Source: Callorhinchus milii
Lineage: Eukaryota
Direction of reading: 5' to 3'
Length of the DNA: 64,000 nt
Assembly: GCF_018977255.1 (NCBI RefSeq)
Contig: NW_024704771.1
Coordinates: 1,984,001 to 2,048,000 of the forward strand
In this document: piece by piece, positions 1 to 64,000 of the stretch
Layout of the letters: every line of letters starts with the position of its first letter
How positions within the stretch are numbered: position 1 is the stretch's first letter
Made by a program: the position numbers and the translations under genes
Notes under the pieces: model-generated
The model's database searches: none
The model's input: the letters and a program-made list of their open reading frames with translations, nothing else
What the model was told of the DNA's origin: nothing

Positions 1-571
1 TTACTCTCTGCCCCCCTGCCAACCCCATCCATCCAGTTGTAGAAAAATTCTCCTCTATCTTTCCTCCTAAATGAATTTGTATTCCAGTCACTTGTTGCTG
101 AACAGAGACAATCGCCTTGAATGTAATTGATGTCTCTTTGAGCCACTTAGAATTGACTTTTCCTTTTTACTAATAATAATTCTTGCATTTGAAATAGCGC
201 CTTATCACGTCTTCGAGACATCTCAAAGCGCTTCACAGAATATACTGTAAAGTGTAGAGACTGTGTATTCTGTGGGCAAAACGCAGCAGCCAGTCGCGCA
301 CAGCAACGTCCCACAAACAATCGTGGATTGAGTCGTGGACCACGTTGTTATTTTTTTGAAATTTTATTTTTGGAGGGATTATTATCCCTGGAAAAGCGAT
401 CCACCAAATGACTAACAAGCTACTTACTGCTAAGTAAACAGAGGCGTGTGTGTGTGGAGTAAGGAAACTTACCTAACTTATCGCCCTGCCCGGGAATCGA
501 TCCCAGATCAACAACAATAACAAAACACGAGGTAGAGTCCTGGAGTACTTCACAGTGGTGAAGTCTGATAA

Positions 572-9821
<9,250 letters not shown>

Positions 9822-10092
9822 CGACGGGATGTCGTCCCTCAGTGACAGACCGAGCAATGAGACAGTATCAACCCCCGGGAACAACAGACCTCACCCTCAG
9901 GGGACCAGGGATGTTCCCGGAAACCCTGACTATTGGTGCTATGTAATGGGTGTGGGAGGGAGCTGCTGATATCAGACAGATATTCTGTGTCTTTCTGTAT
10001 GAGATTCCAGTGTGAACCCCCCCCCTCACCACACATCACCCTTGTTAGTGTAAAGTTGTATATTTTTTGTAATTTATATTTGGGGACAGATC

Positions 10093-10098
10093 AATAAA
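10093..10098 (+). terminator. Probable EGFL8 polyadenylation signal
   Basis: AATAAA 272 nt after the stop codon, followed by a T/GT-rich tract. Confidence 0.65.
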
Positions 10099-11096
10099 AA
10101 AAGGTGTCCTTTCTTTTCTAAGTGACTGAGTCGCTGCACTGATGTTTATTTGACAGCCTCCTGACCCCATATCAGTCTGTCCGCTCCCTCCGTTTGCCGG
10201 ACACTCGCCTGTTTCAGGACCCCCGCACTTCCCGCCCTACCATTGACGGTCAGGCATTCAGCATCTCTGCCCCCACACTCTGGTACTCTATCCCGCAATC
10301 TCTCCGCCTCATCCCCACTCCTTCTTTCTCCGTATAACTATAAGTCTGCCTGTCCTGGTGGACATTACATAATAATAATAATCCTTGTATTTCAAATAGC
10401 GCACTGTCACATCTTCAAGGCGTCTCAAAGTGCTTCACAGAATATACTGAAGTGAATTGACTATTTTATGGGCAAAAATATATCTTATGAAGCACTTTGA
10501 GATGCTGCAACACTGTATATTATATAATAATATAAGAGTGTTATATCAAATTCAAGTATTATTATGTGATTCTGTCAGTCTTTTCCCGCTGCTGTCTCTT
10601 TCACGTTGCCTCTCACACTCACTTAATAATAAATAATAATAATCCTTGCTTTTGGTATAGTGCCTTATCACGTCTTCAGGACGTCTCAAAGCGCTTCACA
10701 GAATATACTGTAAAGTGAATTGACTATAGTAGATTTGTATAGCACCTTTCATGTCGGGAAACATGAAGCACAAGAAAGGCACTGTATAAGTACAAATTGT
10801 TGCCATTCGACTAATTAAACTGTATTGCGGTCTGGAGGCTTTGTACAGTTTACCAGATTTATTTTCACAAGAGGAGCCTGAACCTGAGGGATATCAGTGG
10901 CAAGGTTGAAGGCACCAGCAGTGGCAAGGTCAGAGCCACACAAGTCAGAGTGAGCTTTGTCGTAAAAGCCGGCAACAAAGCAGAAGTTGGTTGGAGGTGA
11001 ATGCTGACTGCAGATTAATCCCAAATTCACTAACAAGGAGCTGACTGTTTTTTGCCAGTTGTGTGTTGAAAGCTTCCTTCTGCGATCTCCACAGTA

Positions 11097-11472
11097 ATGC
11101 TAATCCTTGCATTTGATTGTGCGCCTCATCACGTCTTCAATAGATCTCAAAACACTTCGCAGAATATACTGTAAAGTGAATTGACTGTTATGTTTTGTGG
11201 GCGAAACGCAGCAGCCAATTGGCACAGCAGTGTCCCACAAACAGTCGTGGATGAAGTGACCAGATTTTCTTTTAATTCTTTTATTTTGAATGGATTGTTA
11301 TCCCCACAAAAGCATTCTGCCAATCCACTAACAACCAGGTTCCTATTCACTGCTGGGTAAACAGAGGCGTGTGGAGTAAGGAAACTTGCTCACTCACTGT
11401 TTCGCTCTGCCCGGAATCGAAACCAGGTCCTCTTGCTTGCGAGGCAAGAGCTCTAACCACTGAGCTACAGAG
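11097..11472 (-). mobile_element. tRNA-derived SINE, full length
   Basis: Family consensus on the minus strand. Confidence 0.75.
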
Positions 11473-11849
11473 CTCAAAAGGATAAAAATGGAGCGAGCGT
11501 CAGTCACAGAGAACACAATCCTCCAGTGCCGCCTACTGGTGATCGCTGCAGTTTCTCCCAGGCCGCGGAGAACACAGAGCAATGTTCTGAGGGCTTAAAA
11601 ATCTATTTTATGGAATCCTCCGTCCTCGGGTGGGAAAAGTGATGAAAGAGGAGGCCGCAGGTGTCCAGTAGTTCTGCGTGAACCCCACCCCTGGTAAACC
11701 AACAACAACAAATTACATTTATAGCCATCGCCTTTCACTTCAGAAGGATGTCTCCAGATGCTGGGCAATCGATGGTTCAGTCCTGAGCTGGGGATTGGAA
11801 TCAAAAGAGGTGGAGAGGGTTCAGCCTCCTCACCCCCTACCAACCTGCC

Positions 11850-12560
11850 CGCTCCCTCCACTCAGCGGGCTCTGGGCTGCTTCACGTCCCCCGCCTCGCT
11901 CGCCCCACCTTCGGTAGTAGGGTCTTCAGCCTCTCTGCCCCCATCCTTTGGAACTCCATCCCACAGTCCCTCCGCCTCACCCCCTCCCTTGCACCTTCAA
12001 GACCACTCTCAAGATCCGTCTTCTTCGACCATGCTTTTGGTCACCCTCCTACCCCTACCCTCCCTGCCCTCCACCCCTCCTGATCCCAACCACCAGCTCG
12101 GGTGCGGATCCCTGACGGTCCAGCACCTTGGGACGTCCTCCTGATGTGAAAGGCGCCATGTAAATAAAATTTGTTGTTGTTGTCTTGAGACAGGCTTTCA
12201 AGGAGGCAGGGGTGGGGAGAGGCAGAGAGATTCCAGGATGGAGTTCCAGAGGGTGGGGCAAAAAAGCTAAAGGTTTGACAACCAGTAGAGGAGACCACTG
12301 CCCACCGAGTGGACAGATTGCTGTCATTCATAGGTCGCAGAGGTAGGGAGGGCTTCAAAGGTAAAGCTCTCCCTACCTCTGCTCTGGGAGGTGTAAGGAG
12401 CCAGTGGAGCCGGGTGAGGCTGTGGGTGAAAAGGTCACGGAGCTTGGTACGGGAGAGGACATGAGCTGCAGACTTCTGAATAATCTGCAGTTTGTGGAGG
12501 GAAGAGCTGGGAAGTCTGGAGTTAGCGAAGTCGATCCTGGGCGTGAGGATGTGGGGGTTT
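11850..12560. mobile_element. Tail-to-tail L2 3' fragments
   Basis: Plus-strand tail ending at about 12180 abuts a minus-strand L2 fragment. Confidence 0.6.
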
Positions 12561-15059
12561 AATCCCAAATTCACTAACAAGGAGCTGACTGTTTTGCCTC
12601 AGGGCCCCTGCTTGCTTCATGCTTCCTGCCCTCCAGCTCAGCCATTCAATCGCCTCTCACAGTTTGCATCTCCTCTTAATTGAGCCGATTGTCACTCATC
12701 CCCACAAATCCTTTATTCCCAGGATCATGAGCTTCTGATGAAGTTCCTTCTTCCAAAATCACCTGCCCCTACCAACCTGCCCGCTGCCTCCACCCAGCGG
12801 GCTCTGGGCTGCTTCACATCCCCCCCGTCTCGCTCGCCCCACCATCGGCAGGCGGGCCTTCAGCCTCTCTGCCCCCAACCTCTAGAACTCCATCCCACAT
12901 TCCCTCCGCCTCGCCCCCTCCCAAGGCCCAGCTCGGGTCCAAATCTCTGACTGTGCAGCACCTCAGGATGTCCTCCCGAGGTGAAAGGCACCGGGTAAAT
13001 GTCGTTTGCAGTTGTCTTCCCATCGCACCACCAAGTTGCAAACTTTGCAAGGTGAGAGACCTGGGTTCGATTCCCGGCAGAGTGAAATCTTGCTCCACAA
13101 GCCCTGATAATAATCCCTCAAGAAAAAAAATACTAAATTAGTCATTTCAATCCACGGCTGTTTGTGAGACGCTGCTGTGTGCAGTTGGCTGCTGCATTTT
13201 GCCCATAAAAATACAGTTAATTCACTTTACAGCCTATTCTGTGAAGCGCTTTGAGACGTCTAGAAGGTGTGAAAAACGCTATATCAAATGCAAGGATTAT
13301 TATTATCATTATTAGGTTGTTTTTAAAAGAGTCCAGGCCTCAACCAGCCTTCCTGGTAACCCATTCAAGCTGCTGATTCCCCCTTTATAGAACTTTGCAA
13401 CGGAGAGAAGGCCAACGAGCTGATTGCCCCAGTGCCAGCTCTCTGCTGAGGTAGCCGTACAATGCATCACCTCATTCAAGATCTAATAAAATGGTGCAAC
13501 AGGCTCAAGGGGCTGAATGATGCCTTGCTAGCTTGGGCCCTGTGTTGTAATTCGCAGCGCTGGATGGGCTCAGTGATGTCCAATCTGTGGTGTGCTTGTT
13601 ACAAGCAACGTATGAAGAAACGTTGCTGTCTTGAGACGGATAAACTGCTAGGGTTTGTTAGAAAATAAATAGGTTGAACTGTAATACAAACCTTTTGACG
13701 AGTCTGCAGTGGCAAATCTATAACACACAAAGGTTAACAATGTGCTAGGGTTTATTGTTAGTCTGTGCGTTCATTTACTGCCAGGCTCCGAGAGGGATCA
13801 TGATCAACAGTACAGGATGTGGATGTTTATAGACACTGCTGTATTTCCCCAACAAACCTCCAATTTATGATGTTTGACTTTTAAATATTAAAGTAAAAAT
13901 TCCACAGTTGGAAAAGAGGAGAACGGAAATAAAAATGTTACCTCGAGGCTGGAGGGTCAACCTTACTTAGGAACAGGGGATCATTCAACCTAGGAAGTCT
14001 GTTCCACCAGTTTATAAAATTTTTAGATCTTTTAATCCCAATGCCTCTCACAATTGTGGAGTCCTCTAGCTCAGTGGTTAGAGCCTCGCAAGTGAGAGGA
14101 CCTGGGTTTGATTCCAGTCAGGGCAAAATGTTGGGCAAGTTTTCTTACTCCACACACCTCTGTCTACCTAGCAGTCAGTAGGAACCTGGTTGTTGGGCCT
14201 ACAGCCCATCTGCCCCACCCTATGGAACTCCATCCCACAGTTCCTTTGCCTCACCCATTCCCTTATTACTTTCAAAGCGTGTTTCAAAACTCTTCGATCG
14301 AGCCATCGGACGGTCACCCTCCTGACGTCTCAAACCGCTTCACAGATTATATTGTAAAGTCAATTGACTATATTTTGTAGGTGAAACGCGGCAGTCAAAT
14401 GCACACAGCAGTGTCCCACAATAGTGCCGTGGATTGAAGTGATCAATTTTATTATTATTATCATTATTGCTTTATTGAAGAAATTATTATTCCCGGAAAA
14501 ACAATCATTCAATCGACTAACAACCAGATTCCTACTGCTGGGTAACAGAGACGTGTGGAGTAAGGAAACTTGCTCAAAGTTTCGCCCTGCACTGGAGTCA
14601 AACCCAGTTACTTTTGTTTGCGAGGTGAGTGCCCCACAAACAGTCGTGGATTGAAGTGACCATTTTATTATTATTATACTTTAATTTATTTTTTTGAAGG
14701 TATTATTACCCCCAGTAAAGCAATCCGCCAATTGACTAACAACCTATTTATGCTGGGTAAGCAGAGGCGTGTGTGTGTGGAATAAGGAAACTTGCCCAAT
14801 GTTTCGACCTGCCCGGGAATCAAACCCAGGTCCTCTTGCCTGTGAGGCAAGTGCTCTAACCACTGAGCTACAGGACTTCAAGTAACTCAAGAGGGTGGAG
14901 GGGGCAACCTCAGAAACAGGCAGTATGTGTCTCTGAGACTCAGGCAACAACGTACAGCTCTAAGGGTCACAACAAAACCCAGGTATAAATTGGCCATTTA
15001 CTTAATGGTCGGCTGCATAAGGGGGTAAATTCAGAACCAATCTACTAAAACACTATTTC

Positions 15060-15280
15060 AGTGAGTGAACAGTGAACCTGTGGAACAGGCTCCCCAGGGA
15101 GACGGTTGAAGCAGGAAGTGTTGATTCCTTCAAACACAGATTAGATAGTTTTCTTTTAGGAAATAACATTATGGGATATAGTACAGGGGTAGTTTGTGTG
15201 CAAGTGACCACCAGGAAGGTGGAAGGCGAACTAGATGGACCTTGGGCTTTCTTTCATCTAGCATTTCTTATGTTCTTATT
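15060..15280 (+). mobile_element. CR1 3' fragment (different subfamily)
   Basis: NLWNRLPRETVEAGSVDSFKHRLDSF. Confidence 0.7.
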
Positions 15281-16229
15281 TCCCTGCAAATAGTCACTAC
15301 AGAAAATCCTGTGAAGCAGTTTTGAGACGTCTTCCTGGCGGTGCCAACAAAATATGCAGTCAATTCACTTTACAGTATATTCTGTGAAGAGCTTTGAGAC
15401 GTCTCAATGATAAGGCATTATATCAAATGCAAGGATTCATTATTATTATTAATAGAATTATACATATTCTATTAATATTATTATTTACAACACAGGGTGG
15501 TTGGTGCTGGATAATGGAGTGGAACAGCTTCTGGCAGCAAATGTTTTCCTGGACCTGGAATTCCCAGAACACATTAAACAGCACCATTTGCACGGCAAAC
15601 AATCACCGCATTATTTTTTTCAAATTAAATTTTCCATTCTTTAATCCTCGGCCTGGGACAGCCCGTTATATCCAGGAAGTTATGCATGAAGGAAAAAAAC
15701 ACAATTCACTTCTGCGTGCAAAGCGCATGCTGCACTATAATAAACAAAACAAAAAAAATAATAAATTGGACAGTTCAATCCGCAACTGTTTGTTGGACGC
15801 TGCTGTGCACAATCGGCTGCCGCATTTTGCCCACAAGTCAAGTCACTTGAGAGTATAGTCTGTGAAGCGCTTTGAGACGTCTCGAAGACTTGATAAGGTG
15901 CTGTATCAAATGCAAGGATTATTATTGCTGAGGACCTGAAAACATTGATCTGAGCTCCCCAATGGCTCAGTGAGTTTTCCCATTGTGCGTCGATTCCTCC
16001 AGGCAATTGAAAGTGTATCTGAATCACACGCAGCCTGTTCCAGGTCCCTCGCACTTCCCGCCCCACCCTTGATGGTTGCATCCTGTTATCTCATTCAATT
16101 GTCTATCAGTCATTAGTAGAAGCCTCCCAGTGAGAGATGGCAGGACTTCTAATTCTAACACCACAGCCCTCCTTTCAACATTTACATCCCAAGATCACAT
16201 CCACAGATTATCCAGAACTCTGCAGATTG

Positions 16230-16680
16230 TGTCCTCTCCTGCACCAGGCTCCACGACCCTATCATCCCCATCTTCACCCAACTCCACTGGCTTCCCATCA
16301 CACAGAGAATAAGGTTCAAAATCCTGGTTCTCATATTCAAAGCCCTCCATGGCCTCGGTCCCCCCCATCCCTCTGACTTCCTAAGCCTGCTTCATGTCAC
16401 CCGTCTTGTCCCCCCCACCATTGGCGGGTGAGCCTTCATCCACTCTGCCTTCAATCATTGGAACTCCATCCCGCAATCCTTTCACCTTGTTCCCAGTCTT
16501 GCCTCCTTTAAGACCCTCCTCTTCGACCATGCCTTCGGTCACCCTCGTACCCCTACTTTCCCCACTGTGCATCCCTCCTGATCCCAACCACTAGCTTGGG
16601 TGCGGATACCTGACTATCCAGTGCCTTGGGATGTCCTCCCAATATGAAAGGCACTTTACAAATATAATATTGTATTGTAT
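16230..16680 (+). mobile_element. L2 3' fragment
   Basis: LHWLPITQR-like segment and L2 tail. Confidence 0.65.
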
Positions 16681-16819
16681 TGAAAGATACGTGCCCTGAT
16701 CTAGAGACCACACACCGTGTCTCCCTCACTCCTGCCCGCAATATACATAAAAATCACTAAGATAATCCCAAACCAAAACAAAGGGATTTTAGCTTTGCCT
16801 CTCTTCACAGACCAGATGT

Positions 16820-17355
16820 TAGTGGTTAGGACTCAGCTAGAGACTGTTCAGTTCTGAGCACCACACATTAAGAAGCATGTCAAGGCTTTGGAGAGGGTAC
16901 AAAGGAGATTAACCAGGATGGTATCAGGAATGAGGGACTGAGTTATGAGAAGCTAGGATAATTCTCCTTGGAGCAGAAAAGATTACGGGAAGAATTAATA
17001 GTGGTATTCAAAATTATGAGGGGATTCAACAGCGTGAACAGAGAGAAATTGTTTCCACTGGTTGGTGGGTCAGTAACCCAAGGGCACAGATTTAAAATAG
17101 TTGTCAAAAGAAACAGAGGGGAGATGAGGAGAAATGTTTTCACAAGGCGAGTTGTTCGGATCTGGAATGCATTGCCTGAAAGAGTGGTGGAAGCTGATTC
17201 GATAACAGCTTTTACGAGAGAAGTAGATAGATATATAGGAATTTTTTCAGAGCTATGGGAAGAGCGCGGAGAAGTGGGATTAATTTGGATAGGCCTTTCA
17301 AAGATCCGGCACAGACACGATGGGCCGAATGGCCTCCTGTATAGTTCTAACATTC
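16820..17355 (+). mobile_element. CR1-clade LINE 3' end
   Basis: LERVQRR, LEQKRLREELIVVFKIMRGF, FTRRVVRIWNALPERVVEA; 3' UTR ...gggccgaatggcctcctgt. Confidence 0.85.
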
Positions 17356-17639
17356 TAAGAGTGATAGTGTGGACCTGGGGTGTAGACTGTGTGAACAATC
17401 TGTTAGGACCACTCCATTTGAGCCGATAGTCGCTGGCTCAGTTGAAGTCCCACTCTTACCTATGGGTCAGAAGATTGGTAGATTCAAGCCCCACATGGGA
17501 ACTCTGACCTCACAGTCCAGGCTCATGCTCCAGCGTATCCAATCTCCCAATAGATCGACTTCAAGATACTCACCTTCAAATCACTTCATTCCCTCGCACC
17601 TCCCCACCTCTACGAGCTGCTTACCCCCACTCCACCACC

Positions 17640-18790
17640 CAACAAAGTGGAGACAGTGAGAGAGAAAGGAATCAAACCAGCAAGGGCAGGTCCATAAAGA
17701 TTGAACAAAGCGGAGAGGTGGTGTATGAGGATGGAGTGGTCGACAGTGTCGAAGGCGGCAGAGAGGTCGAGGAGGACAAGGAGGCAGAGGGAGCCCTGAT
17801 GACAAATGTTCAGAATGTCATTAGTGACTTTGACCAGGGCTGTTTCTGTACTGTGGGCAGTGTGGAAGCCGGATTGGAGGGGTTCAAAAAAGGAATGGCA
17901 AGAAAGGAGCGAAGCTGGGAAGCGACAACTCATTCAAGCACCTTGGAGAGGAATGGGAGTTTAGAGATGGGGCGGTAGCTGGAGAGGAGGGATGGTCCAG
18001 GGAAGGTTTTTTCACGATGGGGGTGTGATGATGGCTGTTTTTAGAGGGATGGGAATTGAACCGATGGACATGGAGAGGTTGATGACATCAGACAAGAGAG
18101 GGGCCAGAAGGTGGAGCTGGGGGATGAGGAGAGAAGTGGGGATGGGATCGAGGGAGCAGGTGGTGGGCTTGAGTTTGCGAATGATGACGGTGAGGGAGGA
18201 GGGAGAGATAGGGTCAAAGGAGTATGGGGGGGGGGATGTGTGGGTCACGAGGGAGAGGTGATGTGGGGGTGGCGGTGGAGAGGGCAGAGGTGGCTGAGCG
18301 TATTCCCTTGATTTTGGATTCGAGGAAGTCCAGCATGTCCTCACAGTTGGAGTTTGAGGAGAGGATGGGCAAGCGTGAGAAGGTGGATGAAGGAGATGAT
18401 TTGTGGTGGAAAAGAGAAGCCGGGGGTTGTCCTTTGCTTCCAAGATAACCTTGGAGTAGAAGGAGGATTTGGCGGAGGCAAGAGTGCAGCGGTAGGCCTT
18501 GGTGTGGTGAAGCCAAATCTGCCAATGGACCATTAGTTTGGATTTGGTCCAGGCGCGTTTGGCAGCTCACACTTGTGCCTTGAGGGAACGGAGATGGCTG
18601 GTGAACCAGAGGGTTACGGGAGTATGAGGCAGCTCAGGAGGTGAGGGGGGGCAAGGTAGTCCAGAATGGAGGGGAGGCAGTTGTGGAGAAAAGAGAACGA
18701 GGAGGGGAGATCAGTCAGGGAGGGCCAGAGGTGATGGAGTTCAGATGACTCCAGGGCAGTGGAGAGGGAGGAATTTTTTTTCCACGGACA
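17640..18790 (-). mobile_element. Degenerate L2-clade LINE ORF2 (linker and RT N-half)
   Basis: [22 protein letters not shown]...[19 protein letters not shown] and KPTTCSLDPIPTSLL motifs; frameshifts and stops. Confidence 0.85.
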
Positions 18791-21524
18791 GTATGTGATG
18801 CTGGGGCATCAAGCTCCTCACCGGGGAAGTCCTCAGACCTCGAGTGGGCCTCGGCGCGGGTCCTGCTCGCCGCTGAATCCGCTCCAGGCGCCGGCTCTGA
18901 ACGCGATTCGAGTCGCAGCTCCGCTCCGGGCGCCTCGGGCCTTAATCCCAGGTAGGGTCGCCTCCATCTCCGACTCCATTCCAGGCTCCCCGGCCGCAGG
19001 AGACCTCGACCTCGAGCCCCAGGGCTCCCGATGTCCCACCCACAGCCACAGCTACAGTCGGCCCCAGGCGCCTCGTGAACCCAGCCTCCTGACCATCGCC
19101 ATCTTGTTCAGTGACGGGTGTAGATTAAGTGCTGGACTCCCTTCCACATAATAATAATAATAATAATAATAATATTGTTTGTATTTCTCCTGCATCAGTT
19201 GCCAGGTTTACCCTAACCAGACCCCCTACAGACCTGCTCTCTCTCTCCGCTCAGCAGGCTCCAGGCTGCTTCGCGGCCCCCGCCTCGCCCGGCCTTCCAC
19301 ACCATTGGCGGTCAGGCCCTCAGCCACTCTGTCCTCGCCCTCTAGAACTCCATCCCGCAGTCCCTACACCTCATCCCCTCCCTCGCCACCTTCAAGACCC
19401 TCCTCTTCGACCGCGCCTTTGATCACCCTCCTTGAGTGACCATTTTCCCTCTGTCTATTACCCCTGATGTGAGAAAGAGAATATTTGTGAGTGAGAGCAA
19501 GGGAGCACTTGGGGAAGAGAGTGAGAAGGGGTACTAGCAAGGTATGAGTTCCTTAGCAATGCATGAACAGTGGGGCCTGTGCAGAGTAAAATAAACAGTA
19601 GTTAGTGGGCGGATAATTTATTGAGTGATGACAACGCACTTCAGGTTTCTCAGACCAGCTGCTCTCCACGCTCTCCAGATGTGCAATAACATCCCAGAGC
19701 CTGACCTGACTGGGCTTTGCTCTCAGCCGTGTAAACACTGCTCCACACGGGCTGCTCATGGGAGTCCTCGCTGAGCTACAGAAAGCATGTAACAGGAAGG
19801 ATAAGGAAAACCTGGACAACTGCTACAGGAGAAGCCAAGAGAGAAACACACCGCACAAATTATAATCTTTGCATTTGATAGAGCGCCTTATCAAGTCTTT
19901 GAGACGTCTCAAAGTCGTGCGTTCGGGCACTTTTGGCTGTTCAGAGCCTTGGGACGTCCTCCTGACATGAAAGGCGCTTTACAAATGTAATTTTGTTGTT
20001 GACGTCTCAAAGCACTAACGGAATATACTGTCAAGTGAATCGACTGTATATTTTGTGGGCTAAACGCCACAGCCAATTGCGCACAGCTGCCTTCCACAAA
20101 CAGTTGTGGATTGAGTGAACAATTTATTTATTTTTTTTGAAGGGATTATTACCCCCAGAAAAGCGATCCGACAATCAACTAACAACCAGGTTCCTACTCA
20201 TGGCTGGGTAAACGGATGCGTGTGGAGTAAGAAAACTTGCCCAACATTTCATTTCTTTCCCGGGAATTGAACCCAGGTCTCTCGCTTGTGAGGCGAGTGC
20301 TCTAACCCCCGAGCTACACTATCCAAGCAGTGGTGCTGTATTTTATTCACATGAGTACAGAGCTCCAGGGAAATGTGCAGTAAATCAGTCTGTCAGACAC
20401 AGTGAATGGGAAGCAGAGCCAAGCTCTCTGTGGTAAGCCTGGTGGTCTGACACCTGAGATGGGAGCTCTGTACTCCAGGGCTCTGTGAGTGAGTAGCAGC
20501 TGAGTATTACTTCGGGGCTCTGTGAGTGACAGCACCAACACTGTTCCAGGCCTCTACTGGGAAATAGAGCTCCCGCTTTGCGGATATCGTCTGTTTCAGG
20601 TCCCTCCGCACTTCCTGCCCCACCATTGACAACTGGGAATCCAGCATCTCTGCCCCCACACTCTGGAAAAGCAATCCCTCTGCCTCAGCCCGTCTCTTGC
20701 CTTCAAGTCCCATCTAAAGACATTCCTCTTCCATCATGCCTTCGCCCACAAAATCTACGGACAATTCATTTTACAATATATCCTGTGAAGCGCTTTGAGA
20801 GGTATTGTTGACGTGATGAGGCGCTGTATCGAATGCAAGGATTATTATTATTAGTTAAAAGTAACTTTGAACTTTGATGCAAAGTATTGGCCTGAACATT
20901 TACTGACAGCTTTGAACAGCGGCAAAAGAAGTAAGAGCAGCAGGGGAGGGAAGAACAGTAATGTTAAGATAAGAGCTGGCCGTAACGTGTAAATCTAAGG
21001 GGATTGGGAGGGGATGTGGGGGTGACAACCCTGCTTTCAGATCACATCTCAAGACACTCCTCTTCGATTGTGCCTTTGGCTACGCTCCTACCCTCCAATC
21101 CCACATCCCATTCCCCCACCCCCAGCTTGGATCCAAATCCCTGACTGTCCAGCGCCTTAATAAGTAATAAACAATCCTTGTACCTGATATAGCGTATTTC
21201 AACTTGCAGACACCTCAAAGTGCTTCACAGAATACACTGTAAAGCAAATTGACTGTATATTTTGTCGGCGAAACATGGCAGCCAATTGCGCACAGCAGCG
21301 TCCCACAAACAGTCATGGGTTGAGTGACCAAATTATTATTTTATTTTTTTTCTTGAGGGATTATTATCAGACGTGTGGAGTAAGGAAACTTGCCCAAGGT
21401 TTCACCCTCACCTGCCAGGAATCGAACCCAGTTCCTCTCGCTTGCGAGGCGAGTGCTCTAACCACTGTGCTACAGGACTCCACACCTTGGATGTGATTCT
21501 GTATTGTATTGCGTAACTACCCAC

Positions 21525-21653
21525 ATCCTCCCTCAGCTCGGTCTGCGCCACCTCCAACATGACGCTGATGGCAGCATCCGTCTCAGGGGCCTGTTTTCAG
21601 CAGGTCCTCCTTAGAGATGGGCACCCAGTGATCTGACAGCCACTCCATCATAG
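21525..21653 (-). pseudogene. AGPAT1: AGPAT1-like pseudo-exon (equivalent of the MMEVLP...AISVMSEVAQT exon), internally deleted and frameshifted
   Basis: Minus strand ttttggcag|CT ATG ATG GAG TGG ... GTG CCC ATC TCT AAG GAG GAC CTG CTG (MMEWLSDHWVPISKEDLL), then after a frameshift DAAISVMLEVAQTELRED|gtgggt. Matches recalled human AGPAT1 MMEVLPGRCVPIAKRELL...DAISVMSEVAQTLLTQD|V with the same phase-1 acceptor and phase-0 donor. 129 bp here versus a recalled ~176 bp; in-frame TGA. Lies at the syntenic position between EGFL8 and RNF5. Confidence 0.8.
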
Positions 21654-21983
21654 CTGCCAAAACCCTGCAATAAGTCAATAGCATTGGAGATTGTAAAACC
21701 ACACACACACACACTGTCACATACACAAAAAAGTCACACACTCAGTCTCACACACAAACACAGTCACACAGTCACATACACAAACACACAGTCTCCACAC
21801 ACAAATATACACACAGTCACTCACACACACACAAACAAACAAGTTTATATATTTACTATGTTTATATAGTAAACTGTTATTATATACAACTCCTTATCTC
21901 CTCTCTGGTTCTCTTGACAATTATCTTAAATCTGTGTCCTCTGGTTACCGACCCACCCATCAGAGGAAACAGTTTCTCCCTTT

Positions 21984-22348
21984 GGAGTCCTGTAGCTCAG
22001 TGGTTAGAGCACTTGCCTCGCAAGTGGGAGGACCTGGGTTTGATTCCATGGCAGGGCAAAACAGTAGGCAAGTTTCCTTACTCCACACGCCTCTGATTGC
22101 CTAGCAGTAAGTAGGGTCCCGGTTCTTAGTCGATTGGCGGATCGCTTTTCCAGGACTAATAATTCCTTCCAAAAAAAAATGATAATTTGGTCACTCAATC
22201 CGTGACTGTTTGTGGGACGCTGCTGAGTGCAATTGGCCACTGCGTCTCACCGACAAAATACACGGTCACTCCACCTTATTACAGTATATTCTGTGAAGCT
22301 CTTTGAGACGTCTCGACAACACGATAAGGCGCTGTATCAAATGCAAGA
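21984..22348 (+). mobile_element. tRNA-derived SINE, full length
   Basis: Family consensus. Confidence 0.8.
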
Positions 22349-23523
22349 ACGAAGGAACGTTTCTTTCCTTGGTTAGAGTGCTTCAAGCTTATCCAGCATT
22401 TCCTCGCAACTCATCCTGGAAAACTGCTGGGATGGTGGAGGGGGGGGGTGGGGGTGGGTGTTGGGGAGGGAGGTGGTGTGGTGTGGTGGGGATTGCGGGG
22501 TTGGGGAGAGAATGTGTTTGCTCTCCTCCTGGCTACCTCTACGGGATGGGGAAGGGGGGCCCTATGGTGAGTCCTTAACTCTGGCTGGAAAAGATTCCAC
22601 TTCTAACATCTTGGTCCACACTTGAAACCCACCAAAGCCTGGAATGACTGTCCAGGCTGTATATTGTGTTAATTGGTCACAAATAAAATATAAACAAGAC
22701 CCACATAAGACTTAGCTACCACAGGCCACGGCATCTGCTAACGTTTCCCTGAACCGCTTGCCTGAATCCCAGGGAGGGAATAGTGGAATGTAACCAGACT
22801 CTCTGAGTGTAAAACAAAGAAAGCAGGCGGCGCACTTTGAGCTGTTATTTTATTTCAACGTCAGTTCAGCTGAAGCACCCGGTCAAGTGATTCAGAGTCT
22901 CAGGTTCTTCTGCGCTAAGAAGGGGACGTCAATCACCCAGGGCTCCTTAATGATGAGAATAAACCTCGCGTTTGATAAAGCGCTTCACGGGATATACTGT
23001 AAAGTGAATTCACTGTATATTTTGTGGGCGAAAACGCAGCAGTCAATTGCACACAGTCTGTCCCACAAGCAGTCGTGCATTGAGTGACCAATTAATTATT
23101 TTTTTGAAGGAATTATTATCCCCAGTAGGAACAACCCCGTTCATACTTACTGCTAGGTAAACAGAGGAGTGGGGAGTAACTTGCCCTGCCCGGGAATCAA
23201 ACCCAGGTCTTCTCGCTTGCGAGGCGAGTGCTCTAACCAATGAGATACAGGACTCCACGAGTAGCCTGCGAGCATCAGGTGAGGTACTGGAGAAAACCAG
23301 AGGAGAGGGAAGAATGTTTTGCGAATAAGGCAATCTTTTTTGAGGCAAACGTGGCAGCAAGTTCTAAGGCTCCATAAATGCGGCGTTATATCATTTGCAA
23401 GGATTATTATTATTATTATCATCATCAGTCTGAACTGTGAGCTCAAAGTCCCTGAAGTAGGGCTTGAACTCACAACCTTCCGATCGCCAGGTTAGAGTGC
23501 TGCCGTGTGTCGTCTGAGCCAGA

Positions 23524-23893
23524 CTGACACGTAATGTGTTTCTAGTTTAGTGATACTTTGCTGCCGCATGTTGGTCACAGGATAACAGTGACAGAACACA
23601 ATACGAGCCCCACTCACCAGTGTTTGAAAGCTGTTTCCTACCTGAAGCTTCTGGCGTTAAACGAAGTGTCAATTTATCCACTGAGCCTGAGCCTGGAGTC
23701 CAGCCAGAGCAGGAAGCCACACTGACACTGCTTGTAAATTTCAAGTCAAATCTCAACCAACACCTCCTGACAGGATGTCAACAGGCTCCCCCCCCCCCCC
23801 CCCCCCCACAGAGACCTGACTGACTGTCACAGAACACCCCCCTCTTCCCCCCCCACCACTCACCTCAAAATGGAATTGCTCCCAGTATTTCAC
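23524..23893. repeat. Non-TE block duplicated at 56141-56511 (same orientation); similarity extends into the adjacent L2 fragment
   Basis: About 370 bp, visibly more than 90% identical. Confidence 0.9.
23811..23893 (-). pseudogene. AGPAT1: AGPAT-like exon relic (preceding exon, degenerate NHQS catalytic motif)
   Basis: Minus strand VKYWEQFHFEVSG (cf. AGPAT KYxxGxRFEVxG, same spacing), then after a G-run and frameshift VFCDSQSGL (cf. VVSNHQSSL). Lies 2.2 kb 5' of the 21525-21653 relic, in the expected exon order. Confidence 0.55.
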
Positions 23894-24308
23894 TTTAATG
23901 CTGGTGGTTGGGATCAGGAGGCGTGGAGTGCACTGGGTGGGAGTGGGAGGGTGACCGAAGGCATGGTCGAAGGGGAGGGTCTTGAGACGGGTCTTGAAAG
24001 AGGTAAGATAGGGGGTGAGGTGGAGGGATTGCGGGATAGAGTTCCAGAGTGTGGGGGCAGAGATGCTGAATGACCGACTGGCAATGGTGGGTTGGGAAGT
24101 GCGGGGGACCGCCGAGCGCAGGGAGTGGACAGGCTGATATGGGGTTAGGAGGTCGGAGAAGTAGGGGGGAGCAAGACTATGGAGGGCTTTGAAGGTGAGA
24201 ACTTACACTACCCGAAGAATCCACCATCACCACAAAGTGATCCACCATCACACCAACTGACCCACTATTGCTGAACCAATGGAATCCCTGTCACCCTAAG
24301 GGAACTTG

Positions 24309-24683
24309 GGAATCCTGTAGCTCAATGGTTAGACCATTCGCCTTGCAAGTGAGAGACCTGGGTTTGATTCCCGGCCAGGACAAAAAGTTAGGCAAGTTTC
24401 TTTACTCCACTTTTCTATTTACCCAGCAGTAAGTAGGAATCCAGTTGTTAGTCAATTGGCGGATCACTTTTCCAGGGGAAATAATTACTTCAAAAATAAT
24501 AATAACAAATTGGTCACTTCAATCCGCGACTGTTTGTGGGACGCTGCTGTGCGCAATTGGCTGCTGCGTTTCACCCACAAAATATACAGTCAATTCACTT
24601 TACAGTGTGTTCTGTGAAGCGCTTTGGGACGTCCTCCCGACGTGAAAAGCGCTATATCAAATGCAAGGATTATTATTATTATT
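24309..24683 (+). mobile_element. tRNA-derived SINE with L2-type (CTCCC loop) tail
   Basis: Family head and body; tail gggacgtcctcccgacgtgaaaagcgct followed by (ATT)n. Confidence 0.8.
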
Positions 24684-25676
24684 ACAGTATATTATGTGAA
24701 GCGCTTTGAGGCATCTCGAAGACATGATAAGGCGCTGTAAGGCGTAAAGTAAACTGACTCACATCTCGCAGTATCTCTCTCTCACACACACGCACACACC
24801 AAAAGTGCAGAGCCTGGTTCACGGCTATCGGTCAGTACCTGACACACACTAAGATAAGAGTTAGCAGACGTACAGCAGACTGGCTCATATGTCTTGTTCA
24901 GTAACTGACACACACTCACACATGCTCCAAGTGTTGAGCAAACTCTATACATTTAAGTTCATGTGCTGATGTGATTGTGGAATTAACGTTCACAGAAAAT
25001 AACAGAATCCCTGATTGTAGCAAGTACTGGGCGGAAGATGATAATAATAATAATAATAATAATAGTAATAATAATCCTTGCATTTGATACAGAGCCTTAT
25101 CACGTCTTTAAGATGCCTCAAAGCGCTTCACAGAATATACTGTAAAGTGAATTGACTGTATATTTTGTTTGCGAAACGCAACAGCCAATTGTGCACTGCA
25201 GCGTCCCACAGACAGTCGTGGATTAAGTGATCAAATTCTTTTTTTTGAAGGGCTTATTACACCCAGATTAGTGGAATCCTCCTGTGTGGGGGTGGCGTGG
25301 GGAGTTTGACACAATGCTACATTTGCATTCAACAGCCTCTGTCTGCAGCGGTGAGGAGGCTGGAAATTCCTATTGATAAGCCAGTTAGTTATCAGCACGC
25401 ACATCGCTGTTGGGGGACAGGCATCGAGGAGCCAATAAATAACTGACCCGGAGATAATAATAATCCTTGCATTTGATATAGCGTCTTATTGATTGTATGT
25501 TTTATGGGCGAAACGCGGCAGTCAATTGTGCACAACCTTGTTCCTACAAACAGTCGTGGACTGAGTGACCACATTATTATTATTTGGAAGCGATTATTAC
25601 CCCTGGAAAAGCGATCCACCAATTGACTAACAATCGGGTTCCTACTTACTGCTCGGTAAACAGAGGCGTGCTGAGT

Positions 25677-25999
25677 AATAATAATATTAATAATAATAAT
25701 AATAATCCTTGCATTTGATATAGCGCTTTTCACGTCAGGAGGACGTCCCAAAGCGCTTCACAGAACACACTGTAAAGTGAATTGACTGTATATTTGTGTG
25801 CGAACGCGGCAGCCAATTGCGCACAGCAATGTCCCACAAACAGTCGTAGATTGAAAATGACCAATTTATTATTACTTTGTTTTTTTTGGAGGGATTATTA
25901 TTAGGCATGAAACTTGCCCAAGGTTTCGCCCTGCCTGGAATTGAACTCAGGTCTCTCGCTTGCGAGGCGAGTGCTCCAACCACTGAGCTACAGGACTCC
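25677..25999 (-). mobile_element. tRNA-derived SINE, young deleted subfamily
   Basis: Nearly identical to 35156-35478 and 40308-40533. Confidence 0.8.
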
Positions 26000-28547
26000 A
26001 ACGTGGAAGGTTATTAGTGTGTGGGAGTGTTGGGGGGGCTATCAGATTGAGGGTAGGACGTCTGGTGGAAAGGTTACTGGATTTTTGGTATGCGGTAAAT
26101 GAACAACTTTATCTGGGGGATTGTTGGTCAGGACATCGGGAGAAACTCCCTTCTTTCAAATAGTACCTGAACAGGCAAATGGGGCCTTGAGATTAATACA
26201 TCACACGGAGAATAAGTTCTAAATTTTGGAAACCTCCTGAATTCAGTTTTAATTTTTTCCATGGAAAGAACCGGGCTCCAAATTAGGCAGAAATCTTTGC
26301 AATCTGCTGTGCGCAATTGGCTGCTGTGTTTGGCCCACAAAATATGCACTCAATTCACTTCACAGTAACCTCTGCAAAAGCACGTTGAGACGTCTAGAAG
26401 ACATGATGAGGCGCTGTGTCAAATGCAAGGATGATTTATTATTATTGTAATCTCAAATTTGAAGACGAAAGGTTTTAGGGTGAAGCAGGAGGGATCTGGG
26501 GCTCAGGGACAAGAGGCCAACGCTCATTTATCATCGCCATCGGAAGCTAAAGGAAAGGATAGAGTTCAGATTGTACACAGTGGCCAGTCACGTGGGAGGA
26601 GGAGGAGGCCGCCTTGCTCAAACCATCTCATGGCTGAGGGAGCTGTGGTCCCATGAGATAAGAGGCCTTTGAGATGACATGAGTGCAGGCTGTGTGTGTT
26701 GCTGCGTTGCTGAGGATCAGATTACCAAAGCATTGACCTGGGGCCTTCTCCAAAAGGCAGCGTGGGAGGAATCCCGCCATCCATTGCTGTGATCTCTTTC
26801 CAGGGTAGAGAACAGATGCCTCTCTCTGCTGAAACCCATTTCATTAGTACACAACAAGTCTGTCTCTGGAGCAAACCGCAGGACAAACCCACTACCCACG
26901 TGGTTTGCGTCCATAAACTCAGACCCTGAGTTAGACGAGGCATCAACAACAACAACTTGCATTTATACAGTGTCATTTGGGCTGGGTAGCGATCCAGAGC
27001 GCGCCTAATAATAATCCTCCAAAAAAACAAAACAACAATAAATTGGTCATTTTCAATTTTCAATCCATGACCTTTTGTGGGGACACTGTTGTGCGCAATT
27101 GGCTGCCGTGTTCGTCCACAAATATACAATCAATTCACTTTACAGTATATTCTGTGAAACGCTTTGGGACGTCTAGAAGATGTGAAAAGCGCTATATCAA
27201 ATGCAAGGATTATTATTATTATTATTGACAATGGCGGAGCACGATGCTAGGCCGGGGGGAGGTGACTGGAGGCACGGTTGAATGGGAAGGTCTTCAGGCG
27301 AGTCTTGGAAATAGAGAAGGAGCAAGGCGGAGGGATGGAGGAAGAGGGTTCCAGGGTTTCGGGGCGCAGTGGCTGAAAGCGCGGCCACCGAAGGTGGAAC
27401 ATAGGGCACGGGGCACATGCAGGAGGCCGGAGCCAGTTATGTCTCAAAATGCTTCACACAATATACTGTAAAGTAATGGATTGTATATTTGTGGGTGAAA
27501 CGTGGCAGCCAATTGCGCACAGCAGTGTCCTACTGAAGTGAGCAATTTCTTACTGTTTTTTTTTCTTCAGGGATTATTATCAGGCGTATGGAGTTAGGAA
27601 ACTTGCCCAAGGTTTTGTCCTCACCTGCCGGGAATCCAACTCAGGTCTCTCACTTGCGAGGCGAGTGTTGTAACCACTGAACTACAGGGCTCCACAATGC
27701 AACTTCAGGGCTGTTTGTAGGACAGATGTGCACAAATTAGCTGCTGAGTTTGTCTACCAAATGTAGTCACTCCATTTTACAGTAAAATCCTATGGTTTTG
27801 TGACAAAGTGCATGATTACCACCAAATCAGCCAGAGCTGGAATCAAACAGCACAGGTCCAAAGAACATTGCACTTGTAAGCAAAACCACGATAAATGGTG
27901 ACATGTTATAACACAGGGCAGCGTGGGAGGAAAATAGACCATTACTATGGTCTGTTTCCAGGGTAAAGAACAAATGCTTCTCCGCTGATTTGTTGGGCAA
28001 GTTTCCTTACTCCACACGCCTTTGTTTACCCAGCAGTAAGTAGGAACCTGGTTGTTAGTTGATTGGCGGATCGTTTTTCCAGAGATAATGATTCCTTCAA
28101 AATAATAATAAGAAATTGGTCACTTCAATCCACAACAGTTTGTGGGATGCTGCTGTGCGCAATTGGCTGCCGTATTTCACACAGAAAAAACAGTCACTAC
28201 ACATTGCAGTATATTCGTGAAGGGCTTTGAGATGTCTCAAAGATGTGGTAAGGCACTATATCAAATGCAAGGATTATTATTATTAGACAGTACTTGTGTA
28301 AAAAAATCACTATTTTCCTGGCTCCAGGTAGCCCAAGACACATCCTCTGTTGCCTAATGTAACGCCAGTGCAAGCAGCCCCCACTGCGAGCGGGTCAGAG
28401 TCAGCACATCTACATGCTCAGAGAACAAGAACTTGTTTGGGATTTTCTTCGTTTCCTAAGAATAAAAGCAGCAGAATTGGGGGGGAGAAAGCTGGGTAAG
28501 GAGACAAACAGGGCAAAGAGTCATGTAATGTCAGAACATAAATACCC

Positions 28548-28896
28548 TTGCATTTGATGCAGCGCCTTATTACGTCTTCGAGACATCTCAAAGCTCTTCA
28601 CAGAATTTTATCGTAAAGTGAGTTGACTGTATCTTTTGTGGGCGAAACGGGGCAGCCAATTGCACACAGCAGCGTCCTGTAAACAGTCGTGGATTGAAGT
28701 GACCAGCTTATTTTTTTTTGAAGAAATTATTATCCCAGGAAACGCGATCCGCTAATCGACTAACAGCTGGGTTTCTAGGTAAACAGAAGTGTATGGAGTA
28801 AGTGAACTTGCCCAACATTTCACCCTGCCCGGGGATCAAACCCAGGTCCTTTTTCATGCGAGGCGAGTGCTCTAAGCACTGAGCTACAGGACTCCA
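28548..28896 (-). mobile_element. tRNA-derived SINE, full length
   Basis: Family consensus. Confidence 0.8.
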
Positions 28897-30202
28897 GGAC
28901 AGGCTGAGACCATCATCTTTGTAGGAAGCATCTCACAATGGCCTTCTGTTTTACTGCACATCACTTTTTCGTCCTTCGCACATACGGATCATCGCCTCAC
29001 TGTGTGGGAGACAGACACCAGGCCAGGGCAGCCTGTTGCCAGACAACGAACAATTCTGCTTTGTAGCTAGCTTGTCTCATTCCTGCTCCATTCCACAGAG
29101 ACTGTAATCACTGACAACATCCAACAGTTCTGCGTGACACTGATATCAAACACGCTGCTGCGTTGAGTAATTAAGAGGCTTGTGGCATTGGAACTTGATT
29201 ATAATAATCCTTGCATTTGATGCAGCGCCTTATCACGTCTTCCAGATGTCTCAAAGCGCATCACAGAACAGACTGTAAAATGAATTGATTGTATTTTGTG
29301 GGCGAAACGAGGCAGCTAATTGCGCCACAGCAATGTCCCACAAACAGTCGTGGATTGAGGGATCAAATTATTATTTTTGTTTAAAAGGATTTACTTCCCC
29401 CGAAAAAGCGATCCGCCAATCGACTTGCAAGCGGGATCCTATTTACTGCCAGGTAAGCAGAGGCGCGTGGAGTAACGAAGCTTAACTTGACCAACGTTTC
29501 CACCTGATGGGAATCGAACCCAGTTCTCGTTTGCTCGAACCAGAGCTACAGGACTCCTGTGACAGACACTGGCAGTACACATGCTGTGAAACAGCGCCAT
29601 CTGATGTCCAGCGATAATTATTTCACCAACGGCTCCAACCTTTACCCAACTTCAAGAGAATTTCATCACCAACCTTTTGGTGAACAATCCCATTGACTCG
29701 AATTATTTATTACTACAGTCGGTGTCAGCTGCTGTCTCCCCGCTTGTGCCTTGTAGGATTCTAATATTGATCCTGTCTTCTTTTCCCAGGCAATATTTAG
29801 ACACTATTTGCCTTGCTCAGAGGAAGCCTGAGGCATCCACACAGTTCAGTCGGCGGCATAAGAACATTAGAATTTGCAGCCAAAAGAGGACCAAGGTCCA
29901 TCTGGTTCCTTCCACCATCCTTCCAGTCAATCCACTTTACTGTGTATCCTGTGAAGTGCTTTGAGACGTGTCGAACATGTGATTATTATTATTATTAGTA
30001 TTATCCTGGCAATCACTTGAAATGTTGTGACCCAAACTCTATAGTGTATCCTAAGATAATATTTCCTAGCAGAAATCTATCTAATTTGTTCTTGAAACCA
30101 ATGACATGTTCCCTAGGGATCCTGTTCCTTAAGTTTACTACTCGCTCACTGAAGTAGTTAACGCAGATTCGTTCTGAATTTACTGCCTTCAATCGCAGGC
30201 CA

Positions 30203-30630
30203 TATCCTCACCTACAAGGCCATTCACGGCCTCGCTCCTTACTATCTCTTCGACCTACTATCCCCCTACCTACCTGCCCATACCCTCCGTTCCTCTGGCT
30301 CTGGTCTGCTCCACATCCCCCGCCCCAACCGCCCTACCATCGGTGGCCGGGCCTTCAGCCTCTCAGCCCCCAGGCTCTGGAACTCTATCCCCCAGTGCCT
30401 TCGCCGCTTCCTCCCTTTGCTCCTTCAAGGCCGGTCTCAAGACCTTTCTCTTCGACCGTGCCTTCAGCTCCCCTCTCGACTCTCTACCCCCTCCTCGCCC
30501 CCTCCCTTCCCTCCCCTTACCCTGACCATTTCCCCCACTGCTCGAGTCCCGACCAAACTGTCCAGCGCCTTGGGACGTCCTCCCGACGTGAAATGCGCTC
30601 TATAAATGCAATCTTGTTGTTGTTGCTGTT
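30203..30630 (+). mobile_element. L2 3' fragment, very similar to 1762-2080
   Basis: Long near-identical stretch shared with the copy in the EGFL8 intron; stem-loop tail. Confidence 0.8.
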
Positions 30631-32329
30631 CCATTCCCGGCAGGACAAAGTGCTTCCTCACTCCACACGCCTCGGTTTACCCGGCAGTCAGTAGGAACCC
30701 AATTGTTAGTCGATTGGCGGATCGCGTTTCCGGAGGTAACAATGATCCCTTCAGAAAATAATAATAATAAATCAGTCGCTTCAATCCACGACTGTTGTGT
30801 TGGGCGCTGCTGTGCACAATTGGGCAGCCGTGTTTCGCCCGCAAAATATATAACAGTCGCTTCGCTGTACAGTGTATTCTGGGAAGCGCTTTGAGATGCC
30901 TGAAGAGGCTCTGTATCGAATGCGAGGATGGTTTTGTCCGGCACTCACTTCGGGTTCTCCACTTGGCGATCCTTCACGCCACACAGAGTGGGGGGGGCGC
31001 GGTGGGGTGGGGTGGGGGGAACACAGCCATTAAAAAATCGCCATTTTGCAGAAGTATTTGAAGGGACGGGGAGCTGAGCTGTTTTAGAGGAGAAGCAGAA
31101 CGACTCCGGGAGTAACAAACAGACATCCACCATCAAACCTACCAAATAAACCACAGATTAAACCATAAATCAAGAGGAATGCCGGGGGTCTGCGGACCAG
31201 GGGACAGTCGGCCAACATCCCGCCAACATTTTAAGTGGAGAAACTTATCGCTAAAGTCACTAAAATATTAAGCGAGAAATGAGAGCCGAGAGAACAGCGA
31301 CAGCCCACCCCCCCCGATTGGTGTGGGTGTGGAGTGGGCGGGGCACTGGTGGGAGAGCAACAACAACAACAAGAACAGATGACATTTGTTATTGCCTTTC
31401 ACACCAGGACGTCCCAAGGCGCTGAATAACAACAACAGCAGCAACACAGCACCCCTCGTGCAGGATAGCGCTTGACAGTGACAGAGCCCAAGACTGAGCT
31501 GGGGGGAGGGGGAGGGGGGGAGGGGTGGTGACCGTAGGCACAGTCCAAGAGGAAGGTCTTTAGGCGTAACCTGAAGATGGGGAAGGAAGGGGCATGGTGG
31601 AGGGATACGGGTAGGGCGCTCTCTTAGCACAGTCTTCTGCCCACCTTGCCAGTTTATGCCCACAGTTATTTTAAGCTCTGGGACAACAACAACAACAACA
31701 AATGTGTCTGTTTACCGAGGAGTAAGCAGGATGGTTGTTAGGCGATTGGCGGATCGCTTTCCAGAAGTAATAATCCCATTAAAAAAAACAATTTGGTCAC
31801 TCAATCCACGACTGTTTGTGAGACACTGCTGTGTGTAATTGGTTGTTGCAGTGTGCTGTTCGAAACTGATTCCAGCTCTGGCTGATTTGGTGGCAATCGT
31901 GCACTTGGTCACAAAACCACAGGATTTTACTGTAAAGTGGAGTGACTCATTTGGTAGACAAACTCAGCAGCTAATTTATGCACAGCCGTGTCCTACAAAC
32001 CGCCCTGAATTTGCATTGTGGAGCCCTGTAGCTCAGTGGTTGGAGCACTCGCCTCACAGGCGAGAGAAACCTGGGTTCGGTTCCCGGCGGGTCAGGTTAG
32101 GCAAGTTTCCTAACTAATTGCCACAAATGTACAGATCAATTCACTTTACAGTATATTATGTGAAGCGCTTTGAGGCGTCATATCAAATACAAGGATATTA
32201 TTATTATTATAATGTGTCCACTCTCCTGTCACTGGACTCATGTCCACTCAAACAACAGATCCTGGGAAAACATCGTTGATTGACAGGCCTTGTGACACGC
32301 CCATTCATTGATAAACACAGGAAGGCTCT

Positions 32330-32798
32330 GACACCGCCCTCTCCCGCCCACAGCCTCACGATAGCCAATCAAATCAGACTGATCACGCCCGTAATTATTG
32401 ACGTTCCGCTCTACCATTGACAAACGGGCGAACTACCACGATCAGCCAATAAGAATACAGATCCCGCCTCCACGTGGCGCTGATCGACGTCCATTGCAGC
32501 CAATCGCCAGGCGCGGTTGTGTGACGTGCCCACAGCCGCTTCAACCACCTTTCCCCACCCTCGCCGCACGCGATGATTGACGCAATCAAAGACCAATCAA
32601 GGTGGCGTTCTCAGGCTCAGGCCCGCCCTCGCCCCGCCCCGCTGGGTAATTGATGGAGCCGCTGACCAATCCAGGCGGCGCTGCTCGCAGTGGCACTCCC
32701 GCCCCCTGCCCGCGGGGCCCGGATGTTCCCGGTTGGCCGGGGTGACGGACGGGCGGGCGGGCGGGAGGGGGCGGGGCCGGGCTTGTTATTGTTCAGTC
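32330..32798 (+). promoter_or_regulatory. CpG-island promoter of RNF5 with five CCAAT boxes and GC boxes
   Basis: CCAAT at 32365, 32446, 32500, 32593 and 32666; CACGTG at 32471; TGACGTG at 32522; Sp1-type GC boxes around 32621-32640 and 32767-32778; high CpG density extending into exon 1. Confidence 0.75.
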
Positions 32799-32932
32799 AT
32801 GGCGGCCGCTGCCGATGGCGAGGAGCGGGAGCAGGAGCGGCGGCAGGGACAGGACCGCGGGGCGTTCGAGTGTAACATCTGCCTGGACACCGCCAAGGAC
32901 GCCGTCATCAGCCTCTGCGGCCACTTGTTCTG
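32799..32932 (+). CDS. RNF5: RNF5 coding exon 1
   Basis: gtcATGGCGGCC ... TTCTG|gtcagt. Confidence 0.93.
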
Positions 32933-35900
32933 GTCAGTGGCGTCGGAGACAAGTGGACTCCCCACCCACCCCTCAACCCCCCCACCTCCTCCCCCCACCC
33001 CTCAACCCCCCCCCCACCTCCTCCCCCCACCCCTCAACCCCCCCCCCACCTCCTCCCCCCACCCCTCAACCCCCCCACCTCCTCCCCCACCCCTCAACCC
33101 CCCCCCACCTCCTCCCCCCACCCCTCAAACCCACCCCTCAACCCCCCCCCCACCTCCCCCCCCTTCCCCCCCCCCCTCCCCCCACCCCTCAAACCCACCC
33201 CTCAACCCCCCCCCCACCTCCCCCCCTTCCCCCCCCCCACCCCCCCACCCCCTCCCCCCCTGTCCTGCTCCCCGCGCCCTCTTCCCCGCCCTCCTGTTAC
33301 CCCCCACCTCATCCCCTCCCCCAGTCAGTGGGCACTGACCCCCCCCCCCCCCCCCCCGACTAGACAGTGAGCACTTTCACGCCCCCGCAGACAGTGGGCA
33401 CTCACTCCCTCCCCAGTCACTGGGCACAGTCGAGTCCCCCCCACACCCCCAGTGGGCTCTTATTCCCCCCCCCCCCGATACTAGGCACTCCCACTCCCAG
33501 ACAGTGGACACTTCCCCCCTCCCCCCCGACAGTGGCACTTACCCGCCCCCCCGACAGTGGGCACTTACCCGCCCCCACAGTCAGTGGCACTCCCCCCCCC
33601 CCCCCCCCCCGACAGTGGGCACTTACCCGCTCCCCCCGACAGTGGGCACTTACCCCCCCCCCCCGACAGTGGGCACTTACCTGCCCCCACAGTCAGTGGG
33701 CACTTACCCGCCCCCCCCGACAGTGGGCACTTACCGCCCCCCGACAGTGGGCACTTACCCCCCCCCCCCGACAGTGGGCACTTACCTGCCCCACAGTCAG
33801 TGGGCACTTACCCGCCCCCCACAGTGGGCACTTACCCGCCCCCCCGACAGTGGGCACTTACCTGCCCCCACAGTCAGTGGGCACTTACCTGCCCCCACAG
33901 TCAGTGGGCACTTACCTGCCCCCACAGTCAGTGGGCACTTACCTGCCCACGCCCCATAAAGTGGCCACTTACCCGACCCCCCCCCCACCAGACAGTGGGC
34001 ATTCCCCCCCAGGCCCCGCATTGCCCGCCCCACCATTCAGCCTCTCTGCCCCTACCTCTGGAACTCAATGCCACAGTCCCGCTGCCTCGCTGCCTTCTTC
34101 AAGACCCATCTCAAGGCCCTCCTCTTCAAACGGCCACCCCCTACCCCTACCCTCCCCACCCCCCAACCTCCTGATCCCAACCACCAGGTTGGGTGCAGAT
34201 TCCTGACTGTCCAGCGCTTTGGGACGTCCTGACATGAAAGGCGCCATGTAAATGTAATGTGTTGTTGGTGCCCCATTACTCAGGCTGGGTTCTCAATGTC
34301 AGCTTAATAATAATAATAATAATCCTCGCATTTGATATAGCACTTTTCTAGATGTCTCAAAGCGCTTCACAGAAAATACTGTAAACTGAATTGAATGTAT
34401 ATTTGTGGGCGAAACGTGGCAATCAATTGCATACAGCAGCGTCCCACAAACAGTCGTGCATTGAGTGACCAAATTATTATTGTTTTGTTTGAAAGATTAT
34501 TATTCCCGGTAAAGCGATCTGCCAATCGACCAATAACCGGGTTCCTACTATCTGCTGGGTCAACAGGTGTGTGGAGTAAGGAAACTTGCCCAACATTTCT
34601 CCCTGCCGGGAATCAAACCCAGGTCTCTCGCTTGCTAAGCCAGTGCTCTAACCACTGAGCCACAGGACCCCAAATTAAGTTCCTCTTAAATTTCTTAAAG
34701 AAACATTGATTAATCTCCGAGTGCTTTGCCTTTATTGTCTTTGTTGAAATGACTCGAGACGTCCTCCCTGCAGGAAAGCTGTTAATTATCAACGTAAAAT
34801 CGTGTTTATTGACTTTTGAACTTGGGTTGGTAAATACTAAAGCCATTTGTACACAATGAGAGCTTGCCAGAAAAACAAGGGTGGGATGACTGTTTTAATA
34901 GGGAGGATTGTCAACTGGGGGAGGGGCACAGAGTTGCACCTGAGCCACTGTGTGTTTAGACAGGAGTTTGGCAGTGACTCTGTATGGGTGTGTGTGTCTC
35001 TCTGCATACACAAACATGAGGGGTCCAGTCAGCCCATCAATCCGTTCCACCAGTTCATTTGAATTCTATTTTCATACCTTTGTCCAAAACTAGGCATCGA
35101 GCACTCCGGGACGTTACCCTGTGTGAATGGCGCTGTATAAATGCAAATTATTGTTATAATAATAATAATAATCCTTGCATTTGATATAGCGCTTTTCACG
35201 TCGGAAGGACGTCCCAAAGCGCTTCAAGAACACACTGTAAAGTGAATTGACTGTATATTTGTGGGCGAACGCGGCAGCCAATTGCGCACAGTAATGTCCC
35301 ACAAACAGTCGTAGATTGAAAATGACTAATTTTATTATTGTTTTTGGTTTTGGAGGGATTATTATTAGGCTCTGTGTGGAGTAAGGAAACTTGCCCAAGG
35401 TTTCGCCCTCTGCCTGGAATTGAACTCAGGTCTCTGACTTGCAAAGCGAGTGCTCTAACCACTGAGCTACAGGACTCCACAATCTTGTTTTTTTAAACTA
35501 TCCTTTCTACCTCACATCCGTGCCGTGACCCGCTCTGCCTTTCCCCAAGTCCACAACATTGCCCGGCTCTGCCACTGCCTCAGACCGCCGAGACCCTCAT
35601 ACACGCATTCATAACATCTAGGCTCGACTACAACTACAACAAGATTCCATTTATTGAGTGCCTTTCACGTCGGGAGGACGTCCCAAGGCGCTGGAAGTTC
35701 TTGCATGTTGGCCTCCCCAACTCCTCCCTCCATAAGCTGCAGATCATCCAGAACTCTGTAGCCCGTGTCCTTTCCCTCACCAGCGTCCTTGATCCTATCA
35801 CCTGCAACCTCGCCCGACTCCACTGGCTTCCCATCACACAGAGGATACACTTTAAGATCCTGGTCCTCACTTTTAAAGCTCTCCATGGCTTTGCTCTCCC

Positions 35901-38900
35901 CTACCTCTCCAACCTCCTAACCCCTTACTGACCTGGCCCCACCCTCCGCTCAGCGGGCTTCAGCCTGCTTCACATCGCCCGCCTCGCTTGCCCCACCTCT
36001 GGAACTACATCCCGCAGTCCCTCCGCCTCGCCCCCTCCCTTGCTTCCTTCAAAACCCGTCTGAAGACCCTTCTCTTCGACCGTGCCTACCGTCACCCTCC
36101 TTCCCCCTACCCTTGTCCTCCACCCTCCCCGATCCCAACTCCCAACTCGGGTCTGAAATATTGATTGTCCAGCGCCTTGGGACATATTCCCGACGTGAAA
36201 GGTGCTACGCAAATGTAATTTTGTTGTTGCTATAAGTCAGTCACAAGAACAGCGAAAGGAGAACTTAGAAGGAATATTTTCACCGAGAGAGTAATGAGCT
36301 GTAGAACCTTGCTGAGTTGGGTGGTGGATGTGGAGTCTATTGTAGTTTTCAAGAGGGAAATAGAGAGGCCTATGAAAGCAAGGCCATACTCACCTACACT
36401 GAACTCTGTCCCTCCCATCTCACCAGTTCTAGCCAAGCTCCACTGGCTCCCCATCACCAAAGCGGTCAATTTCAAGATCCTCACACTCAATTTGAAACCC
36501 TTTCATGCCCTGGCACTTCCCTACCTCTCCTGCCTGCTTACCCCACAACCCGCTGCCTCCGCTCGACTGGCTCTGACATTTTGTATGTCCCTCGTGCCCT
36601 CCGTTCCACCATTAGTGGTCGCGCTTTCAGTCACTACGCCTTGAAACTCTGGGACACTCTTCCTCTGCCCCTTCGCACCTGAAGACCTTCCTATTCAACC
36701 GTGTCTATGGTCACCTCCCCCTTCCCAGTGCAGTCATCCTCACTTTCAAGGCCATCCATGGCCTTGCCCCCTCCTACCTCTCTGACCTGCTGACTCCCTA
36801 CCAACCTGTCCGCTCCCTCCATTAAGCGGGCTCCGGCCTGCTCCATGTCTCCCGCCCGACCCGCCCTACCAGCGGTGTCCAGGCTTTCAGCCTCTCTGCC
36901 CCCACACTCTGGAACTCCTTCCACGGTCCCTTCGCCTCGCTTCCTCCCTCGCCTCCTTCAAGGCCGGTCTCAAGACCCTTCTCTTCGATCGTGCCTTTGG
37001 TCGCCCTCCCACCTCTTTGCCTTCCCTCACCCCTACTCCACCCCTCCCCCATGCTCGGGCCCCGACACCTGACTGTTCAGTGCTTTGGGTGTCTTCCCAA
37101 CGTGAAAGGCGCTCTATAAATGTAATTTTGTTGTTGTTGTTGCTCTGCCACGGTCAAGCGCTCTGGGACACTACCCTTTGTGAGGGGCGCTATATAAATG
37201 CAAGTTGTTGGATGGGGGATTAGGTGGGGTGGTGGGATTGAAGCAGTCTCCTTGCTCTGTGAGCCGGTCCGGACTTGGTGGGCCGAATGGCCTCCTTCAA
37301 CACTGTTACTATCTCTGGATCTTTTGCCTTTAATTCCTAAATTATATAATAATATTAAATAATTTCATCTTATTAATAACAATTCCAGCACCTTGGGACG
37401 TCTTTACGACATAAAGGTGCTCTACAAATCTAATTTGTTGTTGTAGTTAATGTAATGCCTTTGATGTCAGGAGGATATCTCAAAGCGCTTTACGGGATTT
37501 ACTGTAAAGTGTAGCAACTGTCTATGTTGTAGCTGATAATATTAATATTAGCCTTGCATTTGACCTGTAGAGAAAGCTTATCATGTCAAATATCTCAAAG
37601 CACTTGTGCACAGCAGAGTTTCTCAAACAACCATGAGGTGAATGAATGATTTATTTGGGGGGATTGATGGCCAGGACACTGGGAGAGAGAGACTGCCCTT
37701 CTCTTTTCGAATGATACCATGGGATCTTTGACATCTACGTGGACGGGCATAGACGGAACCTCACTTTAATGTCTCATCTAAAGAATATACCGTGAAGTGA
37801 ATTGACTGTATATTTTGTGGGCGAACACGTCGGCAAATTGTGCACAGAAGTGCCCCAAAACCGTTGTGGATTGAGTGACCAAACTTGTAAAAAAAAATTT
37901 AGAGGGATTGTTACTCCCAGAAAACAATTGACTAATAACCGGGTTTCCACTTACTGCCAGGTAAACAGAGGCGTGTTGAGTCAGTGAACTTGCCCGAGAA
38001 TCGAACCCGGGTCCTCTCGCTTGCGTGGCGAGCACGCTGACCACTACACTAAGGGACTCCGCATAGACATTGTATTAAAATTGCTGTGAATCAATTTTAG
38101 ATGTTTTGACAATGGTCACTACACTTCAAAGTGACTCACCATGTTTGAGGTATTTTGTCTGGAGCGCTGGGTCAAATGGAAAGGGTTGCTTATTGCTGGC
38201 AATAATAATAATAGTCCTTGCATTTGATATCGCGCTTTGTCACACCTTCTAGACGTCTCAAAGCGCTTCACAGAATATACTGTAAAGTGAATTGACTGCA
38301 TATTTTGTGGGCGAAATGTGGCAGCCAATTACGCACAGATACCTGGAAGCCAGATTTTGTTTGAGAGCAGTCAGCCACTGAGAGCGTTAGCTAATGCCAG
38401 CTCAGTGTGGGTCGTTGTTCTGCTCTTGGAAAGGGTCCAGGCTGCATGGAGAGAAGCACGGAGACAAGCAGTGGTATTGTACGCTCAGCGTTTTTGCCTG
38501 TGCTTCTTGTCCTGTGACAGTCACTGATGCACAGCAGCGTCCTGCAAACTGAGGCCTGGATTTCAGCTGGTAATGTTTGGTTAGTGAGAGCTTTGGCCAG
38601 TGGGAGGGGAGGGAGGGCTGGTCTCCAGTCACAGGCCTAGTCTGCTCCGGGGCCCTGGACTCCTCTCGCAAGCCTCCCGGGATCTCTAGGTGACTTGTAT
38701 CCCTGGGCAGTGACCAACCAGATATGTGCTCCACTAACCACAAAGTCCAGTGGAAACACACCGGCTCTGGACTCTGTCCCCCCATCACACCAGTTCTAGC
38801 CAGGCTCCGCCGGCTCCCCATCACATACACTAAACTCTGTTCCCCCATTTACATCAGTCCTCGCCAGGCTCCACTAGACTGTGTTCAAAGTCTGGACGTG

Positions 38901-41900
38901 GGGCTTGAACCCACAAACTTCTATCTCAGAGGCGGGAATGCGACCAAGTGACACCTACACTGAGCCTTGGGTTGGTTGGCCTGCTGTAGCAGTAGATTTC
39001 TGTGGTAGAGAAGAGGTTTTGATGGCCCTGGGTGCTGGTTGAAGTTTGGAAGGTTAATTCAGAACTCCGCTGCCCGACTACTAACCCGCACAAAACTCTG
39101 TACCGCCATCACACCAGTCCTTGCCAGGCTCCACTGGCTCCCAATTACCGAACGGATCGACTTTCAAGATCCTCTCACTCGTTTTCAAATCCGTTCATGC
39201 CCTCACACTTCCCTATCTCTCCGAGTTGCTTACCCCCCTCCCACTCCACCACCCGCTGCCTCCGCTCGGCCCAGCTCCGGCCTCCTGTTTATCCCTTGCC
39301 CTTCCGCTCCACCTTGCCCGAAGCTATGGAACTCTCTCCCTCAATCCTTCCGCCTTGCCAACTCCCTCCCACTTTCAAATCCTTTTTTGATGGCGGTTAC
39401 AGTCACCTCTCCCCCCCGGCTCGGGGTCAAACTTCACCACTGCCAAACACTCCGGGACGCTATCCCGCGTGAAGGGCGCTATATAAATGCAAGTTGTTGT
39501 GTTGTTGGGTTGGAGAACAACAACAACAACAAGATTCCATTTATTGAGCGCCTTTCACGTCGGGAGGACGTCCCAAGGCGCTGGAAGTACTGATATGATG
39601 ACCTGTAGTTCAGAATTACACAGCACAATAACATTGTGTGACTAACAGCAGAGCAGATGGTAATGAGATTTCTTTTCACCCCACGGTGAACGTTTTACAG
39701 GCTGCTGGTATAATTAGTAACAGGCAGCCTGGCTCAGTCAGGCTGGCTCTCGCCTCTGGCTCAGAGGGACGTGGGTTCAGGTTCCAGGTCCGGACTTTGA
39801 GCTCACAGCCGAAGCTGACGCTCCAGTGCAGAGCTGAGGGAGGGGAGCACGGCATTGTTGAAGTGAAGAAGGTTCAAGTTAAAGGTCCCTCGTGCTATTT
39901 GGAGTGTAAACTGGGAGCTCCTGCCAGGGCAGCGGCTGATATTAATAATAATCCTTGTATTTAATATAACGTCTCAAAGCGCATCACAGAATATATTGTA
40001 AAGTGGATTGACTGTGTATTTTGTGGATGAAAGGCGGCAGCCAATTGCACACAGCAATATCCCACAAACCGCCATGGGTTGAAGTGGCCAATTTTTTTTT
40101 AATTGTCCCTCATTTAAATTCGCCGATCACAGCGGAGTTCAATCACTTCATTGTTGTTTACTGTGTGAAACACTCAACAAATTACATTTGAAGAGTGCCT
40201 TTCAGGTCAAGGGGACGTCCCAAGGCGCTGACTCAGAAATAATCTGAGTTTTTTTAAAAAATTGCGTTATTAGAATGCATATCGCCTGAGACCATGTGTT
40301 TGCTGTACCTAATAATAATAATAATAATAATAATAATCCTTGCATTTGATATAGCGCTTTTCACGTCAGGAGGACGTCCCAAAGCGCTTCACAGAACACA
40401 CTGTAAAGTGAATTGACTGTATATTTGTGGGCGAACGCGGCAGCCAATTGCGCACAGCAATGTCCCACAAACAGTCGTAGATTGAAAATGACCAAATTAT
40501 TATTGTTTTTGGATTTGGAGGGATTATTATTATCGATGTTTGTGAGCAATACTGCCTGAGATATATTGGGGTGATATAGAGATAGGGACAGACTGAGATA
40601 TATTGGGTAGGTGGGTGCTTGAGGCCTGGTGGCTGAGTAAAGGGAACATCTGACACGTGTCTGAACTTTGTCTCTTGTATCAGTAGTTTGGGATTATCTC
40701 AATTCACGTGTTCTCTCTGCTCCTCCTGTATCTTGTTTGCTGTGTACTGTAAAGCTGCGCAAGTCTCCAGTGGATGTCTCCTCTGGTTATCAGCGTACAG
40801 AGCGTTTACGAGGTATTGAACATTCTGCCAATACACTGACAGCTTGGTTCAGTTGGCAACACTCTCATATCTTGGGCGAGAGGTTTGAGTCCTATATTGT
40901 GACTGAACATCACAATCCCAAGATTGTTTGGGATGAAGAAAGCCCTTCTTTGGAGGTGCCAGCACCCTGGGCTGTCTTTCTGACGTGAAGGACGCTATAC
41001 AAGTGTGATTTGTTGTTGTGCTACAGCTGAGAAGTTAAAGCAAGCTCCTGTTCTGCTGGTTCAGGTGAGAGTAAAGATCCCATGGGTGTGTTTGGAAGAA
41101 AAGCAGGGAATTCACCAAGGTGGGAGGAACATTCCTCCTTCATCAAATTTCCCCCAAAGCAGTTCAGTTGGCCGTTCATTCACTGCCACGTGTGGGACAT
41201 CGCAGGTGCCATCCAGGTGTCATGTTGGCCTCCAGGAAAGTTACTCCACTTTATATTTGCAGGAAGCGCTGTGAGACTGTTCAAAAAGAAAGGTTGTAGA
41301 AGTTACTCACACCAACATCTCACACAAGGCTTTGTGAGAGGCAACGAGTACTCAAGTGTGACATGGAGATTACCCAGACCTTCTATGGGCTGCGTCCATC
41401 TGCGCTGTAATACTAGGACGCTCTCTGTGTGTGTATGGGTATCTGCACTACCGTACCAGGAACCTGTGTCTATCGCCAGTATAAACAAAGAAGCTGTTTC
41501 TATCTGCAGTGTAGAGCCAACTTGCTGTGTCTGTCTGTTCTTTAACAGCAGGACGCTATGTATCTGCACTACATCACATGGAATTCTGTAGCTCGATGGT
41601 TAGAGCACTCGCCTTGCAAGAGAGAGGACCTTGGTTTGATTTCTGGGCAGGATGAAACGCTGGGCAAGTTTCCTTACTCCATACCTCTGTTTACCAAGCA
41701 GTAAGCACAAACTCGGTTGTTCGTCGATTGTGGATCGCTTTTCCAAGCATAAAAATTCCTTCAAAAAATAACGATGAATTGTTCACTTCAATCCACGACT
41801 GTTTATGGGACGCTGCTGTGCGCAATTGGCTGCCATATTTCACCTGCAAAATATGTAGTCAATTCATTTTACAGTATATTCTGTGAAGCGCTTTGAGACG

Positions 41901-44900
41901 TCTCGAATACATGATAAGGTGCTCTTATCAAATGCAAGGATTATTACTATTGTCATTAACAGGAAGCTGTGTATCTACACTGCAAAACTAGGAAGCTGAG
42001 TATTTATACCATCAGGAACCTGTCTTTCTATACACTGTAGTACAGTAAGGAAGCTGTGTCATACATGTATGCAGATGACACCAAACTACCTCTCAGTCTC
42101 CACCTTTGACTCAAGACAACTGCTGTGCTGACAAAATGTCTGTCAGACATCAAGTCCTGGATGAGAGCGAACTTTCTTCAGTTGAATGTCAACAAGACCG
42201 AGGCCCTCCTGATTGGCTCCCGTCAGCGCCTCCTCCCCTCAGGCGCTGACAGTATCACCATCCATGGTTGCACACTCCACCTCGCTAAGCCAATCCTGAA
42301 CCTTGGGGTCTTGTTCGACCCTCAACTATTCTTTCCATCCCACATTCACGCCATGACCCGACCCGCTCTGCCATCCACCACCTCCGCCACATCACCGGCT
42401 CCGACACTGTCTCACACCGCAGCTCGCTGAATCTCTCATACATGCCTTCATTACTTTGAGGCTCGACTATGCAAACTCAAACTGTCGGCCTCCCCAACTC
42501 CTCCCTCCACATCCAGATCATCCAGAATTCTGCAGCCCATGTCCTCTCCCGCACCAGGCTCCATGACCCTATCACCCCCATCCTTGCCCAACTCCACTGG
42601 TTTCCCATCACACAGAGGATACAGTTCAAGATCCTGGTCCTCACCTTCAAAGCCCTCCATGATCTTGCTCCTCCTACCTCTCCGACCTCCTAACCCCCTA
42701 CCATCCTGTTCGCTCCTTCGACTTTCGGGTCCGAAACTCGGGACGTCCTCCTGACGTGAAAGGCGCAATACAAATGTAATTTTGTTGTTGTAGTACAGGC
42801 TGGCACAGTGTAATGACCAGTTAGAGCCAACAAGAAAGGTTTATCTGGGTGTGAGTATCTAGTACTGTGCTTTACAGTGGAACAGGGACCAAACCTGAGC
42901 ATGTGTTTAGGTCAAAGTGACCCTGTATTGTGTCAGGCTTTGGTGTGACGAGTCATAGGGAGCGGATATGATGAATAATAATCCTCACACGGAATATACT
43001 GTAAAATAAACTGACTATATTTTATGGGCGAAACAAGGCAGCCAATTACGCACAACGGCGTCCCACAAACAGTCGTGGTTTGAGAGACCAAATTATTATT
43101 TTTTGAAAGAATTATTACCAGTACATATATTGTGCAAATATATATCAAAATACTTCAAATTAAAAGCATTCTCCTCACAGTTACCCTTGTTTTAATTCAT
43201 GCTGGCTGTAAATTTTGATCGAATGTTTTGCAGGTCGGTGTTTTATGATATTTGCTTCCATCACCCAGTGTCCAGCTTAGTCTGAGTGTTTCTGCCTCCT
43301 CCCGCTGCCTCTCAAAACCTCCCCTCCCCCTTTCCCAGCCATTTTGATGCTGCGAGTGAATCAACCATCCGCTAATGGAGATTTGTTTCCAGTCGAGATA
43401 TTTCTGTATCTTAGTAGAGTCCTGTAGCTCAATGGTTAGAGCACTCACCTCGCAAGCGAGAGACCTGAGTTCGATTTCCGGACAGGACAAAAAGTTTCCT
43501 AACTCCACACATTTCTGTTTACGTAGCAGTCACCAGGAACCCGGTTGTTAGTCGATTGGTGGATCGCCTTTCCGGGCATGATACTTCCTTTAAACGATAA
43601 TAATACTAATAAATTGGTCACTCAATCCACAAATGTTTGTGGGACACTGCTGGCTGCCGCTTTTTGCCCACAAAATATACAGTTTACAGTATATTCTGTG
43701 AAGCGCTTTGAGACATCTCGAAGACGTGATAAGGTGCTATATCAATTGCAAGGATTATTATTATTACACTTCCCCTCCCCGCCCCCAGCCATTCTGATGC
43801 TGCGAGTCATTCAACCGTGGGCTGATGGGGATTTATGGGGATGGAGATTTCACGCTCTGAATAACTGCGGCCTACAGGGTTTGCTTGTGTCTGTCTGATC
43901 CTGACACACAGGGTAGCTGACACTGCGACGCCACTCACAGCTGGGACTGTAGCATCTTTGTGCTCTGGAACGCTACCCTGCTTGAGGGGAGCTAAATAAA
44001 TGCAAGTTGTTGTTGTTGTGTCTGGTTGTTGTGGTTATCCAGAGTCTGATTTCCCGTTACCTCCACAAACAACAACAACTAACAACAATAACAACAACAG
44101 ATTTACACAGATAGCGTCCCAGAGCGCTTGACAGTGGTGGAATCTGACCCTGAGCCAGGGGAGAGGGGAGAGGGGGTGGAGGAGGAGGTGACTGTAAGCA
44201 CCGTCTTTAGGCGGGATTTGAAAGTGGAGAGGGAGGGAGTGCGGGAGAGAATTCCAGAGCTTCAGAGCGTAGTGGCTGAAAGCACGACCACTGGTGGTGG
44301 AGCTGAGGGAGTTCACGTCTCGAAGACGTGATAAGGCGCTGTATCAAATGCAAGGATTATTATTATTATTAATTAAGAAATTCCTCAAGAAATACTGAAA
44401 AATTGACCCTGTTATTTCAGGGAAAGAAAACAGACTGACTTAGGGGCCTGGGTCTGTGGCAGGTTATAGCATTAGTGTGAATAATTCTGAGGCTTTGAGT
44501 CAGTAAGTCAATATCCTGATACCAGAGATGAGGGACTTCAGTTTTGTGGAGACACGAGAGAGGTTGGGATTGTTCTCCTTAGAGCAGAGAAGGTTAAGGG
44601 GAGATTTAATAGAGGTGTTCACAATGATGAGGGGTTTTGATGGAGTAGACAGGGAGAAACTGTTTCCACTGGCCGGTGGGTTGGTAATCAGGGAATATAG
44701 ATTTGAGATAATTGGCAAAAGAACCAGAGGGGAGACGAGGAAAAACATTTTTATGTGTAAAATTGTTTCGGTCTGCAATGCACAGCTTGAAAGGGTGGTG
44801 GAAGCAGATTCAGTAATAACTTTCAAAAGGGGGTTGGATATTTACTTGAAAAAAACACTTGCAGGGCCAAGGGGGGAGAGTGGTGAGTGGGATTAATTTG

Positions 44901-47900
44901 AACAGCTCTTTGAAAGAGCTGACAGAGGCACGATGGGCCGAACAACCTCCTTCTGTGCTGTATAATTCTATGATTCCCAGAATCCTGTTTTAACAGAGTT
45001 CAGAGACTAAAAGACAAAACATCTTGGACTCCAGAGCATTCCCTGGGAGGAGAGAGAGAGAGAGAGAGAGAGAGAATTAGGGAGCCTGTGCTGGATTGTG
45101 GTGGTTATTTGTTCAGGAATGTTGTTCCCGCTATCATGTCACTTGTCTAACCTATTTTTCTCCCTCTCTCCCGGTACCTCCTATTATCTGCAGTTGGCCA
45201 TGTCTTCATCAGGTAAGAGCACCATCATTTTCCTCACCCTCCCACCTTTACCCTCCAAGCTCCTTACTGCTGTGGCCATGTGGCAGATAATAATAATAGT
45301 CCTTGCATTTGATATAGTGCCTTATCACGTCTTCGAGATGTCTCAAAGAGTTTCACAGAATATACTGTGAATTTAATTTAATTGTGTATTTTGTGGGCGA
45401 AAAGTGGCAACCAATTGCCCAGCAGCATCCCACAAACAGTCATGGATTGAAGTGACCCAATTTTTTTTTTTAAGGAATTATTAACCCCCAGAAAAGCGAT
45501 TCGCCATTCGACCAACAACTGGGTTCCTACTTACTGCTGCGTCAACCGAGGCGTGTGGAGTAAGGAAACTTGCCCAACATTTCGCCCTGCCGGGAATCGA
45601 AGCCAGGTCCTCTCGCTTGCAAGGCGAGTGCTTTAACCACTGAGCTACAGGACTCCACAGGTATAGGACTCTACAGCTACAGGTATAGGCCACGGGGCAG
45701 GGAAGCCAGATGTATTATCCTCTCCGTTCATTACAGATGAATATGTGGCATTTCTAACTGGATTCCTTAATAACCCCAACCCAGTCTCCTCCATAACCAT
45801 CCTCTCTGGAAGTGGAGTTGGCCTGCCATACTCCTCATCCAGCCCTTGCTGAGGAACTCCGGGAAAAATTAACATTTGTTTCAGATTCCCCGTCTCCGAC
45901 CCCCTACCCTCCCCCCTTTATAAATCTAAGTGTCCTGTAACATAATAGTTAATGTGCTCGCCTTGCAAGCAAACGAGAGGACCCAGGTTCGATTGGATTC
46001 CCGGGCCAGGTGAAACCTCAGGCAAGTTTCCTTACTCGGCGCACACGCCTCTGTTCACCTAGCAGCACTTGTTAGTCGATTGGTGGATTGCTTTCCAGTG
46101 GCAATATTCCCTTCAAAGAAATAATAATAACTTGGTCGTTCATTCCAAGATTGTTTGTGGGACACTGCTGTGCGCAATTGGCTGCCGTGCTTCACCCACT
46201 TCCACTTTACAGTGTATTCTGTGAAGTGCTTTTAAGATGTCTCGAAGATGAGATAAGGCACTATATCAACTGCAAGAATTATTATTATCGGCTCACAGTC
46301 CAGGCTGACACTCTACTACAGTGTTGGGTGGGAGCTCTACACTCCTGAGGTCTGAGGTACGTTTGGATTGGACATTAAACTGCCGGCTGCCTGTTCAGGT
46401 GGATATTAAAGATCTCGTGGTAATATTAGAAAAGAGAAGGGAATTTCTCTCCCTGTTTCCTGGCCAACAATCCCCCAGATAAATCAGGCGATCAGCTCAC
46501 GGCTGTTTGTGGGACATTGCTCTGTGCAAGTTGGTTGCCACATTTTGCCACGTATTGGATAGTGCACTCGCCTCGCAAGAGAGGACACCCAGGTTTGATT
46601 CCCAGCAGGATGAAACGTTAGGCAATTTTCCTTGCTCCAACTGCCTCTGTTTACCTAGTAGCAAGTAGGAGCCTGGTTGTTCGATGATTGGCGGATTGCT
46701 TTTGGGGCTATTAATCCATTCATAATAAAATAAAATTTTGGTCACTCAATCCACAATTGTTTGTGGGATACTGCTGTTCACATTTCTCCCACAAAATAGT
46801 CAATTCACTTTATAATACATTCTATGAAGAGCTTTGAGAAGGCTCAATGACTTGATAAGGCGCTGTATTAAATGCAAGGACTATTAATATTAACATTGCC
46901 CTTGTCCGCCAATACCTCTGGGCTACCTCATTCATGTCTTCATCGAGTCAAAGCTTCGTTATTCCAACACTCAAAAAAAGCGCTGTATAAATCTAAACTG
47001 GAATGTAACAACTAGACATTTCCCAGTTATCCAGATTTGCCCCTAAATAGAAGCAGCTTGTCTCATTGCCTGCAAATTCACAGTTACTACAATTTACAAC
47101 AGGTCACTGTGAAGCAATTGAAGGCGTTTGGATTCGATAAGGTGCTATAATCAAGCACAAGGACTATTATTGTTGGTGGGATGTTGTGTTTATCTGCATA
47201 ACCTGTGGAGTCATGTAACTCAGTGGTTAGAGCACTCGCCTCGCAAGCGAGAGGACCTGGGTTTAATTCCTGGCCTGGCGAAATGTTGGGCAAGTTTCCA
47301 TTTACCCAGCAATAAGTAGGAACCCAGTTGTTAGTCGATTGGCGGATCACTATTCCGCGGGTAATAATTACTTCAAAAAAAAAATAATTTGGTCATTCAA
47401 TGCAGGACTGTTTGTGGGACGCCTCTGTGCGCAATTGGCTGCCTGATTTGCCCACAAAATATACAGTCAGTTCACTTTACCGTATATTCTGTGAAGCACT
47501 TTTGAGACGTCTTGAAGATGTGATAAGCCGTTATGTCAAATAAATTATTATTATTATAACCCACCTTCATTTCATTATGAATTTCGTCACTGAGAAACCC
47601 TTTGAGACTTTGTTTGAAGGTGAAGGGTGTAAGTGTAAGCTGTTGCCCAGTGTCTCTGTGCTGGAGTGCATGTGCTGCTCTGAAACACGCTGTCTCTGCC
47701 TCCCTCCCTGTCCAGTGGTTAGAGACCAGACCCGACCGACAAGAATGTCCTGTCTGCAAAGCTGGGATCAGTCGTGAGAAAGTCATCCCTCTGTATGGCA
47801 GGGGCAGCACAAGCCAGGAGGACCCCAGGTACGTGTGAGGTCAGGGCCTGTCAGCGACTGGCCATCGCTCCCAGAGTGAGGCTTTCATAGGGGATTTGGG

Positions 47901-50900
47901 GAGTGAGACATTTGCTTTGCTTGGGTGTGCGGGGCTTTCATTCCCCACACTAAGGGGCGGGGCAATGGTTCTACCCGGCTTGTGGGTGGGGCTATTATTG
48001 TTCAATTGGGGGCGAGGGCTGTTCTGACAGGTTTGGGGGTGGGGCCTTGTTTTGCCTGGATTGTGGGCGGAGCTGTTCAATTGGGGTTGTGGGTGGAGCT
48101 ATTCTGATAGGGTTGGGGGCGGGGCTGTACAATTGGGGTTGTGGGGGCTATTGTTCGGATAGGGTTGGGGGCGGGGCTGTTCTGTAAGATGGGGCGGGGC
48201 CTTGTTCTGCCAGGGTTGGGGCGGGGCTCTGGCTCCACCGTGGGAGGGGCTGTTGAGGTCAGCAGTGCCTTTCCTTCTCCCTGATACCCAGGCGGATCAG
48301 GGTGGGTTGAGCAGAACAGAATGGCGGTGATTTTATATTTGCTTTAAGCCCACTCCCCATTTCAGATGTTCTGCCCTTTACAGGTTTGTATCAAAGGTTA
48401 AAAGATTTACTTCTCATTGACAGATTGAAGACTCCACCCAGACCCCAGGGCCAGCGTTCAGAGCCTGAGAGCAGAGGGGTAACTTCATTGCTCACTTTAT
48501 TACAGTTTTGAGTCTGAAAATATTTAGCTGATTAGACTCCAGCAGTTACCCCAACGCACACTCTGGGCTCCCCCCCCCCAAGCCTTGGCTCTCGCCAACC
48601 TGCGCCTAATACTCTCCGGAATTAGGTAAGCAGGATGCGTCCCTCCAGGGAGAGAGTGCGCATGCCATTCCAACAATCTCTCTGGGATTTTCATGTGTAG
48701 GTGGGATGTGGGATGGAATTCTCAGCTTGGTTTGGAGACTCTTTAAGCACCGTGATGGGTTTCCGCATGTGTCAGATACAAGGCTGAGCAGCCCACCCCC
48801 CCAACCCCGAAATAAATATCCCTTTAGCTCGGTCAGGGCATGGGAGGAGATTGTCGGATTGAGTCCCAGTGACTCCAAATATCAGCCTGGCTCAGTTCCT
48901 CAGTTGAAGTTTGTGGATTGAAGCTGGGATTTTGAGCTCACAAACCAGCCTGACGCTCCCAGCACAGTAACCGTGATAATACTTACATCTGATATTGAGT
49001 CTTTCACGTTGCTAAATGTTCATAAGATATATCGTGAAGGATATCCTGGAGATAATTGTTTCAAAGCCCTCCATGGCCTTGCTCCCCTCTACCTCTGCGA
49101 CCATCTAACCTCCTACTAACCCGCTCGCTCCCTCCGCTCAGCGGGCTCCAGCCTGCTTCACATCCCCCGCCTCACTCGCCACTCCATTGATGGACTGGCA
49201 TTATGCCACTTTGCCTCCACCTTCTGGAACTTCATCCCGCAGTCCCTCCGCCTCGCCACCTCCCTCGCCACCTTCAAGACACCTCAAGACACCCCAGCAC
49301 ACCTCAAGACCCTCCTCTTCGACCGTACCTTCGCTCACCCTCCTCCCCCCCCCCCCCCCAGCCTCCACCCTCCCCGATCCAGACCCCCAGCTTGGATCTG
49401 AAACACTGACTGGCGCCTTGGGACGTCCTCCCGATGGTGAAAGGTGCTGGACACAGGTAATGTTGTTGTTAGCGAGGACATTGGGAGACATTCCCGTCCA
49501 CAGTTTAACGTCTCGTCTTAAGGCCGGCACCTCCAACAGTGAAGCATCCCCCCAGCGCACCTCAGCTTAGACTGTTGAGTTCCAAGCCCTGGTTTAGTCC
49601 AGTAAACCGAGAAAATCTTGTGGACCTGCATGCAGAGCGGGCTTCACTAACCCGCCCTGAGAAGGCATTTTGTCTTGAGAATATCTATGCGCGTAGGTGA
49701 GTCTCTCCTCTGTCTGTCTGTGTTTGTTTTGGTATGTGTGTTCCTTTCTGTCTTTCTCTGTCTGTCTGTGAGTGATTCCCTCTCTCTCTTTTTCTGGTGT
49801 GCAAGTCTCCTCTGTCTGCATTCGATTCCCGGGAAGGTGAATCGTTGGGCACGTTTGCTTACTCGCCTTTGTTTACCCCGCAGAAAATAGGACGATTGTT
49901 AGTTGATTGGCGGATCGCTTTTCCGGGGATCCTTCAAAATAAATAATAAAAATAATTTGGTCTGTCAATCCATGACTGTTTGTGGGACGCTGCTGTGCGC
50001 AATTGGCTGCGGCGTTTCACCCACAAGATATACAGCGAATTCAATTTGCAGTATATTCTGTGAAGCGTTAGCCTGCTCATGTATTTGAATATATTGAATA
50101 TACTGTAAAGTGACTTCACTGTATATTTTGTGGGCGAAACGCGGCAGCCAATTGCCAGGATTATTATTCTGTTTGATTCTGTGAGTGTGTGTCCCTCTCC
50201 CTCTCTGTGTGTGTCTGTGAGTGTATCTCTCCCTGAGTGGGGAGGGAGGGCTGCCTCTCTTTGGGCCTCTGTGTGCAGTGCTGAGAGGCAGAGGATGGTG
50301 ACCTCCTGGAGCTCCGCAGTCAGGACCCCTGCAGTGTTCATCGAATCTCCAGGCCTTTGAATGTAGTGCAGGATTCACATGGACCACTCTGTCTAGTTCT
50401 GCTCTCCTCACTGCCCCCCAACACCATTTCCCCCCCCCCACCCCACCCGCCCCCCCAATACCCCACGGATGAGAGTGAGGAGCTGGATGATCCCACTTAG
50501 AAAACGTCACTGTCTTGTCTTGGTGAATGGTACCCATTGTCTCAACCGATCACGTGCTTTCAAAAAATATAGGTTGGCAGTAAAATGTGCCTCTCAGTAG
50601 CACCAATTGACGCTCCCCCAACCCCCGCAATTTCCCTTAGAATTTGTCAAATTTCCCTGAAATGTTTGGCAAATATTTCCGCATTTTTCTATTGGCCCCA
50701 CTGATTAAGAGACATAGCGAGAAATGTTTTGACACATGTGAGAGAGTGTGTGGGGGGGGGCGCGGGCAGGGTTGGGGGCAAGAAGATAGTGGGGCTTTGT
50801 GGAAATTTTGAGTGAAGACTTTCAGTGCTTATTTTTGTAAGTTTGTGTTTTTTGCGAATAACTGCAGTTTGTATTTTACGCCAAGAGATGGCAAGAGTGC

Positions 50901-52911
50901 GTCAAAACTTGCCCCCTCCCACACACACCCACACGCGTGCGCACACACGTACACACACGTGCGCGCACACGCGTACACACACATGCGCACACAAATACAC
51001 TCATACGCTTGTATTTATCAAAGGAGAAAGCACGTGAAAACTGCCGCTTTGTTTGCCTACGTAAAGGTCACCATTATTGCACACCGTTCAACGGCAAGGT
51101 TAGAGAATCTTTCAGCTGAGATGTGAAGCCAATGTCCCGTCCGTGCCAGTTCAATTGGATGTTGGAATTTAGCTACAAAATGCACAGACACCATACTCCA
51201 GGGCTGTTAGTTTACACAATGAACTGCAAACTAACCACAAACTGCATTCAACACACCGGCTTTCACGTCGGGAGGACGTCCCAATGCGCTGGACGTTTAG
51301 GGATTTGGACCCGAGCTGGGGATTGGGATCAGGAAGGGTGGAGGGCAGGGGTTGAAGGCGCGGTCACGGAGGGGGATCTGGAAGGAGGCGAGCGAGGGAG
51401 CGAGGCGAAGGGACTGTGGGATGGTGTTCCAAAGGGTGGGGGCAGAGAAGCTGAAGGCCTGACAGCCGATAGTGACGTGGAGCAGACCAGAGCCCGCTGA
51501 GCTTCTCTCATACATAATAGTCATACAATCTGCAGTTTACAGTCAATAAATCTGCCTCACATGTTACACAGTGAACGTGGATGGCAGGGATGTGCTGGTA
51601 GATGGAGGTGATGGATGGGAGTTTTATAATGCGATAGTAATAATAATAGTATTTTCATTTATCACGACTTTGAGACATCTCAAAGCGCTTCACAAAATAT
51701 ACTGTAAAGTGTAGTGCTGCATATTTTGTGGGCGAAAAGCAGCAGCCAATTGCGCACAGCATCGTCCCACAAACAAGTCGTGGATTGAGTGACCAACTTA
51801 CNTTTTTTATGAAGGCATTATTACCCCCGGAACAGCGATCCGCGACTTAACAACCAGGTTCCTACTGACTGCTGAGTAAACAGGTGTGTGTGGAGGAAGG
51901 AAACTTGCCCAGCGTTTCGCCCCAAGGAAAGTAAGGGGTTTGATGATATGGGGGAAAAGGGATGTTTATCCAGAACGAGTGAGATCGGAGGAATGTTTTT
52001 CTTCCTGTTGTAGGGTTTTCAGGGATTTGGCGACACCGGCTTCCACATGTCCTTCGGGATCGGAGCTTTTCCCTTTGGATTCTTCACCACAGTATTTAAC
52101 TCCAATGACAACCGCCAGCGAATGGGTGAGTGCTGTCAGCCAGTCTGTGGGGAGGTGGGTTGGTGTGTCGGGCCAGGGGGGGAGGTGGGTCGGGGAGCGG
52201 GAGAGGTGTGTCAGGGAGCTGGGGAGGTATGTCGGGAAGCGGGGGAGGCGTGTCGGGGAGCGGGGACGACGTGTCAGGTAGCGGGGGAAGCGTGTCGGGG
52301 AGCGGGGAGGAGTGTCGGGGGACGAGTGTCAGGGAGGGGGGAGGCATGTCGGGGAGCGGGGAGGCGTGTCGGGGAGCGGGGAGGCGTGTCGGGGAGCGGG
52401 GGAGGCGTGTCGGGGAGCGGGGAGGCGTGTCGGGGAGCGGGGGAGGCGTGTCGGGGAGCGGGGGAGGCGTGTCGGGGAGCGGGGAGGCGTGTCGGGGAGC
52501 GGGGGAGGCGTGTCGGGGAGCGGGGGAGGCGTGTCGGGGAGCGGGGGAGGCGTGTCGGGGAGCGGGGGAGGCGTGTCGGGGAGCGGGGGAGGCGTGTCGG
52601 GGAGCGGGGGAGGCGTGTCGGGGAGCGGGGGAGGCGTGTCGGGGCGGCGTGTTGGGGGAGGGGGGAGGCGCGTGGGGGGAGAGGGGATGTGCGTGGAGGC
52701 GAGGGGTTGGGGGGAGGTTTGCTGTGATGGCGAGTGACCAACAGTTGAGCCGCTGCTCTTCCTCATAGACAACGATCGGGGAAACCACGGCAACATGGAC
52801 TGGAATTCCTTCTTCGGGGGGAACCGTGGGGCCGCTGCCGGCAACAACAACTGGGATTCGCTCTTCCTCTTCATCGCCATCTTCTTCTTCTTCTGGCTCC
52901 TGAGCGTGTGA
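32799..52911 (+). CDS. RNF5: E3 ubiquitin-protein ligase RNF5, complete: join(32799..32932,45194..45212,47716..47828,48424..48478,52014..52125,52769..52911), 576 nt, 191 aa
   Basis: C3HC4 [63 protein letters not shown], then [28 protein letters not shown] and a C-terminal membrane anchor [19 protein letters not shown] that is typical of RNF5 rather than RNF185. All junctions are GT-AG and in phase. Confidence 0.93.
32955..33360. repeat. C-rich tandem repeat (about 30-bp ccacccctcaaccccccc(c)acctcctcc unit)
   Basis: Seen directly; start of RNF5 intron 1. Confidence 0.9.
33360..34010. repeat. Minisatellite, 25-30 bp unit cagtgggcacttacc(c/t)gcccc...
   Basis: About 20 degenerate copies seen directly. 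Confidence 0.9.
34305..34668 (-). mobile_element. tRNA-derived SINE, full length
   Basis: Family consensus. Confidence 0.8.
35156..35478 (-). mobile_element. tRNA-derived SINE, young deleted subfamily
   Basis: See 25677-25999. Confidence 0.8.
35520..37210 (+). mobile_element. Cluster of L2 3' fragments
   Basis: [15 protein letters not shown] and [20 protein letters not shown] motifs; repeated stem-loop/(TTG)n tails. Confidence 0.7.
41580..41950 (+). mobile_element. tRNA-derived SINE, full length
   Basis: Family consensus. Confidence 0.8.
42061..42792 (+). mobile_element. L2 LINE 3' fragment (RT YADD region to tail)
   Basis: MYADDTKL at 42065; [19 protein letters not shown] and IQNSAAHVL motifs; stem-loop tail with (TTG)n. 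Confidence 0.8.
43415..43768 (+). mobile_element. tRNA-derived SINE, full length
   Basis: Family consensus. Confidence 0.8.
44512..44975 (+). mobile_element. CR1-clade LINE 3' end
   Basis: [19 protein letters not shown]...[13 protein letters not shown]; (TTCTATGA)-type tail. Confidence 0.85.
45194..45212 (+). CDS. RNF5: RNF5 exon 2 (19-nt micro-exon, C-WPCLHQ)
   Basis: atctgcag|TTGGCCATGTCTTCATCAG|gtaaga. Confidence 0.9.
45286..45657 (-). mobile_element. tRNA-derived SINE, full length
   Basis: Family consensus; 74 bp downstream of the RNF5 micro-exon. Confidence 0.8.
47206..47558 (+). mobile_element. tRNA-derived SINE, full length
   Basis: Family consensus. Confidence 0.8.
47716..47828 (+). 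CDS. RNF5: RNF5 exon 3
   Basis: ccctgtccag|TGGTTAGAG ... GACCCCAG|gtacgt. Confidence 0.93.
47950..48235. repeat. G-rich degenerate repeat (gggttgggggcggggctgt)
   Basis: Seen directly; RNF5 intron 3. Confidence 0.75.
48424..48478 (+). CDS. RNF5: RNF5 exon 4
   Basis: ttgacag|ATTGAAGACTCCACCC ... AGAGGG|gtaact; [18 protein letters not shown]. Confidence 0.9.
49065..49470 (+). mobile_element. L2 3' fragment
   Basis: Same L2 3' UTR and stem-loop tail. Confidence 0.65.
52014..52125 (+). CDS. RNF5: RNF5 exon 5
   Basis: cctgttgtag|GGTTTTCAG ... CGAATGG|gtgagt. Confidence 0.92.
52195..52650. repeat. 21-22 bp CpG/G-rich minisatellite (ggggaggcgtgtcggggagcg)n
   Basis: About 20 copies, homogeneous in the 3' half; RNF5 last intron. 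Confidence 0.95.
52769..52911 (+). CDS. RNF5: RNF5 terminal coding exon
   Basis: cttcctcatag|ACAACGAT ... AGCGTGTGA. Confidence 0.88.
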
Positions 52912-53250
52912 GCTGCGGGCGGGCGGGGGGGGGGGGGGGGTGGGGGGGGAGGGAGGGGAGGGGGGGCGTGGGTGGCGGCAGTCAGCGGCCGGCCGCGGGA
53001 CGGGAACGGACACGGGGGTGGGGGAGGGGGAACGCTGCGGATCAGGGATCTTTTTGAAACGGCAACACTTTTTACAAGAAAAAAATTAACCAGAAGCGGG
53101 AAGAAGAGGCTGGTGGCCATGTTGGTCCCCTGGCGATCGGTCAGCACCGCAAACCGAATGGGCAGCAAACACGGCAGGACTCGGCCACGGCTCCGGTTCC
53201 CTGTTGCGCTGCGGTTTGAGCAAAGAGGTGATTCTCTCTCATAAACTCTT

Positions 53251-53256
53251 AATAAA
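53251..53256 (+). terminator. Probable RNF5 polyadenylation signal
   Basis: AATAAA 340 nt after the stop codon, followed by a GT-rich tract. Confidence 0.65.
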
Positions 53257-53324
53257 GGTTTCTGTGCAATTAGGTTCGCTTACAAAGAGGTCCTCGGCTC
53301 CATTCCCCCTTCCAGCTCCTATGC

Positions 53325-53830
53325 TCCCCTTTCTCTCCCCCCCCCCCCCCCCCCTCCCCCTCTTCCCCTCTCCTTTCTCCCTCTCTCACCCCCCTCTTTC
53401 TCTCTCCCCCTCAAGACTTTCTCTCGGGGAGAAGGCTGTGAAGCCTGGAGTGATCTGTCGCTGGGTCAGTGGAATCTGCGCGCCCCCCGACATTCAGTCT
53501 GTTGCCTCATCTTCTTTGGTCTTTCTATATCTCTCTCCCTCTCTCTTCACACTCTTCTCTCTCCTTCCTCTCTTTCCCCTTCTCTCTTTCCTCCCTCCTT
53601 CGCGTCTCTCTGACTCTCTCTCACTACCTTTTCACTTTTCTCCCTCCCTATTCTCTTTCCTTCCCCCCCCCCCTGTCTCTCTTTCTCTGTTTCTCATTCC
53701 TCTTCTGTCTTTCCTCTCATTCCCGTTGCTCCCTCTCCTCCTCCTCTTTTCCTCTCCTTACTCCTCTCTCTTCCCCTTTCTCTCGATTCTCATCGCTTTG
53801 CTCCCTCTCCCTCCCCCCTCTCTTGCTTGG
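53325..53830. repeat. Long polypyrimidine (CT-rich) low-complexity tract
   Basis: Seen directly. Confidence 0.9.
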
Positions 53831-54369
53831 CTCCACTTCTGTACCCCTCCCAACAACCAACCCGGACTATATTCTCCCCCCACTCCCCCACTGCCTGAGG
53901 ACCACATGCAGATGCTATGTGATGATTCTGAAACAATAGTTTTTAAGTCTCTGCTTTTTACTCCCCATTAGAATTAGGGCTCATGATGTACAGAACTTCT
54001 GATTTTCAAACTGGACTTGCTTGGCTCCACACCCACCCACACACACACGAACCCCACTCTCCTCCTCCCCTCACCCCCCCCCCCCCACCTTCCTCCTCCC
54101 CACACCCCTCCCTTTGTAGTCTTGCAATTCCTTTTTTTTGTGACTCGCACAACACGACTTGTGTGTCCTCATGTCTCTCTGTGGACTGTGCAATTTCTGA
54201 GAGTGATAAAGTAACTTTCCTGTACATTTCTACTGCTCAGTATTAATAAACGTCAGAATTGGACATGGATCTGGGAGCAGAATGTTTCTGCGGGTCGGAG
54301 GGAGGCAATAAGCGCTTTCCACAGGCGAATAAAAATAACGGACCGGGTTTACCAGCAAATGTGTCCGTG

Positions 54370-54850
54370 ACCCCCTAATCCCCACCCTCGCCCGGCTCCA
54401 CTGGCTCCCCATCCCCCAGAGGATAGAGTTCAAACTTCTCGTCCTTGTCTTCAAAGCCCTCCACGGTCTCGCTCCCCCTACCTACCTCTGTGACCTGCTG
54501 ACCCCACATCAACCTTTCCGCCCCCTCTGCTCAGCAGGCTCCAACCTGCACCCCGCCCCCCCACCCCACCATCGTGGTCGAACGTTCGGCCTCTCTATCC
54601 CCTCCCTTTGGAACTCCACCCAACAGGCCCACCGCCTCGGCTCCTTCCTTGTTTTCTTCAAGGCCCGTCACAACACCCTCCTCTTCGACCGCACCTTTGG
54701 TCACTCTCCTATCCCACCCCCCCACCTTCTGTCACTCTTCTACCTTCCACCCTTCCTGATTCCAACCTCCCAGCTCGGGTCCAAACCCCTGACTGTCCAG
54801 CTCCTTGGGATGTCCTCATAAGGTGAACAAGGCTGTGTAAATGTAACTTA
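54370..54850 (+). mobile_element. L2 3' fragment
   Basis: LHWLPIPQRIEFKLLVLVFK motif and tail. Confidence 0.65.
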
Positions 54851-56425
54851 TGGTTGCGATGTGATCGAGGTGCTCAAGCTAATGAAAGGGTTTGAGAGAA
54901 TTAGTTCTGAGCAACTCGACAGCTGAAGGATCGAGGTGCAAATACTGCACTTGACGGCGCCCAAGAGGTTTGGCTACAACTTAACATTGTAATTGCTCTG
55001 TACTTTCCACTGAGAGAGGCCCACAAATTGCCAATGAAGTCCCACATCCACTGGCTGCCAGGCACAGGCGGGGAGGCATGAGGTTGAGGGGGCGAGAACA
55101 CAGAGGAAGCCAAACCACATGTTCTTGTGTACAGAAAAAAGGCCTGATCTCCAATCACAGTGGTTTCACACAGAAACTGGGCTCATCCCAGAGAGAATTT
55201 AATAATAATAAGCCTTGCATTTCATATTGCACCTTATCACGTCTTCGAGGAGCCTCAAAGCGCTTCACAGCATATGCAGTAAAGTGTAGCGACTGTGTAC
55301 TTTGTGGGCGAAACATAGCAGCCAATTGTGCGCAGCAGCGTCCCACAAACAGTTGTGGATTGAGTGACCAAAACATTATTTTTATTTATAATTTTCTCAC
55401 TTTTAACCTTTAAAAGGTTCTTTGGAAGTCAGGTTAACGTGATAGACGTCCTCCTGACGTGAAAGGCGCTTTATAAATGGAATCTTGTTGTTGTTGTTGT
55501 TGATAGGGTAGGATATATTCACAACCGGCTTGTGAGGCATTCCATTTAATTTTCCAATTCCTGGAGTGGACAGAAGTGGTTTAATTAAAGTGGTTTAATC
55601 TCTTCCCAAATCGTGCCCTTGGAAAAGCGTTGAGGACCAGTCTGTGTCTGTCTGACCTCCAGTACGGTGCTGTGGGGTGAAGTGCCATCGTTCGAATGAG
55701 ATGTTAACACCAAAGTGTTTCTGTGGACATTAATGATCCTATGGCGCTATTCAAGAAGATAAGTAAGTTTCTCTCTCCCCTTACCTTGGCTGACAATCCT
55801 CCCCCCCCACCCCCACCACCAAAGAAAAATTGGCCACTCACTTCACGATTGTTTGTGGGATGTTGCTGGTCGCCCGACTTTACACTACAGCCTGTGAAGC
55901 GCTTTGAGACAACAACAACAAATTCCACCTGTGTAGCGCCCTTCATGTTGGAAAGAACATCCCAGGGCGCGGGACAGTCAGGGCTTTCGGTCCTGAGCGA
56001 GGACTTAGGCTCAGGAGGGTTGGCGGGTGTGCAGGGGGATGGGAGTTTGGGCGAAGGCACAGTCGAAGACGAAGGCCTTCAGATGGGATTTGAAGGAGGT
56101 AAGAGGCGGGGGGATAGATCTGTCGCTATCGTGTGTTAGGCTGACACATAATGTGTTTCTAGTTTAGTGATACTTTGCTGCCGCATGTTGGTCACAGGAT
56201 AACAGTGACAGAACACAATACGAGCCCCGACAGTCACCAGTGTTTGAAAGCTATTTCCTACCTGAAGCTTCTGGCGTTAAACGAAGTGTCAAATATTTAT
56301 CCACTGAGCCTGAGCCTGGAGTCCAGCCAGAGCAGGAAGCCACACTGACACTGCTTGTAAATTTCAGTCAAATCTCAACCAACACCTCCTGACAGGATGT
56401 CAACAGGCTCCCCCCCCCCTCCACA

Positions 56426-56535
56426 GAAACCTGACTGACTGTCACAGAACACCCCCCTCTCCCCCCCCCCCCACCACTCACCCCAAAATGGAATTGCTCC
56501 CAGTATTTCACCGCAAACCTGCCACACCAAGGGAT
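56426..56535 (-). pseudogene. Duplicated copy of the AGPAT-like exon relic
   Basis: ttgttgcag|ATC CCT TGG TGT GGC AGG TTT GCG GTG AAA TAC TGG (IPWCGRFAVKYWEQFHFGVSG...VFCDSQSGF). Part of a block closely similar to 23524-23893; retains an acceptor with I-x8-KY spacing as in AGPAT1 ILRLMLLHIKY. Confidence 0.5.
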
Positions 56536-56806
56536 CTGCAACAACAGATGATCTGTACATGGCGCCTTTCACATCAGGAGGTTGTCCCAAGGAGCTGGAC
56601 TGTCAGGGATCTGTACCCGAGCTCATGGTTGGGATCAGGAGGTGTGGAGGGCAGTGGGTGGGAGTGGGAGGATAACCAAAGGCACGGTCGAAGAGGAGGT
56701 TCTTGAGACGGGTCTTGAAAGAGGTAAGATAGGGGGTGAGGTGGAGGGATTGCGGGATAGAGTTCCAGAGTTTGGGGGCAGAGATGCTGAATGCCCGACT
56801 GCCAAT

Positions 56807-57647
56807 TGTTAGATTATAGAAGTTGTAGTCTAATAAGAATGAAATATTAAATGTAGTATAGGAAATAGTGACAGTCATGAGATAGGACACATCTAGTTTT
56901 CTTTGTTTCTAAAGGAGTACTCCAGACAGCCTTGGAAAAGGGCAGGGGGTCACCACTTATCAGTCAATAACAACAAGCCCACAGAGGTAACGGTCCAAGG
57001 TACCGGTCGACACAGGATCTCGGCCTAGCAATAAGTCTCTAGATTCTGACAGGGCCTCCCAAGCGACAGCAGGCAATCCTCAAGAATACCATTGATGAGC
57101 AAGTTGTTCAATATGGAGGAGCTTGGTACCATCCCGGTAGTATTGATGAGGGGCAGCCAGTCAATTGGGGGGAGTGTACTGACGATCCCACATACCAAGG
57201 TGATGAGCATCCGATACAGTCGAGACTGATTAAATCATTTTATTAAGACAGGACAAAGAAAAGTCCTTGAGAAGACTCAGACAGGATGGTACCAAGCCAA
57301 ATGACTGATTAACCTGAGTAAGTGACTGTATCAGAAGTGGGTAGAGGGGCCCGAGGAAGGACACTTGGAGAAAGGGTATAACTATCGCACCTCTAGGTGA
57401 GAATGGTTAGAAGTGCAGGAAGGCTCCAGAGAGAGAGAGACGAGTGTGGAGAGGTCCCTTTAAGGATTACAAGGAAGATGTTCCATGATGTTGTGTGACT
57501 GTCTTCAAAGACTGGTAGTATAATTTGTTGGAAATTTGTAGTAACTTATTAATGCATGTTGTGTTCACTCTGTTCATAATAAACCTTGCTACACCATATT
57601 TGGATCGTCGAGTCATATTTCGAACTATGGGATCGGAAATCCCAACA
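56807..57647 (+). mobile_element. Solo LTR (Gypsy- or ERV-type), 841 bp
   Basis: TGTTAG...CCAACA termini; 4-bp TSD CAAT (56803-56806 and 57648-57651); AATAAA at 57578; interrupts an L2 3' UTR whose uninterrupted counterpart is at about 24050-24100. Confidence 0.85.
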
Positions 57648-58180
57648 CAATGGTGGGGCGGGAAGTGTGGGGGTCCTGAAGCAGACTGGGGAATGCCGAG
57701 CGGAGGGAACGGACAGCCTTATGGGGTTAGGAGGTCGGAGAGGTAGGAGGGGAGCAGGACCACAGAGGGCTTTGATGGTAACAACGATGGTTTTGTACTG
57801 GATTCTCTGAGGGATGGGGAGCCAGTGAAGCCGGGCAAGAACGAGGGTGATAGGTTCTCGGACCTCGGTGCGGGAGAGGACACGAGCTGTGTTCAAAAGG
57901 TGCTGTAATATTCTGATGGAGGGAAGTCTTGAGTTTAAATCCTCCAGAAGCAAAACAGTCACAATCAGCTTATGCTGGAAAGTGAACTTTCAACCACATC
58001 CTTTGAATATAAACATCCAGTAACCATGACAGTGATTACTCACTTCGTGGAAATCCTTACTGCTGAGCTGGTAGAGAGAGAGAGAGAGACAGCAAGAGCG
58101 AACACGAGAGAGCGAGCGCGGGGGAGGGAGCGAGGGAAGTGATTCGGGCTGCCCTACATTGCCCACAGTTAATGCCCAGC

Positions 58181-58247
58181 ATGGATAGAGATAGATTAAG
58201 AATCCCTTCGCTGCTATCCTCACTTCTCATCCTTTCTTCACTACCTG
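58181..58247 (+). CDS. IgSF gene leader (signal peptide) exon
   Basis: agcATGG Kozak context; hydrophobic core; CCTG|gtgagt phase-1 donor. Confidence 0.75.
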
Positions 58248-61200
58248 GTGAGTTTGTGGCAAAGAATCTAGAATGCGTTGTCACTTGAACTGGGGAGAGG
58301 GAGTGTACGGGCAAGTGTTTTAAAGGTCGTTGATCTCTCCTGAATACCCTTGTGAAGTTCTAGCAAGACTTGTGGAGTCCTGCAGGTCAGTGGTTAGAGC
58401 ACTCGATGTTTCCTTGCTCCACACACATGCTTCAGGAAGCATTTTCGGGAGAAAGCGTGACTCGGCCTGTGTCGGCTTCAGGGGCTAACCCGGGATATAT
58501 CCAGCCTTTGGTTTCCACAAAGTCAGTAATCGCTGTCACGGTTTCTGGATGTTGACCTAACAGTAAGGAGGAACATGGTTGTTAGTCGATTGGTTGAAAG
58601 CGTATCTCTTTTCCTGGCGTAAATTTTAAAAAAATTAATACATTAAAAAAATTTGGGCACTTAATCCACTGTTTCATTAATTATTCGATTGATTATTCAA
58701 TTAATATTATTAATTAAGACTATTCGACCGTGCTTTCGATCAACTTGCTTCCCCCCTGCCCTCCACCCTCCCCGATCCTGACCCCCAGCTCAGATCTGAA
58801 ACTCTGACTGTCCAGCGCCTTGGGACGTCCTCCCAACGTGAAAGGCACTTCACACATGTAATATTGTTGTTGTTGTTGTGGGACACTGCTGTGCGCAATT
58901 GGCTGCCGCATTTCATCCACAAAATGCAGTCACTTCGATTTACAGCATATTCTGTGAAGTGCGGCCCGAGGGCACGATAAGGCGCTGTATCAAATGTAAA
59001 GATTGTGATATTATTATTATAAATGTTTCTTTGTGATTTTCGACAGCCCATGTCAGCGCTCTTAAAGTGACGGCGTGCCAGAGCACAGTGACCAGATTCG
59101 TGAACCAGGACTCCGTGCTCCCCGTGCTTTACGAGGCACCGAACAGCTCGGGATTCCTGCGGATACAGTGGAAATTTTTATCACGATATAGGACGGAGAT
59201 AGTGATGACCCACAGTTTGCCAGATACGGCTCAGACCAAAGGCTGGATAAAACCCTTGTTTGTCCCTGACACCTACACAGGCAGAGTCACACTTTCTCCC
59301 GAAAATGCTTCCTTGTTTATCCGTGACCTGAGGCTGAACGACACCGGGATGTATCGGGTCACAGTGACGGATTCAAAGAAAGAATCTCAAGCGTACGTCA
59401 ACCTCACAGTCATCTCCCAACAAGGTAAATTGGGGAGTGCATGTTGTAATAATGACAATAATAATCCTTGCATTTGATAACAGCGTCTTATCATGTCTTC
59501 GAGACGTCTCAAAGCACTTCACAGAATAGACTGTAAACACTGTGTATTTTGTGGATGAAACGCAACAGCCAATTGCACACAGCAGCGTCCCACAGTCGTG
59601 GATTGAGTGACCAATTTTTTTTATTATTATTTTCTTTTGAAGGAATTATTACCCCCAGAAAAGCAATCTGCCAATCAACTAACAACTTGGTTCCTCCTGT
59701 TAGTTAACAGAGGCGTGTGTGTGGAGTAAGGAAACTTGCCCAATGTTTCTCCCTGCCGGGAATCAAATTGGGGGGAGGCCAGGCAGGGGGTGTGGAGCAG
59801 GCCGGAGCCCGCTTAGTGGGGGGAGCGGACAAGACAATACGGTGTTAGCAGGTTACAGAGGGAGGGAGGAGCAAGGCCGGGGAGGACTTTGAAGGTGAGG
59901 ACCACGTTTTAAACTTGATCCTGTGGGGGATGGGGAACCAGTGGAGCCGGGGTGAAGATAGGATTAATGGGGTCGAGAAGCCTGGTGCGGGAGAGGACAC
60001 AAGCTGCAGAGTTCTGGATGATCTGCAGCTTGTGGAGGGAAGAGTTGAGAAGGACAACAAGCAGGGAGTTGGTGTAGTCGAGCCTGGATGTTATAAGCGG
60101 TGTAACAGTGGTGTAACCTTCCTGTGTTTTCCTCCAGTGACCAGCGCTCCTACAACAGATAGTGGGGAGTCAAGACTGGTGATAAATGAGACAGCCAGCT
60201 TCGTCACGGCTGGTATTGCCCTCCTCTGCCTCTCAATACTCAGTTTGTTTCTCTTCTGCCTCAGAAGACGACGAAAAGGTGAGTTTGGTTATTAATTAAA
60301 AAATTATAATCAAATAATAATAACGATAATCCTTGCATTTGATATAGCACCTTATCACGTCTTCGAGACGTCTCAAAGCGCTTCACCGAATATCCTGCAA
60401 AGTGAATTGACTGTATATTTGTGGGCGAAATGTGGCAGCCAATTGTGCACAGCAGCGTCCCACAAACAGTCACAGATTGAGTGACCAAATTGTTATTTTT
60501 TTTCTTGAGCGATTATTATCAAACGTGCGGAGTAAGGAAACTTGCAGGCTTTTGCTCTGCCGGAAAACAAATCCAGGTCTCTTGCTTGCAAGGGGAGTGC
60601 TCTAACCACTGAGCTACGGGACTCCAAACAGGACATACATGAACCTCTTTGTTGGGGGTATTGAAACAAGAAAAGGTCAATTGTAGGGAAACTCAGAGGC
60701 CCCTTTCGATACAAAGGGGTTTGGAGATTCCACTCAACAATCTTTAGCTCACAAAGGGGAAACACTCAGGACTGTGACCATAGAGCCACGGTTCTGGTGA
60801 CCCAGATTTGTGTTCAGTGCCTGAATTTGTCACATAAATCGGGAACAACAATTCAAGCCAGATGTTTCCAATTGAAGCACTGTAAATTCTCCTCAAATGT
60901 CCCAGACAAGCCCTGAACCAAGCAAGTCAACAGTCACAGGCAAATAGAGAAGTTCTCATTTATCAAACTAATCTTCTCTAAATTCTTATCAGATCCCATT
61001 ACAGCAATTAGATTATATAAATATACAACTGGCCTCACTTATTCATGAATCTTCAACTGTGTGACTTCATTCACTAAACAAAGTCCAAGCGTCTGACTAT
61101 AGATATCCCACATTCCGTTTGATGGCTTCTGTTTGTGAATCCTCTCACAGCCACCAGCTCTGCTGAGCTGTGTCAGTCACACATCCCCACTTATGAGCGC

Positions 61201-62213
61201 AGAAAATGACTCCGCAAACGATCAATGCCTAAAGACAGTAACCTAAAGATGCCTAAAGATAGTAACAGTAACAATAATCCTTGTACTTGATATAGCACCT
61301 GATCATCACTCCTGATGTCCTGGCCAATAGTCCCCCAAATTAAATCTCTATGGTTGCTTGTGGGATATTGCTGTAATAATAATAATAATAATGATAATCA
61401 TAATCCTTGCATTTGAAATGGCGCCTTATCACATCTTCGAGATGTCTCAAAGCGCTTCACAGATAATACTGTAAAGTGAATAAACTGTGTATTTTGTTGG
61501 CAAAACGCGGCAGCCAAATTGTGCACAGCAGCGTCCCACAAACAGTTGTGGATTGAGTAACCACATTTTTTTGCAAGGGATTGTTACCCACGGTAAAGCA
61601 ATCCGCCAATCGACTAATAATTGGGTTCCTACTTAATAACTATAATAATAATAATCCTTGCATTTGGTGTTGCAAATTTCACGTCAGGAGGACGTCTCAA
61701 AACACTTACAGAATTTACCAGAATGCGCAGTGACTGTGTATTTTGTAGGCATGGAGTGAATGACCAATCTGCTGATTGTTGGCCAGGACACTGGGAGAAA
61801 CTCCCTATTCTTTTCGAATAGTGCCGTGGGTTCTTTAACGTCCAACTGAATGTTTGTGAAGCGCTCCTACATGATGGCCAGGCCAAATAAACACTCAATC
61901 CATCACTGTTTGCGGGACACTGCTGTGCGGAATTGGCTGCCCTGCTTTTCCCACAAAATATGCAGTCAATCCACTGCTCGAGAAGAGATGGGAGTTTCTG
62001 GTGTTGGGTGACTGGAGGCAGTGCCTTGAGACATCATGGCAGTGGGGTTAAAATCTATATCAAACGCAAAGAAAAAGAACAAAAAAAAAGCAATCAAAAT
62101 GTTCTGTCTCTTGTCCCAAACGTACAGCCTCTCATCTCGCCCCGTCAGTCTGCTCTACAGTAGATGGGAATTCGACGGCAAAGACAGACACTTGCACGTG
62201 CTCACTAACCCGG
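58181..62213 (+). CDS. Single Ig V-domain type I membrane protein (CD2/SLAM/CEACAM/HepaCAM-like), 3' end unresolved: join(58181..58247,59047..59424,60138..60278,62161..62213)
   Basis: Leader exon MDRDRLRIPSLLSSLLILSSLP. V exon with WKF (C strand), GRVTLSPENASLFIRDLRLNDTGMYRVTV and no B/F-strand Cys. TM exon FVTAGIALLCLSILSLFLFCL-RRRRK. Phase-1 junctions as expected for the Ig superfamily. Confidence 0.85.
59047..59424 (+). CDS. IgSF gene V-domain exon
   Basis: ttttcgacag|CCCATG ... CAACAAG|gtaaat; open 378 bp; DTGxY motif; four N-glycosylation sequons. Confidence 0.92.
59770..60100 (-). mobile_element. L2 3' fragment in an IgSF gene intron
   Basis: Reverse-strand LQIIQNSAA / LHWFPIPHRIKFK motifs. 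Confidence 0.65.
60138..60278 (+). CDS. IgSF gene stalk and transmembrane exon
   Basis: ttttcctccag|TGACC ... CGAAAAG|gtgagt; Ser/Thr stalk, 21-aa hydrophobic segment, RRRRK stop-transfer. Confidence 0.88.
60312..60626 (-). mobile_element. tRNA-derived SINE
   Basis: Family consensus; immediately after the TM exon. Confidence 0.75.
62161..62213 (+). CDS. Putative cytoplasmic exon of the IgSF gene (VDGNSTAKTDTCTCSLTR)
   Basis: gtctgctctacag|TAGATG ... ACCCGG|gtaagt; strong splice sites; open in the phase-1 frame. Confidence 0.6.
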
Positions 62214-62334
62214 GTAAGTGAACAGTCAGAAGCTTCAGACAAACAGCCATTATTGTAAGCCCCATCATCCGTGGCCGGTGTCAACTGTGACACATGATGG
62301 GGCTTACAATAATGGAGGGAATTGACAAGTATGT

Positions 62335-62566
62335 TCCCGTGTTCCTATGTAACAATATTTCTGTGTTTCCGTGTTTCTATGTACCTATGTTTCCGTGTTC
62401 CCATGTTCCTATGTACATGTTTCTGTGTTCCCGTGTTCCTATATACATATGTTTCTGTGTTCCCGTGTTCCTATGTATATATGTTTCTGTGTTCCTGTGT
62501 TCCTATGTACATGTTTTGGTGTTCCCGTGTTCCTATATACATATGTTTCTGTGTTCCCGTGTTCCG
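62335..62566. repeat. Degenerate tandem repeat (tgtttctgtgttcccgtgttcctat...)
   Basis: Seen directly. Confidence 0.9.
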
Positions 62567-64000
62567 GTTGTCAGTCAGGGTAATAATTCTTTCAAAAGTA
62601 AATAATAATAATAAACAAAAAATTGGTCGCTCAATCCACAACTGTTTGTGGGATGCTGCTGTGCGCAATTGGCTGCCGTATTTTTCCCACAAAATACACA
62701 GTTAATTCACTTTACAGTATATCCTGTGAAGCGCTTTGAGACATCTCGAAGACGTGATAAAAAGCTGTATCAAATGCAAGGATTATTATTATTATGTCTT
62801 CACCCCTTGGATGGCTAGGATGGGTATTGCAGGACATTCGAATGAGGAATGTGATTTGCCCTCGCAAAAAGGAAGTGGAGATACAGGAATACAGAGCTCA
62901 CTTGAGCACATGGTCACCAGGCTCAAGTGAGCTCTGTAGAATAAAAACCCTTATTATTATATTAAGTTTACTTTTTGAAGGGATTATTAACCCCGGAAAA
63001 GAGATCCACCAACCAACTAACAACCAGGTTCCTACTTACTGCCGGGTAAACAGAGGCTCGTGTGTGTGGAGTAAGGAAACTCACCCAAGGTTTTGCCCTG
63101 CCCGGAATTAGGCGAGTGCTCTAACCACTGAGCTCTACTTGTTCGAGTTTCAGCTCCATATTGTCCTTTGACAATTTAGGGGCCGAGAGGGTTTGGGGGA
63201 GAGGGGGATTGGGGCTTGACTGCGGGGAAAATCTTTCATACTCCACAGAATATGGTGCTCTCAAAGTGAAAAGTGTTTTGGTCTAATTCGGTTAATGGAG
63301 GTTGATGAAGAACTAACCTCGCTCACCAATAACAAAAGTATTGTGAATGACATTTTGATGTGGTGAGGTGCTATCAGATCGCAAGTTTCTTCTTTCTCTC
63401 AACCTGGCTTGCAAGGGAAGTGAGTGAGGAAAAAACAACTCAAAATGTTTCTGCTGAGCTTTTGAGAGCCGAATGTTTCCATTGACACAGGAAAGAATAC
63501 TCCAGCAGCAAAGGTCTTGATCATCTCATATATTCAGCTGCTGTCAGCAGAACACAGCGAGTGAGCGAGCGAGTTCTCCTTTCCATTGTTAACCAACCAA
63601 CTAATCAACCACATTGGCTTTAGTGTCAAACCACTTTCATGTTTGGTTTCTTTTCAATTGTCAGCTTTTACATTGAAACGCAAAACACTTGGGTTTATAT
63701 AGCTCCTTATCACGTCGAAACATCTCCATGTATCACATGTAACATTAACCGTTTATCTTCCGAGGGGTGGGGGGGGGGAGGGGAGGGCGCGGGGGTTAAA
63801 CGAGGTGACTGTGGAGCTGAACTGCCCCAAGGTGACAGGCCGTCGCAATGGAATGTGGGAATTGAACCAGTCTCCAGTCTGGTTCCTGAGCCAGACAGGT
63901 CCGTGGTATTCCAGGTCACTGCTGATGGCAGCACAGCCTTGGCTCATCAGCAAAACCTGGAAGAGCAAACCAGTCACTGGGGGCAGGGAATCATCTCACT

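What the first reader, a model, noticed from the sequence alone, without database searches (positions are those of the whole stretch)
21525..21653. Pseudogenised AGPAT1 (lysophosphatidic acid acyltransferase alpha) at its ancestral MHC position
This is invisible in the ORF track. The minus-strand exon has correct AGPAT splice phases and two conserved blocks (MMExLxxxxVPIxKxxLL and AISVMxEVAQT) joined across an estimated 47-bp deletion. The deletion removes the GVIFIDR substrate-binding motif and shifts the frame to a stop. No intact AGPAT1 exons were found between EGFL8 and RNF5. Inference: lineage-specific loss of AGPAT1 (or relocation of the functional copy), which is notable because the gene is regarded as a housekeeping lipid enzyme in mammals; AGPAT2 might compensate.
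Basis: partly seen in the sequence, partly recalled or inferred. Interest (0 to 1): 0.8.

Follow-up and report, generated by a model that had tools for sequence, protein, structure and literature searches.

The report
Dead AGPAT1 exon in elephant shark
Between the EGFL8 and RNF5 genes of the elephant shark lies one decayed, silent exon of the lipid-synthesis gene AGPAT1, broken by a real 47-base deletion. This shows the gene died at its ancestral position, an ordinary kind of gene loss but in a gene that mice need.

Summary
The window is Callorhinchus milii, assembly GCA_018977255.1.

- **The relic.** On the minus strand, 21653-21525 is a 129-nt remnant of the 176-nt third coding exon of AGPAT1. 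Its two ends match a mammalian AGPAT1 exon at 52% and 68% amino-acid identity, and the splice acceptor and donor sit at the homologous positions.
- **Significance.** None of 1,800 shuffled queries reached the combined score of the two matches.
- **The lesion.** The 47 nt in between are missing. That removes motif II (AGVIFIDRKR), shifts the frame and gives a TGA at 21585-21583.
- **Not an assembly error.** Contigs from four independent read sets span the junction with no gap.
- **Silent.** Eight RNA runs hold none of the relic's words.
- **Nothing else survives.** No other AGPAT1 exon or motif (I, III, IV) is detectable in the window. NCBI calls no gene in the parts of the EGFL8-RNF5 interval I could see (9.8-19.8 and 22.8-32.8 kb). 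The interval is mostly interspersed repeats.
- **Synteny.** Order and orientation, EGFL8(+), AGPAT1 relic(-), RNF5(+), match the mammalian MHC class III region.

The scan's other note on this window, a "catalytic-motif exon relic" at 23.8-24.2 kb, is contradicted: that NHQ belongs to a repeat family.

I could not test whether a working AGPAT1 exists elsewhere in the genome, or whether the loss is shared with sharks and rays. Verdict: a single-copy gene that died in place, of moderate interest.

The parts
21525..21653 (-). Relic of AGPAT1 coding exon 3: 129 nt where the intact exon has 176 nt.
   Evidence: tblastn with the mammalian exon L006:14256-14429:-. Nucleotide alignment. Unique within the window.
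21589..21651 (-). Block 1, MMEWLSDHWVPISKEDLLKTG, homologous to residues 1-21 of the exon (MMEVLPGRCVPIAKRELLWAG).
   Evidence: 52% amino-acid identity; 68% nucleotide identity.
21582..21588 (-). Deletion junction: 7 nt stand where 54 nt encode SAGLACWLAGVIFIDRKR in mammals. The in-frame TGA is at 21585-21583. A G>A polymorphism on the plus strand lies at 21587.
   Evidence: The SNP is seen in runs X1 and X3. Motif II sequence comes from PMC6922471 Table 2.
21525..21581 (-). Block 2, TDAAISVMLEVAQTELRED, in the +1 frame relative to block 1, homologous to residues 40-58 (TGDAISVMSEVAQTLLTQD).
   Evidence: 68% amino-acid identity; 70% nucleotide identity.
21654..21655 (-). Splice acceptor AG (ttttggcag|CT ATG ATG), at the same position and phase as the mammalian tag|GG ATG ATG.
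   Evidence: splice contexts printed.
21523..21524 (-). Splice donor GT (GAG GAT|gtgggt), at the same position as the mammalian CAG GAC|gtgagt.
21408..21500 (-). tRNA-derived SINE, its tRNA-like head beginning 49 nt 3' of the relic's donor (element boundaries approximate). It is one of five tRNA-like SINE heads in 20.2-24.8 kb.
   Evidence: Rfam tRNA hit at 21411-21476. Very high word depth in the read sets.
1..9821 (+). EGFL8 orthologue (NCBI name 'EGFL7'). The gene starts 872 nt before the window. It lies tail-to-tail with the relic.
   Evidence: record 1983128-1993821; window position = record minus 1984000. Tree.
32799..52911 (+). RNF5, head-to-head with the position where the AGPAT1 5' end would lie.
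9822..32798 (.). The EGFL8-RNF5 interval. NCBI calls no gene in 9.8-19.8 kb or 22.8-32.8 kb. At least 56% of it is interspersed repeats with other copies in the window. Apart from the relic it contains no AGPAT1-like sequence.

Best explanation
This is the last recognisable remnant of the elephant shark's AGPAT1 gene, which died in place (a unitary pseudogene).

**Shown.**
- The ancestral arrangement EGFL8(+), AGPAT1(-), RNF5(+) is kept.
- Only coding exon 3 survives, and it is itself disabled. A 47-nt internal deletion removes the lysophosphatidate-binding motif II, shifts the frame by +1 and brings a TGA into frame.
- The exons carrying motif I (NHxxxxD, catalytic), motif III (EGTR) and motif IV are no longer detectable.
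- The interval is now filled mainly with SINE, LINE and other repeats.
- The relic is not detectably transcribed.

**Inferred.**
- The locus has no function.
- The gene stayed under protein-coding constraint for much of its history, because third codon positions are the most diverged. It was then inactivated and eroded by deletions and transposon insertions.
- Which lesion came first is unknown.
For: - **Homology and splice sites:** both ends of the AGPAT1 exon match, and acceptor and donor sit at the homologous positions.
- **Significance:** 0 of 1,800 shuffles reach the observed two-block score.
- **Coding signature:** identity to the mammalian exon by codon position is 32/40, 30/40 and 21/40.
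- **Family signature lost:** the intact mammalian exon alone hits Pfam PF01553 at E = 1.4e-7. The relic gives nothing.
- **Synteny, tool-derived:** a mammalian locus has PRRT1, PPT2, EGFL8(+), AGPAT1(-). A reptile has EGFL8(+) followed by an AGPAT1(-) last exon. The window's EGFL gene groups with these EGFL8 genes at 100/99 support. RNF5 is 100% identical to NCBI's C. milii RNF5 over the queried exon-1 stretch.
- **Gene order in the literature:** PMC1309616 and PMC3903589.
- **The deletion is real:** four read sets span it without a gap.
- **Silence:** zero depth in two RNA runs, and a 0.00 word share in eight RNA runs against 0.72-1.00 in genomic runs.
- **No gene model and no other exons:**
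Against: - Only one of six coding exons is recognisable. That is odd if the inactivation was recent, and it requires large deletions or replacement by transposons.
- The comparison used a mammalian and a partial reptilian AGPAT1. A chondrichthyan AGPAT1 might reveal weaker relics.
- AGPAT2 could not be fetched, so 'AGPAT1 rather than AGPAT2' rests on synteny, on the strong match to AGPAT1, and on my own recollection of the AGPAT2 sequence.
- The RNA evidence comes from assembled contigs, which drop rare transcripts.
Confidence: 0.87

Rival explanations
1. The ancestral copy is dead, but a working AGPAT1 survives elsewhere in the C. milii genome, through relocation or an older duplicate. In that case there is no loss of function for the animal.
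For: Not excluded. No whole-genome or transcriptome search was possible with the tools.
Against: - At 80% likeness no RNA or DNA contig other than the locus itself aligned to the relic, but an old duplicate would be more diverged than that.
- The scan's notes on this genome mention AGPAT1 only in this window.
- Relocation of single-copy genes is rare (general knowledge).
Confidence: 0.25
2. Chance resemblance of junk DNA to AGPAT1.
For: Each block is short (19-21 residues), and Pfam and PDB searches found nothing.
Against: - 0 of 1,800 shuffles reach the chained score.
- The blocks are the two ends of one exon, in order, on the expected strand, between the expected neighbours.
- They are flanked by AG and GT at the homologous positions.
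- Third-position divergence exceeds that at positions 1 and 2.
Confidence: 0.01
3. An assembly or sequencing artefact: the real exon is intact.
For: None.
Against: Contigs from four separate samples cover 21457-21736 with 0 gaps. Two of them carry a SNP at 21587, so they do not all carry the assembly's haplotype.
Confidence: 0.01
4. The relic exon persists because it was exapted, for example as part of a non-coding RNA or a regulatory element between EGFL8 and RNF5.
For: It is the only exon that survived in a heavily eroded interval.
Against: - No transcription in eight RNA runs.
- A polymorphism sits within it.
- The orthologous sequence was not found in the ray or sawfish flanks available.
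- Survival of one ~130-nt piece by chance is plausible.
Confidence: 0.05

Closest known systems
Mammalian AGPAT1 (LPLAT1, LPAAT-alpha), coding exon 3
   Same: - Same exon boundaries and phase.
- Same flanking genes and orientation.
- 24 of 40 retained residues are identical, including MME.L, VPI.K..LL and AISVM.EVAQT.
   Different: - 47 nt are missing, including motif II.
- The frame is shifted and a stop is in frame.
- All other exons and motifs I, III and IV are absent.
- It is not transcribed.
Unitary pseudogenes, meaning lineage-specific deaths of single-copy genes left at the syntenic locus. GULO in primates is an example from general knowledge.
   Same: A disabled remnant at the conserved position, with neighbours intact and no gene model.
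   Different: Erosion is more extreme here, with one exon of six left. Absence of a second copy has not been shown.
AGPAT2 next to EGFL7 (the 9q34 paralogous region in human, from general knowledge)
   Same: The same tail-to-tail EGFL-AGPAT arrangement and the same protein family.
   Different: - The window's EGFL gene groups with synteny-anchored EGFL8, not with the EGFL7-like clade.
- RNF5 is adjacent.
- The exon begins MME, whereas AGPAT2 motif I ends ...GL, so its exon starts with L (PMC6922471 Table 2).
- The rest of the AGPAT2 exon could not be compared with tool-derived sequence.

Membership tests
AGPAT/LPLAT acyltransferases (Pfam PF01553), as a functional member | Motif I, NHxxxxD (catalytic, acyl-CoA binding) | tested here: not met
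   There is no NH[QRTK]SxxD in any of the six frames. The best matches to VSNHQSSLDLLGM are at chance level. The 'NHQ' at 23918-23901 belongs to a repeat.
AGPAT/LPLAT acyltransferases (Pfam PF01553), as a functional member | Motif II, AGVIFIDRKR (lysophosphatidate binding) | tested here: not met
   It falls inside the 47-nt deletion, and no match exists elsewhere in the window.
AGPAT/LPLAT acyltransferases (Pfam PF01553), as a functional member | Motifs III (FPEGTR) and IV (VPIVPIV) | tested here: not met
   No PEG[TS]R or [VI]P[VI][VI]P was found. Motif scores are at chance level. tblastn with exons D and E gave nothing.
AGPAT/LPLAT acyltransferases (Pfam PF01553), as a functional member | Significant match to the PF01553 profile | tested here: not met
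   The relic pieces, and the relic joined with X at the break, gave 0 families at E <= 10. The intact mammalian exon gave E = 1.4e-7.
AGPAT1 orthologue (by descent) | Sequence homology to an AGPAT1 exon with conserved intron positions and phase | tested here: met
AGPAT1 orthologue (by descent) | Conserved synteny and orientation: EGFL8(+), AGPAT1(-), RNF5(+) | tested here: met
   Gene order is also given in PMC1309616 and PMC3903589.
AGPAT1 orthologue (by descent) | Closer to AGPAT1 than to AGPAT2 | tested here: inconclusive
   No AGPAT2 sequence could be fetched. Support comes from synteny, the EGFL8 tree, and the first exon residue (M in AGPAT1, L in AGPAT2; PMC6922471 Table 2).
Unitary pseudogene | Disabling lesions confirmed in independent data | tested here: met
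   Frameshift plus TGA. Four read sets confirm the sequence.
Unitary pseudogene | Not expressed as mRNA | tested here: met
   The evidence is contigs only, so rare transcripts could be missed.
Unitary pseudogene | No functional copy elsewhere in the genome | not testable with these tools
   There is no whole-genome search of C. milii.

The most novel reading that the evidence does not exclude
Elephant sharks, and perhaps all cartilaginous fishes, lack any functional AGPAT1 and are natural knockouts of an enzyme whose loss in mice causes neurological, reproductive and fat-storage defects. There is a hint of a wider loss. No gene is called within 10 kb upstream of RNF5 in a sawfish, a horn shark and a white shark. 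In an electric ray no gene is called and no AGPAT1 signal is found within 10 kb downstream of EGFL8.
Probability: 0.5. Interest if true: 0.45.

Novelty: new member of a known kind. Interest (0 to 1): 0.33.

Why it matters
AGPAT1 makes phosphatidic acid, the precursor of glycerophospholipids and triacylglycerol. In mammals it is ubiquitously expressed. Knockout mice are born below Mendelian frequency, with nervous-system, reproductive and fat-storage abnormalities (PMC8753187).

A vertebrate that has lost it at the ancestral locus shows that the enzyme is dispensable in some lineages, presumably through AGPAT2-5. This fits with two earlier reports: no zebrafish orthologue was found in a 2005 survey (PMC1309616), and AGPAT1 was silent in all chicken tissues tested (PMC6726641).

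It also refines the gene map of the chondrichthyan MHC class III region, and it gives annotators a reason for the missing gene model. The value is modest, because lineage-specific gene loss is common.

Tried and rejected
- **Searches with the relic itself.** Pfam and PDB searches with the pieces, and with the pieces joined by X, gave nothing. The word-indexed protein search with the joined relic found no candidate.
- **RNF5 orthologues.** I used them to reach neighbouring AGPAT1 genes in elasmobranchs. No gene was called within 10 kb upstream in Pristis, Heterodontus or Carcharodon, and DNA was available only for Pristis. That DNA gave no AGPAT1 signal.
- **EGFL8 route.** The word search returned only the window's own gene. 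The exhaustive search gave orthologues. Two were transcript contigs without neighbours, two were not on record, one gave only the last AGPAT1 exon of a reptile, and one gave the full mammalian gene that I used.
- **Narcine.** The EGFL8 downstream flank has no AGPAT1 signal.
- **The 23.8-24.2 kb 'catalytic motif' relic (rejected).** The region is a repeat with a 93% copy at 56.4-56.7 kb. The peptide STPPDPNHQ recurs in at least five other copies. Its alignment score to exon B is reached by 11 of 300 shuffles.
- **The exon-B-like hit at 27853-27936 (rejected).** It beats 300 shuffles only narrowly, was picked after the fact, needs an 8-residue gap and overlaps repeats.
- **Organisms B and C.** Their contigs matched only the SINE and the microsatellite at 80% likeness.
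- **Literature.** No paper links AGPAT1 with Callorhinchus or sharks beyond figure legends.

Full report
**Identity of the window.**
- RNF5 exon 1, at about 32.8 kb on the plus strand, is 100% identical to NCBI's Callorhinchus milii RNF5.
- The locus fetched for that protein, from GCA_018977255.1 scaffold MU249860.1, is 100% identical to window 22799-62911. Window position therefore equals record position minus 1,984,000.
- The upstream gene is a 288-aa EMI/EGF protein that NCBI names EGFL7. It ends at window position about 9,821.
- In a maximum-likelihood tree it groups at 100/99 support with EGFL8 proteins that I anchored by synteny, and apart from an EGFL7-like clade. The anchors are a mammal with PRRT1-PPT2-EGFL8-AGPAT1 and a reptile with EGFL8 followed by an AGPAT1 last exon.
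- RNF5 starts at 32,799.
- The order PPT2-EGFL8-AGPAT1-RNF5-AGER-PBX2 is the mammalian class III order (PMC1309616; PMC3903589).

**The observation.**
- The minus strand reads ttttggcag|CT ATG ATG GAG..., giving MMEWLSDHWVPISKEDLLKTGP and then TGA at 21585-21583.
- In the next frame it reads TDAAISVMLEVAQTELRED, ending at 21525 and followed by gtgggt.
Its third coding exon is 2 + 174 = 176 nt, preceded by tag and followed by gtgagt.
- tblastn of that exon against the whole window gave two top hits: residues 1-21 at 21651-21589 (52% identity) and residues 40-58 at 21581-21525 (68% identity). They are collinear on the minus strand, with a joint E-value of 0.001.
- Residues 22-39 (54 nt) are represented by 7 nt, so the deletion is 47 nt and shifts the frame by +1.
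- The lost residues, SAGLACWLAGVIFIDRKR, contain motif II as tabulated in PMC6922471.
- None of 1,800 shuffled versions of the exon produced a collinear two-block score as high as the observed 46.9 bits. The best reached 42, and the 99th percentile was 36.5.
- Identity to the mammalian exon by codon position is 32/40, 30/40 and 21/40. That is the pattern expected of sequence that once evolved under protein-coding constraint.
- The intact mammalian exon alone hits Pfam PF01553 at E = 1.4e-7. The relic gives nothing, in pieces or joined with X.

**It is not an artefact.**
- Logan contigs from four samples of one 2025 study (X1-X4, unique-sequence word depth about 6-13) each contain a contig covering 21457-21736, with no gap and 0-1 mismatches.
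- Two samples carry G>A at 21587, which is CCC to CTC in the dead frame. They therefore do not all carry the assembly's haplotype.

**It is silent.**
- At 80% likeness, two RNA runs of the same organism have zero depth across 21506-21692. The one exception is a spurious 21-nt joint.
- An index look-up with the unique 211-nt block found it at a 0.72-1.00 word share in four genomic-type runs and at 0.00 in eight RNA runs from four studies.
- This is contig-level evidence, so very rare transcripts are not excluded.

**The rest of the gene is gone.**
- No NHxSxxD, PEGTR, FxDR or VPxxP pattern occurs in any frame.
- Scores for the four published motifs of AGPAT1 and AGPAT2 are at or below those of shuffled motifs.
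- tblastn with exons A, B, D, E and F, and with a reptile exon F, gave only low-complexity or chance hits.
- NCBI calls no gene between 9.8 and 19.8 kb or between 22.8 and 32.8 kb.
- At least 56% of the 23-kb interval has other copies within this window alone. It includes five tRNA-derived SINE heads in 4.6 kb, one of them 49 nt from the relic's donor, and LINE reverse-transcriptase ORFs at 17.6-18.6 kb.
- The relic sits in a 404-nt unique block.

**Two candidate second relics were examined and rejected.**
That NHQ lies in the peptide STPPDPNHQ, which is the translation of an interspersed repeat with at least five other copies in the window. The region has a 93% identical copy at 56.4-56.7 kb. 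Its alignment score to exon B is matched by 11 of 300 shuffles.
- An exon-B-like stretch at 27853-27936 narrowly beats the shuffles. It was selected after the fact, needs an 8-residue gap and overlaps repeats.

**Interpretation.**
- The simplest reading is a unitary pseudogene. AGPAT1 was present at its ancestral place in an ancestor of the elephant shark and evolved as a coding gene. It was then inactivated and largely erased by deletions and transposon turnover, leaving one damaged exon.
- Which lesion came first cannot be said.
- The relic's 60% identity to a mammalian protein (24 of 40 residues), with no further stops or indels inside the blocks, suggests limited neutral decay. C. milii is a slowly evolving genome (general knowledge), so I do not attempt a date.

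**Scope of the loss.**
- I could not search the whole genome, so a relocated or duplicated functional copy remains possible. I put this at about 25%.
- For elasmobranchs there are only hints. No gene is called within 10 kb upstream of RNF5 in Pristis, Heterodontus or Carcharodon. No gene and no tblastn signal are found within 10 kb downstream of EGFL8 in Narcine or upstream of RNF5 in Pristis.
- Intergenic distances in these large genomes may simply exceed 10 kb.

**Comparison with what is known.**
- By descent this is AGPAT1. As an enzyme it fails every defining feature of the family.
- Whether it is closer to AGPAT1 than to AGPAT2 was not tested with tool-derived AGPAT2 sequence. It rests on synteny, on the EGFL8 tree, and on the first exon residue (M in AGPAT1, L in AGPAT2; PMC6922471).
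- AGPAT1 is ubiquitously expressed in mammals, and its knockout in mice is severely deleterious (PMC8753187).
[quoted passage not shown] Dispensability outside mammals is therefore not unprecedented.
- I found no paper reporting the state of AGPAT1 in Callorhinchus or other cartilaginous fishes.

**Verdict.** This is a new instance of a familiar phenomenon, lineage-specific death of a single-copy gene. It is of moderate interest, and its wider significance depends on a whole-genome search and on a survey of other chondrichthyans.

Noticed in passing
The NHQ lies in the peptide STPPDPNHQ, which recurs at 12079, 34170, 49373, 51333 and 58771. The region has a 93% identical copy at 56.1-56.8 kb.
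   Followed up: yes
window 1-9821 (+): NCBI names this C. milii gene EGFL7. By tree (100/99 support) and by synteny with RNF5 and the AGPAT1 relic it is the EGFL8 orthologue, although its C-terminus ([19 protein letters not shown]) looks EGFL7-like.
   Followed up: partly
window 21587: A G>A polymorphism (CCC to CTC in the dead reading frame) is present in two of four population samples. This fits a lack of constraint.
   Followed up: partly
window 27853-27936 (-): A weak similarity to AGPAT1 exon B: YFPPTLPCVITCHH...QCSLDL against HFPPSQPYVVVSNHQSSLDL. It lies on the right strand and in the right order, but it needs an 8-residue gap, lacks the catalytic NHxxxxD and overlaps repeats. Probably chance.
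   Followed up: partly
window 55742-62911+ (+), L001:32943-40113: A V-set immunoglobulin gene (277-aa product, running off the fetched locus L001 at window 62911) follows RNF5, where mammals have AGER. A published analysis holds that AGER exists only in mammals (PMC3903589). The scan has a separate note on this gene.
   Followed up: no
window 33.3-34.2 kb and 52.1-53.0 kb: Long proline-rich or Gly/Arg-rich tandem repeats give open frames of 150-300 aa on several strands and frames inside RNF5: in intron 1 and next to the exon encoding [15 protein letters not shown]. They look like expanded minisatellites rather than genes.
   Followed up: no
L002 (Pristis), L008 (Narcine), and the Heterodontus and Carcharodon gene lists: No acyltransferase gene is called within 10 kb upstream of RNF5 in three elasmobranchs, or within 10 kb downstream of EGFL8 in an electric ray. 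No AGPAT1-like sequence is found in the two flanks for which DNA was available. AGPAT1 may be absent from this position in elasmobranchs too.
   Followed up: partly
window 17610-18570 (-): LINE reverse-transcriptase-like ORFs ([13 protein letters not shown] motif) lie in the middle of the EGFL8-RNF5 interval.
   Followed up: no

What the first reader, a model, noticed from the sequence alone, without database searches (positions are those of the whole stretch)
58181..60278. Unassigned MHC-linked single-V receptor lacking the canonical Ig disulfide
The V domain has W in strand C and DTGxY in strand F but neither B- nor F-strand Cys. This is the hallmark of CD2/SLAM, CEACAM and HepaCAM N-terminal domains, yet there is no following C2 domain: V, short Ser/Thr stalk, TM. 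It has five N-glycosylation sequons and one free Cys near the N-terminus. Established: SLAM (1q23) and CEACAM (19q13) clusters lie in MHC-paralogous regions and Xenopus has MHC-linked IgV genes. Inference: this may be an MHC-resident member of that ancient family, not present in mammals.
Basis: partly seen in the sequence, partly recalled or inferred. Interest (0 to 1): 0.75.

Follow-up and report, generated by a model that had tools for sequence, protein, structure and literature searches.

The report
Shark single-V inhibitory receptor beside RNF5
This is a real, expressed elephant-shark gene for a small cell-surface protein with one antibody-like domain that lacks the usual disulfide bond and a tail carrying two inhibitory signalling motifs; it sits among MHC framework genes, but it is an unnamed, fast-evolving member of a known kind of immune-type receptor rather than something categorically new.

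Summary
Window 58181-60278 (+) holds the leader, V and stalk/transmembrane exons of Callorhinchus milii LOC103190391, which RefSeq calls "uncharacterized protein" (277 aa). RNA contigs from four runs confirm the splice joints. Valines (V52, V130) occupy both canonical cysteine positions of the V domain. There are five extracellular N-glycosylation sequons, one free cysteine and no C2 domain.

An 86-nt cytoplasmic exon lies at 62128-62213. A last exon about 3.8 kb beyond the window encodes an ITIM (VTYAEI) and an ITSM (TEYTSI), 29 residues apart. The protein is therefore most likely an inhibitory receptor.

It belongs to an unnamed family of cysteine-less V receptors found in sharks, rays, lungfish, amphibians, turtles and birds. 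Pipelines label these variously as CEACAM-, HEPACAM- or A33-like. No mammalian member and no one-to-one orthologue was found.

It fails the CEACAM synteny test and lacks the C2 domain of CD2/SLAM and HEPACAM. It lies directly after EGFL8, a dead AGPAT1 and RNF5, the slot that AGER holds in mammals. Whether that position is ancient remains untested.

The parts
55741..55763 (+). Alternative first exon of RefSeq isoform X2 (P0151, begins MALFKKIT). It gives no signal peptide and lies in repeat-like sequence, so it is probably a non-productive start. The 3' end is approximate.
   Evidence: L001 gene start 10001 = window 55741; ORF; isoform sequence
58121..58247 (+). Exon 1: 5'UTR plus leader. In-frame ATGs at 58172 (weak context) and 58181 (good Kozak context). 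Ends in phase 1 with donor GTGAGT.
   Evidence: RNA contigs start at 58121 and join 58246>59046 (X3 record 15 and X5 record 21); sequence
58434..58512 (-). Inverted partial copy of the V exon inside intron 1. It is 86% complementary to 59235-59313 and corresponds to strands C''-E of the V domain.
59047..59424 (+). Exon 2: V-set Ig domain. V52 and V130 replace the canonical cysteines. Also W67, the R105-D124 pair, DTGMY, four N-glycosylation sequons and free C36.
60138..60278 (+). Exon 3: Ser/Thr stalk with sequon N168, a 21-residue uncharged transmembrane helix and an RRRRK stop-transfer.
62128..62213 (+). Exon 4: 86-nt membrane-proximal cytoplasmic exon containing a C-T-C motif. Skipping it shifts the frame and gives the ITIM-less RefSeq isoform P0154.
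   Evidence: Joint 60276>62126 in all four RNA runs
63999..64000 (+). Marker only. The terminal coding exon lies outside the window at L001 22039-22191 (about window 67779-67931). It encodes the ITIM VTYAEI (Y240), the ITSM TEYTSI (Y269) and the stop codon. Its last 41 nt form the first copy of a 49-bp tandem repeat.
   Evidence: RNA contigs run 813-1319 nt beyond exon 4

Best explanation
LOC103190391 of the elephant shark is an intact, transcribed five-exon gene. It encodes a type I membrane glycoprotein with a signal peptide, one V-set Ig domain held together without the B-F disulfide (Val/Val in place of Cys/Cys), a short O/N-glycosylated stalk, an uncharged transmembrane helix, and an 83-residue cytoplasmic tail ending in an ITIM and an ITSM 29 residues apart.

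It most likely works as an inhibitory immune-type receptor. The V domain binds a ligand on another cell, or itself, through its GFCC' face, as other cysteine-less V domains do. Src-family kinases then phosphorylate Y240 and Y269, and the doubly phosphorylated tail recruits tandem-SH2 phosphatases (SHP-1/SHP-2). The ITSM may also recruit SAP-type adaptors. Alternative splicing (skipping the 86-nt exon 4, or an alternative last exon) would give ITIM-less forms.

Shown here: the gene structure, transcription, the domain fold, the absence of the cysteines and the presence of the motifs. Inferred: ligand binding, phosphorylation, phosphatase recruitment and expression in immune cells.

In evolutionary terms it is a divergent, orphan member of an unnamed family of cysteine-less V receptors of cartilaginous fish, lungfish, amphibians, turtles and birds. 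It lies in the MHC class III framework next to RNF5.
For: Gene model and splice joints.

Fold: V-set by Pfam and by a confident AF2 model, with generic V-set structural matches.

Missing cysteines: Val at both canonical Cys columns, and 42 of 46 family V domains also lack Cys there.

Motifs: ITIM at 238-243 and ITSM at 267-272, with no charged TM residue.

Relatives: the same five-exon layout, with a last exon carrying an ITIM-like motif plus a C-terminal xEY(T/A)S(I/V)R motif, occurs in the Heptranchias relative P0027 and the elephant-shark paralogue P0123. Other family members also carry ITIM+ITSM tails.

Distribution: family range.

Neighbourhood: RNF5-like gene directly upstream and an EGF-domain exon at about 4 kb.
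Against: No functional data exist and the tissue of expression is unknown because the runs are coded. The ITSM codons are the first unit of a 49-bp tandem repeat, so that part of the tail is young DNA, although the motif itself is shared with relatives. Tail similarity to relatives is too short to be statistically significant. The nearest mammalian look-alikes by shape, VSTM5 and HEPACAM, are adhesion or neural proteins, not immune inhibitors.
Confidence: 0.72

Rival explanations
1. It is a true member of the CEACAM family: a CEACAM1-like inhibitory gene reduced to the N domain, like CEACAM19/3/4, that has moved into the MHC region.
For: The best single-sequence PDB matches are CEACAM1/6/5 N domains, through the motif Y-x-G-R...N-A-S-L-x-I...N-D-T-G-x-Y. 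The N domain lacks the disulfide. It has an ITIM+ITSM tail. A frameshifting small cytoplasmic exon recalls the CEACAM1 L/S switch (my knowledge). A language-model neighbour cluster is named CEACAM19. Pipelines name relatives CEACAM4-like or CEACAM5-like.
Against: CEACAM genes are defined by synteny with LIPE, CNFN, PAFAH1B3 and BCL3 (PMC5112662, PMC3628338), and this gene lies after RNF5 instead. The family profile scores elephant CEACAM1 N at only 25.9 bits, against 57-62 bits for shark SLAM-like V domains and 47.6 bits for a shark 'CEACAM6-like' N domain. With the profile, CAR, MOG and BTN3A1 V domains outscore isolated CEACAM N domains. The tree does not join it to the CEACAM-like rows. Its closest bird relatives are in ducks and chicken, which a 2026 preprint reports to lack CEACAM genes (PMC13278318).
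Confidence: 0.1
2. It is a CD2/SLAM-family receptor that has lost its membrane-proximal C2 domain.
For: It has a cysteine-less V domain and an ITSM (TxYxxI). Shark SLAM-like V domains get the highest outside scores from the family profile. 8 of 46 family V domains weakly hit Pfam Receptor_2B4. An unchecked note reports a CD2/SLAM-type receptor 60-124 kb further along this scaffold (s1-139757).
Against: This protein itself has no Receptor_2B4 hit and no C2 domain. The tree gives only 80/80 support for a loose group that includes the SLAM-like rows, with long-branch warnings.
Confidence: 0.08
3. It is the cartilaginous-fish counterpart of a mammalian MHC class III Ig gene. The candidates are AGER (same slot after RNF5) and MPIG6B/G6b-B (same architecture: one V domain, ITIM plus ITSM, class III).
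For: Its position immediately after RNF5 is where AGER lies in mammals (gene order from my knowledge). G6b-B shares the V-TM-ITIM-ITSM plan and MHC class III residence (my knowledge).
Against: Neither AGER nor G6b-B appears among the listed sequence or fold matches. AGER is V-C1-C2 with canonical cysteines and, as I recall, is transcribed towards RNF5, whereas this gene runs the same way as RNF5.
Confidence: 0.04
4. It is mainly an adhesion or morphogenetic membrane protein like VSTM5 or HEPACAM, and the tyrosine motifs are incidental.
For: VSTM5 clusters are the closest structural neighbours (rmsd 1.6-2.0 A, TM 0.76-0.81), and VSTM5 shares the single-V-plus-TM plan. HEPACAM and HEPACAM2 are also near. 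Many relatives have short tails without motifs.
Against: The Pfam VSTM5_C domain is absent. The paired ITIM/ITSM at a tandem-SH2 spacing recurs in relatives with the same exon plan. Sequence identity to VSTM5 and HEPACAM is only 19-27%.
Confidence: 0.12

Closest known systems
CEACAM family (CEACAM1; single-N-domain members CEACAM19/3/4)
   Same: IgV-like N domain without the B-F disulfide. The strand E-F motif (NASLxI...NDTGxY) matches CEACAM1/5/6 best among solved structures. The tail has an ITIM plus ITSM. A small frameshifting cytoplasmic exon could switch between long and short tails.
   Different: It is not in the CEACAM synteny block (LIPE-BCL3; PMC5112662, PMC3628338). It has no IgC2 domains. 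The whole-domain profile score to mammalian CEACAM1 N is low, and there is no tree support.
CD2/SLAM family
   Same: Cysteine-less V domain and ITSM signalling. Shark SLAM-like V domains are the best-scoring outside group for the family profile.
   Different: There is no C2 domain and no Pfam Receptor_2B4 match for this protein. It has only one ITSM, paired with a classical ITIM.
HEPACAM / HEPACAM2 and VSTM5
   Same: VSTM5 shares the whole plan (one V, short stalk, TM) and is the nearest shape match. HEPACAM-type names are what annotation pipelines give many relatives. From memory, both have V domains without the canonical cysteines and a similar R-x-x-F-x-N-G-S-L-L-L...D-x-G-x-Y motif.
   Different: HEPACAM proteins have a C2 domain and long proline-rich tails. 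VSTM5 has its own C-terminal domain (PF28389), absent here. Neither carries an ITIM/ITSM pair, and identity is 19-27%.
G6b-B (MPIG6B), the mammalian MHC class III inhibitory receptor
   Same: One V-type domain, a TM helix, an ITIM plus an ITSM at similar spacing, and a gene in the MHC class III region (my knowledge).
   Different: No detectable sequence or fold-rank affinity. The neighbours within class III are different.
Unnamed family of 'uncharacterized' V receptors in sharks, rays, frogs, turtles and birds (e.g. Heptranchias XP_067829904, chicken LOC771657, duck LOC110351392)
   Same: Shared consensus SVLLPVSY...L-x-I-x-W...Y-x-x-R-x-x-F-P-E-N-A-S-L-L-L...D-S-G-x-Y...N-L-T-V without cysteines. 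Same five-exon plan and tail motifs in P0027 and P0123.
   Different: This protein is only 29-40% identical to any member. It falls outside both well-supported clades (elasmobranch and tetrapod). Many relatives have 2-6 tandem V domains.

Membership tests
CEACAM | N-terminal IgV-like domain lacking the canonical disulfide | tested here: met
   V52 and V130 occupy the Cys columns
CEACAM | Location in the conserved CEACAM synteny block (LIPE, CNFN, PAFAH1B3, BCL3...; PMC5112662, PMC3628338) | tested here: not met
   The upstream neighbour is RNF5, preceded by the AGPAT1 relic and an EGFL8-type EGF exon (note s1-139583)
CEACAM | N domain groups with CEACAM N domains by sequence | tested here: inconclusive
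   phmmer top PDB hits are CEACAMs but only over 34 residues. The profile gives 25.9 bits to elephant CEACAM1 N, against 57-62 bits to shark SLAM-like V. The tree is unresolved.
CEACAM | ITIM/ITSM or ITAM tail encoded by separate cytoplasmic exons | tested here: met
   VTYAEI and TEYTSI lie in the terminal exon, preceded by an 86-nt exon
CD2/SLAM | V domain followed by a C2 domain | tested here: not met
   RNA contig joins the V exon directly to the stalk/TM exon (X5 record 22)
CD2/SLAM | Match to Pfam Receptor_2B4 (PF11465) | tested here: not met
   No hit for this protein even at E up to 10 or 0.1; weak hits in 8 of 46 relatives
CD2/SLAM | Cytoplasmic ITSM TxYxx(V/I) | tested here: met
   TEYTSI at 267-272
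HEPACAM family | V plus C2 ectodomain and a long proline-rich tail | tested here: not met
   Single V domain and an 83-residue tail
VSTM5 | Single V, TM and the VSTM5_C domain (PF28389) | tested here: not met
   The V+TM plan and the shape match, but there is no VSTM5_C hit
G6b-B (MPIG6B) | Detectable homology of the V domain to G6b-B | tested here: inconclusive
   Absent from the listed PDB and Swiss-Prot matches, but only the top 30-60 rows are shown
AGER (RAGE) | V-C1-C2 ectodomain with canonical cysteines | tested here: not met
   One cysteine-less V domain only
ITIM/ITSM inhibitory receptors (functional class) | (I/V/L/S)xYxx(I/V/L) plus TxYxx(V/I) about 25-30 residues apart, with an uncharged TM helix | tested here: met
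   Y240 and Y269 are 29 residues apart, and the TM helix has no charged residue
ITIM/ITSM inhibitory receptors (functional class) | Phosphotyrosine-dependent recruitment of SHP-1/SHP-2 | not testable with these tools
   Needs biochemistry

The most novel reading that the evidence does not exclude
The gene is a surviving representative of an inhibitory, cysteine-less-V receptor lineage that was already resident in the MHC class III framework (the RNF5 neighbourhood) of the first jawed vertebrates. The dispersed CEACAM, CD2/SLAM, HEPACAM and VSTM5-type V domains, or the mammalian class III receptor G6b-B, would descend from that lineage. That would give direct positional evidence that this receptor superfamily started in the proto-MHC.
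Probability: 0.06. Interest if true: 0.75.

Novelty: new member of a known kind. Interest (0 to 1): 0.35.

Why it matters
Comparative immunologists debate which Ig-superfamily receptor families were part of the primordial MHC. An expressed inhibitory receptor with a CD2/CEACAM-type (disulfide-less) V domain right next to RNF5 in a slowly evolving chimaera genome is one more data point for that question. It also draws attention to a sizeable unnamed receptor family in sharks, amphibians, turtles and birds that annotation pipelines label inconsistently. On its own it is a fast-evolving orphan gene with predicted function only, already modelled in RefSeq, so the immediate impact is modest.

Tried and rejected
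1. A word-indexed search with the full protein found only the protein itself, so no close orthologue is on record.

2. Fold searches (PDB Foldseek, VIA-align, Swiss-Prot AFDB, ESM Atlas) returned generic V-set domains: CAR, aggrecan G1, sodium-channel beta subunits, PD-L1, MPZL1, VCBP. They cannot assign a subfamily. Only VSTM5 stands out a little, by rmsd.

3. The synteny test in Heptranchias (L003) and Pristis (L004) failed. The 10-kb flanks hold only repeats, and there is no RNF5 match. Look-ups of P0007 and P0197 found no record.

4. A search for tandem paralogues with 46 family V domains, against the window, L001 and L002, found none near this gene. It found only the intron-1 relic.

5. 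Blastp of the tail against all fetched proteins gave only non-significant motif-level matches.

6. Literature searches for this gene, for HEPACAM-like genes in sharks, or for an Ig gene next to RNF5 in cartilaginous fish found nothing.

7. I considered a pseudogene or a false gene model and rejected both: the ORF is intact and spliced contigs occur in four runs.

8. I did not build a phylogeny with curated CD2, SLAM, HEPACAM, VSTM5, NCR3 or XMIV sequences. No tool supplied those sequences, and I did not type them from memory.
Full report
**What is there**

The window comes from the elephant shark, Callorhinchus milii, scaffold MU249860.1. The finding's coordinates cover three exons on the + strand that I read directly from the sequence:
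- a leader exon, with ATG at 58172 or 58181 and ending at 58247 (donor GTGAGT, phase 1);
- a 378-nt V exon, 59047-59424 (phase 1 to 1);
- a 141-nt stalk/transmembrane exon, 60138-60278.

An exhaustive HMMER search recovered a 277-aa protein identical to these exons (P0002). It is RefSeq XP_007909341.1, "uncharacterized protein LOC103190391 isoform X1", and comes with three further predicted isoforms.

**Transcription**

I laid Logan contigs of four RNA runs from two studies on window 58001-64000.
- They join 58246 to 59046 (X3 record 15, X5 record 21).
- They join 59422 to 60136 and 60276 to 62126 (X5 record 22). The last joint, GT..AG, is present in all four runs.
- They cover the whole V exon without a mismatch.
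- Two contigs continue 813 and 1319 nt beyond exon 4 onto DNA outside the laid stretch.

The gene is therefore real, spliced as modelled, and extends past the window.

- The V exon passes Pfam V-set (35.6 bits, cut-off 26).
- With an alignment of 46 relatives it gives a confident AlphaFold model (pLDDT 87.3, pTM 0.81) with the nine-strand V pattern.
- In the family alignment, and in the HMMER alignment to pIgR domain 4, the canonical B- and F-strand cysteine columns hold V52 and V130.
- W67, the R105-D124 pair and D-T-G-M-Y128 are present.
- There are five extracellular sequons (N58, N112, N123, N144, N168) and one extracellular cysteine, C36, which is not conserved in relatives.
- The V exon is spliced straight to the stalk/TM exon, so there is no C2 domain.

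The transcript continues with an 86-nt cytoplasmic exon at 62128-62213. Its terminal exon lies about 3.8 kb beyond the window's end (L001 22039-22191; window = L001 + 45740). That exon encodes VTYAEI (an ITIM, Y240) and TEYTSI (an ITSM, Y269), 29 residues apart. The transmembrane helix has no charged residue. This is the signature of an inhibitory receptor that recruits tandem-SH2 phosphatases. The recruitment itself is inference.

RefSeq isoform P0154 corresponds exactly to skipping the 86-nt exon, which shifts the frame and removes both motifs. Isoform P0152 ends after exon 4. I could not verify those joints because the last exon lay outside the laid stretch.

**Relatives**

- HMMER against 1.84 billion representatives gave 215 hits at E <= 0.001.
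- The named ones form an unnamed family in sharks, rays, the elephant shark itself, lungfish, frogs, a caecilian, turtles and birds.
- Most are "uncharacterized". Others are auto-named CEACAM4/5-like, HEPACAM-like, HEPACAM2-like or A33-like.
- No mammal appeared except as true CEACAM1, at E 3.7e-7. Teleosts appeared only distantly.
- The family consensus lacks both cysteines in 42 of 46 V domains.
- The Heptranchias protein P0027 and a second elephant-shark gene, P0123 (LOC103189486, 1.4 Mb further along the same scaffold), have the same five-exon plan. Their last exon carries an ITIM-like motif and a C-terminal xEY(T/A)S(I/V)R motif.
- The word-indexed search found no close homologue.
- In a maximum-likelihood tree the protein sits on a long branch outside the two well-supported clades (elasmobranch 97/99, tetrapod 99/97). 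Only an 80/80 loose grouping includes P0027.

I therefore call it an orphan member of this family.

**Which known family**

- *CEACAM.* The single sequence hits CEACAM1/5/6 N domains best among solved structures, but only over the E-F strand motif. The family profile scores whole CAR, MOG and BTN3A1 V domains (50-52 bits) above the CEA N domain (32 bits). It also scores shark SLAM-like V domains (57-62 bits) and a shark CEACAM6-like N domain (47.6 bits) above elephant CEACAM1 N (25.9 bits). CEACAM genes are defined by synteny with LIPE, CNFN, PAFAH1B3 and BCL3 (PMC5112662, PMC3628338), and that feature is not met here.
- *CD2/SLAM and HEPACAM.* Both require a C2 domain, which is absent.
- *VSTM5.* It is the nearest shape match and shares the single-V plan, but its C-terminal Pfam domain is absent.
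- *G6b-B and AGER.* Neither appears among the listed matches.

The protein works like CEACAM1, SLAM, PD-1 or G6b-type inhibitory receptors but cannot be filed in any named family.

**Genomic setting**

- Upstream in the window lie an EGF_CA exon at about 4 kb and the AGPAT1 relic at 21-24 kb (note s1-139583).
- Next come RNF5-like exons at about 47.6 and 52.0 kb, called as a 191-aa RING-finger gene that ends about 2.8 kb before the gene model.
- This is the mammalian class III order EGFL8-AGPAT1-RNF5, and the V gene occupies the slot of AGER. The gene order and the AGER slot are from my knowledge.
- Unchecked notes of this scan place RGL2, HSP70, butyrophilins, an NKp30/B7-H6 pair and B3GALT4-WDR46 on the same scaffold.
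- No family V exon other than a partial inverted relic lies in the window or within 14 kb downstream.
- The bird and frog relatives sit on contigs of 90,861,225 and 233,740,091 bp. I recognise these as chicken chromosome 4 and X. laevis 1L, not their MHC chromosomes.

Linkage to MHC framework genes is thus real in the elephant shark. Its antiquity is not shown.

**Verdict**

The gene is a new, uncharacterised member of a known kind (a disulfide-less V-set inhibitory receptor), already modelled in RefSeq and with no literature that I could find. Interest is modest unless conserved RNF5 adjacency can be shown in other cartilaginous fish.

Noticed in passing
window 58434-58512 (-) and 59235-59313 (+): A 79-nt inverted repeat, 86% complementary. 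Intron 1 holds a reverse-oriented partial copy of the V exon (strands C''-E). In the pre-mRNA it could pair with exon 2 across a 722-nt loop.
   Followed up: partly
L001 22151-22352 (about window 67891-68092, beyond the window): A 49-bp tandem repeat of 4.3 copies. Its first copy supplies the last 41 nt of the coding sequence (HTEYTSIRAHTH plus the stop codon, so the ITSM included); the other copies lie in the 3'UTR.
   Followed up: partly
L002 7095-7478 (-) and 12281-12343 (-), beside the gene at L002 10001-22560: The elephant-shark paralogue LOC103189486 (P0123), 1.4 Mb further along the scaffold, has a 96% identical inverted copy of its V exon and leader upstream. This suggests a recent head-to-head duplication.
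   Followed up: no
window 55741-55763: The alternative first exon of RefSeq isoform X2 (MALFKKIT) lies in repeat-like sequence and provides no signal peptide, so it is probably not a productive start.
   Followed up: no
window 59145, 60151, 60228: RNA contigs differ from the genome at three places: 59145 A>G (S59G, also in a MetaClust transcript, and it keeps the sequon), 60151 T>C (synonymous) and 60228 G>A (C182Y in the TM helix). These are probably alleles.
   Followed up: partly
window 52099-53085 (-): A 329-codon GC-rich open frame (proline- and acidic-rich) lies opposite the last RNF5-like exon region. It has no Pfam match and is probably a composition artefact of the GC-rich, repeat-rich stretch.
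   Followed up: partly
window 2981-3114: A run of 134 N (assembly gap or masked) within a low-complexity region upstream of the EGF exon. I left it as is.
   Followed up: no
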